Virus record (IMG/VR): IMGVR_UViG_3300042465_005589
Coordinates: 248,001-312,000 of that record
DNA length: 64,000 bases
Reading direction: 5' to 3' (one strand)
Position numbers and translations under genes: made by a program. Below, in pieces: positions 1 to 64,000 of the stretch (its first letter is position 1; every line of letters starts with the position of its first letter). The notes below the pieces were generated by a model. It was not told where the DNA came from. It saw nothing but the letters and a program-made list of their open reading frames with translations, and did no database searches.

Positions 1-3000
1 TTGACCAATAACGTTTAAACCATATACACTACTTGCTTGAGCACCATAAGAAACTGGTAATGGGTCTTCAAGACCATTCGGAGGTGGAGGACAACTTGGT
101 TTATAAGTTAACGCATTGTTATCTAATTTAGAATAATAACTAAATAATGGTGATGTAAATGATGAAAATGAAGGGGTGTCCGCTGTAAAATCAAACGTAT
201 CGAAATATAATTTTTCCCCAGAATATGAATCTGTCGCTAAATTATTTGGTAAATTATTTTCATCGTGACTTACATTCTTAAATTTACCCTGAATTGGATA
301 ATTCATTTTATAATTCCCTTCAATAATTAATGATGGGTCACTTCCTAAATTTTTACCAAATAAAATATTTAAATCGTATCTAATTTTTACTCTCGGTACA
401 TTAGGGTCAACACCTCTATTTAAGATTAAAACACATTGTTGGTCAGGGTCTTTTAAATAATTTATTGGTTTTTTTAATATCGGAAAATCTTGACTACCAT
501 CTTTAGTGTAATCACCAACCCAACAACCCGGAGTTATTTGACCTCCACCTGCCCATCTTTGAAGAAACATTTCATTAAATAAAAATCGTTCATTAAGAGA
601 ATTAGGTATTGATGTCCCACATTGACCACTAAATTCAGAATAAGTCATACCTGTTATAACTTGGAAATACTCCAAATCCATCGGGAATTTATAATAATTA
701 TTATAACCATTTGTTGTACCAGTAAATTCCGTTGAACCTGTTAACATAACATTATAATTAATCTGTACAGGTGTCCCCGCGAGATTAGGGTTAGCATAAT
801 AGAAAGAAACCTGAGTCATTCCTGTTGATGTAAATCCACTAATCGCTTGATTACCATAAGAATTTGTTACACCACTAAATAAATTAATATCTTTGGTTAA
901 TGTAGGATTTTGGAATGAAATCATTTGACCAACACTTAAACTACTTAAACTATTTTTATCACATAAAATGACTATAGTGTTATCATAATGAAAATTAGTA
1001 GTTTGAGTTGGTGGATTATTATCTGGGTCAAATGTCACTTTTATTCTATTAACACCACCTCCCGGATTTACGCCAGGTGAGTTATCAAAATATTTCGCTT
1101 TTGTATTAAATAAATTTATTCTTTCCGCCAAAGTTAAATTAGATGAAAATATATAATCATTTTCTTGACTACCATTAAGTTCATAAACTATTTCCTGTAC
1201 TTTGGGAATACCAACACTATTATCGCTATCACCAGCAGGTATTTTACCTGAATATATTGATGTAACAGCATTTTTTATATAAGATTCTACTGAATTACCT
1301 GGAATTTTATATAAAGGACTACTAACACCTAACAAAACTAAAGATGACGATAACGCATTATCCGGTTTAGGGTCAAGATATATATACGGACAAGGAAATT
1401 CCTCAGTTGAATCACCTGAAATATCTGAAACGGAAGCCGTGGCATCTTCACTCACAGTACCTTCAGTACTTGGTGTTTGACCAACAGAACAATCGCATAA
1501 ATCACAATCCGGATAAGTCAACATAGGCAATGAAATACCTTTTAAATCCATCTTCCATAATTCCTTTAATATAATAACAAAAGCCGCAATAAGTAATATA
1601 TAAAGAATAATTTGAAGAAGATACCCAACAATTAAACCTAACGCATATGGTACCGTTCCAACAACTAAAATTGCCGTATTAATTATTTGTACAGTATAAT
1701 AAAGTATTAACGCAGGTATCACTAATATTCTAAGCAACATTATTGTAAAATATAATAAGTGCATAGTTATTAATAATCCATACAGTACGGGTCTAAATAC
1801 CATCATTAAAAATGAGTATAAAATATAAATTATATCAAATCTCATATTGGAATCGTTTGTTGGAAATTTGTTGTTTTCACTATTACAACTATCATCTAAT
1901 ATATTTTTAATCCCAATAAATCTATCAGGTGTTATACCTTTTCTAAATTTATCAACTAACTGAGATACCGTATAAACTTTATTGTATTGCATTACATAAA
2001 ATTTATCGTCACAATCAATCGCCTCTTGAATCATTTGACGACCAATATTTGCACCACTACTATTAGACGTACCTGTATATCCATAATCAGCCCAATCTAA
2101 ACTAAACGCGTATGATTTCATAGCCAAGTCATACGGTGAATTTAATGCTCTATTAGAATCACTCAATGGGTCTGAACCACTACTAGTCCACCCATGTTCT
2201 CTAACATTTGGTACAATAAAGTAACCTCTTTTAATTTGTTCTGATAATGATGGTGACTGGTCCCATTTTACTTTAAAACGACATTTGGCTCTTGTTGGAA
2301 CACCTTTTTTAGGGTCGTTTGATAAAACTTGTTCACCAAATTCATTTGTAATGTAATAATCCAAATTCATTGGGATATCAATTAACCATGTCCCATTTGA
2401 ATCAATTACTTTACCACCCTCATCTAAATCAAAAGATTCCAATATTGGTCTACCATATTCATCTTGGAATATTGTTTGACGTATACCTAAAATTTCTCCG
2501 GGACCCGTTGTTAAACTACATAAATAACCCGCATTACCCCTAACTTGACAGGTTCGTTTTAAAGCATCATCATCAGTTGTAGAAACTATGGAACCCATAA
2601 AAATAGCTGTAGGATTAATGTCAATCCCTGCTTCAGATGACAAATCAAAATCAGTTCTTGTAATCCCTAAATTACATATTTGAGGTTGCCCCCATAAAGG
2701 TTCAACTTCAACTGTTCTATTAATTGTAACAATTTGAGGTAAACTTCTTAAATTTGTCGATGATTTAAATGTAACGCCCGCAACTTGTGATGGTGTTGCA
2801 ATACCCATTCTTATTAAATCTTGAGGCGATAATGAAAATTCACCAATATCCGATAAATCAATATCAACAACAATTGTTTGACTACCGGTTGGTAATCCAA
2901 ATATCATATAATCACCACTTGTATTAGTTACTGTGGAAAATTTATAGTACTTATCATAAACTTGGATTAATGTTGGGTCAACTAACACATCTTTTCTAGT

Positions 3001-3366
3001 GAAAAAAGTTCCTGTTGGTATATGACCACTATGGGATTGTGTATAAGGTAATAAATTATAACGATATCCGTCATCATTAAGGTCGGAAAGTGATTTATAT
3101 GGATATAACTCGGAAATTACGGGGTCTAATTCATCAGTACTATCTAATGGTACAAATATTGAAACTTTAGCATTTGGGATACCAAAACCATTATTAACAC
3201 TAACTCTACCAACAAGTACTCCGTAATCAGAGCATTGTCTAGTGTAAATTTGACTTTGTAATATTTTTAGAGATAATATTTCTAAATACTCAAATTCTTG
3301 GTCTATCAAGACATTAAGTGATTTATCAACACCAGGCTCAGTTCTTATTCTAAATGAATTGGACAT
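1..3366 (-). CDS. Large putative baseplate/tail-associated structural protein, truncated at the window edge (>1122 aa), with an internal hydrophobic multi-helix segment
   Basis: Not in the ORF track. ATG at 3366 reads MSNSFRIRTEPGVDKSLNVLIDQEFEYLEILSL...YGVLVGRVSVNNGFGIPNAKVSIFVP. The frame was spot-checked at 1845 and 1515, not read codon by codon. TATTTAT motif upstream; lies in the baseplate cluster. Confidence 0.7.
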   Translation of the reverse strand, partial: MSNSFRIRTEPGVDKSLNVLIDQEFEYLEILSLKILQSQIYTRQCSDYGVLVGRVSVNNGFGIPNAKVSIFVPLDSTDELDPVISELYPYKSLSDLNDDGYRYNLLPYTQSHSGHIPTGTFFTRKDVLVDPTLIQVYDKYYKFSTVTNTSGDYMIFGLPTGSQTIVVDIDLSDIGEFSLSPQDLIRMGIATPSQVAGVTFKSSTNLRSLPQIVTINRTVEVEPLWGQPQICNLGITRTDFDLSSEAGIDINPTAIFMGSIVSTTDDDALKRTCQVRGNAGYLCSLTTGPGEILGIRQTIFQDEYGRPILESFDLDEGGKVIDSNGTWLIDIPMNLDYYITNEFGEQVLSNDPKKGVPTRAKCRFKVKWDQSPSLSEQIKRGYFIVPNVREHGWTSSGSDPLSDSNRALNSPYDLAMKSYAFSLDWADYGYTGTSNSSGANIGRQMIQEAIDCDDKFYVMQYNKVYTVSQLVDKFRKGITPDRFIGIKNILDDSCNSENNKFPTNDSNMRFDIIYILYSFLMMVFRPVLYGLLITMHLLYFTIMLLRILVIPALILYYTVQIINTAILVVGTVPYALGLIVGYLLQIILYILLIAAFVIILKELWKMDLKGISLPMLTYPDCDLCDCSVGQTPSTEGTVSEDATASVSDISGDSTEEFPCPYIYLDPKPDNALSSSLVLLGVSSPLYKIPGNSVESYIKNAVTSIYSGKIPAGDSDNSVGIPKVQEIVYELNGSQENDYIFSSNLTLAERINLFNTKAKYFDNSPGVNPGGGVNRIKVTFDPDNNPPTQTTNFHYDNTIVILCDKNSLSSLSVGQMISFQNPTLTKDINLFSGVTNSYGNQAISGFTSTGMTQVSFYYANPNLAGTPVQINYNVMLTGSTEFTGTTNGYNNYYKFPMDLEYFQVITGMTYSEFSGQCGTSIPNSLNERFLFNEMFLQRWAGGGQITPGCWVGDYTKDGSQDFPILKKPINYLKDPDQQCVLILNRGVDPNVPRVKIRYDLNILFGKNLGSDPSLIIEGNYKMNYPIQGKFKNVSHDENNLPNNLATDSYSGEKLYFDTFDFTADTPSFSSFTSPLFSYYSKLDNNALTYKPSCPPPPNGLEDPLPVSYGAQASSVYGLNVIGQ

Positions 3367-3440
3367 AATAATCTTTTTTAATAAATAGTTTATATACTAT
3401 TTTCAAAAGATAATTCATTATTTAATAAAATAAATTATGA

Positions 3441-4355
3441 TTAAAACTTATATTTCTTAATCTCACTTATCGGATTAACCCCTTTTTCAATAAAATCTTT
3501 TAATAATTGATTAATTTTAAGATAAGTAACATTATCAATAGTAGTATGTGTAGTATTTTTTATTTCAATGTTAACATAATTCACATTATTTGACGATGTT
3601 GATTTACCCCCTGAATTTGTAAAAAATATGAACTCATCACTATATTCAGTTGAAGTTAAATTAATTAATCTATTTATATTTGTAGGGATATTATAGTCAA
3701 CATTGTTTTCTTTTTTATTTGCCGGGTCAATTAAAATAGTCAAATCAATATTAATTTTTTGTTTTTTCAATTCACTTACAACTTGAATAACATTGTATCC
3801 TCCAATACTATGTCCAACCATAATAACTTTCCCATTTGGATTAAATAACTTGTAGTAATAAATCACACTATAAACATCTTCAGGTGTTAAGTTTTCACTA
3901 TGTGAACTCACATAAGTTAAAACTTGAGTATCTTTTGTAAAATTTTTTGATTTAATATATCCCAACCCATTTTCATCACGAGAATTTGTAACGTCAACTT
4001 GAGTTTTGTTTTTAGAGATAAAATCCTTAAATGGATTATTAACCCCTTGTATCACTATAATTAAATTATTTGTAGTTTTTTTAACATGTTCTATGTTATA
4101 TTTTTTAGTCTCAGATTGTCTATCACTATAAATGTTTGTAGATTCATACCCAATCAAGGTCATAAAAAAAATACACATTAATGTTGGGAATATTTTAATA
4201 TTTGTTTTGTTTTTAATAACAATTATTAAATAATGTATAAAAAATGGTATTCCTATCCAAAGTCTAATATGTAAAATTAAACTAATAACGATAGCTTGAA
4301 TCCAAGTACCATTATTACCTTTTATAGCGTCTAAAAATTGTAAAATATAATCCAT
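3441..4355 (-). CDS. Membrane-anchored alpha/beta hydrolase (lipase/esterase-like)
   Basis: GHSIG nucleophile elbow (GxSxG), ILIDPA, late His (THTTID); two to three N-terminal hydrophobic segments. Confidence 0.7.
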   Translation of the reverse strand: MDYILQFLDAIKGNNGTWIQAIVISLILHIRLWIGIPFFIHYLIIVIKNKTNIKIFPTLMCIFFMTLIGYESTNIYSDRQSETKKYNIEHVKKTTNNLIIVIQGVNNPFKDFISKNKTQVDVTNSRDENGLGYIKSKNFTKDTQVLTYVSSHSENLTPEDVYSVIYYYKLFNPNGKVIMVGHSIGGYNVIQVVSELKKQKINIDLTILIDPANKKENNVDYNIPTNINRLINLTSTEYSDEFIFFTNSGGKSTSSNNVNYVNIEIKNTTHTTIDNVTYLKINQLLKDFIEKGVNPISEIKKYKF

Positions 4356-4409
4356 ATTATTTTGTTTGATTAATAATAAGGATAATTCAATAAATTTTAA
4401 AATAAATTG

Positions 4410-6248
4410 CTAAGAGAAATTAACCGTTTTAATATTTTTAACTCTAACATTAATATCTTTGTTTGGATATCTAACTTGATACACTTGTCTTGGTTCGGCA
4501 AAAATTGTATCATCAACTAATTCAATTTGTTTAGTTTCCGAATCAATATATCTTTGTGATGTTTGAGAGGAAGAATATTGACCCCCAACTTTATTAAAAA
4601 ATGTCATGTCAGAAACAGAAATAACCCCATTTTCACTTTGAACTAATCTTCTTAATTCTGATACATTAACATTTTCACCCATTTCTTGGTTTGTTGGGTC
4701 AAAATAATCAGTAATTATATTAATTATTTGAGATATAATTGAACCCTGATTTTGTGAATTATCTAACACAACATCAACATTTATTGCTAAATCAATAACA
4801 TTAGCACTTTCAATTGACACGTAATCATTAATCATTCTATAATTTGATAAATAATTCGCCACATTATTTTTTAATGTATTAGAAACTATTTCAGTTAATC
4901 TACCTGTTTCGTCATAAGATAACATTTGAACTTTAATCTTATTATTTTCTTCAGTTATCGCTACTTTAGCAGGAGCCCCAAATTGAGATGGCATTGTTCT
5001 TATTATGGATTCATAATCATTTATTGTAACCGCTCTATTTTGAGCCGTAAAGTTATATGATACTAAATTTCTAACCTCTTCCGTTGTTGGATAATTAGCC
5101 CCACCAATTGCCGCAGTAACATTATTACATCTCAATGAATTAACCACAGTTGTATTAACAGAATCTGATGGACCATTTACAAAAAATGAAACTGTACCTA
5201 TTTGAGTTATAACACCAACACCTAAATTAGTTCCTGAACCACCACCAATTCTATACTGAACAAATAAAGTAGTATTAGGTTTTAAAGTACTACCTAACGC
5301 AAAGTTATTTGAATATTTATATAAATTTAAAGGTTTTCCGTCTCGAGCAAATTCTCGTAATTGTTCATCCGCAGATTGTGTTCCACCACCAAAAGTCATT
5401 TTAAAAAAACCTTCCGGAGTAAATTCTGTTATAAATTTAGTTGCGGTAGTTACATATCTACCAACTTTAATACCGGGATTATCAGAAACTTTTGTTGGGT
5501 CTTCAATAAAAACTCTATCTTGAGCCAAGGCTTGTACTTCTAACCATCTGTTATCAACACCTAAAAATTCTTGGTTTGATGGGACATTCGCATATTGAGT
5601 ACCGTCTTTTAATAATACACTAGTTACACCTAAAACAGTTTTTTCAGGTAAAAATAATTCAAAAAATGGTTTTACATCATTTGCTGTAATAACTCTTTTA
5701 AAAACTTTGGTAATTCCATTAACAACAGTTTCTCGTTTAGTAATTGTATAATTTAATAATTTATTATTTGAATCAAAATTTGGTATTTTTAATCTATTAG
5801 GGAATCCTTCAGCATTTGAAGGCGATGAAAAATCAATATCATAAACCGTTTCAAATACTTGACCTGCACCGCTTACTTGAGAACCTCTACGTAGTATACC
5901 ACAATATCTTAAATCTTCTTTATCACCAAAAGCGGGTACTGTTATTGAAAAATCAACCAAAGCAACTGATGGTCTTTGACCCGGAACTTTTAATCCATAA
6001 GTCTTGGCAATATTAAAAACTGAAGACCTTTGTTGTGCATATTGTAATACAGTTTCCTGAATACTTCTATCAATATTAAATTGAAGGTTATCCGTAACCG
6101 CAGCATTTAAATCTAATAATACTGAGAATACACTCGCATCATTAAAGTTATCAACTAACTCTGGGTAATAAGTTCTAGTGAAGTTTATTAATTCAGTTCT
6201 AATTGATTGGAAGTCTCTCGTAGTATACGATATTTTTTTATTAGCCAT
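4410..6248 (-). CDS. Baseplate wedge subunit (T4 gp6 / baseplate J-like)
   Basis: N-terminal RDFQSIRTELINF, LQYAQQRSSVFNIAKTYG, and AQNRAVTINDY motif; follows the gp25-like gene. Confidence 0.85.
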   Translation of the reverse strand: MANKKISYTTRDFQSIRTELINFTRTYYPELVDNFNDASVFSVLLDLNAAVTDNLQFNIDRSIQETVLQYAQQRSSVFNIAKTYGLKVPGQRPSVALVDFSITVPAFGDKEDLRYCGILRRGSQVSGAGQVFETVYDIDFSSPSNAEGFPNRLKIPNFDSNNKLLNYTITKRETVVNGITKVFKRVITANDVKPFFELFLPEKTVLGVTSVLLKDGTQYANVPSNQEFLGVDNRWLEVQALAQDRVFIEDPTKVSDNPGIKVGRYVTTATKFITEFTPEGFFKMTFGGGTQSADEQLREFARDGKPLNLYKYSNNFALGSTLKPNTTLFVQYRIGGGSGTNLGVGVITQIGTVSFFVNGPSDSVNTTVVNSLRCNNVTAAIGGANYPTTEEVRNLVSYNFTAQNRAVTINDYESIIRTMPSQFGAPAKVAITEENNKIKVQMLSYDETGRLTEIVSNTLKNNVANYLSNYRMINDYVSIESANVIDLAINVDVVLDNSQNQGSIISQIINIITDYFDPTNQEMGENVNVSELRRLVQSENGVISVSDMTFFNKVGGQYSSSQTSQRYIDSETKQIELVDDTIFAEPRQVYQVRYPNKDINVRVKNIKTVNFS

Positions 6249-6253
6249 ATTCT

Positions 6254-6712
6254 TTAAATATTTAGGATTACAAAATCACTAGCGTTAAACACGTCATTAT
6301 TTATTTGATAATCTATTTTAACTTTCGCAGTATGTTCTTTAGTTCCAATACCCGGTACTCTAAAAACACGAGTATCGTATTGGTCAACATAAGTACCTTT
6401 ATCTTCTTCACCATCAGACGCTGCGGTGATACTTATATTTTTTATTGTTATTCCCGGTATATATTCTTCAACAGCATCTCTAATTTCCGCATCAATATCT
6501 GAAAAGGTTGGACCATCTAATGGTTCAAAAATAAATTCATATAGTCTTGTTCCAAAATCGGGTAAAAAATATCTACTTCCTTTTCTAGTTAATAATAAAT
6601 GTATTAAATCCGTTCTTGTTTCTTGAGTACTGTCTGTAGAAAGGTCTAAATACTTCCCATCATAAGAATCCCTAAAAGGGAAATTAATACCATATGTTTT
6701 TCCATCTGCCAT
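6254..6712 (-). CDS. Baseplate wedge protein gp25-like
   Basis: LLLTRKGSRYFLPDFGTRLYEFIFEP motif. Start moved to MADGKTYGINFPF at 6712, just after a TATTTAT motif. Confidence 0.85.
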   Translation of the reverse strand: MADGKTYGINFPFRDSYDGKYLDLSTDSTQETRTDLIHLLLTRKGSRYFLPDFGTRLYEFIFEPLDGPTFSDIDAEIRDAVEEYIPGITIKNISITAASDGEEDKGTYVDQYDTRVFRVPGIGTKEHTAKVKIDYQINNDVFNASDFVILNI

Positions 6713-6760
6713 ATCTATAAATATAGTGTCATAATTATTTCTTATAAATAGAGTAAAATA

Positions 6761-6785
6761 AAAAATCACGACCGAAGTCGTGATT
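6761..6785 (-). terminator. Intrinsic terminator with cUUCGg tetraloop after nrdA
   Basis: Minus strand AATCACGAC-TTCG-GTCGTGATT followed by a T run. Confidence 0.85.
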
Positions 6786-6809
6786 AATGTTATAATTATT
6801 TTATTTTAA

Positions 6810-9224
6810 TTAAGAACCACATCCAAAACACTCAAATTCAGTATCTGTTGGTTTTGTAGTCAAATCAACTGTTGGTTTCTCAACTGTCTTTGGTTGTTGA
6901 ATTTTTGTAATGTCAACCGCCAAGTGTTTTGCTCCGGTAGATATCGCTTTTGTTCTAACATAATAACAAAGAGTTTTCAATCCTTTACCCCAAGAATGGA
7001 AGTGAGATGATGAAATCTTTGATAATGTTGGTTCAGACATATAGATATTCATCGATTGTGATTGGTCTATGAATGGTGCTCTGTCTGCCGCCATATCAAT
7101 AAGTTCTCTTTGTGATATTTCCCAAATCGTTCTATATTTTGGAATCAAATGTTCAATTCGTTTTACCTTCTTATTGTAATTCTTATCTTCCGGGTCCAAA
7201 TAGTGATTAAAGTTAATATTTTGAACAGACCCTTCATTCATAATGATTTCATTCTTCAAATCCTCACACCAAACACCTAACTTTTCAAAATCGTTAATTA
7301 AGTATTTGTTAACTATTAAGATTTCACCCCCAACTACACGACGATTAAATAATGCTGAGTGAGCTGGTTCTGTCATTTCAAATGAACCTGTAATCTTAGC
7401 AGAAGATGCTACTGGCATCTGAGCTGTGAATAACGAGTTACAAACCCCGTGATTGGATACTTCTAACTTAAGTGAGTCCCAATCCCACATTCTTCCTAAT
7501 CCTTCGTAATCTAACCCCCACATATCAAATTGGAATATACCTTTTGACATTGGTGACCCATTAAAGAAGTCGTATGGTTTGTATTCACCTGTTTTACATA
7601 GGTTCATACTTTCGGTGATTGCTGCGAAGTAGATTGTTTCAAAAATCTCTTTATTAAGTTTCTTCGCTTCTTCAGTTGTAAAGATATAATCCATTAAGAA
7701 GAATACATCAGCAAGACCTTGTGTTCCAATGGCAATCGCTCTTTGTTCCAACCCACCTTTTCTTCCTTGTTCAGTTGAATAACTATTGATGTCAACAACT
7801 TTGTTAAGTGCTCTAACAACCTTTCTAACTTCACTATAAAGTAATTTGAAATCAAACTCTCCTTTTATGATGAAGTTCTTCAATACCATAGATGATAACG
7901 TACAGATTGCTGTGGTATTCTCATCGGTGAATTGGTAAATCTCATTACATAGGTTAGATTGTTTAATCACTCCAATGTTTTGATGGTTTGTCTTTCTGTT
8001 GGCACTATCTTTAGAACATAAGTAAGGAACTCCGGTTTCAACCTGAGATTCAATAATCTTATTCCAAATTGTTTGTGCTTTCACTTTCTTACCTAAACCA
8101 AGTTCAACCGCTTTGTTGTAATTTGATTCATACTCATCACCGTAAGCTTCTTGTAATGGTTTGATACCCGCTTTGATAATGTCGTTAGGACAGAACAAAT
8201 ACCAATCATCATTGTTCTTAACTGCGTTCATAAAGTTGTCCGGTAACCAAATTGAGGTAAATAAATCTTTAGCTCTCAATTCTTCTGCCCCCGTATTCTT
8301 TTTGATTTCAAGTAAATCAATAATGTCTTTATGCCAAGGTTCAATATAGATAGCTGCACTTCCCGGTCTTCTACCTTGTTGATTAAAGAATCTTAACCCT
8401 TCATTAACAATCTTTAGGTATTTCAATAAACCACCCGCAAATCCTCCTGATGAGTTAATACGACTCTCTTTACTACGAATGTTAGACATACATAAACCAA
8501 TTCCAGCCGCATCTGACGAATAGGTTGAAATGTCATTAAATGTATCCAACAAACCTTGTCTTGAATCTCCGTTATTGTACTTCAATACACAAGACGCTAG
8601 TTGAGGTGTTTTGGTACCTGCATTAATCATAATTGGTGTTGCCGGAGAGATAAGTTGATTCGATAACGAATTATAGTATTCAACCGCCTCTTCAAATGAT
8701 TTAGTCACCCATAAAGCAACTCTCATATACATATGTTGTGGTCTTTCAACTACAACACCTTTAGGTGTTTTCAACAAATACATTTCCTGTAATGATTTCC
8801 ACGCAAAATAATCAAAATTGTAATCATTCTCGTGATTTATTACAGAATCAATATCACCCCAACCATATTCGTTAATTGTATCGATTAAGATATCGTTAAT
8901 AACTCCATCCTCGTGTAAACGTTTCATAGTATTACAGAAACTTTCATCAGTCTCTTTGTGATACGCAGATATTGCCACAGATGACGCTAGTCTTGAGTAA
9001 TCGTGATGACTACCGGTATAAGCCGCAGCAATCTCGTAAACCAATTTATCTAACTCTTTAGTGGTAATAACACCTTCAGTTGGAACCGAAGTGATTACTT
9101 TAATGAATACCTCATCAGCATTTACGTTCAACCCTTTGGCTGCTCTCTTTACTCTGTTGTATATTTTTTGGGGGTTAAAGGAAACCTCATCTCCCCCTCT
9201 TTTTCTTATTTTTAGTGACATCAT
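6810..9224 (-). CDS. nrdA: Class Ia ribonucleotide reductase alpha subunit with ATP cone
   Basis: N-terminal ATP cone, SPATP, QLASC, SNLCNEI, MPVASS, YYVRT and C-terminal CxxC (CFGCGS). Confidence 0.97.
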   Translation of the reverse strand: MMSLKIRKRGGDEVSFNPQKIYNRVKRAAKGLNVNADEVFIKVITSVPTEGVITTKELDKLVYEIAAAYTGSHHDYSRLASSVAISAYHKETDESFCNTMKRLHEDGVINDILIDTINEYGWGDIDSVINHENDYNFDYFAWKSLQEMYLLKTPKGVVVERPQHMYMRVALWVTKSFEEAVEYYNSLSNQLISPATPIMINAGTKTPQLASCVLKYNNGDSRQGLLDTFNDISTYSSDAAGIGLCMSNIRSKESRINSSGGFAGGLLKYLKIVNEGLRFFNQQGRRPGSAAIYIEPWHKDIIDLLEIKKNTGAEELRAKDLFTSIWLPDNFMNAVKNNDDWYLFCPNDIIKAGIKPLQEAYGDEYESNYNKAVELGLGKKVKAQTIWNKIIESQVETGVPYLCSKDSANRKTNHQNIGVIKQSNLCNEIYQFTDENTTAICTLSSMVLKNFIIKGEFDFKLLYSEVRKVVRALNKVVDINSYSTEQGRKGGLEQRAIAIGTQGLADVFFLMDYIFTTEEAKKLNKEIFETIYFAAITESMNLCKTGEYKPYDFFNGSPMSKGIFQFDMWGLDYEGLGRMWDWDSLKLEVSNHGVCNSLFTAQMPVASSAKITGSFEMTEPAHSALFNRRVVGGEILIVNKYLINDFEKLGVWCEDLKNEIIMNEGSVQNINFNHYLDPEDKNYNKKVKRIEHLIPKYRTIWEISQRELIDMAADRAPFIDQSQSMNIYMSEPTLSKISSSHFHSWGKGLKTLCYYVRTKAISTGAKHLAVDITKIQQPKTVEKPTVDLTTKPTDTEFECFGCGS

Positions 9225-9225
9225 A

Positions 9226-10176
9226 TTAAAAATCCTCTGTGAATGTTAATGACTCTCCTAACTTAGCTTTTTGGTACTCCATAGTTCTTGATTCAAAAAA
9301 GTTACCTTTTGTTTCAACAGCAATTTGTTCCATAAATTTGAATGGTTGTTCAACATTAAAATGTTTCTTACATCCAAACTTAACTAGTAGTCCGTCAGTT
9401 ACGAATTCAAGATATTGTTTCATCAAGTTTGAATTCATACCAATTAAAGATACAGGTAATGATTCAGTAATAAACTCTTTTTCAATCTCTAACGCTGATA
9501 ATAAGATTTCTTTAATTCTTTTCTCCGTTGGTTTGTTTTCAACGTGATTGTTAATCAAATGAATTGCAAAATCACAGTGTAAATTCTCATCTTTGAAAAT
9601 AAGACTATTAGCGTTACATAATCCCTGCATAATTCCTCTTGATTTCATCCAAAAAATAGAACAGAACGACCCTGAGAAGAAAATTCCTTCAACCGCCGCG
9701 AACGCAACTAATCTTTCTTGGAAAGAAGCGTTCTCAATCCAATCAAGAGCCCATTTAGCTTTCTTTTGAACCGCTGGTAATCTATCAATTGCGTGGAAAC
9801 ATTCGTCTTTCTCTGTCTCATCAGATACATAAGTATCAATCAATAATGAGTACATTAACGAGTGAATGTTCTCCATCATAATTTGGAATCCGTAGAAGAA
9901 TTTTGCTTCAGCATACTGAACTTCTTTTAAGAAATTCTCCGCCAAGTTTTCATTTACAATACCATCAGACGCTGCGAAAAACGCTAATACATTTTTAAGG
10001 AAAAATCTTTCGTTATCAGATAGGTTTTCCCAATCTCTAATATCGTTAGATAAATCCACTTCTTCAGCTGTCCAAAACGCTGCTTGGTGTTGTTTGTAAT
10101 ATTCCCAAATGTCGTTATGTTCTATTGGGAAGATAACGAATCTGTCATTGTTTGGTTCTAATATTTTTTCTTTCAT
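9226..10176 (-). CDS. nrdB: Ribonucleotide reductase beta subunit
   Basis: [46 protein letters not shown] motifs. Confidence 0.97.
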
Positions 10177-10177
10177 A

Positions 10178-11563
10178 TTAATTATTTTGTTGTTGGTTTT
10201 TTTCTTTTCTCTTGTCTAACAAGTCCTTGATTCTCTGTCTATTTCTTTCTTCGGTTTGTTCTTCTAAACCTAAGAATGTTACCGAACTTTCAGTATCAAT
10301 CTCCAACATACCATTATCAAATTTACAATTCTCAAATACAACACCATCATCACCAATACGGGATTTAGTTATTGCTATCGTCGCCAATTTCATTTCTTTT
10401 TGTTGTAGAGATTTAGCCACGGAAATAATTACGTGTCCAACCTGAGCTTTCTTGATAGAACCACCCATTTGGTCGGTTGTTACAACATCTGACGATATTG
10501 AACTTCTATTACCCTGAGTTGCTGTCCATCCTACCAAATCAAGTTCGTGACACATAGATTCAAAACCTCTCATCACAGACCCTTCAGATTTCCATTCATC
10601 CCCCAAGTTTTTATCCGGAACCACACAATCAATGTAGTCTAACAATACCATATCAATTTTGATTCCTTCTGAAATCATTTTTCTGATTTGATTCTTAATC
10701 TGCATCATTGTTATTGTATCAGAGGGTAATTTTTTAAGTATCAATTCATTAGGCATTTTCTCCTTAATTTCTTGAACTTTAATCATAACCTCTTCTTTTT
10801 TTATCGACAATTCATCCGGATGAATCTTTGTCCATAATGTAATGTGTTTACGTTGGATAATCTTTGGGTTATCCTCAAAGAATATTTGTAAAACGTTATA
10901 CCCCAAATTAAATGCGTGATTTGCAATTTTTGTAAGTAAGGTAGATTTACCTACCCCTGTTGGTGCTAAAATAACACCGATTTCACCCTTAGCCAACCCC
11001 CCTTTTAAGAGTCTATCTATACCCGGAATACCCATCGGTATCGGATGACGATAATCTTCGTTTAGAACATCATCTAAGTTACTAAAAACACTTTCCGTTC
11101 CCTTATCGTGTTCCCCAACTTGTAATGCCTTACTAACCATTTCCTCTAATGTGTCATAACTCTCAAATTCACCGGTGTCGATGATTTTTTGAGCTTTAAC
11201 CATTACTTTCTGTAACTCCTGTTGCTTACAGAACTTCATCGATTTTTCTTGTACAAATTCAGCACCTTCAAGCGTGGACTCCTTAACTTTTGTAAGGGTA
11301 TCAATAATGATTTTAGCCGCTAGAGGTTGTTGTATCTCAGATTTTGTAATTTGTTCTAATGTGTCAAAGGTTGGTGTGTGTTCGTATTTTGTGTAATATT
11401 CTTTAATCATTTGAATGATTAATTTGAAGTATTTATTCTCAAAATAACTTGTTTCAATCACATCTATAATAGACCTTGAGAAGTCTTTGTCGATAATGAT
11501 TTGGTTTAATAATTGTATCTGAAAGGTACTCCCCAGATACTCGAAATTTTTGTTTGACGCCAT
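10178..11563 (-). CDS. dnaB: Replicative DNA helicase (DnaB / T4 gp41-like)
   Basis: Walker [28 protein letters not shown] motifs. Confidence 0.9.
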
Positions 11564-11591
11564 ATTTTTTCTTTTAGTGTATTAATAAATA

Positions 11592-12044
11592 CTATACACT
11601 TAGGTTAACTTCTAAATATTTTTTGGTTAAATCTTTTGATGAAAAAATGTCAGTTAAGTTCATCAACAAGTTTTTTAGGTGTGGGCGTACATCCACAGTA
11701 TATCTTATCTTTGGAGGGTATACTTTAGCATCCACCTGTCTATGACAAATTGTCACATCATTTTGTTTGATGAAGATGTTAAAGTACTCCGGACCGTCAG
11801 TATAAGACGTTTCCAAAATAGCAGGATTGTTCACAATTTCGTACATATTGTCTGTCATATATGTTACGGTTTTCAATGATAATTGTGTTTGAATATCGTC
11901 TTTAAATTCACGAAGTAATTCATAAAGTTCTAACGAATATTTCGCCTCATTGTTGAACTCTCTCACGTTAAAAAATCTTTGTACAATGATGTTATCATTT
12001 ACCATCATTAAGAATTCTAATTTTACCGATTCTTGGTCTTTCAT
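11592..12044 (-). CDS. Hypothetical protein in the replication operon
   Basis: 150 aa ORF packed between exonuclease and helicase; no motif recognised. Confidence 0.7.
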   Translation of the reverse strand: MKDQESVKLEFLMMVNDNIIVQRFFNVREFNNEAKYSLELYELLREFKDDIQTQLSLKTVTYMTDNMYEIVNNPAILETSYTDGPEYFNIFIKQNDVTICHRQVDAKVYPPKIRYTVDVRPHLKNLLMNLTDIFSSKDLTKKYLEVNLSV

Positions 12045-12052
12045 AGTTTTAA

Positions 12053-13054
12053 TTAATTGTTTTTATAATTTCTTTTTTCTTTTCTTGTTAGTTTCATAAA
12101 GGGTCTAACAAAGTTTACCCACGCATCATCTCCCTTTGGTAGATACTTAAAAAAACCGTCTTCCATCATCATTTTAATAAGACCCCTATGACCCCTTCCA
12201 TCAGGGTCTAAGGTTTCTTTATAATACAATTCAACAAGTTCCTTAGCATCATCACTAATTAGAGGGTTTGATAAATTTATGATTTTTTCGTTAATCACAA
12301 AATATTCATCACCATAAACACCACTTTTAGTTTTACCAGATAACAAATTTTGTAAGGTCTTGTTATCCTTGTTCTCTTTCAGAAGGATTTCCGCCTTTTC
12401 TAAAATATCGGTAAATGAAACCGGTTTTTCAAGTAGCTCAGGAAAAAACTTTATAAGTGTCTTTTCACCCAACCCATATATCCCATCAATATTGTCCGAT
12501 TTATCTCCTGACAATATCTTATAAGTTTTAATGTTTTCGTGTGGAAATTCGTAAAATTCACATTTGATTTTACTACCTAAATGATAAGTTTCTTTAGTTC
12601 TTGGATAAAATACCGATACCTTGTCTGATATTAGTTGGGTTAGGTCTTTATCCCCCGAATAGATGGTTTTTTGTTCGTTCTCCGAGATTTGGCAATAATA
12701 AGCAATCAAATCGTCGCCTTCGTTATTATCTACGTTGATTTGTCTTATATAACATTCCTCCAAGTATTGTTTGATTCTCTCTTTCTGTTCTTCAAAAGAT
12801 TCATCTTTGAAATCTTCGGTTATACGTCGTTTTTCTTTATATTGGGGGTAAATAAGTTTTCGGGCGGATGAATTATTATCTCCATCCCACATAACAACAA
12901 CCTTATCAAAATTTTGTTCGTCTATAAAACGTCTAATTGTATTGATAAAATGCCATAATCCTCCTATGTGTTTTCCGTTGTGGTAAAAGTCTTTAACCCC
13001 ACAAAATCCAATCTTAAGTAGATTGTTTCCATCCACTAATAGTGTTTTAGTCAC
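12053..13054 (-). CDS. 5'-3' exonuclease / flap endonuclease (T4 RNase H, PolI N-terminal-like)
   Basis: LLVDGNN, YPQYKEKR, EGDDLIA, SGDKDLTQL, GDKSDNIDGIYGLGEKT motifs; GTG start. Confidence 0.92.
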   Translation of the reverse strand: MTKTLLVDGNNLLKIGFCGVKDFYHNGKHIGGLWHFINTIRRFIDEQNFDKVVVMWDGDNNSSARKLIYPQYKEKRRITEDFKDESFEEQKERIKQYLEECYIRQINVDNNEGDDLIAYYCQISENEQKTIYSGDKDLTQLISDKVSVFYPRTKETYHLGSKIKCEFYEFPHENIKTYKILSGDKSDNIDGIYGLGEKTLIKFFPELLEKPVSFTDILEKAEILLKENKDNKTLQNLLSGKTKSGVYGDEYFVINEKIINLSNPLISDDAKELVELYYKETLDPDGRGHRGLIKMMMEDGFFKYLPKGDDAWVNFVRPFMKLTRKEKRNYKNN

Positions 13055-13075
13055 TTGGTTTGTTTGTATTCGTTA

Positions 13076-13804
13076 CTATAAAATTTTGTTACTCTTTTTC
13101 AAATTATCTTCCGCCCATAGTGGTTGGAGATTTTCATAATGACACAACTTATAAAGTTCGTCTTCTGTTTTTGCCGATGATAGTGGAATGATGTGGTCAA
13201 TATGCCACTCACTCCGGTTGTCCCAACTCATACCATCAGTAAATTGGGTTTCTAAATGTTCTTTTAGAAATTGGGGGGAACAACCTACAATATCAAAAGT
13301 TTTGTTTTTTTTGGTGATGTTTCGGGTTTTAAGAAACGATAAAAGTCTAGACCTCATCACACATTTTAATCGAAAAATAACATCATTCTTTAATCTTAAA
13401 GAATGATAAAGATTTCTTTTTACTTTAACTTTCTCCTTATTTTTTTCTGACCATTCTTTTTTATAAGTTAAAATATTTTCTTTATTCTTCTCATAATATA
13501 TTTTATACCTGTTTGGGTCTTTTTGGTATCTTTTTTTTGACCTATCATTATCTTTTATCCTAATAACATCAATATTTTCTTCTCGGTAATTTTTAACTTT
13601 TAATAATATTTTTTCCCGGTTATCAACATATTCTTTTCTTTTTTGGTCTTTTATTTTTTCATCGTTATTATCCCTATATTTTTTCCAAACTAAATAAGAA
13701 CATTGTTTACATTCAGTTCTAAACCCATCTTTAGAATCTTTTCTTTTTCTAAAATTAGACAATTCTTTTTTAAGATTACACTTACTACAAACTTTAGTTT
13801 CCAT
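13076..13804 (-). mobile_element. Free-standing HNH homing endonuclease
   Basis: N-terminal CxxC...CxxC, Lys-rich helical repeats, WHIDHIIPLS...LCHYENLQPLWAEDNLKKSNK. Confidence 0.85.
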
Positions 13805-13946
13805 TTTTAATATATTCTTTTAATAATTTATTAACAAGGGAAGATAAATTTATAGATTTATCCTTAAAGTATTGTGGTAATTCGGGGTCAACCGAAACAC
13901 CAATTTTAACTTTTTTTTCAATTTCTTCTTTTTTCTTTCTTCCCAT
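13794..13946 (-). CDS. Small ribbon-helix-helix DNA-binding protein (50 aa), overlapping the HNH start
   Basis: Not in the track. MGRKKKEEIEKKVKIGVSVDPELPQYFKDKSINLSSLVNKLLKEYIKNGN*; beta-strand plus NLSSLVNKLLKEY helix pattern; TATTTAT motif just upstream. Confidence 0.7.
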   Translation of the reverse strand: MGRKKKEEIEKKVKIGVSVDPELPQYFKDKSINLSSLVNKLLKEYIKNGN

Positions 13947-13997
13947 ACTAATAAATATCTACAAATTATAAAAAAGTAGAATTATTACAACTTTTTT

Positions 13998-14987
13998 TTA
14001 TTCGTCAGAATCATCTTCACCTATCTCATCTAACACCAATTCACCTGTACCACTAAGGATTGCTCCCCAATAACTAGAATATTGTTTTTTATATTTCTCC
14101 AAAGCCTCTTTTGTGTCCGCAATATATCCTTGAGGTACAGCAATAATTTTACCATCTTTATAAGCAATACCATTTACGTGATTTTTTAATATAGACACTT
14201 TTGTTCTGACCGCGTAAGATATGGTTCTCCCATTTTTAGTTGCGGTAATATGACTAACACCAGCATTTTTTTGATTACCAAATAAAAACACCAAAGAAGC
14301 CGCAAGATATAACGCATTTCCCCCTTTAGGTTTTATAGTCGCTTGGCCGAAAGGTGAGTCAGGTAATTCAACCCAAGGTTGTACAATAACAGTTAAAGTG
14401 TTATAGTAAGGATAGTCCTCTTTTTTAGATTTTGAAATTCTAGAATGAATACCCATACCTATTTTATCCGCAAGAACTTTAGCATTGTGCATTCCTCCAC
14501 CTTTTCCGTCAAATGTCATTTGACAGGGGATGCTACCAATACTATCAAAGAAAAAAGGAACACTATAAGGTAACTCCCCTTTTTCTTGAGCATCAAGTAT
14601 ATCATTTATAAAATCAGTTGACTGTTCAATTGTTTCAAAACTATCATTAAAGATAAATTGACCATCCCACTCACCATTTTCATTTTGTTCAGCCTGTAAA
14701 CCCAATTCAACGGCATGTTCCCAACTCCATTTCTTTTCTGTTATTATAAACACAGGTAGATGACCCTTTTTTTGAGCATCAACTGCCGCTAATATCATTG
14801 CCGTTGTTTTTGAAGAATTGGAATGACCCAAGAACATATTAATACCCCCCATTACAGGTCCGGGTAAACCACAAGCATCCATAAAAGCTTCACCGCAGTT
14901 ATAGAAACTTTCAGGTTTGTATTTTGTTTTTGTAGAGAATTTACCCTTTATATCCTCTAACGAGAATGTTTTCTTTTTAATCGCCAT
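13998..14987 (-). CDS. uvsX: RecA/UvsX-like recombinase
   Basis: Degenerate Walker A GHSNSSKTT, FIITE, FFDSIG, KGGNAL, KNHV; adjacent to SSB. Confidence 0.82.
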   Translation of the reverse strand: MAIKKKTFSLEDIKGKFSTKTKYKPESFYNCGEAFMDACGLPGPVMGGINMFLGHSNSSKTTAMILAAVDAQKKGHLPVFIITEKKWSWEHAVELGLQAEQNENGEWDGQFIFNDSFETIEQSTDFINDILDAQEKGELPYSVPFFFDSIGSIPCQMTFDGKGGGMHNAKVLADKIGMGIHSRISKSKKEDYPYYNTLTVIVQPWVELPDSPFGQATIKPKGGNALYLAASLVFLFGNQKNAGVSHITATKNGRTISYAVRTKVSILKNHVNGIAYKDGKIIAVPQGYIADTKEALEKYKKQYSSYWGAILSGTGELVLDEIGEDDSDE

Positions 14988-15019
14988 ATATCTATGTTAA
15001 TTTAATTTTTTAGTTTTTG

Positions 15020-15068
15020 TAGACAAGTAGGACACTAAGTATGTCTTAGTGCCCTATATTTATGTCTA
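15020..15068 (-). terminator. Long hairpin between SSB and recombinase (terminator, attenuator or processing site)
   Basis: Minus strand TAGGGCACTAAG-ACATA-CTTAGTGTCCTA inside an outer TAGACA/TGTCTA pair. Confidence 0.55.
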
Positions 15069-15078
15069 AGTTATTTGA

Positions 15079-15933
15079 TTAGAACGGCATATCATCGTCC
15101 TCTTCAGCACCCGCTTGTGGGTCAATCGGAGCAGATGGTTTAGAACCACCAAACGATATTTCACCTGAATCAGAGTTACCATAATCGTAACCTCCTTTAT
15201 CAGTATTCCATTTTGGAGTTTCACCTCTTGCGATAGCTTCTAAGTACTCAACCGGTTTTTTAGAGTAAACATCTTCCCAAGTTAACTCATCGTTAATCCA
15301 AGAATCAGCCAATACTTTGTCTTCGTGAACCGGAGCCGCATCATCATACATTACTGTTTGAATTACGGTGTAATAAGCCCCTTTTGGTGTTTTTGCCTTA
15401 GTTAATTCAAGAATAAGGTCTCTACCTGTTTCAGGGTCAGCAATATCTCCCTTGTTTCTGTAGATTGGGATAATTTTGTCGAAAATGCCTTCATTCTTGT
15501 AGTTAGATTTAAATCTCCAAAATTTAACTCCGTCCGCTTCGTTATCTCTATCGATAACTTTTACGATATAGAATTTACGAGCCAAGTAATTTGATGCCAA
15601 TTTTTTATCTTCCTCTTTTCCTGTTGAACGAAGTTCCTCATAAACTTCAGTCAAAGGAGAACGTTCGTTGTCGTTTTTTCCTGGGTCATAAAATTTTTGG
15701 AATTTTCCGTCTACTTGAATCTCGTGATAATAAACCACTTTAAATGGTGAAGAACCATCGTTTGTTGGTAAGATTCGTAATCTTCGCTGACCTTGAGTTT
15801 CCTTATCCATAAGGATTGCCGCGAAGTATTTTTTCATTCTTTCTTCTTGTGTGAATTTTGAGGTAGAAGAAGTACTACCTTGTTTTGCTTGCTCATATTG
15901 AGCCAAAACTGCGTCTAATGAATTTGTCGCCAT
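15079..15933 (-). CDS. Single-stranded DNA-binding protein (T4 gp32-like)
   Basis: RLRILP, YIVKVIDR, DPETGRDL and acidic C-terminal EEDDDMPF tail. Confidence 0.85.
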   Translation of the reverse strand: MATNSLDAVLAQYEQAKQGSTSSTSKFTQEERMKKYFAAILMDKETQGQRRLRILPTNDGSSPFKVVYYHEIQVDGKFQKFYDPGKNDNERSPLTEVYEELRSTGKEEDKKLASNYLARKFYIVKVIDRDNEADGVKFWRFKSNYKNEGIFDKIIPIYRNKGDIADPETGRDLILELTKAKTPKGAYYTVIQTVMYDDAAPVHEDKVLADSWINDELTWEDVYSKKPVEYLEAIARGETPKWNTDKGGYDYGNSDSGEISFGGSKPSAPIDPQAGAEEDDDMPF

Positions 15934-15962
15934 AGTGTTTAAAATATTTAAAGGTTTATAAA

Positions 15963-15991
15963 AGTATAAGTGTCAGCCGTGTGTTTGTCAA
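15963..15991 (-). promoter_or_regulatory. Sigma70-type promoter for the SSB/recombinase/replication operon
   Basis: TTGACA-N17-TATACT, 29 nt upstream of the SSB ATG and just after a terminator. Confidence 0.75.
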
Positions 15992-16001
15992 ATTGTTTTG
16001 T

Positions 16002-16028
16002 AAAAAAAAATGGTCCGGAGACCATTTT
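16002..16028 (-). terminator. Intrinsic terminator ending the tail/baseplate operon
   Basis: Minus strand AAAATGGTC-TCCG-GACCATTTTTTTTT. Confidence 0.85.
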
Positions 16029-16030
16029 AA

Positions 16031-16696
16031 TTATCTTAGTTGCTTAAATGGTTTTGTTTCATCTTCAAAATTTCTGAAGGTTTTCTTGATTTCATTTGGA
16101 GAATATTCTTCAACTTCATCTTGAGTTAAAATATATTCATTTTTTCCCGATTTTTCCATATCTTCTTCCTTGTCATCAAAGAATTGACTTAGTTTTTGAT
16201 TAAAAGGACCTGAATCCAATGTTCTTAACTCTAATCTTTCTTGTGGCGTTTTTTCTCGGTATTTTTCAACTTTAGCCTCTAAATCATTTAATTTAGTCAT
16301 GATTCCATCCATTTCTCCTAATTTAGATTCTAAATCCGTTAAATGTTGGAATAAGTTAGTAAAATATTCTTCCTGTTTTTCTTCCACTTTTTTCTGTGAC
16401 TTTACTAAATCAGTGATGTCCATTTCTTCAGTTTTTGATTCAGATTTTTCATCTGCACCAATTTTTTCAACATCAGGGTCAGTCGCAACATCCACAGGTT
16501 GTGGACCTGCAGGAGCAGTTGGTGGAGCCATACCCGCATTTGGGTCTGCCGGTGGAGCCGTTTCAGGAGCCGGTGCAGCATTTGGGTCAACCTCACCAGG
16601 TGGTGGGGGTAACGTAGCGTCTTGTTCTACAATATAATTATTAATTGAATTATATCTGGCGATTTCCTCTAAAATCTGATTGTCTATTTTTTTCAT
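16031..16696 (-). CDS. Hypothetical protein with Pro/Ala-rich linker and coiled coil; possible virion/head protein
   Basis: ILEE..IVEQ N-terminus, PPPPGEVDPNAAPAPE tract, heptad region. Confidence 0.65.
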   Translation of the reverse strand: MKKIDNQILEEIARYNSINNYIVEQDATLPPPPGEVDPNAAPAPETAPPADPNAGMAPPTAPAGPQPVDVATDPDVEKIGADEKSESKTEEMDITDLVKSQKKVEEKQEEYFTNLFQHLTDLESKLGEMDGIMTKLNDLEAKVEKYREKTPQERLELRTLDSGPFNQKLSQFFDDKEEDMEKSGKNEYILTQDEVEEYSPNEIKKTFRNFEDETKPFKQLR

Positions 16697-16700
16697 GTTA

Positions 16701-16925
16701 TTAACCGTTTAATAGTTGTTTTACACCTGTTAAAGTTTCAACTTGAATTTTTTTATTTTTATTTAATGTGTTATCAACTCTTTCTATTAAACCATCTTTC
16801 ATTCTGATAGTATAACAGTCACCAGTATCTAAATCACATACTTGTTTAGAACCATCTCCCAAATCTTTTTCGGTACTTCTGGTATTTTTACCTAAATAGT
16901 TGTCTAATATTAATTTCGTGTTCAT
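16701..16925 (-). CDS. Small hypothetical protein
   Basis: 74 aa ORF with VCDLDTGDC; TATTTAT motif upstream. Confidence 0.65.
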   Translation of the reverse strand: MNTKLILDNYLGKNTRSTEKDLGDGSKQVCDLDTGDCYTIRMKDGLIERVDNTLNKNKKIQVETLTGVKQLLNG

Positions 16926-16968
16926 AATCTTTTATTTATAAATATCTTTTATTTTGAAAAAATTTAAT

Positions 16969-19900
16969 TTAACATGTTGTTCCGTTTCTTGAACACGGTT
17001 TTCCGTCCCAAATAATCTCTGAACCTGTATATGGTTCACTATAACAATTACAACAAATATTATCTTTAATTGCCTCCCATTTACCCACCTCAACTATTTG
17101 ACCATATTTATAATCTTCATCCGGACAACTAATTGGTAAAAGAACTCTTGAATATCCATACCTAATATCCGGAAACGCATTAATTTTAATTATAAGCGTA
17201 AATTCATATGTTTTGTCATTTCTAGCCGTTTCTAAAATTTCATTAATATTAGTAACAGAAACAAATGTTCCAACATTTTTATTAGTTGTCGGTTTTATTG
17301 TAAAAGCACCAATTTGCACATTATTCATTCCTCCTGAAATATATAATTTAGCGGGATAGTCTTGGGTTAATAATTCATCTTGATTGCCAACCTCAAAACT
17401 ACCACTAAGAACATCATTTTTTATTACAAGATTATCTAACGAATCCGTATTAAATTTTTTAGCATTTTCAAAAAGTGCCTCATTACTATTTGTAGTTGGT
17501 GGTGTATTTGGTGGTGGCGTCCCACTTACATTTCCACTACCGGTTTTAAATAGGTCAATAGATTGTTGAACACTAGTTTCCATCTGACTTAATTGACTCG
17601 GATTATCTTTAACCAATTTGTTATAAACATCAATATTTTCAGCATTTGCCGAAAAATATAATGTATAAAATTTAGTAATCTCTTTAGCAGTTATTTCAGG
17701 TAATTGTGTAACTCTACCTTTCCATCTTTGAATTAAAAAGGTAACGTGTTTTGATAAATCTGAAAAAATTGAATAAGGCTCATCACTTGAAATACAATAA
17801 TATTGTTGATTAAAGTACGATTCTCCTGTGGCACCCCAATTTTGTAATAAATTAACACCTGAATAGTTATTTTCTTTTGTTTCTAATTCAGTTCCATTTG
17901 ACGAACCTAAATAAATCGCCGCAAAAACTAAATACCTTAATTTTTGGTCTTGAGTTTGAACTATAATTGTACTGATAGCATCTTTATATTTAGATTTAGT
18001 TGTTGTTGGAGAACTAACATTAACATATTTTTCATAATTACTTATTTTTGGTTTACAATTTGGATTAGTTGACACACTATTAGCTTCTTTAGATGATGCT
18101 TGTTTAACCTTGTCATTAGCTTGACTAATAACATCAGTTCCTTTTGTACCACTTTCTTTTATCGCCGCTTGTTTATCTTGTTTGTTTTTCTCAATAATAG
18201 ACGTTAATAAATTAGTTTTTAATGTTTGGATGTAACTATCAATTTCCGGTAAATTTGAAATGGATTGCCTAATACCTTTAAAAACTGTCTCAAATGTTCC
18301 CGGACCAATACTATGATTAACTTCCTGAATCATATATGCCCCACTAAACATTGGTACATGTCTTAAATTAAAATACATTGTTGGTTGAATCATTGCATTA
18401 CCCATCATAGATACAGTACAAGCATAACTTCTATTTTTATATAAGTTATATAATGAAACATTTTGAGTACCAGCCGCTTTACCTGACGATTGTTTAACTA
18501 ATTCATCTGTTTGTTGTAATGACTCCGCAGTTGCTTGCCCCGCACTTTGGTCTATTTGGAACCCATGAAAAATTGATTGATTTTGTGGTCCCACATCAAC
18601 ATTAAACCCAACAACTTTATTAGATTTATCCCAATCTTGTTTACCTATTTGGTCTTCAATTAATGGATTATCACTCGCTCTTCTTAAATCAAAGGAATCC
18701 CCTTTAAATCTTACGTTAGCATTATTTTTAAAATCCGGTTGTTCACTTGGTTTTCCAGCATAAAAACAAACCATTTTAGCCGAAGAATTTCTATAATCAA
18801 CATTTAAAAATGTTCCAAACATTGTATTCGCAAAATCAATAGTCCCTTCCGGTTTTGGTACAGGATTTTTAACGGCATCTTGTACATTATAAAAATTAAC
18901 ATAAGACGGTATATTCATAACAACAAAATTATTTGTTACTAAAATATCTTGGACAAAAATCAACATACTTGTTTTAGGATTTATATTTGTCAACGTTTTT
19001 TTCAATTTATGAATATCTACTAACACTTTATCCCCAATATTTCTATTTGCTCTATCCATCAATAAAATATCTTCAAAAAGTGTCTTAGTTTTAAAATCAT
19101 TTCCCGCAATCCATTTATCATTTAATGCTTTAAATGATTCCCAATATTCTAATTTTGTTTGAGGACCTTCTAAAGCTGTTGCCAAAACAGCGTCTGGTGT
19201 ACTACCAACATCCGGTAATTGTTTTTGTAATTTAGGCATTAATTTATTAATAATAATACTTTGAAATTTATCCGTACTCGCAATATACTCATTCATTAAT
19301 TTAACAAATTTATTATATGTTAAAGTATTATCATTTAATTTTTGAGTCGCATAAATTTTAATAATTGGTGCAAAAGTTTTAATATTATCAACACTAAAAT
19401 CTATATTACAATCAACAAAGAAATCAGTTATATAAGAACCATTATTACTATAACGTAATTGAGGTATCTCTGAAAACCCTACATATAATTGTAACGCCTT
19501 CCATTCGTTTGGATAGTTAGTAATAGATTGAGATAGTGTAACTGTACCACCTGATGTCGGCAATGGAGTTGGTATTTGAAATGAGTATTTACTCCACGTA
19601 TATGGGTCAGCAATCAACCCATTTGAAAAAGTATAAAATAATCTTTTATCAAAACTTGCCGGATTACCATATTTAAAAACCACGTCATAATTTAAAAATG
19701 ATTGTAAAAGGTTAGATAAAACAGTTAATTGAGATTCTTGGACAGCCGAAACTAATTCAGTATTTATTGTCGTACCAGTTATTTTAGGTATTTTCATTAA
19801 ATTTCTCATTAACATTTGAAAATTCTTAAAGGATTTTGTACTTTCTGTATCACTGTTTGATATAAACTCACTATCAAAATCATAAATTGATTTTGAAAAA

Positions 19901-22900
19901 TTTAAAAATTCTGACTCAAAACTATCTAAAATTTCTTTTTCAAATACTGAGAACATTTCACTAATTTCTGTGTAATCATCTTGTTTTCCATTAATAGAAA
20001 AATTTTCTTGTTTAGTATTTCCGGTAAGATTAAAAACTTGTTTTAAATATTTTAGAGGTGTTGGTTTTACAACTTTAGTAATATCAAAATACCCATAGTT
20101 AGGCGCCGACCAAAATAATCTAACAGAACCATTATACATTGCCGTATTTCCAGTTATCTCATATTTTAATTGATTTGTTTCCTCAGTAATACATTCATTA
20201 CTTGTCTGATTTATTAAAGCACCTTGTGATGGGATAATATATGATGAAGTTTTATCTAATGTTGTAATATAAACTGACCAGGGAATAACCCTTAAATCTC
20301 TTTTTGGATTATTCGGGTCAAACCCTTCTGGCATATTAATAATCGCTTCAGGCACATAATTTAATGTAACACCTGAACTAAACCCATTTTGAATATCGGT
20401 ATCGGTATAACCTGAATAAATTTGGAACCCTTGATAAAACACATTAAAATCATTAATCAATAATGGGTAAAATCCGGTATTCATTAATGATGATGTCTCA
20501 AGACCTAATGTTGTATTTTTTTCTAATACAATATCCATTTGAGCTCCGTTAATTGTTAACCCATAATTTCTAGATGCAGAATTTGTAACAGGGTCATAAT
20601 TATGCACATAACTAAATCCGGACCACGATGTATCAATAATATCAACACCTGTCTCAACAAAATTTTTATATCGGTTCCAAACAGAACCAATTTTTAATAT
20701 CCAAGCATATGGTAATTTATGTACCGCACCAAATTTTTTAAGCGTTGCAAAAATATAGTCTAAATCCGTTACGGAATTTGTCTCATAAGTTTTGTACTTT
20801 TCTCTAAGCGTTGATAATGGTAAACTATTTAAAAACAAATAAGCTGACGCCACAAATGGATATTCACTCCCATTTCTAAAATTTTTAACACCTTCTTGAA
20901 TTGAATTAGTAAAATATGGAGTGTTTAACATTGACACAGTTTGGTTACTTGACACCAATCCTGAATAATTTAAATATCTTAAATTACCTTCTGTCGGTAA
21001 TTGAGAATCAAAACTTCTATTTTCATAAAATAATTTTAAATCAAAATAATAAATTGGGGATTTAATATTATTAAATAAAAAGTTAGTAAAAGGTCTTCTA
21101 TTATCATCATTAGTAATATCTAAAAAATTAGATATTATTTTTTTATTAGTATTATACGTTAACACTTTTGTTGTATTATACGATGATTTAATATCAGAAA
21201 TTGAATTACCATTCGCCAACTCACTTTTAACCCAAGCAAAATTTGTAAATGGATATGTGTCAGTTAAATTAAAAACATTACTTGATGTTGAATTTGATAT
21301 AAAATCATTAATATTTTTTTCACCCGGTAAAGAAACTAATGGTTGTGATTTAGATTCATTTAATAAATTTTGACTTAAAAATTCAAAACTAGAATTATTA
21401 ACTTTGTTTTTAATATATGATGTATTAAAGATACCTCTAATAAAGTTCTGCCAACTCTCACCTGTTCCATCATTTGAGATATGTCTCATCAAAATTTCAA
21501 AATTACCCGCATTAACACCAAACTCTTTTAATTTTTTAATAATAAAAGGATTATCATTTGATAAACTTTGAATAATATTAATACTTTCTGCTTCAGCGAT
21601 AACGTCTGTTACTTTATCCGCATCCTGAGTATTACCATTACTTCTTAATAAACCTGAGTAGTTAGATGTTAAAAATATTCTTTCAAATATTTCATAAAAA
21701 TATTTAATTTCTTCTTTATTATCATAAACAGCATTACTAATTGGAAATTCAATTGCGTCTAACGAAACTCTTTGAATGTCGGTTACAGGATTTGAGGTTT
21801 CTGTCGGGTCAGCCGGTGGTTTTACTGTTTGAGTTGTTGCTCTAATAAATTCTTCAACAAATTCAACTTCAGGCCATAAATCTGTTAAATACGCTTTAGT
21901 TTGACTTATAACATTTTTATCTCCCGGATAAGTTAATTCAAATTTTTCACGACCATCTTTACCTGAAGTCGCTGTCAACATTTGAGGCCAAGGATATATT
22001 GGTAATGTTTTATTATCACCAGATGTTAAATTATCTACAGAAGCATTTGCTGTTTCAGGATTTAAAATTGAGTTTCTTCTGGCTTTAATTTGTGTATCAT
22101 TTAAATTCCAAGCTTGTACATGAACATCATCCATTAATCTTAGGAATGCTTCACCATTTGCAAAAATAACCGCCAATACATTTCTAATATTTGGAACAAA
22201 TCCAATACCATTATCTTTCTTTTGTAATAAATTAGTTAAAGCCTCTGTTAATTCTTCTTGAATATTTTCTTTAGCTTTTTTAACAAGTGTAGCCATTTGA
22301 TTAATTAAATCTTCAAATCTATCTTTACCCTCAAATATATAAAATAGGAATTTTTTTTCTTCAGAACCTTTTTTATTTACTATCACTAATGAATTAAAAA
22401 TTCCTTCAGTTGCTAGTTGATTTTTAAATTCCTGAAGTTGTAATGGTGTTGGTTGTGTTGATAATTTTTTTCTTTGACGATAGGTTTCTTCAACATTAAC
22501 ATCGTTTTCTTTTGGTTCTACGGGAAATATACTTGGTTTAATTTTAAATGGTACTTTTGAATCAGTATTTGTTTTACCATCAATGGTATATTTACCATTA
22601 ACACCACAAACAGGATTTTTATCCATTTTTTCTTGAGCTTCACTAATAATACCTTGTAGTTTAGCCAAAGCGGCATCTCTTTTTGTAGCAGTATTTATTT
22701 CAGGTTTAAATGTATACACCTTACTACCTTCAGTAATTCCATTAACACCATTAACACCTTTCATAACTAAATAATTTTCAGTATCCATATATGTATAAAA
22801 CCATGAAGTTCCGGCACCGGCATAAACATCCTTATCTAAATTACCCAACAATCTTTGATATTCTTCAACATAAGTTAATGGGTCTAAATTTTGTTGTGAA

Positions 22901-23871
22901 AATGAAGATAAAATATTTTTAATAAAATTTTCAATCCTATTTTTCATTTGTACAACAGTAATTTCAGGAAAATCATCAGGTATCATACCTTTTGATTTAT
23001 ATTCACTATATAACTCTCTAACTTTTTGATACCCTCTTGAAACAATAGAATCTTGGACGTTTGAAAAATTACTAGAACCCCCTTTAACTGTTTGTATATT
23101 AACTCTAGATTGATACATATGTGGGACAGCAATTAATGCCGCCATAGGTACCTCACTTAACAATGTATATTTGTAAGTAAAAAATTGTAATTTAATTTTA
23201 AAATTTCCATTAGATGTGTCATATCTAGTTGAAAATGTTTGTAACATTAATTTTAATTTAACCGCTTTACCATAAAACCCTTTTATTGTTAATTGAAACA
23301 TTGGATATGGTAAATTAAAAAATGCGGCGTATGGTGAATTATCACCCGCCTCAAACATGGCTCTACCTTTAACATCTTCTAATTCAATAGTGATTGAAGG
23401 TAAAAAATCTAAACCTTGTCTAATATTAATTGATGTAATACCCAACAATCCATTATCAACTGAGGCTTGTTTACCCCCTGAATTAATAGTTTGTCTAATG
23501 TAAAAATCGCTACTTTTATTTGGGTTTGAAACTGATGTTAGTTTTGGTTGATTTACACCATTACCTTTTATCGTATCTTTACCGGTTAATTCATCTGTAT
23601 ACGAATTATCTAGAAATGTTTTATCACCCGGTTTTAAAAAATTAATAGTGGCTATTGAAACTGTTTGTACTTGGTCGTTATTTGCAACACCAAGTGCTAA
23701 TTTGGTACGAGGTAAAACTTTACACTCCAAATTAGCATACATTACTAAATTTTCCTGCTTAACATATCGTTCTTGTACTTTTCCGTCATTATCTATAACT
23801 TTATTTGGGTCAATGATTGATATGTTATTATAATCAAACTCAACTAATATATTTTCCGATTTATCTACCAT
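16969..23871 (-). CDS. Giant baseplate hub-like protein (gp27/gpD-like termini with large insertions)
   Basis: N-terminal ITIELEDVKGRAMFE and later SYACTVSMMGNAMIQPTMYFNL...YMIQEVNHSI..FETVFKGIR resemble the hub fold; position after the gp53-like gene. Confidence 0.6.
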   Translation of the reverse strand: MVDKSENILVEFDYNNISIIDPNKVIDNDGKVQERYVKQENLVMYANLECKVLPRTKLALGVANNDQVQTVSIATINFLKPGDKTFLDNSYTDELTGKDTIKGNGVNQPKLTSVSNPNKSSDFYIRQTINSGGKQASVDNGLLGITSINIRQGLDFLPSITIELEDVKGRAMFEAGDNSPYAAFFNLPYPMFQLTIKGFYGKAVKLKLMLQTFSTRYDTSNGNFKIKLQFFTYKYTLLSEVPMAALIAVPHMYQSRVNIQTVKGGSSNFSNVQDSIVSRGYQKVRELYSEYKSKGMIPDDFPEITVVQMKNRIENFIKNILSSFSQQNLDPLTYVEEYQRLLGNLDKDVYAGAGTSWFYTYMDTENYLVMKGVNGVNGITEGSKVYTFKPEINTATKRDAALAKLQGIISEAQEKMDKNPVCGVNGKYTIDGKTNTDSKVPFKIKPSIFPVEPKENDVNVEETYRQRKKLSTQPTPLQLQEFKNQLATEGIFNSLVIVNKKGSEEKKFLFYIFEGKDRFEDLINQMATLVKKAKENIQEELTEALTNLLQKKDNGIGFVPNIRNVLAVIFANGEAFLRLMDDVHVQAWNLNDTQIKARRNSILNPETANASVDNLTSGDNKTLPIYPWPQMLTATSGKDGREKFELTYPGDKNVISQTKAYLTDLWPEVEFVEEFIRATTQTVKPPADPTETSNPVTDIQRVSLDAIEFPISNAVYDNKEEIKYFYEIFERIFLTSNYSGLLRSNGNTQDADKVTDVIAEAESINIIQSLSNDNPFIIKKLKEFGVNAGNFEILMRHISNDGTGESWQNFIRGIFNTSYIKNKVNNSSFEFLSQNLLNESKSQPLVSLPGEKNINDFISNSTSSNVFNLTDTYPFTNFAWVKSELANGNSISDIKSSYNTTKVLTYNTNKKIISNFLDITNDDNRRPFTNFLFNNIKSPIYYFDLKLFYENRSFDSQLPTEGNLRYLNYSGLVSSNQTVSMLNTPYFTNSIQEGVKNFRNGSEYPFVASAYLFLNSLPLSTLREKYKTYETNSVTDLDYIFATLKKFGAVHKLPYAWILKIGSVWNRYKNFVETGVDIIDTSWSGFSYVHNYDPVTNSASRNYGLTINGAQMDIVLEKNTTLGLETSSLMNTGFYPLLINDFNVFYQGFQIYSGYTDTDIQNGFSSGVTLNYVPEAIINMPEGFDPNNPKRDLRVIPWSVYITTLDKTSSYIIPSQGALINQTSNECITEETNQLKYEITGNTAMYNGSVRLFWSAPNYGYFDITKVVKPTPLKYLKQVFNLTGNTKQENFSINGKQDDYTEISEMFSVFEKEILDSFESEFLNFSKSIYDFDSEFISNSDTESTKSFKNFQMLMRNLMKIPKITGTTINTELVSAVQESQLTVLSNLLQSFLNYDVVFKYGNPASFDKRLFYTFSNGLIADPYTWSKYSFQIPTPLPTSGGTVTLSQSITNYPNEWKALQLYVGFSEIPQLRYSNNGSYITDFFVDCNIDFSVDNIKTFAPIIKIYATQKLNDNTLTYNKFVKLMNEYIASTDKFQSIIINKLMPKLQKQLPDVGSTPDAVLATALEGPQTKLEYWESFKALNDKWIAGNDFKTKTLFEDILLMDRANRNIGDKVLVDIHKLKKTLTNINPKTSMLIFVQDILVTNNFVVMNIPSYVNFYNVQDAVKNPVPKPEGTIDFANTMFGTFLNVDYRNSSAKMVCFYAGKPSEQPDFKNNANVRFKGDSFDLRRASDNPLIEDQIGKQDWDKSNKVVGFNVDVGPQNQSIFHGFQIDQSAGQATAESLQQTDELVKQSSGKAAGTQNVSLYNLYKNRSYACTVSMMGNAMIQPTMYFNLRHVPMFSGAYMIQEVNHSIGPGTFETVFKGIRQSISNLPEIDSYIQTLKTNLLTSIIEKNKQDKQAAIKESGTKGTDVISQANDKVKQASSKEANSVSTNPNCKPKISNYEKYVNVSSPTTTKSKYKDAISTIIVQTQDQKLRYLVFAAIYLGSSNGTELETKENNYSGVNLLQNWGATGESYFNQQYYCISSDEPYSIFSDLSKHVTFLIQRWKGRVTQLPEITAKEITKFYTLYFSANAENIDVYNKLVKDNPSQLSQMETSVQQSIDLFKTGSGNVSGTPPPNTPPTTNSNEALFENAKKFNTDSLDNLVIKNDVLSGSFEVGNQDELLTQDYPAKLYISGGMNNVQIGAFTIKPTTNKNVGTFVSVTNINEILETARNDKTYEFTLIIKINAFPDIRYGYSRVLLPISCPDEDYKYGQIVEVGKWEAIKDNICCNCYSEPYTGSEIIWDGKPCSRNGTTC

Positions 23872-24187
23872 AATAAAAGAAGTAATTTTCTAGGTCATTG
23901 TTGTAATCCTGTAAAGACGCTATTAAAGGATAGGGTATTGTCAAGATAGCCCCATCGGGGATATTCCACTCTTGACCAGCATATAGTGGATTTGCTTGTA
24001 ATATTAACCAACTAAAGAAAGGACTACCATAATATTGTTGAGAAACTTTATCTAATCTAGATTGAGCAACTTTAAAAATATATCTTTTGTCTGTAGATTT
24101 ACTTGGCAGAGCAATATATGGTACAACTGTTTGTTGTCCATTAACGATAAAATTATTGTATCTATTATAATAATCTTTAGTACCCAT
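23861..24187 (-). CDS. Baseplate wedge gp53 / LysM-like tail protein
   Basis: RLDKVSQQYYGSPFFSWLILQANP...GAILTIP motif. Confidence 0.8.
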   Translation of the reverse strand: MGTKDYYNRYNNFIVNGQQTVVPYIALPSKSTDKRYIFKVAQSRLDKVSQQYYGSPFFSWLILQANPLYAGQEWNIPDGAILTIPYPLIASLQDYNNDLENYFFYYGR

Positions 24188-24189
24188 AA

Positions 24190-27100
24190 TTAATCAAATT
24201 TTATTTTACCATCAAACGTTAATTTATCATTATTAACATTTACAGTTTTATATAAATTAGCAATATCTGTTTTTTGTTGTGTTTCAGTTGCAGGGTCAGG
24301 AACCGTAGTATAAGTAAACTTTCTCAATTTACCTTTAGGATAAGCCGGTTGATTTACAAATTTTAAATAAGATTCTTTTCCTTTAATCGTTTTAATAAAT
24401 TTTTCTTCAGCAATTAATTCTTTTTTAGTTAAATCGGCAAAATCATCACAAATATTATTAAATTTTCTAACTAATTTATTATCACTTTTTAATTCTCCGC
24501 TAATGATAGCATTCTTAAATTGTGTTAATTTATTTTTATCATTAAATATTTGAGCCATTACCATAAATTGTCTTTTATCCTGAACTGACGCTGTTGCAAA
24601 ATCTTTTGAAATTGGTTCAAATTCACCAGGACCTTCATATGGTACAGTAACTGTTGTAATTATTTTTTCAGCATCCATTAACACATTAAAATCGTCTAAT
24701 CTAATACCAACTAAACGATAGTCATCACACAATTCTTGATATGTGTCTAATGGAGACCCAAGACTAGCGGTATTAACTTCGGTTGTACCTGAAATAGTAT
24801 AAACACGAGGAATCCCGGTGTCTAAAATTTTACCATCCGTTTTAGTTGTTACTAAATTTATTTTTCTAATAATTTGAACCATACTTTGTTCTAATATTAC
24901 AATTTCTTGAATTTTAGTGAATAAACCACTACTATAACCCCCTTTTAATGTGGTAATATATTGATTCATATTTGTTTTAACTCGTTGAATTGTCGCATCT
25001 GTAAATTTATAACCCACTAATCTTGATATTATATAATTTTGATTAGTTGGATTATCAGCATTAATATCTGATATAAATGTACTAAATAATGAATCCACTT
25101 TAGTTTCAACACCTTCCGGTTTTCCATAAATTGGAGCTAATATACTACTAGAATTTAAACTTATTTCTCCCGAAGTATACAATCTATCCTGAGTTATTAA
25201 TTGCCACACACCATAATTGTATGATTTCACAATACTATCACTTTGATTTAAAACATTTGTATAATATTCTTTCGTAGCATCTAATATTTTATCCATAATA
25301 CTCATATAGGTAATTTCCCCTGTTTGACCACTAGTAACCGGAATGTTAGTTAATATGTCACCAATAGTATTTCCACCATCATTAGTAATTTCATTTTGAA
25401 CATTATTAACAGTAACCGGTGGTTGAGCATTTAATATTGATTGGATTAATGTAGCATCTAACGCTGAAGTATCTTCTGTCCATTTAGCCCTTTCATCATA
25501 AATTTCAGTATTTGCGTAGAAATTAAATGACAACGCGTTTTGTAATTGTTCGACAGGTCTAGCAAGTCCCATACCACCAATCATATCAAAACTTAAATTT
25601 ACGTTAGCTAACATCGGTTGAATACCAATTCCTTCCGGATTCATATCCAACAATAATGGTTCATATGTAAATGATATTGTTTTTGGAATTATTTTTCCGT
25701 TATAGAAATCCCCAATTCTCAATACTAATACCGGTGGCGCTCCAAATGAAGTATTAACCGCATCATTATATTTTGGTTTACCGTCCGCGCCTATCACAGG
25801 AATTGTTTCACCAGGTCTAACACATTGATTTAAAAATGTAAGTCTAGAATTTAAACCTTCAGGTGTCATAGAGTGAAAAGCGGGATTGAAAAATTTAATT
25901 TTATCCGCTATAGACCCATATACCATAGGATTAGTTTCTTTAATAACATCAAAATAGTCACATTCAGTTAATAATTGTCTAATAATTCTTTTCCCAATAC
26001 CTTCTTTTAATTTTTGTTCAATTGTAACTGTCTGAACAGGTTTAATCGTATTAATTGTTGTATTGGTCACTTCAGGCGTTATTATTTCCGCCTTTTCAGG
26101 TGGTTTTACTATAGTTGTTGGAGCAATTGGTGCAATTGCAATACTATTAATTTTAACTCTTCTACATGCCATAGCATCTGTTGAATATGTCTCAGCTTTT
26201 TTGTTAGAAACATCTGTACCCGATGATGATACAACATTTTTAGTACATTCAACTTGCGTTCCCGTACCAGACTCACTTTGAGGAATAGATATTTTTTCAC
26301 CTTCACCACTTTGTAATGTAATTTGTAAAGTTCCATTTTCAAAAAATGGTGCTAAATTAGCTTCACCTATTTTATACTCTTTCAAAAATTGGATAACCGA
26401 ATCATTTCTTCGTTTAGATAAATTTGTGTTATACGGTACACTAGCAGTTGCTGATGCTGAACCAACCATCTGAATATTTATAGTACCTTTTTTTTCTTTT
26501 AATATGTTATAAGCGTCAACAATGAAGTTTTTATCATTAAGTGCAATTTTTTTATAATTATCCTTAACAATATTAGTAAAGAACTCCCCAACATTTCTAT
26601 TAGTAACACCAACATTAAAAATTGCGCTTGCAGTATCAACATATGTTTTAATATTTCCGTCACTAGTATATGTTTCATATGTTTCATTATAAGGAACTGA
26701 AGAAACAACACCTTTTGAGTTTGGGTCAGGAATATCATTATCAAAATAAAACGCTAACTGAGAATAATTCTTTTTGAAATCGTCAATTGAAGTATCCGGA
26801 TTTGTCGTACTATTTGTTGCATCACCAGGCGTTCCCGCACCTCCTTGAGTTACAGAATTTTCTCTTGGAATACTAGCACTTACACTTTTTAATTCTTCAT
26901 TCGTTAAATTTGGTTTACTTAAAATCTCTTGATACGTATATAAATCCTTTGTTGGTATAGTATTAAATTTTAACGCCAATTCATAAATATCATACTTAAC
27001 ACAACCAGCAAAAAATGAATCAATAATTGAATTAATCCTTTCTTTATTTTGTCCTTTTAATTGTTTTTCCACAACAGCATTCATTACAGATGGACTATCA

Positions 27101-29205
27101 ACAATAATCTTCCAACTTAAACTCCCTGTTCTACTTGTATTTTTATATGTGTAAATTGGTTCAGGTCTACCTAAGAAAGAAGTATCATTCCAATTAGCAG
27201 TACTACTATCTGAAAACTTTAAATCATACGGAGGAAACCACATAACTCTACCACCATTTGGACCTTTCTCACAAACAGGTAATTCATCATAAGTAAATCC
27301 AGGTCTACTTGATGTTCTCCAAGCTAAATTCTCAATTGAGAACATATATTTTTTAGCATATCCCCCCGTTCCATTAACATTATTCGCAATAATGTTTGTT
27401 GAGCCCGGATTTCTTAATGGAGTAATATTCAAATTATATGTGTTATCCAAAACAGAATGAGTAAATCTTCTACCTGATGTAGTTATACCATCTGTTTTTT
27501 GTAAATCATTATATGCGTAATAAGGATTATCTTTTGTGAAAACTCTACAATATTCAATACCGGCAGCCCCACCTGTTGTATTATCAGTATACGATAAAAC
27601 TTGAGAACCTTTAGTAATTTCTTTATAACCATCATTGAATACCTTACTAATCTGATTCATTGCGTTACCAACGTGTTTCAATCGAGCAATACCCGTAACA
27701 CTATCAGCCGAATCAATTAATCTTTGAGTTTGGTCTAATATTGATGTTGATTTAAATTCAATGTTTGTTGATTCATCTCTAGTGATGTTTCCACTAACCA
27801 ATTGATAGTCCTCATCCATAGTTCCGGAACCACCACCCGGTATCGCTCTGAATCCAGCATTGGCTTTATATTTTGGAGATACCCAAACAAATCCTCCGTC
27901 AATACCCCCACCGTCACTATAGGACTTACCTCCTAAACCAAAATTGTTAAGTGTTGATTCATTACCTTCATATAAAATACCCATCTCTGATGGACCATAT
28001 ACAGGTGAAGGGTCTTGTTGACCAAATGCGTTAACCGGTATTTGATTTGGGGGTGATGTAATGTAAGAAGGTTCAGATGTTCTATTACCAACATAATAAC
28101 CTCCAACTAATGTACCATTACCCGGATTAATATTTGGAACTAATAAATTAACAAGACCTTGAGCAACCCCAAATAATAAACCATAATCTTTATCGTATGA
28201 TGGTTGATATCTATTATAATTAATATTTGCAAATAAAACTGACCTTTGTCCGTTACCTGTGTTGGCTAAAAATATTTGTGAACCACCTCTACTAAGATTT
28301 AATATTGGACCTAATAAACCACCTGTTAATTGATTAACAGTACTTAAAGCATTTGATGTTTGTTGTGTTTGACTATTTTCGTTATTATCATTGAAATAAT
28401 CTCCCGGTATTAATGAAACTGGCCAATAAGCACCCGCCAATCTTGTTAAGAAGTCGGCAGCGGCAACAACAGGGTTTTCAGGCACTGTAATCTTCCAATT
28501 TTTATAAATTAAAGGTTGTTGACCTGACAACATCATACTAATCTCAAACGGGTCTTGTAGAGATTGTAAATTTATTTGACCTAATGTGTTTTGAAATAAT
28601 TCAGCATCAATTCTTTTTTTCAATAACGAATTTAATTCAAGAGCTCCAAATCTCGCAATAAAAGAATCCTGAGATAGCAACCCATTACTTCCAATAGGAT
28701 TATTTGATAATAAAATATTATAAGGCGAATAAGTTGATGGAGCAAAACTTGGTGGTTCCCAATAAGGTTGATATATCTTATTGTTATTTTCAACATCTGT
28801 TATAATAACTAAATCATTATAACCACCCGACGGTCCATACCCATTTTGAATATAAGCAGCATCAATAAAAAATTCATTAAGTAAGTCTAACGCTGTGTCG
28901 TTGGGGTTATATTCCCCCTGATTTGAATTTACAGGTAAAGGAGGTCCGTTAAAATTAATTTCTAAATTATACCCACCATTAGGTCCATATTCGTTTAATG
29001 GATATAATAAATTACCATATGGGTCATTCGTTATTAACTCACCTGGTGAATCAATAACATTACTTACACCTAAAATGGTTTCGTAATTAACTTGATTTGC
29101 CGGTGGGGTGTACACTCCTTGAACACTATAAGGTGCCAAGTTTTTCGCCATTAGAGAATTTCTAAAGGAAGACGTGGACGCAAATGATAATGAACTCTCT
29201 GCCAT
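24190..29205 (-). CDS. Baseplate tail-tube initiator (gp48/54-like) with inserted OmpA-like domain
   Basis: FSDSSTANWNDTSFLGRPEPIYTYKNTSRTGSLSW and PPVLVLRIGDFY flank FYFDND..GSAS..YNTNLSKRRNDSV..GEGE..RRVKI. Confidence 0.65.
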   Translation of the reverse strand: MAESSLSFASTSSFRNSLMAKNLAPYSVQGVYTPPANQVNYETILGVSNVIDSPGELITNDPYGNLLYPLNEYGPNGGYNLEINFNGPPLPVNSNQGEYNPNDTALDLLNEFFIDAAYIQNGYGPSGGYNDLVIITDVENNNKIYQPYWEPPSFAPSTYSPYNILLSNNPIGSNGLLSQDSFIARFGALELNSLLKKRIDAELFQNTLGQINLQSLQDPFEISMMLSGQQPLIYKNWKITVPENPVVAAADFLTRLAGAYWPVSLIPGDYFNDNNENSQTQQTSNALSTVNQLTGGLLGPILNLSRGGSQIFLANTGNGQRSVLFANINYNRYQPSYDKDYGLLFGVAQGLVNLLVPNINPGNGTLVGGYYVGNRTSEPSYITSPPNQIPVNAFGQQDPSPVYGPSEMGILYEGNESTLNNFGLGGKSYSDGGGIDGGFVWVSPKYKANAGFRAIPGGGSGTMDEDYQLVSGNITRDESTNIEFKSTSILDQTQRLIDSADSVTGIARLKHVGNAMNQISKVFNDGYKEITKGSQVLSYTDNTTGGAAGIEYCRVFTKDNPYYAYNDLQKTDGITTSGRRFTHSVLDNTYNLNITPLRNPGSTNIIANNVNGTGGYAKKYMFSIENLAWRTSSRPGFTYDELPVCEKGPNGGRVMWFPPYDLKFSDSSTANWNDTSFLGRPEPIYTYKNTSRTGSLSWKIIVDSPSVMNAVVEKQLKGQNKERINSIIDSFFAGCVKYDIYELALKFNTIPTKDLYTYQEILSKPNLTNEELKSVSASIPRENSVTQGGAGTPGDATNSTTNPDTSIDDFKKNYSQLAFYFDNDIPDPNSKGVVSSVPYNETYETYTSDGNIKTYVDTASAIFNVGVTNRNVGEFFTNIVKDNYKKIALNDKNFIVDAYNILKEKKGTINIQMVGSASATASVPYNTNLSKRRNDSVIQFLKEYKIGEANLAPFFENGTLQITLQSGEGEKISIPQSESGTGTQVECTKNVVSSSGTDVSNKKAETYSTDAMACRRVKINSIAIAPIAPTTIVKPPEKAEIITPEVTNTTINTIKPVQTVTIEQKLKEGIGKRIIRQLLTECDYFDVIKETNPMVYGSIADKIKFFNPAFHSMTPEGLNSRLTFLNQCVRPGETIPVIGADGKPKYNDAVNTSFGAPPVLVLRIGDFYNGKIIPKTISFTYEPLLLDMNPEGIGIQPMLANVNLSFDMIGGMGLARPVEQLQNALSFNFYANTEIYDERAKWTEDTSALDATLIQSILNAQPPVTVNNVQNEITNDGGNTIGDILTNIPVTSGQTGEITYMSIMDKILDATKEYYTNVLNQSDSIVKSYNYGVWQLITQDRLYTSGEISLNSSSILAPIYGKPEGVETKVDSLFSTFISDINADNPTNQNYIISRLVGYKFTDATIQRVKTNMNQYITTLKGGYSSGLFTKIQEIVILEQSMVQIIRKINLVTTKTDGKILDTGIPRVYTISGTTEVNTASLGSPLDTYQELCDDYRLVGIRLDDFNVLMDAEKIITTVTVPYEGPGEFEPISKDFATASVQDKRQFMVMAQIFNDKNKLTQFKNAIISGELKSDNKLVRKFNNICDDFADLTKKELIAEEKFIKTIKGKESYLKFVNQPAYPKGKLRKFTYTTVPDPATETQQKTDIANLYKTVNVNNDKLTFDGKIKFD

Positions 29206-29242
29206 ATATTCTAATTTATCTATAAATAGATTGTACTTTATT

Positions 29243-31138
29243 TTATGTTGTTAATGTTGAACTTAAATTAGAGTTCATTAACTGTGTTTTGTTTGCCGTT
29301 GGAGCCAATAAACCATTACTAAACATTCCCTCTTTTATCGCCATAACAATACCTTGTTGAACATCCGTATTCTTAAGTGCCATAACAATTTGATTAGTAT
29401 CTACATTACCATTAGTCTTTAAATCAACATTATGATTTAAAGTGATTTCAATTGGTGTTTTTGTTGTATTACTATTTGAACTTTGTTGTTCATTAGTCGA
29501 CATTGTTGACGTATTTCTAACATTACTAATATCTCTTTTAACATTTGTTGGATTAGCATCCGATGATTGTTTTTTAGCACTAGAGGTGGCTCTTAAATCA
29601 TTTTTCATCAATTGTTCCATTCGGGCAACATTAGGAAAATCTTTATTTAACTTTTCTTGTTCTTCTTTAGCGGTATTCATTCCTGTTTGAAATGCTGATT
29701 TAATCAATGTATTTAACTTTGATAAATTTTCCCCAACTTCCTTTCTAGCCTCAGCAGCTGTTATTTCACCATCTGTTAATCTTTTAAGAGTGTCTAAACT
29801 TCTATCAATCCCTGTATCAATTGTCCCTCTAAGATTTTTTGAGTCTAATTCTTTTGGTGATAGAACTTTTCTTGCACTTGTTGTTGCTGCTCTAGTATAT
29901 TTTTGAACACCAGTCATACTTTTACTACCGGCGAGAGCTAATCCCGGTTTATCAGCCAATGATTTAATGTCGGCAGCAATAGACACCAACGTAGATAATT
30001 GGTCTTTAGCCAACTCCTCCATAGTTTTTGGAGCGGTATTAGCCATTTTTTCAAGATTTGCAACATCTGTAGCATTTAATTCATCTATAGCCTTTGCAAC
30101 TGTTTTTCCTGTTTCTGGGTCAGTTACTTGTACCTCATATTTACCTCCAGCACCCATTTCAGACATATTGGCTATCGTCTTTTGCATCTTTTCGTCTAAC
30201 TCAGGTAACTCAGGAAAACGAATTTTACTCATTTTATCCTCTAACTCCGCACTTGCCAAAGACATTTTTGCCAATTCACCTGCGGGTAATCCCATCGCCT
30301 TCTCTAACTCCCTCATTTGACGTTTTGCTCCCGGCATAATTTCAAATTGACCTTTTTCATTTAATTGAGTAAATGATTTACCCATCTCCGCCATTTGATT
30401 TTGTAATTCAGCGGGGTCATTCTGAGCTAAGTCCATTAATTTTAACGGGTCAAGTAAACTACTTTGAGTAACACCTAATCTTTGCATAGCTGCCGCCATT
30501 TCAATAGCACCTTCAGGGTCAAAAACTTTTTCAGCAAAACCTAACGTTGTTTTCATATCAATTCTTAACATAGCCGCTTGTGCCGCCATTTTTGCTAAAC
30601 CTGATACACCACCTTCAAAATTATATTTACTAAGAGAGTCCATATTTTGTAAAACAGCTGAAGACACTTTTTGTGCATTAACACCTGATTGAGCAGCAAT
30701 ATCCACAACATTTTTCATTTCCTTAGCGACTTGTCCCGCACCATATCCCGCATCTTTAAATCCTTTAACTAATGGACCAATTTGTTCACCAGTAACTTTC
30801 ATTGTTGCGTAAAGGTCTTTATTTACTTCAGCAGATAACACAACATTTCTACCTAAAGCTGATGACGCCTCTTTTTGAGTCTCAATTACATCTTTGATAT
30901 CACCACCTAAAACTCTAACACTACTAACTGCATCCGCCATTGTTGCACTTAATGTTTGAGCCATTTGTTGACCAAGACCAAATTGTTTTAAAAGTTCACT
31001 TGACCCCGCATCTAGTTGTGCAACAACCTTACCAACCGCATCAACACTAAAATTACTTTCTAAAGCATCTCCTAACGACTTAAGAATATCCTTACCTTTT
31101 TTTTCACTAGCCTCTAAATTACTTCCAGCATCTTGCAT
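29243..31138 (-). CDS. Tape measure protein
   Basis: Ala/Met/Lys/Gln-rich helical protein located between the chaperone and baseplate genes. Confidence 0.7.
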   Translation of the reverse strand: MQDAGSNLEASEKKGKDILKSLGDALESNFSVDAVGKVVAQLDAGSSELLKQFGLGQQMAQTLSATMADAVSSVRVLGGDIKDVIETQKEASSALGRNVVLSAEVNKDLYATMKVTGEQIGPLVKGFKDAGYGAGQVAKEMKNVVDIAAQSGVNAQKVSSAVLQNMDSLSKYNFEGGVSGLAKMAAQAAMLRIDMKTTLGFAEKVFDPEGAIEMAAAMQRLGVTQSSLLDPLKLMDLAQNDPAELQNQMAEMGKSFTQLNEKGQFEIMPGAKRQMRELEKAMGLPAGELAKMSLASAELEDKMSKIRFPELPELDEKMQKTIANMSEMGAGGKYEVQVTDPETGKTVAKAIDELNATDVANLEKMANTAPKTMEELAKDQLSTLVSIAADIKSLADKPGLALAGSKSMTGVQKYTRAATTSARKVLSPKELDSKNLRGTIDTGIDRSLDTLKRLTDGEITAAEARKEVGENLSKLNTLIKSAFQTGMNTAKEEQEKLNKDFPNVARMEQLMKNDLRATSSAKKQSSDANPTNVKRDISNVRNTSTMSTNEQQSSNSNTTKTPIEITLNHNVDLKTNGNVDTNQIVMALKNTDVQQGIVMAIKEGMFSNGLLAPTANKTQLMNSNLSSTLTT

Positions 31139-31159
31139 ATTAAATTTCTTTTATAAATA

Positions 31160-31201
31160 AATACACCAAAGACATATTTTAATTTACGTCTTTGGTGTAT
31201 T
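31160..31201. repeat. 14 bp perfect inverted repeat over the end of the gp51-like frame
   Basis: AATACACCAAAGAC ... GTCTTTGGTGTATT. Confidence 0.7.
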
Positions 31202-31342
31202 ATCTTCTATTATTCTGTTTATTAAAAATTTTCTAACATAAGTGGGCATCTCGTTGAAATCATTATAAGAAGTCCTTATAAATTTAGCCATCAAGTAATA
31301 TTCCTCAATTAGAAGTTGCCGATAGTTAAAAGAAAGGCCGAA
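31184..31342 (-). CDS. gp51-like tail/baseplate assembly chaperone frame, probably reached by frameshift
   Basis: Not in the track. FGLSFNYRQLLIEEYYLMAKFIRTSYNDFNEMPTYVRKFLINRIIEDNTPKT*, in the +1 frame overlapping the end of the upstream gene. Confidence 0.7.
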   Translation of the reverse strand, partial: FGLSFNYRQLLIEEYYLMAKFIRTSYNDFNEMPTYVRKFLINRIIEDNTPKT

Positions 31343-32081
31343 AAAACTCCACCCCAAAGGTTATCTCGAAAGATACCAGTTCTCCTGACGGGGCGTTTGC
31401 TGTTCTCTTAAGGTCCAATGACGGTTCATTCTCCCTTAAAAAAGTTCTTATGTATTTAGAGTCCATAATTGGTAAAGTATCTACAAACATAGCTATTTTA
31501 CCTCTATCGTTATCCCCATCAATTTCAACAATTTGTTTTTGTAATTTCCAAGTAATTCTTGGTGCCTGTCTTCCTGCAGGATATTGTTCAACCATTTTAT
31601 CTAACTCAATAGTATCATAGAAAGTTGTTGGTCTTAATTTAACAGTAATACCTGTTTTAGGTAATTTAGTTAAGAAAAATCCATTTTCATCCGGTTGATT
31701 TTGGGTTTTTTTAATATTTAACTCATCCAATATAACAGTATGAGTAAATAATTTGTTAGTTTGTGGGTCAGTTAAATTAACTGTGTATTCAGCGCCAAAC
31801 GAAGTATTTCTTAAAAATATCAAAATAGCTTCAACATCACCATCAAGTAGTTCTTCAGGACGTAAATCATGTTCATATAATTTATTACGTAATAAAGTTA
31901 ATACCACATTTTCTTTACCCGCTAGCGCACCAATTAAATAATTTTCATCAGACGCTGTTAAGTAACCGATTTTAACCGATTTTCTTTTAGATTTATAAAA
32001 AATTCCACCACTAGGTAATGATACCACATCATGTGGTAATGTGAAATTTTCTGTTCCTGCATTAATTAAACTCTCATCCAT
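31326..32081 (-). CDS. Baseplate hub / tail assembly chaperone (T4 gp26-like)
   Basis: VSLPSGGIFY, LTASDE, LLDGDVEAILIFLRNTSFG and C-terminal GVEFFRP; between tube and tape measure. Confidence 0.8.
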   Translation of the reverse strand: MDESLINAGTENFTLPHDVVSLPSGGIFYKSKRKSVKIGYLTASDENYLIGALAGKENVVLTLLRNKLYEHDLRPEELLDGDVEAILIFLRNTSFGAEYTVNLTDPQTNKLFTHTVILDELNIKKTQNQPDENGFFLTKLPKTGITVKLRPTTFYDTIELDKMVEQYPAGRQAPRITWKLQKQIVEIDGDNDRGKIAMFVDTLPIMDSKYIRTFLRENEPSLDLKRTANAPSGELVSFEITFGVEFFRPFF

Positions 32082-32138
32082 ATAAATTTGTTTTTATTAT
32101 AAATAATAATTGTATACTTTTTTTTATAAATAGTTAAT

Positions 32139-32169
32139 AAAAAATCCACATATTTTTGATATGTGGATT
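32139..32169 (-). terminator. Intrinsic terminator after tail tube gene
   Basis: Minus strand AATCCACATAT-CAAAA-ATATGTGGATT followed by Ts. Confidence 0.75.
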
Positions 32170-32195
32170 CTTAAATTTAAATATAAAATATTATT

Positions 32196-32684
32196 TTAGT
32201 AAACTAATATACATCTATCCATACGTAATGTTGTAGAAATAGTTGCTAAAGCATCTTGACTATACCCTAAAGCGTCAAAATTAACATCAGATAAGAAAGT
32301 CCCTTCTAATATCCATTTTTCCACAACAACACCTGTTGGGTCCAACATTTCAAGGTCAATATTCTTTTTATATCCCGCAGCATATCCCATACGTCCGGTA
32401 ACTGATTCAGCACATAAACGTACCCACTCCATAAGAGCTTGTGACGCTGACGGACCAATTGGGTCACGAAATTTAACGTTAATTGTACCCCATGTAAAAC
32501 GACCTGCAACATATGTTTCAGTGTTTAAAAATGGAATCGCAACAGGATTAATTGTTATATGTGGTCTTGCTGCCGATTCTACGAACCATTCATTAATTCC
32601 TAATGTTGAAGGAAAACGTAGAATAAACCTATTTTGTCTTTTAGGTTCGTAAGGTATGGGCATTTTCATTAATAAATCAGCCAT
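32196..32684 (-). CDS. Tail tube protein (gp19-like)
   Basis: EPKRQNRF, YVAGRFTWGTI, YKKNIDLEMLDPTGVVVEKWILEG. Confidence 0.88.
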   Translation of the reverse strand: MADLLMKMPIPYEPKRQNRFILRFPSTLGINEWFVESAARPHITINPVAIPFLNTETYVAGRFTWGTINVKFRDPIGPSASQALMEWVRLCAESVTGRMGYAAGYKKNIDLEMLDPTGVVVEKWILEGTFLSDVNFDALGYSQDALATISTTLRMDRCILVY

Positions 32685-32754
32685 TTCAAATTGTTTTTAA
32701 TTTTATTTTATTTATCTTTATTTAATAAATATCTCTATTTAAAAAATATTTATC

Positions 32755-32783
32755 TTGACTTTTAGAATTTAATTTATTATAAT
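32755..32783 (+). promoter_or_regulatory. Orphan sigma70-type promoter, antisense to the tail operon
   Basis: TTGACT-N17-TATAAT with no downstream plus-strand gene. Confidence 0.5.
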
Positions 32784-32794
32784 TATAATCCAGT

Positions 32795-32837
32795 CTAGTT
32801 TATTTAATACTAGTTTTTTTTTAACTAGTTTTTTTTT
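32795..32837. repeat. Three CTAGTTT direct repeats at 15 bp period with T tracts
   Basis: CTAGTTT at 32795, 32810 and 32825. Confidence 0.7.
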
Positions 32838-32863
32838 ATTTAATTCTATTTTATTATAAGTAT

Positions 32864-33682
32864 TTAATATTCTTTTTTTATTCCTCCTGCTGTTGAATAA
32901 GTTTTAATAATATTTTCTGGGTCTTGCTCAAAATGTTTCTTTACTACATCCACATTTTTTATGTCGTCATCTGAAAAACCTACTTTAGGAACAAAATAAT
33001 TATTTATTTTATTTTTTAAGAACGCCTTTTTTTGAATATGTTGAGACATTGCTTTAACATATTGAACAAATTCTTTTAAAGCTTTAATTTTCCCTTCTTC
33101 CGGATTTGTTGCGGAACCTTCTCCATAACTTACAGGATAAAATTTACATAAATCTAAATATTCTCTAATCATCTCCTTTTTAGAAACATTTTCTTCATCA
33201 GCTAAATCTCTATATTTTTCTAAATTTTTAACTAACTCAGTTGAATTAATTCCATTACGGTTTGATACAATATAATTATAACAAGCCTCTTTTAATACTG
33301 ATGGTGTGTGCCCTCTCGCAGTAACTATAGAAAAAATTGACCCATTATTAATTGCTTCAACAAAATCAGCCCAAGCCGGTCCCGGTTTTGCTAACATAGA
33401 ATCAACAATAAATTGTTTATCACCTTTAACCCCGAAATATCTAAAAGGGTCTTCTGAAAATCCAACAATGGTGTGTTTATCAAATTCAAATGGTTCCTTA
33501 CCTATAATTTCTCTATAAGTTGCGAAATCTTCAGTTGACATTCCAACCTCATCACCATCTTCATCTTTTAAGATTATTTTAGTTGGCATTGAAACTATAT
33601 TATCGTCCCAATCAAAAGCGTAATACTTCTCATCCGGAGCACCTTCCTCGTCAATTCCTTCAATTATTTTATTTTTTAACAT
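32864..33682 (-). CDS. HAD-superfamily phosphatase-like protein
   Basis: Motif I FDWDDN, motif II IVTARG, a Lys, and motif IV GFSDDD. Confidence 0.7.
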   Translation of the reverse strand: MLKNKIIEGIDEEGAPDEKYYAFDWDDNIVSMPTKIILKDEDGDEVGMSTEDFATYREIIGKEPFEFDKHTIVGFSEDPFRYFGVKGDKQFIVDSMLAKPGPAWADFVEAINNGSIFSIVTARGHTPSVLKEACYNYIVSNRNGINSTELVKNLEKYRDLADEENVSKKEMIREYLDLCKFYPVSYGEGSATNPEEGKIKALKEFVQYVKAMSQHIQKKAFLKNKINNYFVPKVGFSDDDIKNVDVVKKHFEQDPENIIKTYSTAGGIKKEY

Positions 33683-33700
33683 ATTTTTGTTATAAGGCTT

Positions 33701-33733
33701 AATTATGACCCACTATTACAATGGGTCATAATT
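33701..33733. terminator. Hairpin after tail sheath gene
   Basis: AATTATGACCCA-N9-TGGGTCATAATT, 12 bp stem. Confidence 0.6.
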
Positions 33734-33740
33734 TTATTAA

Positions 33741-36700
33741 TTATATATTCTCGAAAGAAGCTCCGGTTGGAGTAATATAGAACGTAATGTCTATAAATTC
33801 TAACGATTTGGTTGGTTTGATATAAATCTTACCAGTCATTTGATTTCTGTCTAAATCAGCTGCGTCAGACGAAACAGTTACACGGAAATCATAAAGACCT
33901 CTATCTCTTCTAATAGAGTCTAATATTGGGTTAACAGAATCTAAGAAATCTTGTCTTACTTTAGCATCGTTTTGTTCAAATAATAATCTAACAGAAACTG
34001 CCGATATTAATTTACGTGCTTGAAGTAATAATCTTCTTACGTTGATTCTGTCAAGAGCTGATTGTCTAACTTGAAGAGTTTTATTACCCCAAATTACAGT
34101 TCCAACATCAGAGAACGTTGCGATTGGATTTAAACGACCTTGATATAAAGTATCTCTATTCTCTTGTGTCAATTTAACTCTCGCTTTAACAGCGTTTACG
34201 ATACCTCTTGTGTAACCCGCCGCAGCGAACCAAGGAAATGCAATATTATCCGTTAACGCTAAGTTTCTTGTTACCTCAGCAGTTGCCGGTAAGTAAATCT
34301 GAGTATTGTTAACAGTATCTCTCATTAACACCCAAGGGTAATAAGTAGCGGTATAGTTAGAGTCAATACCTGAATTTGCCAAATTATCTACAGCTTCTTG
34401 TGGGTAAATAAAATCTAATTGATTACCTGTTGACGGAACATACATATTGTAGTCAGGAGTTGTACATACGTACAACGAATCCGCTCTACTATATTCAATC
34501 ATATCAATAGCACTCTCAACTAAATTAGAGTTATTAACATAATCAATACCCGGTGTTACAAACACATTGATGTTTACCGCCTCAGGATTCGCAAATGTTT
34601 GTTGACCTAATAAATAAGCGTAATAATCGGTGTTTGCCCAATCTTGAGTGTTACCAGCAACAATAATTTGTTTAAATGCTCCCCAACCTGATGCCGTAGG
34701 ATATTTGATAGTAGGACAGGAACCATTTAAATAACCTTTTCTACCTAACATAAACTCATCTTTATTTGTTCTAAATTCTCTATAGATATCCCAACCATCA
34801 AAACCACCTTTTACTAAGAATGTGAATTTACGTGCGTAAATTCTATAATAAGGGTTAAGTTCACTATCAGGGTCTGATGTAAATGGTGCGTCACCACAAA
34901 AGAATGCCGGAGTACCACTTGTTACAAATATATTTGGAATTGTAATACCACTTGCGTTTTTGTCCATGTGGAAACCTCTTGTTCTAAAATTCCAAGGATT
35001 ACCTTCAGTATCATTACAAATATCTAAAGGAAGTTGAGTTCCTTTATATTGGAAGAAATCAACATCAATACCTTCAGTATCTGAAATACCTAAATAAGTT
35101 CTTCTTACATTATCACCAGCACTTGTTGTTGAATCATCCGCTCCTGAAGCTAACCCAAACGGTGGATTATAAACTACTTCACCAGGATAATAATATTTAG
35201 ATTTAATTAATGGGAATGGTGGTCTTACACCAGCATATTCTCTATAATCGTATCCTAAGAATCCACAAGGAAGAGCATCTATTGGTGCATCCTCGTTAAT
35301 TTCAACCATAACATAACTTGACAATAAAGGATATTCTCCATCTAAACTACCAATTTTTTTACCAACAAATGAATTATCTTGAGGGTTCATACTACAATTA
35401 GTGTATTTTTCAAGAACAACAGGTGATGAATCAGTATCAAAGAAATCTCTAATTAATACATCAAAAGTACCATTGTTAAATGACATATTTGCAATTGATA
35501 TTTTAATATCAATATTTGCTGAATCACCATCTGCAATAGTTGTAAATTTAAATAAGTTATAAACTTTATTACCTCTTAATTCTGAAACAACCCACGGAGA
35601 AACCGGTGATTGGAATTTTTCTAAGTAAAAAGCTATTGATGTTGGGTCAATCGATTGACGAGCATCAGGTAAAGCTGTTAATTCACAATTTAAACCTCTA
35701 ATATAACCCATTCTCCAAGCATTCGTTAATAAAGCTTGGAATCTTTCTTCAACAAATAATGGAACTACTGTTCTTGGTTTTGAGAAGTTAGTTGAACCAA
35801 ACACTTTACTAATATATTTTGAATCTGAATTTGATAATGATGTTTCAAAGAAATATTGGTCACCATCTTTACTTGTAATATTAACACCAAAAGTTGAAAA
35901 TGGGTTCTTAGTTACACCTGAATATGTCCCGGTACAATCTAAACTAACATCCGTTAAACCCGAAACTTCATAAACAGGTCCATTTTCCAAACCATATGTT
36001 GACAATCCTCTTGAACGAAGTGTTGCAACAACTAAGTCATCATAATCTGTATATGCCGTACCCGAATAAATATAAATCACCCCAATCAATGTACCTGTAT
36101 AACAATTAACAGGTTTTGCTGTTGTTGTTGACGTAGTTGATGTTGATGTTGTTGTTGTACAAGGGTTTGTTGTTGATGTCGTCGTTGAAGTTGATGTTGT
36201 TGTTGTAATTATTGGTGTCAATGTTAATCCTGTAACAACAGACCAAAATGAAAATCCTGTATAAGAAGCATTACCAACATTATCAAATAATGAGTAATAC
36301 CAAGGGTCATTTTGAGGTGCTGAATAATTACATAAATTTGAACTTACATTATCCACTCCGTAAACATTAGTTTCACCAGTATATACTGAACTTAAACCCG
36401 AATAAACACTAGTTGGTATTGCACCATAATAATTAATTGAAGTGTCTTCTTTAGCCGGTGTTGAAACGATATCAAAAATTTGACTTGACATATCATCAAA
36501 CAATGTTGACATTGAACCATCAAATTGTTCGTAAGGTTCATACAAAATTGAAGATATTTCAGATGGTAAACTAGATGTGTTTGTAAAACTAACAGTGTTA
36601 ATACTATTAGTACACGCTGAAAATTCAACAGAATAGTTTATAGTTTTAAAGTCTATACATTCAGTAACACAATTAACTGTAGTTGCACTTTCACAAAAGA

Positions 36701-37067
36701 AATCAACCGTTGTCGGGTTAACATTCGCTTTTGTGGTGATAGACCAAGATGGTCCTGCGTCGTAACCAGATAATCCTAACACTCTTGTTACGAATAATTG
36801 GTTAGATTGTTGTAAGTATGATTTAGCAATATAAGCCGCTTCGTACTTTGGAATTTGTGTATTTATAAATTTTTCTGGAGAAGTTCCACCGAAGAAATTT
36901 GTGAATTCATCAAAATTTCGTATAAAGATAGGCTCGAAAGCGGGACCTTTTAAGGTCTCACCCACAATACCCAACGTGGTAACTCCCACACTTTGTGCTA
37001 CGAAACTTAAATCAACTTCAGAAGTATATACTCCGGGAGATACGAATACTTTTTGATTTGATGCCAT
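33741..37067 (-). CDS. Contractile tail sheath protein (gp18-like) with Thr/Cys-rich insertion
   Basis: FVSPGVYTSEVD, PWFAAAGYTRG, WGNKTLQ, LDRINVRRLL, IKPTKSLEFI. Start moved to MASNQKVF at 37067. Confidence 0.95.
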   Translation of the reverse strand: MASNQKVFVSPGVYTSEVDLSFVAQSVGVTTLGIVGETLKGPAFEPIFIRNFDEFTNFFGGTSPEKFINTQIPKYEAAYIAKSYLQQSNQLFVTRVLGLSGYDAGPSWSITTKANVNPTTVDFFCESATTVNCVTECIDFKTINYSVEFSACTNSINTVSFTNTSSLPSEISSILYEPYEQFDGSMSTLFDDMSSQIFDIVSTPAKEDTSINYYGAIPTSVYSGLSSVYTGETNVYGVDNVSSNLCNYSAPQNDPWYYSLFDNVGNASYTGFSFWSVVTGLTLTPIITTTTSTSTTTSTTNPCTTTTSTSTTSTTTAKPVNCYTGTLIGVIYIYSGTAYTDYDDLVVATLRSRGLSTYGLENGPVYEVSGLTDVSLDCTGTYSGVTKNPFSTFGVNITSKDGDQYFFETSLSNSDSKYISKVFGSTNFSKPRTVVPLFVEERFQALLTNAWRMGYIRGLNCELTALPDARQSIDPTSIAFYLEKFQSPVSPWVVSELRGNKVYNLFKFTTIADGDSANIDIKISIANMSFNNGTFDVLIRDFFDTDSSPVVLEKYTNCSMNPQDNSFVGKKIGSLDGEYPLLSSYVMVEINEDAPIDALPCGFLGYDYREYAGVRPPFPLIKSKYYYPGEVVYNPPFGLASGADDSTTSAGDNVRRTYLGISDTEGIDVDFFQYKGTQLPLDICNDTEGNPWNFRTRGFHMDKNASGITIPNIFVTSGTPAFFCGDAPFTSDPDSELNPYYRIYARKFTFLVKGGFDGWDIYREFRTNKDEFMLGRKGYLNGSCPTIKYPTASGWGAFKQIIVAGNTQDWANTDYYAYLLGQQTFANPEAVNINVFVTPGIDYVNNSNLVESAIDMIEYSRADSLYVCTTPDYNMYVPSTGNQLDFIYPQEAVDNLANSGIDSNYTATYYPWVLMRDTVNNTQIYLPATAEVTRNLALTDNIAFPWFAAAGYTRGIVNAVKARVKLTQENRDTLYQGRLNPIATFSDVGTVIWGNKTLQVRQSALDRINVRRLLLQARKLISAVSVRLLFEQNDAKVRQDFLDSVNPILDSIRRDRGLYDFRVTVSSDAADLDRNQMTGKIYIKPTKSLEFIDITFYITPTGASFENI

Positions 37068-37161
37068 TAGTTTGTCTTTTTTATTTGTAAATTTATTTTT
37101 ATTGATAAATATTATAAAAAAAACCAAAATACTTTACTTCATAAGAAGTATTTATAAATTA

Positions 37162-37190
37162 GGTAGAATAAATTCTGCCTTTATTCTACC
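37162..37190. promoter_or_regulatory. Operator-like 11 bp inverted repeat abutting the RHH gene start
   Basis: GGTAGAATAAA-TTCTGCC-TTTATTCTACC immediately before ATG 37191. Confidence 0.6.
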
Positions 37191-37355
37191 ATGGCAGACA
37201 ACGAAAAAAAGATAAAGAACCTAAAGATATCAATTGAGGTTCATAACGTCCTAAAGACCTATTGCGAAAAGAGGGGTATCAAAATGTATCGTTTTTTAGA
37301 AAGAATGATTGTTGAGAATTGTAAAGAAAAGAAGGATATATACGGCGAGAATTAA
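37191..37355 (+). CDS. Small ribbon-helix-helix (CopG/Arc-like) regulator, 54 aa
   Basis: Not in the track. MADNEKKIKNLKISIEVHNVLKTYCEKRGIKMYRFLERMIVENCKEKKDIYGEN*; TATTTAT at 37149. Confidence 0.75.
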   Translation: MADNEKKIKNLKISIEVHNVLKTYCEKRGIKMYRFLERMIVENCKEKKDIYGEN

Positions 37356-38389
37356 ACTAATTGGTTTTCTAACACAATTGAACCCTCTTGAGTATCATTA
37401 GATTTAACTACTATAATTTTTAAAACATCATTGGTATTGATTTGTATTTGATACAAATCTGACCCATAATATTGATTATTAATGTACACATCAAACGAAT
37501 CTATATTAGTTGTTTCACCTAAATTTAAATCAACAGTATAATCAAAAACTTGTGAAATAATATTATTTCCAACAACGAATAAAATATTTGTTGATGTAGA
37601 TTCATCGGCAATATTTTTTCTTCTTCCACGCATGAACGATTCTTTTTCAAATTCAATAACAGTTAAAACTCTTGAAACCGCCGGAGCAACTTCAAATTCA
37701 TTTTCATCAATTAAGAATCCTAACATTGTAAAATCATAACTTTGAATATAATATTTTCTTTTATCAATATTCATAACTGACTCATCAGTAATGTTATTCA
37801 TGATGATTGGAATATAATGACCTTTGATAGTTGTATATGCTTGACGAGAGGAAAACATTTCAAGAATATTTTTATTAAACTCGTTTAATTCTCTCATTCT
37901 ATTACAAATTATTTTAACACTATATGTAATATCAACAGGTACCGGTTGAGGTATTTTATAAATATCCATACCATTTCTATTACCATCCCACGTTGGTACT
38001 TGAGCATAAAAATATTGTTTTCTATTTGGTATGTTATATAGTAATGCAGGGTTAGTACCAAATTTAACTTCGGGATTTCTAACAACCGTAATAAATGGGG
38101 GTGAGACATTAGAATCCAAATCTTGAAAATTCCAAGTTTCAGTAAATTGAGACCAATTTTGAGCCGTTATTAAAATATCAATTGATGGTATAACATTACC
38201 ATCCACAATAGTCTGTAATTCATTCTGAACAAAGTTTAACATTCCCCCATCCAAATCGGCATGTAAAATGGACTTAGGTAAATAAGTTCCGTCTTTATTA
38301 ATTTTCTCCAACAACTCTTCTCTTCGTGGATATAGAGTTTTTGGAAACGTTAAGGGAATTGTTTTCTTTATTTTGTTTGGTAAACCCAT
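37352..38389 (-). CDS. Tail terminator / sheath stabiliser (gp15-like)
   Basis: PPFITVVR and PQPVPVDITYSVKII motifs; upstream of sheath. Confidence 0.7.
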   Translation of the reverse strand: MGLPNKIKKTIPLTFPKTLYPRREELLEKINKDGTYLPKSILHADLDGGMLNFVQNELQTIVDGNVIPSIDILITAQNWSQFTETWNFQDLDSNVSPPFITVVRNPEVKFGTNPALLYNIPNRKQYFYAQVPTWDGNRNGMDIYKIPQPVPVDITYSVKIICNRMRELNEFNKNILEMFSSRQAYTTIKGHYIPIIMNNITDESVMNIDKRKYYIQSYDFTMLGFLIDENEFEVAPAVSRVLTVIEFEKESFMRGRRKNIADESTSTNILFVVGNNIISQVFDYTVDLNLGETTNIDSFDVYINNQYYGSDLYQIQINTNDVLKIIVVKSNDTQEGSIVLENQLV

Positions 38390-38390
38390 T

Positions 38391-38837
38391 TTATTGTTTT
38401 GTTATAAATATTTTGTTTCTTGAATTTATCATTTCTACTTCACCGGCACGGTATATTGGTTCTTCGGTGTCTTTCATAACATAAGAATTATATTTGTAAG
38501 GGTTATAGGTTACAATATTATTATTAGGTTCACTTGGTAAATTTTCACAAGGGAACTTACAATAATCCATTAATGTTCCAATCACAAATGAATGAACATT
38601 CTTTCTTTTTTCTTTTATAACCTTTTCTCTACCTCCCGGTCTAACTCTAAATTCAACGTCAGATAATTTAACATAGTCACAATGATTAACAACTAATCCT
38701 TTATAGATAATTGAGAATGTCTGTTTATGTAAGTTATAATAAATCATAACTTTTTTACCTATGTAATCATTTTCTTCTTCATCTGAAAAATTTTCAAATA
38801 TTCTTCTATATTGATTTTCGTTAATTATAATTTTCAT
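38391..38837 (-). CDS. Hypothetical phage protein with MKIIINE leader
   Basis: Probable start MKIIINENQ at 38837; YYNLHK...KEKRKNVHSFV domain typical of phage hypotheticals. Confidence 0.65.
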   Translation of the reverse strand: MKIIINENQYRRIFENFSDEEENDYIGKKVMIYYNLHKQTFSIIYKGLVVNHCDYVKLSDVEFRVRPGGREKVIKEKRKNVHSFVIGTLMDYCKFPCENLPSEPNNNIVTYNPYKYNSYVMKDTEEPIYRAGEVEMINSRNKIFITKQ

Positions 38838-39240
38838 AATTGTAATATGTTGACACGGTTTTAACCGGTAATTTAAAATTATCTTCAAACCATCTTTTCA
38901 TTGGTTCTTCCCAATGGTTACCAAACATAGTATCTAAATTTTCTCCATATTCACCCATAACCTCTAAAACAGGTGCTTTTTCTCTAAAAGGTTTTTGTGC
39001 AACATCATTTTCATCATAGAAATCAACATCAAAATAATGAAAAACGACATCTGAATCATATTCACCTTGCCAATCACCTTTAAAGAAAATTAAAAAATTC
39101 TCATTATATTTGTCCATATCAGAATCGTCATCATCTTCATCTATACCATAAACCCAATCCATTTCATTTGGGTTAAAGGTTTTATCCAAATATTTATAGA
39201 TTGTTTCAAATACTCTATTCTCTGTTATTATTACTTTCAT
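38821..39240 (-). CDS. Acidic hypothetical protein with MKVIITE leader
   Basis: ORF track; overlaps its neighbours; shared leader. Confidence 0.65.
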   Translation of the reverse strand: MKVIITENRVFETIYKYLDKTFNPNEMDWVYGIDEDDDDSDMDKYNENFLIFFKGDWQGEYDSDVVFHYFDVDFYDENDVAQKPFREKAPVLEVMGEYGENLDTMFGNHWEEPMKRWFEDNFKLPVKTVSTYYNYENYN

Positions 39241-39542
39241 ATTTCATTTACTCTATAAAAGGCTTTTGCTCTAAACCCAAATTTATTATTACACCAATTC
39301 AATAAAATTTTTCCCGTTTCTTCATAATCTAAACTAAACACCTCACTAATAAAATCCCATAATTCATTAACAATATATAATTGTTTCCCTCTCAAATTAT
39401 ACATAATTTTAAACAATCCATTTTTGGATAAATAAATTTCTCTAAATTCAGTACGATTAAATCTTTCTAAATCACTATAATTTTTATTTAACCAATTTGT
39501 TATAATTGAATTTAATTTATTTTCTGTAATAATTACTTTCAT
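39237..39542 (-). CDS. Hypothetical protein with MKVIITE leader
   Basis: ORF track; ATGA and TAATG couplings; shared leader. Confidence 0.65.
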   Translation of the reverse strand: MKVIITENKLNSIITNWLNKNYSDLERFNRTEFREIYLSKNGLFKIMYNLRGKQLYIVNELWDFISEVFSLDYEETGKILLNWCNNKFGFRAKAFYRVNEI

Positions 39543-40057
39543 TATAATCCTCTAAATTCATTCTCCGTTACCGGAGTCGCTACATATGATTTATAAAATG
39601 GTTTGTAACCGGCATATGTGTGTTTATTATCTGAATTAATTCTTCCATCATCGCTAACCACATAATATCTAACTTTGGTTTCAGTTTCATAATAACCAAT
39701 ATAGTCACCATAATTAATTTGAATACCCAAATCATTAAGTTGTGCGGCATAAATTGAGAATTTCATATTACCAGGTTCTGATTGAGTAATTTTAGAGTTA
39801 CCTAAATATTTGGTCTCAGGTGGGAGTATTTGAACATAAGCTTTAATTTCAATTGGTGGTAAATATTTAATACCATCAGTCATAACCTCACCATAAACAT
39901 CATCTGTTTTAGTTTTTAATCTATCTATCTTATATAGTACTAACGTAAAGTTCATATCACCATATAACCATTCCTCCCCCATAGAGATGTCTAAGTCGTA
40001 ATCCTCCGCTCCGAAGAACTTACCTATTCGTGTAATTGGTACTAATTGTCTGCTCAT
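39542..40057 (-). CDS. Neck / head-closure protein (gp14-like)
   Basis: DDVYGE..PPIEIKAYV..GDYI pattern; probable start MSRQLVP at 40057. Confidence 0.6.
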   Translation of the reverse strand: MSRQLVPITRIGKFFGAEDYDLDISMGEEWLYGDMNFTLVLYKIDRLKTKTDDVYGEVMTDGIKYLPPIEIKAYVQILPPETKYLGNSKITQSEPGNMKFSIYAAQLNDLGIQINYGDYIGYYETETKVRYYVVSDDGRINSDNKHTYAGYKPFYKSYVATPVTENEFRGL

Positions 40058-40379
40058 CTTGATATTTTTTTTGTCTTTCGTAATATGATTCCGATTGAAT
40101 ACTTGAATCATTGATTATAACTCTAACATCAAAATAATCTTTTATTGTTTTAGTAATCTCAGTGTTCCATGATTTTCTATTAAAATCTGAATTTCTCATA
40201 TTTGAACTTCGTAAATATTCGCTATCATCAGGGACAACATATGTTACCCTCATATAATATTCGTCACCAGTATCATCAGTAGGTCTTAATTCATAAATAA
40301 GTTCAGACACACCATTAGGTTTAATGTGCTTTATCATTTTATTTATTAATCTTTCTAATGTTTCTTGTTCCATTCTCAT
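40020..40379 (-). CDS. Hypothetical protein
   Basis: 119 aa ORF after a TATTTAT motif; overlaps the gp14-like start by 38 nt. Confidence 0.6.
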   Translation of the reverse strand: MRMEQETLERLINKMIKHIKPNGVSELIYELRPTDDTGDEYYMRVTYVVPDDSEYLRSSNMRNSDFNRKSWNTEITKTIKDYFDVRVIINDSSIQSESYYERQKKYQDEQTISTNYTNR

Positions 40380-40382
40380 ATA

Positions 40383-40411
40383 TTGATAAATATTAAATAA
40401 TTTATTATATT
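40383..40411 (+). promoter_or_regulatory. Sigma70-type promoter for the SNF2 helicase, overlapping the divergent TATTTAT motif
   Basis: TTGATA-N17-TATATT. Confidence 0.5.
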
Positions 40412-40429
40412 TCTATTAAAAGATTAAAT

Positions 40430-42205
40430 TTGGAAAACAATACATCTGAAAATTCTAATTTAACAATAGAACAACGAGCAATATCTATCCTTGAAACTTA
40501 TCAGGGGGCGAATAACTATATCCTAAAATTAAAACACCAAAAGGAAACTAATAAAAGATTCTTCCCAACTCGGGCACAATCTGACTACATTATGAATTTT
40601 AATGAAGTAACTCCTAAGGTTGCAAAAAGATGGGTTGATTTAGACCCTTACTTCGCTAAAAAAATTGCTGATGAAAAATTATTAATTAAAATCCCTGAAC
40701 AGATATGGGTGGAAAAGTTATTAGTTGAGAAAGAAAAATCCTATCATGTTTGGGGAAAAGTGTTAGAATCCGAGACAATCCACGATTTTTGGTTACCAAA
40801 AGGAGCTTTGATTAAAACACACACAATAAAGAATATTGTTGTGGATTATTCAAAATACTCCAATAGACCACCGTTAGAACATCAAAAAGAAGCTATTGAA
40901 AAACTTGCTGGGTCTAAAAGGTTTATCCTTGCCGATGATATGGGATTGGGTAAGACTACCGCAACCATTATTGCTGCTTTAGAGACAGGTGCGAAGAAAA
41001 TACTAATAGTTTGTCCGGCATCTCTGAAGATTAACTGGCAAAGAGAAATTGAGAACTACACCGATAGAAGTGTTTACATCTCCGAAGGTAAGAATTTCTC
41101 AATAGAACACGATTTTGTGATTATTAATTACGATATTCTTAAAAACTTCTATGATTTAAAAAGTAAAACAGAATCTTTAATCTCACAAGGAAACTTTGAT
41201 TTAATTATTTTGGATGAGGCACATTATGTTAGTAATGGACAAGCAGCAAGAACCAAACTTGTTAATAGTTTCTCTAAAAGTTGTGAAAGAGTGTGGTTAT
41301 TAACCGGAACACCGATGACTAACCGACCGATGAATTATTTCAATCTATTGGCACTTATTGAAAGTCCGGTGGCTCAGAATTGGATGGCTTACGCTATTAG
41401 ATATTGTCAAGGTTATCAATTCACAGCGGGAACTCGTAAGATATGGAACGTAACCGGAGCTTCTAACTTAGAAGAATTGAGAGACAGAACATCAAGACAA
41501 GTTTTACGTAGATTAAAAACGGAAGTTTTAGATTTACCTGAGAAAATTATTACACCGGTTTATCTAAGGTTAAAGTCAAAACTTTATGAAGGGTTGATGG
41601 GAGAATACTATGATTGGTACAATAAAAACCCCGATGAGTCAACATCTCTAACAGTTCAGTTCAGTAAATTAATGAAGGTTCGTCAAGTGATTGCTGAAGA
41701 AAAAATTAAAGATACCATAGAATTAGCTGAGAATATTTTGGAACAAGATAAAAAAGTTATCATCTTTACCAACTTTACTGAGACATTAAACAGAATTGCC
41801 GACCATTTTGGAAAACAAGCGGTGAGATTAGATGGTTCAACATCAAAACCTCAACGACAATATGCGGTTGACCAATTCCAAGACAACGAAAAGATTAAAG
41901 TATTTGTTGGAAACGTAAAAGCCGCTGGTGTTGGAATCACACTAACCGCAGCCGAAGCTGTAATCATTAATGACCTATCATTTGTTCCGGGTGATTTAGC
42001 ACAAGCGGAAGACCGAGCATACAGATATGGACAGAAAAATTCGGTGTCAGTTTACTACCCAATATTTGATAACTCAATAGAAGGAATCATCTACGATATG
42101 GTAAATCAAAAGAAACAAAATATTGGAACCGTGATGGGGGACAACATCTCTGAAAGAGGAGATTTTATCGGAGAACTTATGAATAAGATAAACAATCGGG
42201 GATAA
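40430..42205 (+). CDS. SNF2-family helicase/translocase (SMARCAL1/HARP-like)
   Basis: LADDMGLGKT, VCPASLKINW, DEAH, LTGTP, GVGITLT, QAEDRAYRYGQ; TTG start. Confidence 0.92.
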   Translation: MENNTSENSNLTIEQRAISILETYQGANNYILKLKHQKETNKRFFPTRAQSDYIMNFNEVTPKVAKRWVDLDPYFAKKIADEKLLIKIPEQIWVEKLLVEKEKSYHVWGKVLESETIHDFWLPKGALIKTHTIKNIVVDYSKYSNRPPLEHQKEAIEKLAGSKRFILADDMGLGKTTATIIAALETGAKKILIVCPASLKINWQREIENYTDRSVYISEGKNFSIEHDFVIINYDILKNFYDLKSKTESLISQGNFDLIILDEAHYVSNGQAARTKLVNSFSKSCERVWLLTGTPMTNRPMNYFNLLALIESPVAQNWMAYAIRYCQGYQFTAGTRKIWNVTGASNLEELRDRTSRQVLRRLKTEVLDLPEKIITPVYLRLKSKLYEGLMGEYYDWYNKNPDESTSLTVQFSKLMKVRQVIAEEKIKDTIELAENILEQDKKVIIFTNFTETLNRIADHFGKQAVRLDGSTSKPQRQYAVDQFQDNEKIKVFVGNVKAAGVGITLTAAEAVIINDLSFVPGDLAQAEDRAYRYGQKNSVSVYYPIFDNSIEGIIYDMVNQKKQNIGTVMGDNISERGDFIGELMNKINNRG

Positions 42206-42244
42206 TCCGGTTGTTTAGATATTTATCATAATAAACAAGCCTAC

Positions 42245-43174
42245 ATGAAAAATATTAAAAATAAAATTAAACTCATTATAGAAAAGATTAAATCGGTGGA
42301 AAACCTTAGTAATCAAAAACCCTCCATTAATGAAATGAAAAAAATAGAAATTGAAAAACTTAAATCTATTATATCTGAAGGTAAATCGGAAAGATGTAGT
42401 AGGGAAATGAACGAATCAATTAGAATGGTGTTTAACATTAACCCTAAAGTTAAAACAATTTTTAAAGACGGTATTAATCGAATGATGAAAGAAGTCTTCC
42501 CTGATAACTATTATGGAAATAATGAGTATAGTGAAGGAGAAGTTGCCGGAGTATATGATTTAGAAAAAGATGGTCGTTCTGTTTTAAATAAATTAAACAC
42601 AAACTATAGTTGTTTTTGTATCTTATTAAACGATGTTAATCAAGTCTTAAAATCAAAAAATGAACCCGAAATAAAAATTATTGGTTTAAAACCTTTTGAA
42701 CAAATTAGTGAAGTTAAAAAACTTGTTAATGTTTTAGATGAATATAAGTCTAGAATTTTTTCACAAAAATCCTCAACATTTCAAAATCTTATGAAAGTTT
42801 TAACTCAAACGGATAGTTGGGGTCAAGCTCGTGAAGATAGAACAATTCAAATATTGAAAAAACAATTTGGTGAAAAAAATGTTAACGCCATTGGTAAACT
42901 TGGTAGTAAAGAAGATATGATTGGTGGTATTGATTGTGAAGTTATTATTGATGGAGTTAAAAAAACCGCACAAATTAAACCTTTTACGGGGGAAAAAGAA
43001 ATTGATAATTCTGTTATGATTTTAGGAACCGCAAATGTTAAAAGATATTCAACCGATTGGTTAATTTTTACTAGAAATAATAAAGAAGTATTGGTCTTTG
43101 ATAATAAACACTCAAAAATAATGGGTGGTCAGTATATTTTCCCTAAAGAAGACCTGATTTATACATTAAGTTGA
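42245..43174 (+). CDS. Hypothetical protein with possible C-terminal PD-(D/E)XK-like nuclease fold
   Basis: E..D..GID...TAQIKP pattern; TATTTAT upstream. Confidence 0.45.
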   Translation: MKNIKNKIKLIIEKIKSVENLSNQKPSINEMKKIEIEKLKSIISEGKSERCSREMNESIRMVFNINPKVKTIFKDGINRMMKEVFPDNYYGNNEYSEGEVAGVYDLEKDGRSVLNKLNTNYSCFCILLNDVNQVLKSKNEPEIKIIGLKPFEQISEVKKLVNVLDEYKSRIFSQKSSTFQNLMKVLTQTDSWGQAREDRTIQILKKQFGEKNVNAIGKLGSKEDMIGGIDCEVIIDGVKKTAQIKPFTGEKEIDNSVMILGTANVKRYSTDWLIFTRNNKEVLVFDNKHSKIMGGQYIFPKEDLIYTLS

Positions 43175-43195
43175 TATTTATAAAATAAAAACGTT

Positions 43196-44338
43196 ATGGG
43201 AATATTAACAGGGGCTACATATCAAACAGCTATTATACCGGAACCAGAAAGAACTAAATTATATACAAGAATTAAACATCTTTTAGGAGCACCATTAAGG
43301 AGTGTTGAATTAGATGATGAACAAATGGATAGTTTATTAGAATTATCTATTGGTGATTATTCTCAATATATACAAGATTGGTTAATTGAGTCTCAATGGA
43401 CTTCATTGTACAATTTAAATTTGGACACAGAATCATTATCAAGAGCTTTTGTAACCAAAAGTTTAGATTGGGAAACAAGATACACTTACGCATACTCTAA
43501 AATTGTCGGATTACAAGCCGGTGGTGATTGGGTTTTGAAAAAAGACTTTGTTCAATTAGTACCAAACCAACAAATATACGAAATTCCCGCAAACCGAGAG
43601 ATAAATGAAGTATTATGGTTTACACCTTCAGAATTAAATGGGTTATTATTTGACCCCTGGACTTTTGGTGGTTTAGGTGGTGGTGGTTTTGGTGGACCCG
43701 GAGGTTTTGCTCAAATGGGTGCGTCAGGGTCATATTTTATGATGCCAGCATTTGACATGTTATTGAGAATGCAAGAAATTAATATTCAAAGAAGAATTAT
43801 TGCGGGAGATTTAACTTACACAATAACAGCGTTACCTGAAGGTAAAAAAGCTCTTCACTTAATGAATACACCCGGTGGTAAATTTGATTTTGGTAATCAA
43901 CAAATGGCTAGAGGTAAAGTTTGGTATTGGTATTATGATGTTGGTCCGGCAGATAGAGACAATTGTTTAAAAAACAATCCGGATATCATTAAACTTCCAT
44001 CAGACGTTCCAATTGATTCAATGTCTTGGATTGATTTAAATAATCCCGCACAACAATTTGTGAGAAGATGGTTTACTGCTTATTGTAAAGAAACATTATC
44101 AAGAGTTAGAGGTAAATTTAGTGGTAATATTAAAACACCTGATAGTGAATTAACAATGGACTACGCAACTTTGGCAACAGAAGGTAAGGATGAAAAAACA
44201 AAACTTGAGGAAGAATTAAAGTTAAGATTAGAAAGATTACGACCTGAAAAAATGATGGAACGAGAAGCTTTACTTGCGGAAAATTTAAATAAACAACTTA
44301 AGTTTAGAGCAATGCCAAGACAAATTTATGTAATATAA
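43196..44338 (+). CDS. Neck / head-completion protein (gp13-like)
   Basis: IKHLLGAPLRSVELDDEQMD and RVRGKFSG...EGKDEKTKLEEEL match the gp13 pattern. Confidence 0.8.
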   Translation: MGILTGATYQTAIIPEPERTKLYTRIKHLLGAPLRSVELDDEQMDSLLELSIGDYSQYIQDWLIESQWTSLYNLNLDTESLSRAFVTKSLDWETRYTYAYSKIVGLQAGGDWVLKKDFVQLVPNQQIYEIPANREINEVLWFTPSELNGLLFDPWTFGGLGGGGFGGPGGFAQMGASGSYFMMPAFDMLLRMQEINIQRRIIAGDLTYTITALPEGKKALHLMNTPGGKFDFGNQQMARGKVWYWYYDVGPADRDNCLKNNPDIIKLPSDVPIDSMSWIDLNNPAQQFVRRWFTAYCKETLSRVRGKFSGNIKTPDSELTMDYATLATEGKDEKTKLEEELKLRLERLRPEKMMEREALLAENLNKQLKFRAMPRQIYVI

Positions 44339-44341
44339 TTT

Positions 44342-44728
44342 ATGAATAAAATATCTGATAGATTAACAAGAAAAACAATTAACGAAAAACGATTTTTAGG
44401 AAACACTTTAATCGAAATAGAAGAAACTAAAATAGAGATACCTAAAACAACCCCAATGAAAAAAATAATTAATAACTTAGAATATAGAACAAATGGTGAA
44501 ATATTAATCGTTATAAAAGATGTTGAGGCTTGTCATCTTACATTAGACTCAAATACGACCGAACGTATAATTGTTAAAGCATTTACTAAAGTTTATATCC
44601 GACCAAGTTTTGGTAAAATAGACGAATATTACGATGAAATATTTATCGATTTAGGTGCGTGTGTCGAATTTTATTCGTTAGAAAATAATTGGTATATAGT
44701 TTCCTCAGATGGTTTAAAATTAGAATAA
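44342..44728 (+). CDS. Hypothetical beta-rich protein
   Basis: ORF track; coupled to gp13. Confidence 0.65.
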   Translation: MNKISDRLTRKTINEKRFLGNTLIEIEETKIEIPKTTPMKKIINNLEYRTNGEILIVIKDVEACHLTLDSNTTERIIVKAFTKVYIRPSFGKIDEYYDEIFIDLGACVEFYSLENNWYIVSSDGLKLE

Positions 44729-44756
44729 AAAAAGGTGTCGAATACGACACCTTTTC
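44729..44756. terminator. Bidirectional intrinsic terminator
   Basis: AAAAGGTGTCG-AATA-CGACACCTTTT between convergent genes. Confidence 0.85.
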
Positions 44757-44760
44757 TGTT

Positions 44761-47550
44761 TTAATTAATATGTTCTTCCCAACCAGGTTCCGCTAACTCA
44801 TAAATGTATTCAGAACTAACACCAACTCTATCCCAAAACTTTAATTCTAAGTCGGTTATTGTTAACAAGTCCTCAATTGTGTCTTGGTCACCCTCTTTAT
44901 TTGGAACCCCACCAATTAACTCACACTGAGTTTTAGTAAAGAATCCTCTTTCTTCAGGGTTAGCAATTAACAAACTTTCTCTTAATTCTTTATTGAAAAC
45001 AATCAACAATGGTTCAACCTTTTTATTAAATGTTGAGATTGCTCTTGGAACATTATATTCTCCGGTCAAATCAGGATTATTTTCTATTTCAGTTTGGTCT
45101 AACATATAACAATTAAGTTGAATTGTTGAGGTAGATTTATCTTCGGGTTCTACACCATTTACTGATGTAAACAAATCTAACGCTTTTTTAGTATAATTGT
45201 TTTTAGTAATTTTTTGAACATCCCCGTGAGACGCTTTAACCCCATTATTAACATAACTAATTACATCACCTAATGAAACTTTTAAATCGTGTTTGATGGC
45301 CAATTCCATATGAGCCATTCTACTCATTAACGAACCAGCTTTAGTTTTCATCCCACATCTTTTCTTATAATCTTCGACAGACAATTTAACTCTTGCTCTT
45401 TGAGCGATTTGTTTTAATGGTATTTGTTGGTCGTATATTCTTTGGTGATATTCAAAATACCATTCAACAAATTCCTGACCTTTTCCTTCCAATAATAATC
45501 TCACCCCTTTATCTAAAAACACCTCAATATACAGTGGCAATTTTTTAGACTTAATTGAATTTCCGGTTAATTTAATTTTACCGTTAGATTCCATTGTTGC
45601 GTAATTCTTTCTACTTAAATTAATACAAGAATCCCAAGTTCCATCACAATCTAACCCCATCTCACCTTTCATAAACAAATCGTTGTATTCTGCGGTGTCT
45701 GCGTAATAACCTCTATATTCTTGACCCTCTTTAACTAACCAATTTAATCCTTTTCCAATATAAACTCTATCTTCAACACCGCCTTCAGGTAAACTAAAGT
45801 TGACACCATCCGTATCAAGTACCAAAGGTGTATATCCTCTCTTAACAAAGTATTTCACCATCTGACGAAGATATTGTCTTCCGGTACAAGTAATTCTTTC
45901 TCCACTATTCATTTCGCCCCACTCATAAACGTGTGGTGCCGATAATCCACCAAACATAGAGTTAATAAAGATTTTTAATGGTAATTGTTTTCTATCATAT
46001 GAAAGTGATTTTTTAGAATCAGTTGACTTATACTCAGACGCCAAGTTTTTATACATAATACGAGCGTTACGGAAATAAGTTAACATTCCTTTCATTCCAC
46101 CCATAACATCACACTCAGGGAACACGTCGTGAACTAACTGAATAGATGGGTATAGGGAAGAGTAATCGAGTTTTAGTACGTTGGTAGAGTAACCTACCTT
46201 AAGTAGTCTTGAAAGTCCTCCTACGAAGTCTGTCTTCTCTTCTTTTGCGGGAATAGCCAAATTGTTCTTGAATGACCAAGCTAACATAATCATTCTCCAT
46301 AGAGTTGCGGTTCCCATAGTCGAAACTCTTTCATAGGTTGTTGGTACCATCGATGCTAAAAGAAACGTTCCCTGATTGAATTCATCATCCACTGTTAACG
46401 TTTCCTCTAAATCGTCATCAAGATATCTCTCCACAACATTATCCCCTGTTACTTTAATATATTTTCCGGGAAATCTTGTGTCTAAGTTATTAAAGTCCGG
46501 ATTGTCGGCTTTCTTATATTTTCCATTTTCAACATTTAACCAATACTCCTCTTTTTTAGCATACATTGGTCCAATTTCTAAGTGGTCAATATAAACTCGG
46601 TCGGGAGCTTCCGCTTTAATGTATTGAGTAATATATTTAAGACCTGCTGACTTAATACTTGAATTAATCGCCTGAGCTCTACGAACGGAGTGAATAATAT
46701 CTATAATGTTATAACCCCATAATTGAGTTTGTGAGAATCTCTCCACCTCATTAGCAAGTTTTAACATACCATCCTTTTGAGATATAGGTCTTGCCGGGTT
46801 TAGTGATTTAGCAATCTTTTTGATGTCTAAGTTAAGAGCTTTACATCTCTCGAATATCCAAAACCAGTCAAAGTTCGCTGAATTATATCCACCGATGATA
46901 GATGGTTTAAGTTCGTCAATAATGTTGAAGAACTCCACCAAACCTCTTCGTTCTTGGTCTTCGTCGGCACACTCAATAACTTTTTGATATCCTTTATTTG
47001 TTTTGATTCCAATCATAAATATACGACCATCTTTAGGTTCTAAAGCGGTCGTCTCCAAGTCAAATCCGAGTCGGGTGATGTCGTTATACTCTTCATATCC
47101 TTTGAATAATCTTTTTTCTCTTGAAATAAGGAATTGTTCTACCGGTGGAAGTACCGTTAATTTACCTTTTGTTTTTTCTCCCCACGGGTCTACACCACCA
47201 TCTCTGAAGAATTGGATAAGTGAACGATACCCTTTCATTGACTTAACCATAAACTTAAGACCTTTTTCTAATCTCTCATTACCTTTGGTTTCTAATTTCT
47301 CAATGATGATACCATGTTTCTTCATCGCCTCTTTTTGTTGGTCTTTAGATTTTGAATAAAAATTCAAATCTCTTAAATCCCCAACCCAAGCAAATGCCGT
47401 AAATGTGTCTTTTTTGATTATCTTTCCCTGACCAGGGATTTCTTTAATTTTGTAGATAGCGTCTGACGCGTAATCATACTCGATAGCAACGATGTGCTCT
47501 TCAGGGTCATTCCCCTCAAGGAATGCTTTAATTTCTTCTTGTGTTACCAT
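44761..47550 (-). CDS. Family B DNA polymerase with 3'-5' exonuclease
   Basis: FDLET, GYNSANFD, DYSSLYPSI, KIFINSMFG, DTDG, KNYA motifs. Confidence 0.95.
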   Translation of the reverse strand: MVTQEEIKAFLEGNDPEEHIVAIEYDYASDAIYKIKEIPGQGKIIKKDTFTAFAWVGDLRDLNFYSKSKDQQKEAMKKHGIIIEKLETKGNERLEKGLKFMVKSMKGYRSLIQFFRDGGVDPWGEKTKGKLTVLPPVEQFLISREKRLFKGYEEYNDITRLGFDLETTALEPKDGRIFMIGIKTNKGYQKVIECADEDQERRGLVEFFNIIDELKPSIIGGYNSANFDWFWIFERCKALNLDIKKIAKSLNPARPISQKDGMLKLANEVERFSQTQLWGYNIIDIIHSVRRAQAINSSIKSAGLKYITQYIKAEAPDRVYIDHLEIGPMYAKKEEYWLNVENGKYKKADNPDFNNLDTRFPGKYIKVTGDNVVERYLDDDLEETLTVDDEFNQGTFLLASMVPTTYERVSTMGTATLWRMIMLAWSFKNNLAIPAKEEKTDFVGGLSRLLKVGYSTNVLKLDYSSLYPSIQLVHDVFPECDVMGGMKGMLTYFRNARIMYKNLASEYKSTDSKKSLSYDRKQLPLKIFINSMFGGLSAPHVYEWGEMNSGERITCTGRQYLRQMVKYFVKRGYTPLVLDTDGVNFSLPEGGVEDRVYIGKGLNWLVKEGQEYRGYYADTAEYNDLFMKGEMGLDCDGTWDSCINLSRKNYATMESNGKIKLTGNSIKSKKLPLYIEVFLDKGVRLLLEGKGQEFVEWYFEYHQRIYDQQIPLKQIAQRARVKLSVEDYKKRCGMKTKAGSLMSRMAHMELAIKHDLKVSLGDVISYVNNGVKASHGDVQKITKNNYTKKALDLFTSVNGVEPEDKSTSTIQLNCYMLDQTEIENNPDLTGEYNVPRAISTFNKKVEPLLIVFNKELRESLLIANPEERGFFTKTQCELIGGVPNKEGDQDTIEDLLTITDLELKFWDRVGVSSEYIYELAEPGWEEHIN

Positions 47551-47613
47551 AAATATATTTTTTAGAATGACATATTAGCACTGACTTTAAATCAGGTTTG
47601 TCTTGTTTCTATA

Positions 47614-47642
47614 AATATAAAAGATAATAATTAATAAATCAA
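47614..47642 (-). promoter_or_regulatory. Sigma70-type promoter for the DNA polymerase
   Basis: TTGATT-N17-TATATT, followed by a structured leader. Confidence 0.5.
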
Positions 47643-47649
47643 TTTTAGA

Positions 47650-48495
47650 TTAATGACATGGAAGTAAATTGTTAAAATTAACTATTCCGGTAATAACAGA
47701 ATTAAACACTGAAATTATTTGATACCCATTTATTTGAGTAACATAATTACCATCGTTAATTAATGATATGGTTTGCCCATTAGGGTCACTATAAATTGTT
47801 GCACCTATTTGTAGTGGAGTGTACATATAATAATTCTCACCACCAATTATATAAAAAGGAGGGGCCAATACATAATCTTCAACAATACATTTAATTAGTT
47901 GAGGACCATCAGCAATAAAATCAATAAATAAATGACCAATATCATCATAAATACCTGAACCCATATTAACTTCAGATAATACAGGAATTGTTGTTGTTGT
48001 AGTTGTAGTATGATTAATTGTGGTAGTAGTTGTCGTACAAGGACAACATTCTGTAGTTGTTGTTGTAGTATAAGGACCATTGATACAACAAGGGAATTCT
48101 GACACATAACAACTATCGTAAACTAAATCGTCTGCAATAAACGAATCTTGTACATTTATAAATAAATCTTCCCTAATTGGTAATATAAGAACTCCATCTG
48201 AATTTCTTAACATAAATTGACCAGCGTATCTACCAACTCTATTTGTATCTCTCGGAGTAAATTGATAATATATATAATATTCAGGACCAGCATTTAAATC
48301 AACAAAAGTTTTTTCAACAAACCCCGCAGGTCTTGAACTTATTTTTGGAATACCGGTTTCTACGTCAACCATTGAGAAGAAAATGGCAGATTCTTCAATC
48401 ATATCCATAAACTTATTATAGTCACTTCTTCCGTCTTTAACTACTTGTAATTTTAATACCGGTAAGGTTGCGTTTTTCTTTATAAAAAAATCCAT
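47650..48495 (-). CDS. Putative virion appendage protein with BppU-like N-terminus and poly-Thr/Cys linker
   Basis: FFIKKNATLP...YQFTPRDT..GRYAGQF; YTTTTTTECCPCTTTTTTINHTTTTTTTIP; TATTTAT upstream. Confidence 0.55.
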   Translation of the reverse strand: MDFFIKKNATLPVLKLQVVKDGRSDYNKFMDMIEESAIFFSMVDVETGIPKISSRPAGFVEKTFVDLNAGPEYYIYYQFTPRDTNRVGRYAGQFMLRNSDGVLILPIREDLFINVQDSFIADDLVYDSCYVSEFPCCINGPYTTTTTTECCPCTTTTTTINHTTTTTTTIPVLSEVNMGSGIYDDIGHLFIDFIADGPQLIKCIVEDYVLAPPFYIIGGENYYMYTPLQIGATIYSDPNGQTISLINDGNYVTQINGYQIISVFNSVITGIVNFNNLLPCH

Positions 48496-48578
48496 CTATT
48501 GTTTTTATTTATAAATACTTTGATTTACAAAAATAAACAAATTAACTTTCTTTTCTTAAAAACTCATGATAAATATTT

Positions 48579-49682
48579 TTATAATATTGTTATGTCATCT
48601 AATTTACCCCAGTCAATTTCGCCATACCATTCATAAGTGTGGTATAATTCAAAATTAGGTTGTTTAATGTTAATTATGAAAAAACTATTTTTATTTGATT
48701 GAAATTTATGAATAAATTCCTCATCACCCATCTTAACTTTAAAAATATGGTCAAGAAACTGTTGGTCGGTTTCTTCCAATCCCCAATAAAATTCAACATT
48801 CAAAAATTTGTCAAATTTGTACATTTTAATATTTAATGGAATATTTTCCCCTTTAAATTGTACAAAATATTTTTTATTAAAAACTTCATCACCTTGAGAC
48901 ATTTCTATGTAATCTAAATAAGATTTGTAGGTATCTCTAACTGCCGGATAACTTACAAAATGTAAACATTCTACTTTAGAGATGTCTATATTTTGAAAAT
49001 ATGGTATTCTATGTTTTTCTTCGTCTAATGGGACGTATCTACCATCTTTTAAAAACATATGAGCATATGCCGATTGTTCAATCCATGAAGGAAAATAATT
49101 CACACCTTTTCCAATGAGGTTAGTTAGGGCAAATTCAAGAGAATTTATATTATAATAATCTTCAGATGGTATATAAATAAGTCCGGTATTAACTTTTTCA
49201 GGAACTAACACTTCACTTTTAGGTTCATTAAAACAATATGAACTTTGACAATCTGGAAAATAAAATGGTGTATTTGTATTTATTAAATTAATAACATTAT
49301 CGGGTCTTCTAATAAAAAGAAGGTCGGTATCCATACCCAATATTTTTTTAGATTTAGAAAAAAAGAAATAATCAAAGGTTTTAATTTTATGCCATAAATT
49401 TATTGGGTTATTCCCAAGACGGTAACTCAAACAATTAGGATAATTCTTAATATATTGTTCAATTTCTTTATCAGCATCCGCTCGTTTAATTATTATTACA
49501 TTTCTTATATCTGATAATAATTCAATATCCGAATCAGTTAAAGACCCGTCATCGTGAAGATAGACCGGAAGAGATTTAAATTCTTCAAACTTCTGTAATG
49601 ATTTAAAATTATTTATTGCTAATAATATATCTCTATTACATATTAGTGTGTGTATTTCTAATCCTTCAAAATTTTTATTCAT
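48579..49682 (-). CDS. GT-A fold glycosyltransferase (GT8-like) with C-terminal YHTYxWYG domain
   Basis: HDDGSL, MDTDLLF (DxD), VNTGL, EQSAY, HFV. Confidence 0.7.
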   Translation of the reverse strand: MNKNFEGLEIHTLICNRDILLAINNFKSLQKFEEFKSLPVYLHDDGSLTDSDIELLSDIRNVIIIKRADADKEIEQYIKNYPNCLSYRLGNNPINLWHKIKTFDYFFFSKSKKILGMDTDLLFIRRPDNVINLINTNTPFYFPDCQSSYCFNEPKSEVLVPEKVNTGLIYIPSEDYYNINSLEFALTNLIGKGVNYFPSWIEQSAYAHMFLKDGRYVPLDEEKHRIPYFQNIDISKVECLHFVSYPAVRDTYKSYLDYIEMSQGDEVFNKKYFVQFKGENIPLNIKMYKFDKFLNVEFYWGLEETDQQFLDHIFKVKMGDEEFIHKFQSNKNSFFIINIKQPNFELYHTYEWYGEIDWGKLDDITIL

Positions 49683-49705
49683 AATTAATTGTTTTTTGTA
49701 TTATA

Positions 49706-50479
49706 TTATCCGGCGATATTCCATGGTTTAGTTCCATTAAGTTTCTCTTCATAATTTGAAATAAAAATTTCATTTATTTTTGAAGATAACGGACTAACAC
49801 CATTACATGTTATCCCACTATTATAACTGGCAATTGACATAGACGAGCCTTCACCGGAACCAATTGTTTCTAAATAGTTGTGACGAATATCAAACTCTTC
49901 AGTAAACACAGATAGGTCATCCCATATTTTAAAAAAATTTTCTTCAGTTCCTCTGTCTTTTTTAATAATCCATTTACCTTCCAAATAGTGTTCTATATAA
50001 TCTTCAGGATGACCTTCATGAAACACTTTTTTTAATTTAAAACCATTTTTTTCCGCAAAATCAATACCTTCTTGACCATATTTAGTATTTCTTCTACCTT
50101 GTACTTCACAAGTACTAACATCGTCTGAACAATATGTGAACCCTATATTACCAAACGTTGCAAAAATATGTAGACCAGAGTTTATATCTGATAAAAAATC
50201 AATGTTATCAGTATCTTTAATAAAGACATCAGCATCTAAAAAAACTGCAGTGTCATAGTATTTTAAACATTCTTTCATCACCACTTTTTTTTCATGAAAT
50301 GAAAAATATGGTTTAGTATATTCTATTACTGTTAACAAATTATTTGGTGTATAATGTTCCGGAGAATTAGTCATTACAAAAATATGATGTCCCATATCAT
50401 TTATTTGTTTAATTAATGAATCTCCAAATGTTACATATTTTTCACCATATGTTAATGTACAAAACGCAAAATTACTCAT
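49706..50479 (-). CDS. GT-A fold glycosyltransferase
   Basis: GEKY, VMTN, VFLDADV (DxD); probable start MSNFAF by ATGA overlap. Confidence 0.65.
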   Translation of the reverse strand: MSNFAFCTLTYGEKYVTFGDSLIKQINDMGHHIFVMTNSPEHYTPNNLLTVIEYTKPYFSFHEKKVVMKECLKYYDTAVFLDADVFIKDTDNIDFLSDINSGLHIFATFGNIGFTYCSDDVSTCEVQGRRNTKYGQEGIDFAEKNGFKLKKVFHEGHPEDYIEHYLEGKWIIKKDRGTEENFFKIWDDLSVFTEEFDIRHNYLETIGSGEGSSMSIASYNSGITCNGVSPLSSKINEIFISNYEEKLNGTKPWNIAG

Positions 50480-52206
50480 ATTTCCTCTATTAATGTCCAA
50501 TCTTTATCCCCATACCAATCATAAGTGTGGTAAATTTTAATTTTATCTTTTTTATCAAAAAATAACTCATTTGTTTTTTCACTATTAAAGTGATATACAA
50601 CATCATTAATTTTAAACTCATGGTCTAAAAACTCAACATTATTTTTTAAATTCCAATTAAAATTTAAAACAAATAGATTATCATTTAATTCAAAAATTGA
50701 ATAACTTAAATCTATCTTGTGTTCTTTAAATTGAATGTCTGATACCTTTTTTGAAATTAGTTTACCCTCACTTAATTGTACTGTTTTTCTATCAGGAAAA
50801 TTTTTAATATAATCACTAATAAACCCACCATAAAAGTTATATTTAATATCTTCACCAAGTTTATTAGATATGTTGTGTGAATTAATTTTAAGTCCGCTTT
50901 TAGCTACACATAAACCAACAATATTACCCTCACCAACACCTATTTTATCCACCCCATTAATCATTTCATGAGCATCTAAAGATGATGATAATTCTTTCCA
51001 TGTATCTAAAAAAACTTTCCATTTATTTTCTTCTTTTGAAACAATTAAAACACCTTCTTGATAGTGATAAGCATCATTTATTGGGATATTTAATTTTTCG
51101 GATATACTTAACGCTAATTCACCATAACCCACAACCCTATTAGTAATGTCTTTACTTTCAAAAAAACCTCCGGAAGGTCTTGATATTAATCCCCAATCCC
51201 AAGATGGGTGAAATCCTGGTTTAATTATTCTAATTAAATTGGTGTAACAATTTTTATAATTTTTAAAAAATAATCTACAATCAGAATCAACATATACAAC
51301 AGCATCTTCATATTTAAATCCCTCTTCAAAACAAATTAATTTATCATTATATGAGAATTTTTTATTAGGATAATCTACTAATATAACATTATCTAAAGAA
51401 TCATAGAATTCTTTTTGGTCTGTAACTATTAATATTTTTTGTTTAAAATAATTTAAATCAAAAGCCAATTTAACCGCGTTTTTATTAGCTGTTTCACCAT
51501 GAGCAATAGTTGTAAAAATATAGTTTTGTTTTTTATAGTTTTTTTTACAACTATTATTTCCTTGTATATCTGTTGTAAAATCATTTTTAACTTTTACAAT
51601 TCTTTCATTTGAAACATACACATTGAATTCAGATAATCTAATATATAATGCGGTATCAATTTGATTATCTATATTAGTAAGTTTTTCGATTAATTTTTTT
51701 GCACCATTTGGGGATATTATTAAAGATGGTAAACACGTTACAATACCTTTAGGTATAGATAAGTTTTTACTAAATGGATGTTTTTCTACATCAGTATCAC
51801 CATGACCTAAATAACAATAATCAAAATCATTAGGTAATTCAGATAAAATCATCTTTAATTTATCATCAAATGAATTATCAATTTCCACATCATCTTCAAA
51901 AGTTATTGCAGGAGAATCTAATTCTGATATTTTTTGAAATAAATTAAGATAACTCATTAAAACCCCCAAACCACCTTGAGTCATTGATAATCCCCAAGCG
52001 GTTACTGTATCCATTAAAATATCTTGGATTGCATTTTCACTTAATATACCTTCTTTTAAAGTTCTTGGATTTATAGTAGACCCATCAACTGCGTCAAACC
52101 TTTGATAAATATTTTTTAAAATAGTACTTTTATTTAATTGATTTTCTATAAATAACTTCCTATCCGTTCTTTTTTCTAAATTAATATAAAAACAATGTTT
52201 TAGCAT
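50476..52206 (-). CDS. Bifunctional glycosyltransferase: GT25 + GT-A domain + C-terminal YHTYxWYG domain
   Basis: YINLEKRTDRK, RFDAVDG, FEDD, GAKKL, QID (GT25); second domain VYVDSD. Confidence 0.8.
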   Translation of the reverse strand: MLKHCFYINLEKRTDRKLFIENQLNKSTILKNIYQRFDAVDGSTINPRTLKEGILSENAIQDILMDTVTAWGLSMTQGGLGVLMSYLNLFQKISELDSPAITFEDDVEIDNSFDDKLKMILSELPNDFDYCYLGHGDTDVEKHPFSKNLSIPKGIVTCLPSLIISPNGAKKLIEKLTNIDNQIDTALYIRLSEFNVYVSNERIVKVKNDFTTDIQGNNSCKKNYKKQNYIFTTIAHGETANKNAVKLAFDLNYFKQKILIVTDQKEFYDSLDNVILVDYPNKKFSYNDKLICFEEGFKYEDAVVYVDSDCRLFFKNYKNCYTNLIRIIKPGFHPSWDWGLISRPSGGFFESKDITNRVVGYGELALSISEKLNIPINDAYHYQEGVLIVSKEENKWKVFLDTWKELSSSLDAHEMINGVDKIGVGEGNIVGLCVAKSGLKINSHNISNKLGEDIKYNFYGGFISDYIKNFPDRKTVQLSEGKLISKKVSDIQFKEHKIDLSYSIFELNDNLFVLNFNWNLKNNVEFLDHEFKINDVVYHFNSEKTNELFFDKKDKIKIYHTYDWYGDKDWTLIEEI

Positions 52207-52212
52207 ACTTTA

Positions 52213-53460
52213 TTATAAATTACCGGTTATTCTATCACGCCAACCTTTTGACGTACTATATGGCCATACAACCCAATATTTTGGTTTTGATGTTGTTTGG
52301 AAATCTCTCCAAACTTTACAATATCCGTCATGGTCTTTCATCATAGCATTTATCTCATTAATATCGGCATCTTTTCTATAAAGAGTTTCATCATTTTCAT
52401 TATGAAATGCTACAACCCAAAATTCATAATCTTTTTCCGGTACTTGTTTAAATGAGATATCGATACAATGTTTGAAAATACTCGCAAAACTTGATAACCA
52501 TTCTTCTTCCGTCTCATATATGGTAGGGTTTGGTGCGTATTTTTTATCTAAAGTATATTGTTGGACAGCTCTATTTGAAAATTTAAGACCTGAATAAATT
52601 TCATAATCTTTTAATGTTCTTTCAGTTCCAAATCCATACTTACTAAAATCCATAGTAACTTCTTCACCGTCCATTCCAAAAAGCTGTCTATTCTTTTTGT
52701 GAGATAACTCATTCTTTTTACCCCACTCTTTATCATCATCCCATTGTTTGGTTCTACCCTTACGAGTATATTCGTGCCAAATAACGGTCTTATGTGGGTG
52801 GAATAAATCATATCCGTGAGTGAATGCTCTAACAGCAATTGATATTTCTTCCCCGTGAAAATAAAATTCAGGGTCGTGTTGAACCTCCACACTAAATTGA
52901 CCTAATGTGAATGCCATGTGAGCAGAATAAAAACGAGAAGTGATTGGTTGTTTTAATTTTTCCCAACCAGGTATTGTTTCAGGTAAGAAGAATACCGCAC
53001 CTTCAGGAATGAATCTATCAAAAGACATTCTCCACGGCTCTTTAACTCTACCTGCCGGGTCATTCTCGGGGTCAAATGATGAAACATACCCCGTTAACAA
53101 AGGTTTCTTAAATCCTTTCTTTTGAAGTTGTTTAATCATTTTGATTAAGGTAGTATCCCAATCTTTTTCAAATCTCATATGAGAATCTATTTGAAGTGTA
53201 TACTCCTCACCATCATATAATTGTTGTACTTGATTTCTTGCCCAACAAACACCTTTAGCGTCGGAATACAAAACATCCTTAACTCTAAATCGTTTATCTT
53301 TTTTAAATTTTTCTAAATTATCAAACCCATCTTCAGGGTGATATTGACGACATATACCTATTCTTAAGTTTTTAGGTCTTTTAGCATTTTCAATCATGCT
53401 ATCAAGTGTCGGGATAAGCTGGGGGTCACGATAGGAGGCTATCTGTACAAATATTTTCAT
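52213..53460 (-). CDS. GT60-like polypeptide alpha-GlcNAc transferase (Gnt1/OGNT family)
   Basis: IFVQIASYRD, GVCWAR, LQIDSHMRFEKDWD, FHGEE..IAVRAFTHGYD, WHEY, YGFGTERTL..Y. Confidence 0.85.
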   Translation of the reverse strand: MKIFVQIASYRDPQLIPTLDSMIENAKRPKNLRIGICRQYHPEDGFDNLEKFKKDKRFRVKDVLYSDAKGVCWARNQVQQLYDGEEYTLQIDSHMRFEKDWDTTLIKMIKQLQKKGFKKPLLTGYVSSFDPENDPAGRVKEPWRMSFDRFIPEGAVFFLPETIPGWEKLKQPITSRFYSAHMAFTLGQFSVEVQHDPEFYFHGEEISIAVRAFTHGYDLFHPHKTVIWHEYTRKGRTKQWDDDKEWGKKNELSHKKNRQLFGMDGEEVTMDFSKYGFGTERTLKDYEIYSGLKFSNRAVQQYTLDKKYAPNPTIYETEEEWLSSFASIFKHCIDISFKQVPEKDYEFWVVAFHNENDETLYRKDADINEINAMMKDHDGYCKVWRDFQTTSKPKYWVVWPYSTSKGWRDRITGNL

Positions 53461-53599
53461 TTATCTCTTGTTTTACACAAAAGATAATAATCTATAATCA
53501 AATATAAATAATATTATTTTAATAATTTATTAAGGGGATGAAACAAAAGTTGATGGATTTATTAACCTAATTTTAAGATTATAAGTTTATTGATTTTAG

Positions 53600-55528
53600 T
53601 TAGTTTATAAAAGAAAGAAATTTTTTATTACTACTACTGTAAAGTACCCAAGAAGCACCATAGTTAGAAGATATTTGAGTTTGAAACGCAATTGTAGTTC
53701 CAAGCATATATTGTCCAGAATTAGATATATCTGTTTTGATAATAGAACTACCAAAAGTATTCGTAGTCCAACTAACACCAAAATTATTTGTGGTAATAAC
53801 TCTATTATTAGTAGCACCTACTATTCCATATCTTCCATCATAACTTAACTTAAGGTCTTCATTAAAATCTTGACTAACAATACTCATTATTGACCAAGTT
53901 GCACCAAAATCAGTACTTCTGTAACTATTTCCAACTGCTGAAACTAACATCATATATAATCCATTTCCTGATACTGCAACACCTTGAAAATTACTAGAAT
54001 TTGCGGCTGATTGCGAAGGAAAAATATTTAATGTTATATTTGTAAAAGTTATTCCATAATTTGTAGATAGTAAAACATATTTTAATGAACTTGAATCATA
54101 ACCTGCAATAATAACATATTGACCATCCCACGATACACTAGATTGGATAATTAATGTAAAAGCCACAGGAAATGATGCAGGACTCCAACTTGTTCCAAAA
54201 TCACCACTTCTTAAAAGAGTGCCTCCTGATTCAACATACATATATTGTCCATTTTTAGATATTGAAGTCTCCCCAATAAAACCAGAACCCACCCCAATAG
54301 GTGTTGAGTAAGAATTACCATAATCTGAAGATATCTTTACTTGTAAAGGAGAAGTTGCTCCTGCAGCCGCTATAGAGTATTGGTAATTATCGGAAGCATT
54401 TATTCCATAATTTGTAGTGACGCCAACAGACGTTAGTTGACTTATTTCAACAAGTGTATCATCATATATTCTAAAAAATGGAGATGAATTAGATGTACCT
54501 AACATATCCCCTACTCCAAAAACAGGTGTAGGTATTGATGTTGGAGTAGGTGTTGGAGTCGCAGTTGAGGTTGGTGTTGCCGTTGGTGTAGGTGTAGATG
54601 TCGGAGTAGATGTCGGAGTTGATGTTGGCGTCGCAGTCGGTGTTGGTGTGGATGTCGGAGTAGATGTTGGTGTTGATGTTGGTGTTGCCGTTGGAGTTGA
54701 TGTTGGAGTCGCAGTTGGTGTAGGTGTAGGTGTTGGAGTCGCAGTTGGTGTTGCCGTTGGTGTAGGTGTTGGTGTAGGTGTAGGACAAGGATTTAAAATT
54801 TGACAAGTATTAATATCCGGTTGACTATTTAATAAAATGTATGAATACTGATTCGTTGAGGTTATTGGTGATATTGATGTTACACAACCAACATATCCAC
54901 TACTTTGAACATAATAAACCCCTGACAATGGAGAATAAGATGTAGGAATATTATAAACTATAAAAGTGTTTGATGGGTTACAACTATCTTGGAAATACCC
55001 CACAATAGGTGCTAATGTTTGTGTTGGAGTAGTTGTTGGTGTTGCAGTAGGTACTGGTGCACAAGTATTATCAACACACACCTCATTAATCAGAATGTTT
55101 ACCCCCACATCAGCAGAAGGTAATCTACCGCAATAATATAAGGTAGTCCCTGATTGAATAACACTGTTTAACACAACGTTATTACATTGGGTTAAACTAA
55201 AGTTTAAAGTTCCCGAAGTTGTATTTTCAAATGATATACAATTACAAACAACAACCATTGTTGGAGTCGGAGTTGGTGTTGTTGTTGGAGTTGGTGTTGG
55301 TGGTAATGGACAACTTTCTAATAAAAATTCTTCACACCCTATTGAATCAGTCACAACAACTAAAACCTGACTAGCACCTTCTAATTGAGAAGGGATTGGA
55401 AGTTCTAATGTTGGAGGAACAGAAACAACACCGGTTGCAACCACATAACAATACGTTAATGTTAAATCACATATTGATATATCAAATGGTGAGTGTCCGT
55501 TTAAACTGGTTATTTCTATTACTTGCAT
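53600..55528 (-). CDS. Mucin-like Pro-Thr repeat protein with Cys-rich modules and C-terminal Asp-box (BNR) beta-propeller; putative fibre/adhesin
   Basis: Three PT tracts and six SxDxGxxW-type boxes. Probable start MQVIEITS at 55528 after TATTTAT. Confidence 0.75.
54525..54785 (-). repeat. Coding low-complexity repeat (TPT[P/A/S])n, about 85 aa
   Basis: Degenerate 12-nt units such as gttggtgtaggt and gtcggagtagat. Confidence 0.9.
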
Positions 55529-55632
55529 TACAATAAATATAGTTAGAATTATTTTACCATAAATACTTAACAATATTAAAGTTTACTATGGAACTTTATT
55601 AGTAATTTATTATTTTTATAATAAAAAAAAAT

Positions 55633-58600
55633 ATGTCGTTAAAGATTAACCATTACGATTTTATTGAAATTGGTACGTCAGATTTTGATACTTTAATTGA
55701 AACCTCCAATGACAATACTGTCGGTATTAGTATTGAACCTATAAAATATTACATAAATAGATTACCTGATAAACAGAATATTATTAAAGTCCAAGCGGCA
55801 TTATCAACAACAGATGGTGAAGTCGATGTGTACTATATTGAAGATTCTAAAATAGAAGAGAATAACTTACCTTGGTGGGTTAGAGGAAGTAACTCAATAA
55901 ATAATCCTCACCCTTTTGCTATTAAAGAATTAGGTGAAGAATTATACAATAGTTTGGTAACTATTGAAAAAGTTCCAACAATTAGTTGGGAAACATTAAT
56001 TAAAAGATATGATGTTGGTTCAATCGGTTATCTAAAGATTGATACTGAAGGTCACGACCATATCATCTTCAGAGATTTTTTAAACTATTGTAAAGAACAT
56101 TCATTTCCAATCCCAAACAAAATAACACTAGAATATCACGATGGTGTGTCAAACAAAGTTGAGATTGATAAATTAATATCGGAATTACCTGAATATCAAA
56201 TTATCAAACACATTAGTGATATTACATTAATGAAACCTCTAATACCGAGAGTAATACATCAAACATATAAAACTAATGATTTACCAACAGAAATAAGTGA
56301 GGTAGTTCAAAGGTTAAAAGATATGAATCCAACTTTTGAGTATAAATTCTACAACGATAACGATTGTGTTGAATTTATTAAAGAAAATTATGATGAAGAA
56401 ACTCTTAATCTTTATTTAAGTATTAACCCAAATTATGGGTCGGCTAAATCTGATTTTTTTAGATACCTTTTAATGTATAAAGTTGGTGGTGTTTATTTGG
56501 ATATTAAAAGTTGTACTACTAAACCTTTGGAAGAAGTTTTATTACCAACCGATGAATATCTATTAACTCATTGGGAAGGATTGGATTGGGCAGATGAATT
56601 AAAATATTATTTTGGCGAATTTCAAAATTGGCATATTATCTGTAAACCAAATCACCCATTTTTAAAAAGGGTAATTGAAATTGTTAAAGACAATATTAAA
56701 AATTATATTGGTGGGTCGGATAAATATTCTGTGTTAAGATTGACAGGTCCAATCGCTTATAGTAAAGGAATTATTGAACTTATATCTCAACATAAGAAAA
56801 ATAGTGTTGATTCACCCGTTAGAGAATTTTTATTAGAAAACGAGATTGGGTTACAATATATGTCAACCACAATACATCATCATAATCTAATTGATAGTTC
56901 GTATTCAAAAAGAGAACCTTTAATTTTAAAAGATAAGGTTGAGAAATCATATCTATTATATGCAACCGAAAACTATTTGGATGTTGCAAAGATGTGTATT
57001 AAATCAATCCGAGAATATAGTGATTTACCAATTTTCTTATATCTTATTAATTCTAATAAAGTTGTGGATATTAAAGATGTTGCAACCATAAATTGGAATG
57101 TAGAATTAGTTGATGATAATTCTGATAGATACATTCAAGAGGGTGACAATTTTTACATTAATAGAACCAATAAAACGATTTATAACATCTTAATACAAAA
57201 ACCATTAATCACTAAAGACGTTTTATCTAAATACACTAAAACGGTTGCATTTATTGATTGTGATTCAATTGCAACACCATATGTTGATAGAATCTTTGAC
57301 TTATACGATAATGATAAAGATTACCCTTATTTTGTTGAAGGGATTTATGATTTTCTACACGTAGGTGAACGAGGTGGTGCTATGACTAGAGATGATATGT
57401 CAACCACGTTGGAACATCCGGCGTGTGAATTATTTAATGTTAATCAGTATGTTAGAGAAAAATACCGACAAACAGGTTATTATGTTGCAAATGAAAAATG
57501 TATTGATTTTTTATACGAATGGTATCAAATGTGTTCTCACCCTGAAGTATTAAATAATATACCATATTATGCGGCATATAATGAGGAGACCATCCTAAAT
57601 GTGTTATTGTGGAAAAAATTAATATTTGATGGATTACCTTACATTTACGCTAACGGAAATTTAGAATTGATTGATAATATCTATTCAAACTACAATATTA
57701 GTGAAGAAAGTTTATGGATTAAGATTCCAAATAAGAAAGATGATTTGTTATTTATTCACGGAGAAAAGAACATTTTAGAAATGGGTAAAATAATATCAAA
57801 AATTAAAAACCATAATAAAGAAAAAATTAAAGTATTATTCTTGGCACCACATCTGTCAACCGGAGGGATGCCATCATTCCTATTAAAACGAATCGAATCG
57901 TTATTAGAATATTATAAAGATAAAACGGAATTATTTGTTGTGGAATATTCTAACCATAGTGACCACTATGTGGTTCAAAAAAATAGAATTAAAAAATTAA
58001 TACCTCCATCACATTTTTGGACGTTAGGTGAAGATAAAAACGAATTAAAGAAAATTATTGAGGAAAATTATTTTGACATAATTCACTTGGATGAAATGAT
58101 TGAAGATTTTGATGCTCATAATAAATTATCAAATGAGTTAATGAATTTCATTTATAAAAATGACCGAACTTGGAGAGTAGTGGAAACTTGTCATAACGTT
58201 GTATTCCAACCGGAAAAAGATAAAGTGTTTCATCCTGAAGCATACGCTTATTGTTCACCATTTCATAAAGAATCAACATTCTTGAATATGCCATCGTATG
58301 GTGAAGTAATTGAATTTCCGTATAACCCTACAATTGTAATAGATAAAGAAAGTAATAAAGAAAAATTAGGTTTAGACCCAAATAAAATTCACATTATAAA
58401 TGTTGGATTATGGACACCAGGTAAAAATCAAGAAGAAGGTGTTGAGATTGCAAAATTAGTTGAGGGTATTCACCCTGAATTAGAATTCCATTTCATTGGG
58501 AATCAAGCACCTAACTTTCAAGATTATTGGATACCAATTATGAAAGATTTACCATCAAACGTTAAAGTATGGGGGGAGAAAGATAATGTTAGTGATTTTA

Positions 58601-59976
58601 TGTGTGCCGCTGATGTATTGATGTTTAACTCAACTTGGGAATGTAATCCGTTAGTATTAAGAGAAGGTATTTCTTATGGATTAAAAATTTTAGCAAGAAA
58701 CTTACCTCAATATATGGATATGTTTACACCTTATATAACACAATTGTCAGGTGATATTTTTGACATGAAAAATCAACTTTTAGATTTAATTAAAGATGAA
58801 AGTTATTACGAATTCCCAACATATAGAACAAAAGAATTTGCTGAAAAAAATTACGAGTTATACCAAAAAATATTAAACGAACCAATTAAAAAACAAACCA
58901 TGATAGATAATGAAGTACAAATATTCCAACATTTTGTTAAAGAACCATTTTTAGAAATAAAAGGAACTGGAGACAAAGATTACAATGTTAAATTCTTTGA
59001 TGAAGAAGGTATTTGTCATTATGAGAATACCATAAAACCAAATCATTGGGTTAAATTAAATAGAAGTTATTACACCAAATGGAGAGCAGTTGTTACTCGA
59101 GATAATGAGGTAATTTATGATAACACTATGGATTTAACAAATAAAAGAGTTTACATATCTTTCGATAGTAAATCTTTAGGTGACTCGATTGCTTGGATTC
59201 CTTATGTTTTAGAATTTAAAAAGAAACACGATTGTAAAGTTATTGTATCTACATTTTGGAATCATTTATTTGAAAATGAATATCCTGAAATTGAGTTTGT
59301 TGTACCGGGAACGACCGTACATAATCTTTATGCTATGTACACAATCGGATGGTTCTACAATACAGATAAAGAACCTGTATTACCAAACACAATACCATTA
59401 CAACAAACAATTACTAACATATTAGGATTAGAATTTAAAGAGATTAAACCTAATATACACAACACCATTCACCCAAGACCTTATCAAAAGAAATATGTTA
59501 CCATAGCAACTAACTCAACAGCAGGGTGTAAATTTTGGACAAGAGAAGGATGGCAATCACTAATTAACTATCTTCATAATTTAGGATATAAAGTAATAAA
59601 CGTATCCAAAGAAGATAATCCGTTTGAAAATGCAAACAAGATTAAAAACACCTCAATTCATCACACAATGAATGTAATTCACCATAGCGAATTCTTTATC
59701 GGATTATCTAGTGGTTTATCTTGGTTAGCTTGGGCGTTAGGTAAACAAGTTGTAATGATTTCTAACTTTACAAATGAGGAACATGAGTTTATGTTTAATT
59801 GTACTAGAATTGTAAATCATTCTGTTTGTAACGGATGTTGGAATAAACCTGAATTTACCTTTGATAAAGGTGATTGGAATTGGTGTCCTGTTAATAAAGG
59901 AACTGAAAAACAATTTGAATGTCATAAATCGATAACACCGGAAATGGTTATTAATCAAATACAACATTTACTATAA
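55633..59976 (+). CDS. Five-domain enzyme: FkbM methyltransferase + GT32 + GT-A + GT4 + AAH/TibC-like heptosyltransferase
   Basis: FIEIG/LKIDTEGHD; IPRVIHQT/SDFFRY/GGVYLDIK/LTGP; FIDCD; HLSTGG/KNQ/ECNPLVLREG; SLGDSIAW/FIGLSSGLSWLAWA/CNGCW..C..C. Confidence 0.85.
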   Translation: MSLKINHYDFIEIGTSDFDTLIETSNDNTVGISIEPIKYYINRLPDKQNIIKVQAALSTTDGEVDVYYIEDSKIEENNLPWWVRGSNSINNPHPFAIKELGEELYNSLVTIEKVPTISWETLIKRYDVGSIGYLKIDTEGHDHIIFRDFLNYCKEHSFPIPNKITLEYHDGVSNKVEIDKLISELPEYQIIKHISDITLMKPLIPRVIHQTYKTNDLPTEISEVVQRLKDMNPTFEYKFYNDNDCVEFIKENYDEETLNLYLSINPNYGSAKSDFFRYLLMYKVGGVYLDIKSCTTKPLEEVLLPTDEYLLTHWEGLDWADELKYYFGEFQNWHIICKPNHPFLKRVIEIVKDNIKNYIGGSDKYSVLRLTGPIAYSKGIIELISQHKKNSVDSPVREFLLENEIGLQYMSTTIHHHNLIDSSYSKREPLILKDKVEKSYLLYATENYLDVAKMCIKSIREYSDLPIFLYLINSNKVVDIKDVATINWNVELVDDNSDRYIQEGDNFYINRTNKTIYNILIQKPLITKDVLSKYTKTVAFIDCDSIATPYVDRIFDLYDNDKDYPYFVEGIYDFLHVGERGGAMTRDDMSTTLEHPACELFNVNQYVREKYRQTGYYVANEKCIDFLYEWYQMCSHPEVLNNIPYYAAYNEETILNVLLWKKLIFDGLPYIYANGNLELIDNIYSNYNISEESLWIKIPNKKDDLLFIHGEKNILEMGKIISKIKNHNKEKIKVLFLAPHLSTGGMPSFLLKRIESLLEYYKDKTELFVVEYSNHSDHYVVQKNRIKKLIPPSHFWTLGEDKNELKKIIEENYFDIIHLDEMIEDFDAHNKLSNELMNFIYKNDRTWRVVETCHNVVFQPEKDKVFHPEAYAYCSPFHKESTFLNMPSYGEVIEFPYNPTIVIDKESNKEKLGLDPNKIHIINVGLWTPGKNQEEGVEIAKLVEGIHPELEFHFIGNQAPNFQDYWIPIMKDLPSNVKVWGEKDNVSDFMCAADVLMFNSTWECNPLVLREGISYGLKILARNLPQYMDMFTPYITQLSGDIFDMKNQLLDLIKDESYYEFPTYRTKEFAEKNYELYQKILNEPIKKQTMIDNEVQIFQHFVKEPFLEIKGTGDKDYNVKFFDEEGICHYENTIKPNHWVKLNRSYYTKWRAVVTRDNEVIYDNTMDLTNKRVYISFDSKSLGDSIAWIPYVLEFKKKHDCKVIVSTFWNHLFENEYPEIEFVVPGTTVHNLYAMYTIGWFYNTDKEPVLPNTIPLQQTITNILGLEFKEIKPNIHNTIHPRPYQKKYVTIATNSTAGCKFWTREGWQSLINYLHNLGYKVINVSKEDNPFENANKIKNTSIHHTMNVIHHSEFFIGLSSGLSWLAWALGKQVVMISNFTNEEHEFMFNCTRIVNHSVCNGCWNKPEFTFDKGDWNWCPVNKGTEKQFECHKSITPEMVINQIQHLL

Positions 59977-60653
59977 TGGATTATAATAATTTTGATTGGG
60001 GATGGATGGGACAAAGTGAAGAAGGTTTGTTTCATAAAGAACAAATAACTCAAGAAACATTTGTTGATAAAATATATGAAAAGTTTTTTGAAGTTTCTGA
60101 AGGTGATATTGTTTTAGATTTTGGTGCTAGTGTTGGACCATTTACGTATAGTATTTTATCAAAAAAACCAAAACACGTATATTGTCTTGAACCAAGTGAA
60201 TTTGAATTTCCCACATTAGTTAATAATACAGTTGGTCATCCGGTAACACCAATATTGAAGGGTGTCTCAAATACCAACACATATACTGAGGGTAATGACA
60301 TTTATGGTGGTTCAAAACAAATGGAAGGAATTACTTTTAAAAAACTTTGTGAGTTATATAATTTAAAAACCATAGATTTTTTAAAAACAGATTGTGAGGG
60401 TGGTGAATACGATATTTTTAATGATGAGAATTTTGAATTTATTAAAAATAATGTCAAAAAAATCACCGGTGAGTGGCATTTAGGTACACCAATTTTAAAA
60501 GAAAAATTTAAAAAATTCAGAGATACTTACTTACAATACTTTATAAATGTTGAGGTGTACTCAATAGATGGTGTTAATGTAAAATGGAATTTAATGTCTG
60601 ACAATTTTTTAGAACACTATACAGAAATAATAATACACATATATAACGTTTAA
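59976..60653 (+). CDS. FkbM-family methyltransferase
   Basis: VLDFGASVG, CLEP, IDFLKTDCEGGEY, GEWH. Confidence 0.88.
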   Translation: MDYNNFDWGWMGQSEEGLFHKEQITQETFVDKIYEKFFEVSEGDIVLDFGASVGPFTYSILSKKPKHVYCLEPSEFEFPTLVNNTVGHPVTPILKGVSNTNTYTEGNDIYGGSKQMEGITFKKLCELYNLKTIDFLKTDCEGGEYDIFNDENFEFIKNNVKKITGEWHLGTPILKEKFKKFRDTYLQYFINVEVYSIDGVNVKWNLMSDNFLEHYTEIIIHIYNV

Positions 60654-60657
60654 TTAA

Positions 60658-61476
60658 ATGAAACAAATATTTTTTAACTCTTCCCTACCTAGAAGTGGAA
60701 GTACATTAATTCAGAATTTATTAGCTCAAAATCCTGAAATTTACTCAACACCAACATCAGGGTTGGTAGATTTTGTAATCGCTTGTAAAAACAATTACAA
60801 TCACTCACAAGCATTCCAAGCTCAAAATCAAGATGAAATGACCAAAGCCTTTGTCGATTTTTGTCAAGATGGTATGCAAGGTTATTTTAAAAGACTTACT
60901 GATAAACCAATCGTAATCGATAAAAGTCGAGAATGGGGAATCAATTATGGTTTATTGGAAATGCTACAACCAAACCCAAAAATTATTTGTATGGTTAGAG
61001 ATGTTAGAGCTGTCTATAGTTCAATGGAAAAGAATTTTAGAAAAAACCCTCATAGAGAAAATGGGATTCAAAGACCGGCAGAATTAATTGGGACAACCTT
61101 AAACAAACGTGTTGATATTTGGGCTAGTGGTGTTCCTGTTGGTGTTGCAATTGATAGGTTATTAGATACCATTCAACAAGGTATTGCCGAAAAAATGTTA
61201 TTTATTCGTTACGAGGATTTAATGAGTAATCCTGAAGAAGAAATGAGTAGAATATACAATTATTTAGAACTACCATATTATGAAGGACATGACTTTGAGA
61301 ATATATCTCAACTAACTCATGAAGATGATAGAGTACATGGGATATTTGGTGACCACCAATTAAGACCTAAATTTGAAAGAAAACCGGATGATTACATGGA
61401 AGTGTTGGGGTATGAGATATCAATGAACATTAAAAATCATTATAAATGGTTTTATGACTATTTTGGATACGTATAA
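60658..61476 (+). CDS. PAPS-dependent sulfotransferase
   Basis: 5'-PSB SLPRSGSTL, DKS, 3'-PB MVRDVRAVYSS, RYEDL. Confidence 0.9.
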   Translation: MKQIFFNSSLPRSGSTLIQNLLAQNPEIYSTPTSGLVDFVIACKNNYNHSQAFQAQNQDEMTKAFVDFCQDGMQGYFKRLTDKPIVIDKSREWGINYGLLEMLQPNPKIICMVRDVRAVYSSMEKNFRKNPHRENGIQRPAELIGTTLNKRVDIWASGVPVGVAIDRLLDTIQQGIAEKMLFIRYEDLMSNPEEEMSRIYNYLELPYYEGHDFENISQLTHEDDRVHGIFGDHQLRPKFERKPDDYMEVLGYEISMNIKNHYKWFYDYFGYV

Positions 61477-61488
61477 AAAATTTTAATT

Positions 61489-61941
61489 ATGGCAATATAT
61501 TGGTTTACAGGTCAGCCCGGAGCAGGTAAGACCACATTAGCAAAACAACTTAAAGATTATCTACACCCAAGTAATGTAATGCTTGTTGATGGAGATGACA
61601 TTAGAGATGTGTTTCAGAATAAAGATTACTCTGAAAATGGCAGAAGAAAAAATATTGAGAAAGCACAAGACATCTCATTATTTTTAGATTCAAAAGGATT
61701 TGATGTAATAGTTTCATTAGTATCTCCTTATAAAGACCAACGTGATGAATTTAAAAACAAACATAATGTTTTAGAGTTTTACATTCACACCGAAGATATT
61801 AGAGGAAGAGAAGATTATCACGTATCTAACTATGAACCACCAACTGAAAATTTTGTGGATGTGGATACAACAAATGTTATTGAACAAATCTCTATAGGAA
61901 TAATTATAAATAAAATTAATGAATATAAATTAAATGGATAA
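61489..61941 (+). CDS. cysC: Adenylylsulfate (APS) kinase
   Basis: WFTGQPGAGKTT, VDGDDIR, YSENGRRKN, VSLVSPY, YEPP. Confidence 0.9.
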   Translation: MAIYWFTGQPGAGKTTLAKQLKDYLHPSNVMLVDGDDIRDVFQNKDYSENGRRKNIEKAQDISLFLDSKGFDVIVSLVSPYKDQRDEFKNKHNVLEFYIHTEDIRGREDYHVSNYEPPTENFVDVDTTNVIEQISIGIIINKINEYKLNG

Positions 61942-62344
61942 TTGGGAAAGAAAAACACACGTACAAGCAGCATTCGCTTCATCATCGTCAAATAAAAAAT
62001 ATTCAATGTTTGTAGGTAGATGGCAACCGTGGCATCATGGTCATAGAGCATTAATTGACCAACAATTGAATAGAGATAAAAATATCCTACTATGTGTTAG
62101 AGATGTTGAAATTGATGATAAAAATCCGTTTTCAACAGAATGGGTTATTGAAAACTTAAACAAAGAATTAAAAGACCTAATTGATGAAGGAAGATTAGTG
62201 ATTCAGGTTATTCCGGATATAGAAAGTGTTAATATTGGTAGAGGTGTTGGATATGATGTTTATGAACATTTCCCTCCTGAGGATATTAAAAACATTTCTG
62301 CAACAAAAATTAGAGAACAAATGAAAAAAGACGGTAAACTATAA
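61934..62344 (+). CDS. Small HIGH-family nucleotidyltransferase (candidate minimal ATP sulfurylase)
   Basis: GRWQPWHHGH and ISATKIRE; coupled to cysC. Confidence 0.75.
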   Translation: MDNWERKTHVQAAFASSSSNKKYSMFVGRWQPWHHGHRALIDQQLNRDKNILLCVRDVEIDDKNPFSTEWVIENLNKELKDLIDEGRLVIQVIPDIESVNIGRGVGYDVYEHFPPEDIKNISATKIREQMKKDGKL

Positions 62345-62559
62345 TGGTAGAAGTAAAACGACACATAGGTAAAGCCGTTAGTTATAGAATGTTAGGGACA
62401 TTACAAACCTGTATAATCTCATACTTATTTACAGGAAATTTTTTGATTTCAGGTAGTATCGGATTAACAGAATTATGTATAAAACCATTAATATATTTCC
62501 TACACGAAAGAGTGTGGTATAAATGGATAAAGTTTGGATTAAAAGAAAATAAAGAATAA
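62344..62559 (+). CDS. DUF2061-like small membrane protein
   Basis: RHIGKAVSYR...IYFLHERVW signature. Confidence 0.8.
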   Translation: MVEVKRHIGKAVSYRMLGTLQTCIISYLFTGNFLISGSIGLTELCIKPLIYFLHERVWYKWIKFGLKENKE

Positions 62560-62560
62560 T

Positions 62561-62596
62561 ATGAATGTAATTTTTCAAATCAAACTATTTATATAA
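62561..62596 (+). pseudogene. Stranded original 5' end of the GT9 gene
   Basis: ATGAATGTAATTTTTCAAATC (MNVIFQI) versus ATGAATGTAATATTTTCTATA (MNVIFSI) at 63307. Confidence 0.7.
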
Positions 62597-62611
62597 TAAA
62601 ATAAGTTTAAA

Positions 62612-63310
62612 ATGGAAAATAATATTTGTGTTTATTTACATAAAAAACCTAATGGTGATATATTTTATGTGGGAATTGGGACTAATAAAAGACCTTATGA
62701 AAAATTTAGAAAAAATGTATATTGGAAAAATATAACAAATAAATACCCTAATTATATTATTGAAATAATTGAAGAAAATTTAACTTGGGAAGATGCCTGT
62801 ATTATTGAAAAACAATTAATTAGAAAATACGGTAGAAAATGTGATGGTGGTATATTATGTAATATAACTTTAGGTGGTGATGGGGTTTATGGTTTAAAAC
62901 ATTCTCAAGAAACTAAAGAAAAATTAAAAAAATTATCAACCGGAAATAAAAATTGTGTTGGATTTAAACATACTGAAATAACTAAAGTAAATATGAGTAA
63001 ATCTCATTTAGGTAAAATAACACCAAAAGAAGTTAGAGAAAAAATGTCAAAAACTCATTTAGGTAGACCAGGTAGAGAATCAGATAAATTAAATGTTAAA
63101 AAGGCACATATTAAAAATATAGGTAGAGTTCAAAATGAGGATGAAAAAGAAAAAAGAGCCAAAAAATTATGTAAACCAATTGAGGTTAATGGTGTAATAT
63201 ATGAATCAATAAAACAATATTCTGAAATAACTAATATTAACCGAAGTAAAGTTTGGCGAAATTTAAAAGACGAAAAAAATAAAAACTACAAATACATAAA
63301 TAAAAAATGA
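62612..63310 (+). mobile_element. GIY-YIG homing endonuclease with NUMOD3 repeats
   Basis: CVYLH...FYVGIG..R..E..N; repeated KHSQETKEKL / KHTEITKVNMS / EVREKMSK. Confidence 0.88.
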
Positions 63311-64000
63311 ATGTAATATTTTCTATAGAAGGTGGATTAGGAAAATCCATAATGGGTACGGCAGTATTAAAAGCAATAAAAAAACAATATAGTAAAGCTA
63401 ACATAATTGTTGTTAGTAGTTATCCGGATGTCTTTATTGGTAATCCAAACGTTAATAAAGTTTTGACTCACGAAACAATGAGTGGGATATATGAAAAATA
63501 TATCATGGGTAAAGAAGCAAAAGTATTTGTTTCTGACCCATACTCAACTTCAGATTATATTACCGAAGAAAAACATCTAATTCAGTTATGGTGTGAAATG
63601 TATGGTCTAAATTACAATGGTGAAAAACCTGAATTATTTATAAGTAAAGCCGAAAAACAATACTTTGAAGGGTTCTATAAGTTAGATAAACCAATTATGG
63701 TTATTCAACCTCATGGGGGTGCATTTAACCAACCGTTAAAATATAGTTGGACAAGAGATATACCTCAACCAATTATGCAAGACATTATAAATCATTTTGC
63801 AAATGATTACGCTATCTTACACGTTAAACGAGAAGACCAAATTATTTACGAAAATACGTTCCAAGCATTAGATTCATTTAGAAGTATTGCTGTATTATTG
63901 AGTATGGCAACAAAACGATTATTAATCGATAGTAGTGTTATGCACATTGCGACGGCATTAAATTTACCATCAGTGGTGACTTGGGTTGGGACAAATCCGG
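63307..64000 (+). CDS. GT9 (heptosyltransferase-like) glycosyltransferase, truncated at the window edge
   Basis: Not in the track. MNVIFSIEGGLGKSIMGTAVLKAIKKQY..YPDVFIGNPNV...IDSSVMHIATALNLPSVVTWVGTNP. Confidence 0.85.
   Translation, partial: MNVIFSIEGGLGKSIMGTAVLKAIKKQYSKANIIVVSSYPDVFIGNPNVNKVLTHETMSGIYEKYIMGKEAKVFVSDPYSTSDYITEEKHLIQLWCEMYGLNYNGEKPELFISKAEKQYFEGFYKLDKPIMVIQPHGGAFNQPLKYSWTRDIPQPIMQDIINHFANDYAILHVKREDQIIYENTFQALDSFRSIAVLLSMATKRLLIDSSVMHIATALNLPSVVTWVGTNP

What the first reader, a model, noticed from the sequence alone, without database searches (positions are those of the whole stretch)
62561..63330. Homing endonuclease inserted into the GT9 5' end and supplied a recoded replacement start
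MNVIFQI, placed correctly right after DUF2061, dead-ends after 11 codons into a TATTTAT motif and the GIY-YIG gene. The GIY-YIG stop overlaps (ATGA) a second start MNVIFSIEGGLGK. This is a clear footprint of splicing-free invasion that preserves the target gene. It implies the GT9 is under selection and points to the cleavage site.
Basis: seen in the sequence. Interest (0 to 1): 0.62.

Follow-up and report, generated by a model that had tools for sequence, protein, structure and literature searches.

The report
Homing endonuclease carrying a spare gene start
A selfish endonuclease gene has inserted into the first codons of a glycosyltransferase gene of a 318-kb lake phage and keeps that gene working without splicing, because it carries a replacement copy of the gene's start; copies with and without the insert coexist in the same lake sample.

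Summary
An 11-codon dead-end ORF (62561-62596) repeats the start of the GT9-like gene, which restarts at 63307 in an ATGA overlap with the stop of a 232-codon GIY-YIG gene (62612-63310).

All 94 relatives found through GT9 lack the endonuclease and have one continuous start (MNVIFQIDGGLGK in the nearest relatives) immediately after DUF2061. No intron RNA was detected.

New findings:
- The insert is a 746-bp cassette placed after GT9 nucleotide 24. It holds a phage promoter-like TATTTATA box, an I-TevI-like endonuclease gene and a second copy of codons 1-8.
- GT9 nucleotides 12-45 form a mostly synonymous variant tract that co-occurs with the endonuclease in six of the seven lineages examined.
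- The same cassette occurs in at least four GT9 lineages, behind different upstream genes.
- A sister endonuclease clade sits cleanly between the genes, without a stub.
- One lineage keeps only a roughly 50-nt remnant of the endonuclease.
- Copies with and without the insert coexist in one lake metagenome.
- GT9 is under strong purifying selection (dN/dS 0.04-0.10).

Cleavage, target immunity and regulation are inferred, not shown. This is a new phage, 5'-end variant of the gene-end-replacing mobile ORFs known from fungal mitochondria.

The parts
62344..62559 (+). DUF2061 gene, the upstream neighbour. In relatives without the endonuclease its stop is followed within 1-4 nt by the GT9 start.
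   Evidence: PF09834, E 5.6e-19; junctions in L003-L016
62561..62596 (+). Stub: the displaced original GT9 start. Nucleotides 62561-62584 are homologous to GT9 nt 1-24. The ORF then runs into the insert and stops (11 codons plus TAA).
   Evidence: 20-21 of 21 nt identical to the endonuclease-free alleles L003/L006/L007. The pattern occurs twice in the window against 0.03 expected. Homologous stubs occur in L035, L130, L131, L136, L133 and L037.
62585..63330 (+). The inserted cassette (746 bp): leader with TATTTATA, the endonuclease gene, and the replacement copy of GT9 codons 1-8.
   Evidence: Repeat spacing of 746 nt. The junction is shared by seven stub-type alleles. In run X15 an endonuclease-free contig joins 62580 to 63353.
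62586..62593 (+). TATTTATA box 26 nt upstream of the endonuclease start; a promoter-like motif of this phage. It lies in the most conserved block of the non-coding part of the cassette.
   Evidence: Genome-wide, 28 copies lie 18-27 nt upstream of ORF starts, against 7 for the reverse complement, which shows no peak. Seven such copies are in the window. The block CAAATNRAACTATTTAT is near-invariant in seven alleles.
62554..62637 (+). Predicted RNA hairpin in which the stub pairs with the endonuclease start codon and the first approximately 25 nt of its coding sequence. The TATTTATA box lies in the loop. Inferred, not shown.
   Evidence: MFE -16 kcal/mol, z -3.5, 0 of 200 shuffles fold as well. 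Comparable folds in L035, L130 and L133 but not in L131, L136 or L037. The helix is 88% paired across seven alleles, with no significant covariation.
62612..63310 (+). Free-standing I-TevI-like GIY-YIG homing endonuclease gene (232 aa): an N-terminal GIY-YIG domain, NUMOD3 repeats and a C-terminal helix-turn-helix-type DNA-binding region.
   Evidence: phrog_314, E 4e-22; NUMOD3 above cut-off; TIGR01453, E 8e-11. The profile matches I-TevI 1LN0 (catalytic domain) and 1I3J (DNA-binding domain). Y8, Y19, G21, R27, E66 and N84 are conserved. dN/dS is 0.23-0.43.
63307..63310 (+). ATGA overlap: the endonuclease stop is nested in the GT9 start codon, an arrangement compatible with translational coupling.
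   Evidence: Sequence. The same overlap occurs in L035, L037, L131, L136 and L041, but not in L130 or L133.
63307..63351 (+). Replacement GT9 start plus the tract that co-occurs with the endonuclease (GT9 nt 1-45). It differs from endonuclease-free siblings at 13 positions in nt 12-45, with only Q6S, D8E (and N14S against some siblings) changing the protein. It is the candidate immunity variant of the homing site.
   Evidence: 95-100% identical to endonuclease-bearing L035 but 68-77% identical to endonuclease-free siblings over nt 1-60, while the rest of the gene is as close or closer to the endonuclease-free siblings. The same local drop is seen in four sibling pairs, beyond all 58 control pairs in three and matched by only one control pair in the fourth.
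63307..64000 (+). GT9-like glycosyltransferase gene, intact (291 aa; it continues past the window end to 64182 in window numbering).
   Evidence: Full ORF in L001; PF01075 at 23.7 bits against a cut-off of 22. The AlphaFold model (pLDDT 79) matches WaaF 1PSW, GT9 3TOV and WaaC best. dN/dS is 0.04-0.10.

Best explanation
A free-standing, I-TevI-like GIY-YIG homing endonuclease gene sits as a 746-bp cassette inside the first codons of a phage GT9-like glycosyltransferase gene, after nucleotide 24 and directly before the GGLGK codons.

The cassette carries three things:
- its own phage promoter-like TATTTATA box;
- the endonuclease gene;
- at its 3' end, a second copy of GT9 codons 1-8, so the GT9 frame restarts in an ATGA overlap with the endonuclease stop and continues intact.

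The recipient's original codons 1-8 are left behind as a dead-end stub right after DUF2061. No splicing is needed.

Shown by comparison:
- The insertion polarity, the boundaries and the intactness of GT9, which is under purifying selection.
- The endonuclease has a sporadic distribution.
- A mostly synonymous variant tract (GT9 nt 12-45) co-occurs with the endonuclease.
- The same cassette is present in several GT9 lineages behind different upstream genes.
- A deletion remnant survives in one lineage.
- Copies with and without the insert coexist in one sample.

Inferred:
- The enzyme cuts the uninterrupted allele in or near nt 1-45.
- The break is repaired from an endonuclease-bearing genome (homing). 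The stub serves as the left homology arm and the GT9 body as the right one, so the element behaves like an intron-type insertion that does not depend on the upstream gene.
- The variant tract, together with the split of the site at nt 24/25, protects alleles that carry the endonuclease.
- The stub/promoter region may also gate endonuclease expression, as in T4, through a hairpin that hides the start codon in read-through transcripts.
For: Anatomy.

Continuous start in relatives:
- All 14 viral relatives lack the endonuclease and have DUF2061 abutting GT9. The nearest ones match the stub at 20-21 of 21 nt.
- All 80 metagenomic GT9 loci lack the endonuclease.

Locus specificity: all 11 endonuclease protein clusters that were looked up (54-88% identity) lie immediately 5' of a GT9-like gene.

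The tract that co-occurs with the endonuclease:
- Over GT9 nt 1-60 the window is 95% identical to endonuclease-bearing L035 but 68-77% identical to endonuclease-free siblings. From nt 61 on it is as close or closer to the endonuclease-free siblings, for example 93-98% to L003 over nt 241-600.
- The same 5' drop of 17-24 points appears in four sibling pairs (one member with the endonuclease, one without). The 58 control pairs without the endonuclease have a mean of -0.6 points, an SD of 7.5 and an extreme of -18. Three of the four pairs exceed that extreme; the fourth (-17) is matched by only one control pair.

Portability:
- The stub-type cassette shares the junction block CAAATNRAACTATTTAT. 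It lies behind DUF2061 (window, L035, L133), behind a sulfotransferase (L037, L136), and behind other upstream sequence in L130 and L131, whose neighbour genes were not identified.
- In the window, L130 and L131 the stub and its upstream flank match the local endonuclease-free sibling.
- The right-hand donor tract varies in length; L131 keeps the local type.

Mobility signals:
- Endonuclease presence needs at least 8 changes on the GT9 tree.
- Between the window and L035, synonymous divergence of the endonuclease is 0.25 against 0.83 for GT9.

Loss: L080, L081 and L085 keep about 50 nt of the endonuclease 3' end and the GT9 start type seen in endonuclease-bearing alleles. Their intact sibling is L136.

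Polymorphism in one sample: in run X15 a contig with the endonuclease (depth 14.1) and a contig without it (depth 7.4) coexist. The latter joins 62580 to 63353 through the uninterrupted L003-type sequence.

Enzyme family.

Promoter box.

Hairpin.
Against: - No cleavage, homing or transcript data exist. The target site and the immunity of endonuclease-bearing alleles are inferred from polymorphism only.
- No donor genome with a near-identical endonuclease in a different arrangement was found.
- The root of the endonuclease tree is unreliable, so it is unresolved whether the stub arrangement or the clean intergenic arrangement came first.
- The stub of L035 differs from the local endonuclease-free alleles at 5 of 21 nt, so stubs do not always track the recipient.
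- Some clean-type alleles with the endonuclease keep a CAA (Q) codon 6, and some alleles without it carry S-type codons. No single position therefore separates putatively sensitive from immune alleles.
- A 24-nt left homology arm is short for recombination-dependent repair.
- The hairpin shows no significant covariation and is weak in three of seven alleles.
- Parts of the sporadic distribution could reflect losses and background recombination, not repeated gains.
Confidence: 0.85

Rival explanations
1. The endonuclease is a resident that is no longer mobile. It entered once, is inherited vertically, and its patchy distribution reflects repeated deletion plus ordinary recombination of the phage backbone. 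The divergent GT9 5' tract is merely linked ancestral polymorphism, not an immunity or co-conversion tract.
For: - A deletion remnant exists (L080, L081, L085).
- These phage populations are visibly mosaic: the window's best match alternates between L003 and L006/L007 along GT9.
- The window and L035 differ by about 9% across the endonuclease gene as well.
- The stub arrangement has a single origin on the endonuclease tree.
Against: - The endonuclease is intact and under purifying selection, with all catalytic residues kept.
- Its synonymous divergence between the window and L035 is a third of that of the flanking GT9.
- The same cassette sits in GT9 lineages only 64-70% identical and behind different upstream genes, with the local sibling's flank next to the stub.
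- The right-hand tract length varies between lineages.
- The tract stops at about nt 45 in the window, L035 and L130.
Confidence: 0.1
2. The stub is not only a relic. It has been recruited as a regulatory element of the cassette. As the 5' arm of an RNA hairpin it hides the endonuclease start in read-through operon transcripts, while transcripts from the TATTTATA box escape. It may also act as an operator resembling the homing site, as for I-TevI. This reading adds to the main explanation and does not replace it.
For: - The predicted hairpin has z -3.5, with 0 of 200 shuffles as stable. Similar folds occur in L035, L130 and L133.
- The helix is 88% paired in seven alleles, against 33-61% when the partner is slid.
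- The stub's A/G and U/C variants keep pairing with the invariant 3' arm.
- The stub's 3' end plus the box is the best-conserved non-coding block, even where the stub ATG is lost.
- The T4 precedent has a late promoter inside a hairpin that sequesters the ribosome binding site, and an operator with 15 of 20 nt identical to the homing site (PMC2988022).
Against: - There is no significant covariation.
- Three alleles fold no better than shuffles.
- AT-rich sequence with G-U pairs folds easily.
- The 3' arm is constrained by coding for the GIY motif anyway.
- No transcript ends are known.
Confidence: 0.3
3. The insert is a group I or II intron (or another spliced element) with an intron-encoded endonuclease. 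GT9 would then be expressed from the first ATG after splicing.
For: GIY-YIG enzymes of this type are often intron-encoded. TIGR01453 is named 'group I intron endonuclease'. The stub and the downstream exon could in principle be joined in frame at nt 24/25.
Against: - No Rfam family matches at E up to 1 in 62300-63600, nor at gathering score in the whole window.
- The ORF fills all but 51 nt of the insert, leaving no room for a ribozyme core.
- The insert ends with a complete, conserved second copy of codons 1-8 with its own ATG, which splicing would make pointless.
- In L037 and L133 the stub has lost its ATG while GT9 stays intact.
Confidence: 0.02
4. The repeat of the start is a chance similarity or an assembly chimera of two strains.
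For: The sequence is AT-rich (31% GC) and the repeat is short (15-24 nt).
Against: - The pattern is expected 0.03 times and observed twice.
- The same structure is present in independent assemblies and in 15 runs.
- In run X15 one 840-nt contig spans 62551-63390 with no difference.
- Homologous stubs occur in six other lineages.
Confidence: 0.01

Closest known systems
Mobile endonuclease ORFs (mORFs) of fungal mitochondria that carry a foreign gene end: Allomyces macrogynus atp6; Glomus atp6, atp9 (GIY-YIG), cox2 and nad3; Rhizopus atp9; Mortierella cox2 (PMC3630166)
   Same: An endonuclease ORF sits inside a protein gene together with a duplicate of the displaced gene terminus. The inserted copy is the expressed one and is divergent, mostly at synonymous sites. 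The native copy matches close relatives and is left as a relic. No splicing is involved, and the arrangement is read as horizontal transfer of the element plus the gene end.
   Different: In those cases the 3' (C-terminal) end is replaced and the ORF is often fused in frame to the host gene. Here the 5' end (8 codons) is replaced, in a bacteriophage. The endonuclease is a separate cistron with its own promoter-like box and an ATGA overlap that hands translation on to the host gene.
[quoted passage not shown]
   Same: A mobile insertion brings a second copy of the host gene's 5' part, allowing partial gene replacement by a foreign fragment.
   Different: Those are annotated as introns in mitochondrial genes. 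Here no intron RNA is detectable and the element is a free-standing endonuclease cassette in a phage.
Free-standing seg (GIY-YIG) and mob (HNH) homing endonucleases of T4-like phages, 'intronless homing' (review PMC2988022)
   Same: - A GIY-YIG enzyme lies between conserved genes, is present in some relatives and absent in others, and targets the neighbouring gene.
- Flanking markers are co-converted.
- The element uses either host operon transcription or its own late promoter.
- RNA hairpins hide the start.

The clean-type relatives of this endonuclease (L040, L044, L046, L048) fit this pattern exactly.
   Different: T4 seg and mob genes sit in intergenic DNA without duplicating any part of the neighbour; the review does not use the word 'duplication' at all. 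In the window the insertion point lies inside the coding sequence, and the gene is rescued by a carried replacement start.
Endonuclease insertions that split phage genes: mobE in nrdA of Aeromonas phage Aeh1, mobA in T4 gene 39/60, seg in gene 43 of phage 25 (PMC2988022)
   Same: A free-standing endonuclease sits inside a phage coding region that remains functional without splicing.
   Different: In those cases the gene is cut into two polypeptides that reassemble. Here the upstream piece is only 8 codons, is discarded, and its information is supplied again by the cassette, so the product stays a single full-length protein.
I-TevI (td intron endonuclease of T4)
   Same: - It has the same domain order: a GIY-YIG domain, a linker with NUMOD3-type repeats and a C-terminal DNA-binding domain.
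- A promoter lies next to a sequence resembling the homing site, and a predicted hairpin covers the start.
   Different: Sequence similarity is weak (E 0.0015-0.006). The enzyme here is not intron-encoded. Its cleavage distance, cleavage motif and any repressor function are unknown.

Membership tests
GIY-YIG homing endonucleases (I-TevI-like) | Catalytic core residues of the GIY-YIG fold: Tyr of 'GIY', Tyr-x-Gly of 'YIG', and the conserved Arg, Glu and Asn | tested here: met
   Y8, Y19, G21, R27, E66 and N84 are invariant or nearly so in 27 homologues. The profile aligns residues 4-88 to the I-TevI catalytic domain 1LN0 (E 0.006).
GIY-YIG homing endonucleases (I-TevI-like) | Reaches the curated score of the family models | tested here: inconclusive
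   PF01541 scores 16.9 bits against a cut-off of 22.6, and TIGR01453 scores 42.4 against 56.05 (both below). NUMOD3 PF07460 scores 21.9 against 20.4 (above). phrog_314 'homing endonuclease' matches at E 4e-22.
GIY-YIG homing endonucleases (I-TevI-like) | Separate C-terminal DNA-binding domain joined by a linker | tested here: met
   The profile matches the I-TevI DNA-binding domain 1I3J in two stretches, the NUMOD3-like region and the C-terminal helix-turn-helix region (E 0.0015).
GIY-YIG homing endonucleases (I-TevI-like) | Site-specific double-strand cleavage leaving 2-nt 3' overhangs | not testable with these tools
   Needs purified protein and DNA substrates.
Free-standing (intronless) homing endonuclease gene | Present or absent at one fixed locus among close relatives | tested here: met
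   None of 94 GT9 loci found through GT9 carries it. All 11 endonuclease clusters looked up lie 5' of GT9. Its presence needs at least 8 changes on the GT9 tree. Both alleles occur in run X15.
Free-standing (intronless) homing endonuclease gene | Flanking target-gene sequence is co-inherited with the endonuclease (co-conversion tract or resistant variant of the site) | tested here: met
   GT9 nt 12-45 co-occurs with the endonuclease. A 5' drop of 17-24 points is seen in four sibling pairs, set against 58 control pairs.
Free-standing (intronless) homing endonuclease gene | Not embedded in an intron or intein | tested here: met
   No Rfam match. It is a separate ORF with its own start and stop.
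Free-standing (intronless) homing endonuclease gene | Super-Mendelian inheritance in mixed infection | not testable with these tools
   The host is uncultured and no cross is possible. The lower synonymous divergence of the endonuclease compared with the flanking GT9 (0.25 against 0.83) is only indirect.
Gene-end-replacing mobile ORF (fungal mitochondrial mORF type) | The endonuclease ORF is accompanied by a duplicate of the displaced gene terminus, and the inserted copy is the one continuous with the gene | tested here: met
   The stub at 62561-62584 and the replacement copy at 63307-63330 are 746 nt apart. Only the second copy is continuous with the 291-aa ORF. The arrangement is a mirror image of the fungal cases, replacing the 5' end where they replace the 3' end.
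Gene-end-replacing mobile ORF (fungal mitochondrial mORF type) | The native copy matches close relatives, and the inserted copy is divergent and foreign | tested here: met
   The stub is 20-21 of 21 nt identical to L003, L006 and L007. The replacement copy and the next 21 nt differ from them at 13 positions and match endonuclease-bearing alleles of other lineages.
Glycosyltransferase family 9 (heptosyltransferase-like) | Family model score and GT-B fold resembling WaaC/WaaF | tested here: met
   PF01075 scores 23.7 bits against a cut-off of 22 at full length, but only 4 of 14 homologues match at E 0.01 or better. A sequence profile against the PDB found nothing. The AlphaFold model (pLDDT 79.2) gives Foldseek top hits 1PSW, 3TOV and 2H1H at E 1e-11 to 1e-8. 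It is a distant member; donor and acceptor are unknown.
Group I intron with an intron-encoded endonuclease | Ribozyme core flanking the ORF | tested here: not met
   No match to any Rfam intron model at E up to 1. Non-coding sequence is 51 nt upstream and none downstream.

The most novel reading that the evidence does not exclude
The stub-type element is a self-contained, context-independent 'splicing-free intron'. By carrying a spare copy of the first 8 codons, it is flanked on both sides by GT9 sequence. It can therefore home into any GT9 allele whatever gene lies upstream.

Each time it does so, it overwrites the codons around the conserved GGLGK motif with its own uncleavable version.

The relic start has in addition been recruited as an I-TevI-style control region, consisting of a look-alike of the homing site next to the promoter and a hairpin arm over the start codon.

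If so, this would be the first phage example of the gene-end-replacing strategy known from fungal mitochondria. It would also be a natural system, with both alleles in one lake, in which the whole gain-decay-loss cycle of a homing endonuclease can be followed.
Probability: 0.3. Interest if true: 0.7.

Novelty: new variant of a known kind. Interest (0 to 1): 0.55.

Why it matters
Free-standing homing endonucleases are thought to be confined to intergenic DNA, or else to split the genes they enter, because they lack an intron or intein to repair the damage. This locus shows a third solution in a phage: the element brings a replacement gene start.

The locus offers unusually complete natural evidence:
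- empty sites;
- filled sites in several genetic backgrounds;
- donor tracts of variable length;
- a sister clade in the ordinary intergenic arrangement;
- a decayed remnant;
- both alleles in the same water sample.

It also delimits a 34-nt candidate recognition and immunity tract for a new I-TevI-like enzyme, which is directly testable and of possible use as a monomeric sequence-specific nuclease scaffold.

For annotation, it warns that short dead-end ORFs repeating the start of a downstream gene can mark mobile-element boundaries. It also warns that the first codons of such genes may have a different history from the rest.

Tried and rejected
- **Intron models.** Rfam at E up to 1 on 62300-63600 and at gathering score on the whole window gave nothing. 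The intron reading was rejected.
- **Junction strings.** Exact strings across the stub/insert junction and the endonuclease/GT9 junction were sought in the viral contig collection. No other copy was found; records near the window may be left out of that collection.
- **Paralogues.** The endonuclease has no paralogue in the 318-kb genome.
- **Donor search in viral contigs.** The closest endonuclease relatives in viral contigs are 46% identical or less, and partial. The useful relatives came from the word-index protein search.
- **GT9 against the PDB.** A sequence profile found nothing. The fold search was needed.
- **Sigma-70 and terminator scan.** No more promoter-like sites than in shuffles, and no terminators. 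The phage's own TATTTATA box was found by position analysis instead.
- **CNNNG cleavage motif.** I looked for an I-TevI-type CNNNG motif at a fixed place in endonuclease-free alleles. Candidates at nt 21-25 and nt 31-35 are present in some alleles and absent in others, so no cleavage site can be named from sequence.
- **Single diagnostic position.** Codon 6 (CAA against TCT) separates stub from replacement copy in all stub-type alleles. It does not separate alleles with and without the endonuclease in general.
- **Excision products.** L072 and L077 share nt 1-24 with the replacement copy of L130 but have the local type after nt 24. I considered them as possible excision products. With only three differing positions, this is not interpretable.
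- **Hairpin covariation.** Not significant.
- **RNA evidence.** One metatranscriptome contig covers 63387-63583 at about 94% identity. It is a relative's GT9 and says nothing about splicing or expression of this allele.
- **Not used.** The large representative protein search, complex prediction and any alternative genetic code. Nothing called for them.
- **Operators' limits.** Read laying was given 2,101 letters.
Full report
**Setting.** The window is bases 248001-312000 of a 318,164-bp IMG/VR virus record with 31% G+C, judged complete. The finding lies at the end of a glycan-modification gene block on the + strand:
- a 1447-aa multi-domain protein (FkbM methyltransferase, GT32-like, GT4 and GT9 domains) at 55633-59976;
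- an FkbM methyltransferase;
- a sulfotransferase;
- an APS kinase;
- a cytidylyltransferase / ATP-sulfurylase-like protein;
- DUF2061 (62344-62559);
- then the region in question.

**Observation.** One base after the DUF2061 stop, ATG 62561 opens MNVIFQIKLFI and stops at 62594-62596, with a second TAA directly after it. TATTTATA lies at 62586-62593. A 232-codon ORF runs 62612-63310. Its TGA is nested in ATG 63307 of a 291-codon gene beginning MNVIFSIEGGLGK, which runs past the window end.

The 15-nt start pattern occurs exactly twice in 64 kb against 0.03 expected. The two copies are 746 nt apart.

**Gene identities.** The middle ORF is an I-TevI-like GIY-YIG enzyme:
- It matches phrog_314 'homing endonuclease' at E 4e-22, passes NUMOD3 above cut-off, and matches TIGR01453 at E 8e-11.
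- A profile of 27 homologues matches both the catalytic domain (1LN0) and the DNA-binding domain (1I3J) of I-TevI.
- Y8, Y19, G21, R27, E66 and N84 are conserved.
- Pfam's GIY-YIG model itself stays below threshold.

The downstream gene is a distant GT9. PF01075 scores 23.7 bits against a cut-off of 22. An AlphaFold model (pLDDT 79) has as its best structural matches WaaF, a Veillonella GT9 and WaaC.

- Fourteen viral contigs encode the same GT9 at 70-93% identity. None has the endonuclease, and in each of them DUF2061 abuts GT9.
- The nearest nine read MNVIFQIDGGLGK. At the DNA level they match the window's upstream flank and stub for 20-21 nt, after which the window departs into the insert.
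- Eighty further GT9 loci from metagenomes also lack the endonuclease, and none has two starts.
- Rfam finds no intron.

**Where the endonuclease lives.** The word-index protein search found 26 full-length relatives at 54-99% identity. All 11 clusters whose contigs I fetched lie immediately 5' of a GT9-like gene. There are two arrangements.
- *Clean type* (L040, L044/45, L046/47, L048/49). The endonuclease fills the DUF2061-GT9 spacer exactly, with no stub and no box of its own. This is the classical T4 seg/mob picture.
- *Stub type* (window, L035/36, L130, L131/132, L136, L133-135, L037-39). A copy of GT9 nt 1-24 precedes a near-invariant block, CAAATNRAACTATTTAT, followed by a short A-rich leader, the endonuclease and the working GT9 start.

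Comparing the stubs places the junction after nt 24, directly before GGTGG. In L130 and L131 the stub still reads GAA at codon 8.

On the endonuclease tree one branch (support 91/89) separates the stub type from the clean type. The root is unreliable, so which arrangement came first is open.

**A tract that co-occurs with the endonuclease.**
- Over GT9 nt 1-60 the window is 95% identical to endonuclease-bearing L035 but 68-77% identical to its endonuclease-free siblings. From nt 61 on it is as close or closer to those siblings, for example 93-98% to L003 over nt 241-600.
- The differences are 13 substitutions within nt 12-45. Only Q6S, D8E (and N14S against some siblings) change the protein.
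- The same tract (GGATTAGGAAAATCC or a variant differing at one or two bases) accompanies the endonuclease in L035, L130, L136, L133 and L037, whose GT9 bodies are only 64-93% identical to the window's. L131 keeps its local type, so the right-hand end of the tract varies.
- Across four sibling pairs, the first 48 nt are 17-24 points less similar than the gene body. Fifty-eight control pairs without the endonuclease have a mean of -0.6 points, an SD of 7.5 and an extreme of -18; three of the four pairs exceed that extreme.

This is the pattern expected of co-conversion next to a homing site, or of a resistant site variant linked to its endonuclease. A 34-nt span also fits the size of I-TevI-type sites. 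In I-TevI, a 20-bp primary binding region is centred on the insertion site, with cleavage 23-25 nt away (PMC2988022).

**Portability and turnover.**
- The stub-type cassette lies behind DUF2061 (window, L035, L133), behind a sulfotransferase (L037, L136), and behind other upstream sequence in L130 and L131.
- In the window, L130 and L131, the sequence just upstream of the stub and the stub itself match the local endonuclease-free sibling: L003/L007, L072-L077 and L068 respectively. The gene bodies are 91-92% identical. L035 is an exception, with 5 of 21 stub positions differing.
- Endonuclease presence needs at least 8 changes on a GT9 tree built without the 5' tract.
- Between the window and L035, synonymous divergence is 0.25 in the endonuclease and 0.83 in GT9.
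- L080, L081 and L085 keep only about 50 nt of the endonuclease 3' end between the sulfotransferase and GT9, and retain the GT9 start type seen in endonuclease-bearing alleles. Their intact sibling is L136.
- In lake-water run X15 an 840-nt contig identical to the window (depth 14.1) coexists with a contig (depth 7.4) that joins 62580 to 63353 through the uninterrupted L003-type sequence. Run X16 holds another endonuclease-free allele.
- The endonuclease-bearing stretch is held almost completely in 15 lake-water runs dated 2020-2024.

**Selection.** GT9 has dN/dS of 0.04-0.10, including 0.036 between the two endonuclease-bearing genomes. The endonuclease has dN/dS of 0.23-0.43. Both are maintained, the endonuclease less strictly.

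**Expression signals.** TATTTATA is a positional motif of this phage. Of 130 copies, 28 lie 18-27 nt upstream of ORF starts, whereas the reverse complement shows 7 copies there and no peak. Seven such copies are in the window. The endonuclease's copy is at -26 and lies in the most conserved non-coding block of the cassette. Clean-type relatives lack it.

RNA folding of 62540-62640 pairs the stub with the endonuclease start codon and the following approximately 25 nt, with the box in the loop:
- MFE is -16 kcal/mol, z is -3.5, and 0 of 200 shuffles fold as well.
- L035, L130 and L133 fold similarly; L131, L136 and L037 do not.
- Pairing potential is kept (88% paired against 33-61% when slid), but covariation is not significant.

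The layout recalls T4 I-TevI, segB and Aeh1 mobE. There a late promoter lies inside a hairpin that hides the start in read-through transcripts, and in I-TevI an operator resembles the homing site (PMC2988022). I rate this as a lead only.

**Mechanism proposed.**
- *Shown by comparison:* insertion after nt 24 of an intact gene; a carried replacement of codons 1-8; a variant tract that co-occurs with the endonuclease; the same cassette in several backgrounds; decay; and polymorphism within one sample.
- *Inferred:*
  - The enzyme cuts the uninterrupted allele within or beside nt 1-45.
  - Repair copies the cassette from an endonuclease-bearing genome. The recipient's own nt 1-24 pair with the donor's stub on the left, and the GT9 body pairs on the right.
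  - The recipient thus keeps its own stub and gains a donor tract of variable length.
  - The split of the site at nt 24/25, plus the 13 substitutions, protects alleles carrying the endonuclease.
- *How the first stub arose:* possibly illegitimate joining of a broken GT9 end to sequence upstream of an endonuclease already resident next to a foreign GT9. No donor was found, so this stays open.

**Comparison with known systems.**
- The closest precedents are the mobile endonuclease ORFs of fungal mitochondria. They bring a foreign C-terminal gene end and leave the native one as a relic: Allomyces atp6; Glomus atp6, atp9, cox2 and nad3 (PMC3630166).
- In phages, free-standing endonucleases are described as intergenic, or as splitting genes into two polypeptides (Aeh1 nrdA/mobE, T4 39/60/mobA). 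The T4 review never mentions duplication (PMC2988022).

The present case is therefore a new variant of a known kind: a phage, 5'-end, separate-cistron version of the gene-end-replacing strategy.

**Limits.** Everything about cleavage, immunity, homing and regulation is inferred from sequence comparison. The held paper library is partial, so an earlier phage example cannot be excluded.

Noticed in passing
window 55633-64000 (and on to about 64182): The phage carries a gene block for making a sulfated, methylated glycan. It comprises a 1447-aa fusion of FkbM methyltransferase, GT32-like, GT4 and GT9 domains; a second FkbM methyltransferase; a sulfotransferase; an APS kinase; a cytidylyltransferase / ATP-sulfurylase-like protein; DUF2061; and the GT9-like enzyme. 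The block is conserved in order across many lake and marine viral contigs.
   Followed up: partly
whole genome G000; in the window, for example upstream of the ORF starts at 29205(-), 31138(-), 32081(-), 38389(-), 43196(+), 48495(-) and 62612(+): TATTTATA is a sharply positioned motif. Twenty-eight copies lie 18-27 nt upstream of ORF starts, followed by an A-rich leader. The reverse complement shows no such peak. It is probably a promoter class of this phage; its timing class is unknown.
   Followed up: partly
L080, L081, L085: about 2450-2500: The spacer between the sulfotransferase and GT9 holds about 50 nt matching two pieces of the endonuclease 3' end (L037 endonuclease nt 690-728 and 770-800). 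It is a deletion remnant of the endonuclease, and GT9 still has the start type seen in endonuclease-bearing alleles.
   Followed up: yes
L072/L077 against L074/L101 and L130, GT9 nt 1-48: Endonuclease-free L072 and L077 share nt 1-24 with the replacement copy of endonuclease-bearing L130 but have the local type from nt 25. The switch falls exactly at the stub junction. Only three positions differ, so it may be chance.
   Followed up: partly
window 61934-62344 against L006-L009 about 3156-3548: The cytidylyltransferase / ATP-sulfurylase-like gene is 97% identical to the window's in L003-L005 but only about 50% identical in L006-L009, although the flanking genes are 90-96% identical. A whole-gene allelic replacement has occurred within one phage population. 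L035 and L044 also carry an extra 77-aa ORF before DUF2061 that the window lacks.
   Followed up: no
window 62898-63065 and 63216-63250: The endonuclease gene contains internal direct repeats of 32-35 nt at 71-78% identity, which correspond to the repeated NUMOD3-type modules of its linker.
   Followed up: no
window 16969-23871(-) and 24190-29205(-): Two very large ORFs (2300 and 1671 aa) have no Pfam match at E up to 1e-4. Nearby lie a family B DNA polymerase (44761-47550, - strand) and an SNF2-type helicase (40430-42205). The window has no tRNA genes and no Rfam families.
   Followed up: no
L001 3418-4188(-) (window numbering about 64217-64987, outside the window): The gene convergent on GT9 encodes a 256-aa protein whose N-terminal half is a low-complexity Gly/Asn/Ser-rich repeat. 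It may be a fibre-like protein. No family search was run.
   Followed up: no
window 63387-63583: A contig from a freshwater metatranscriptome library (X17) covers this part of GT9 at about 94% identity, so a relative's GT9 is present in an RNA library. This is not proof of transcription and does not concern the junctions.
   Followed up: partly
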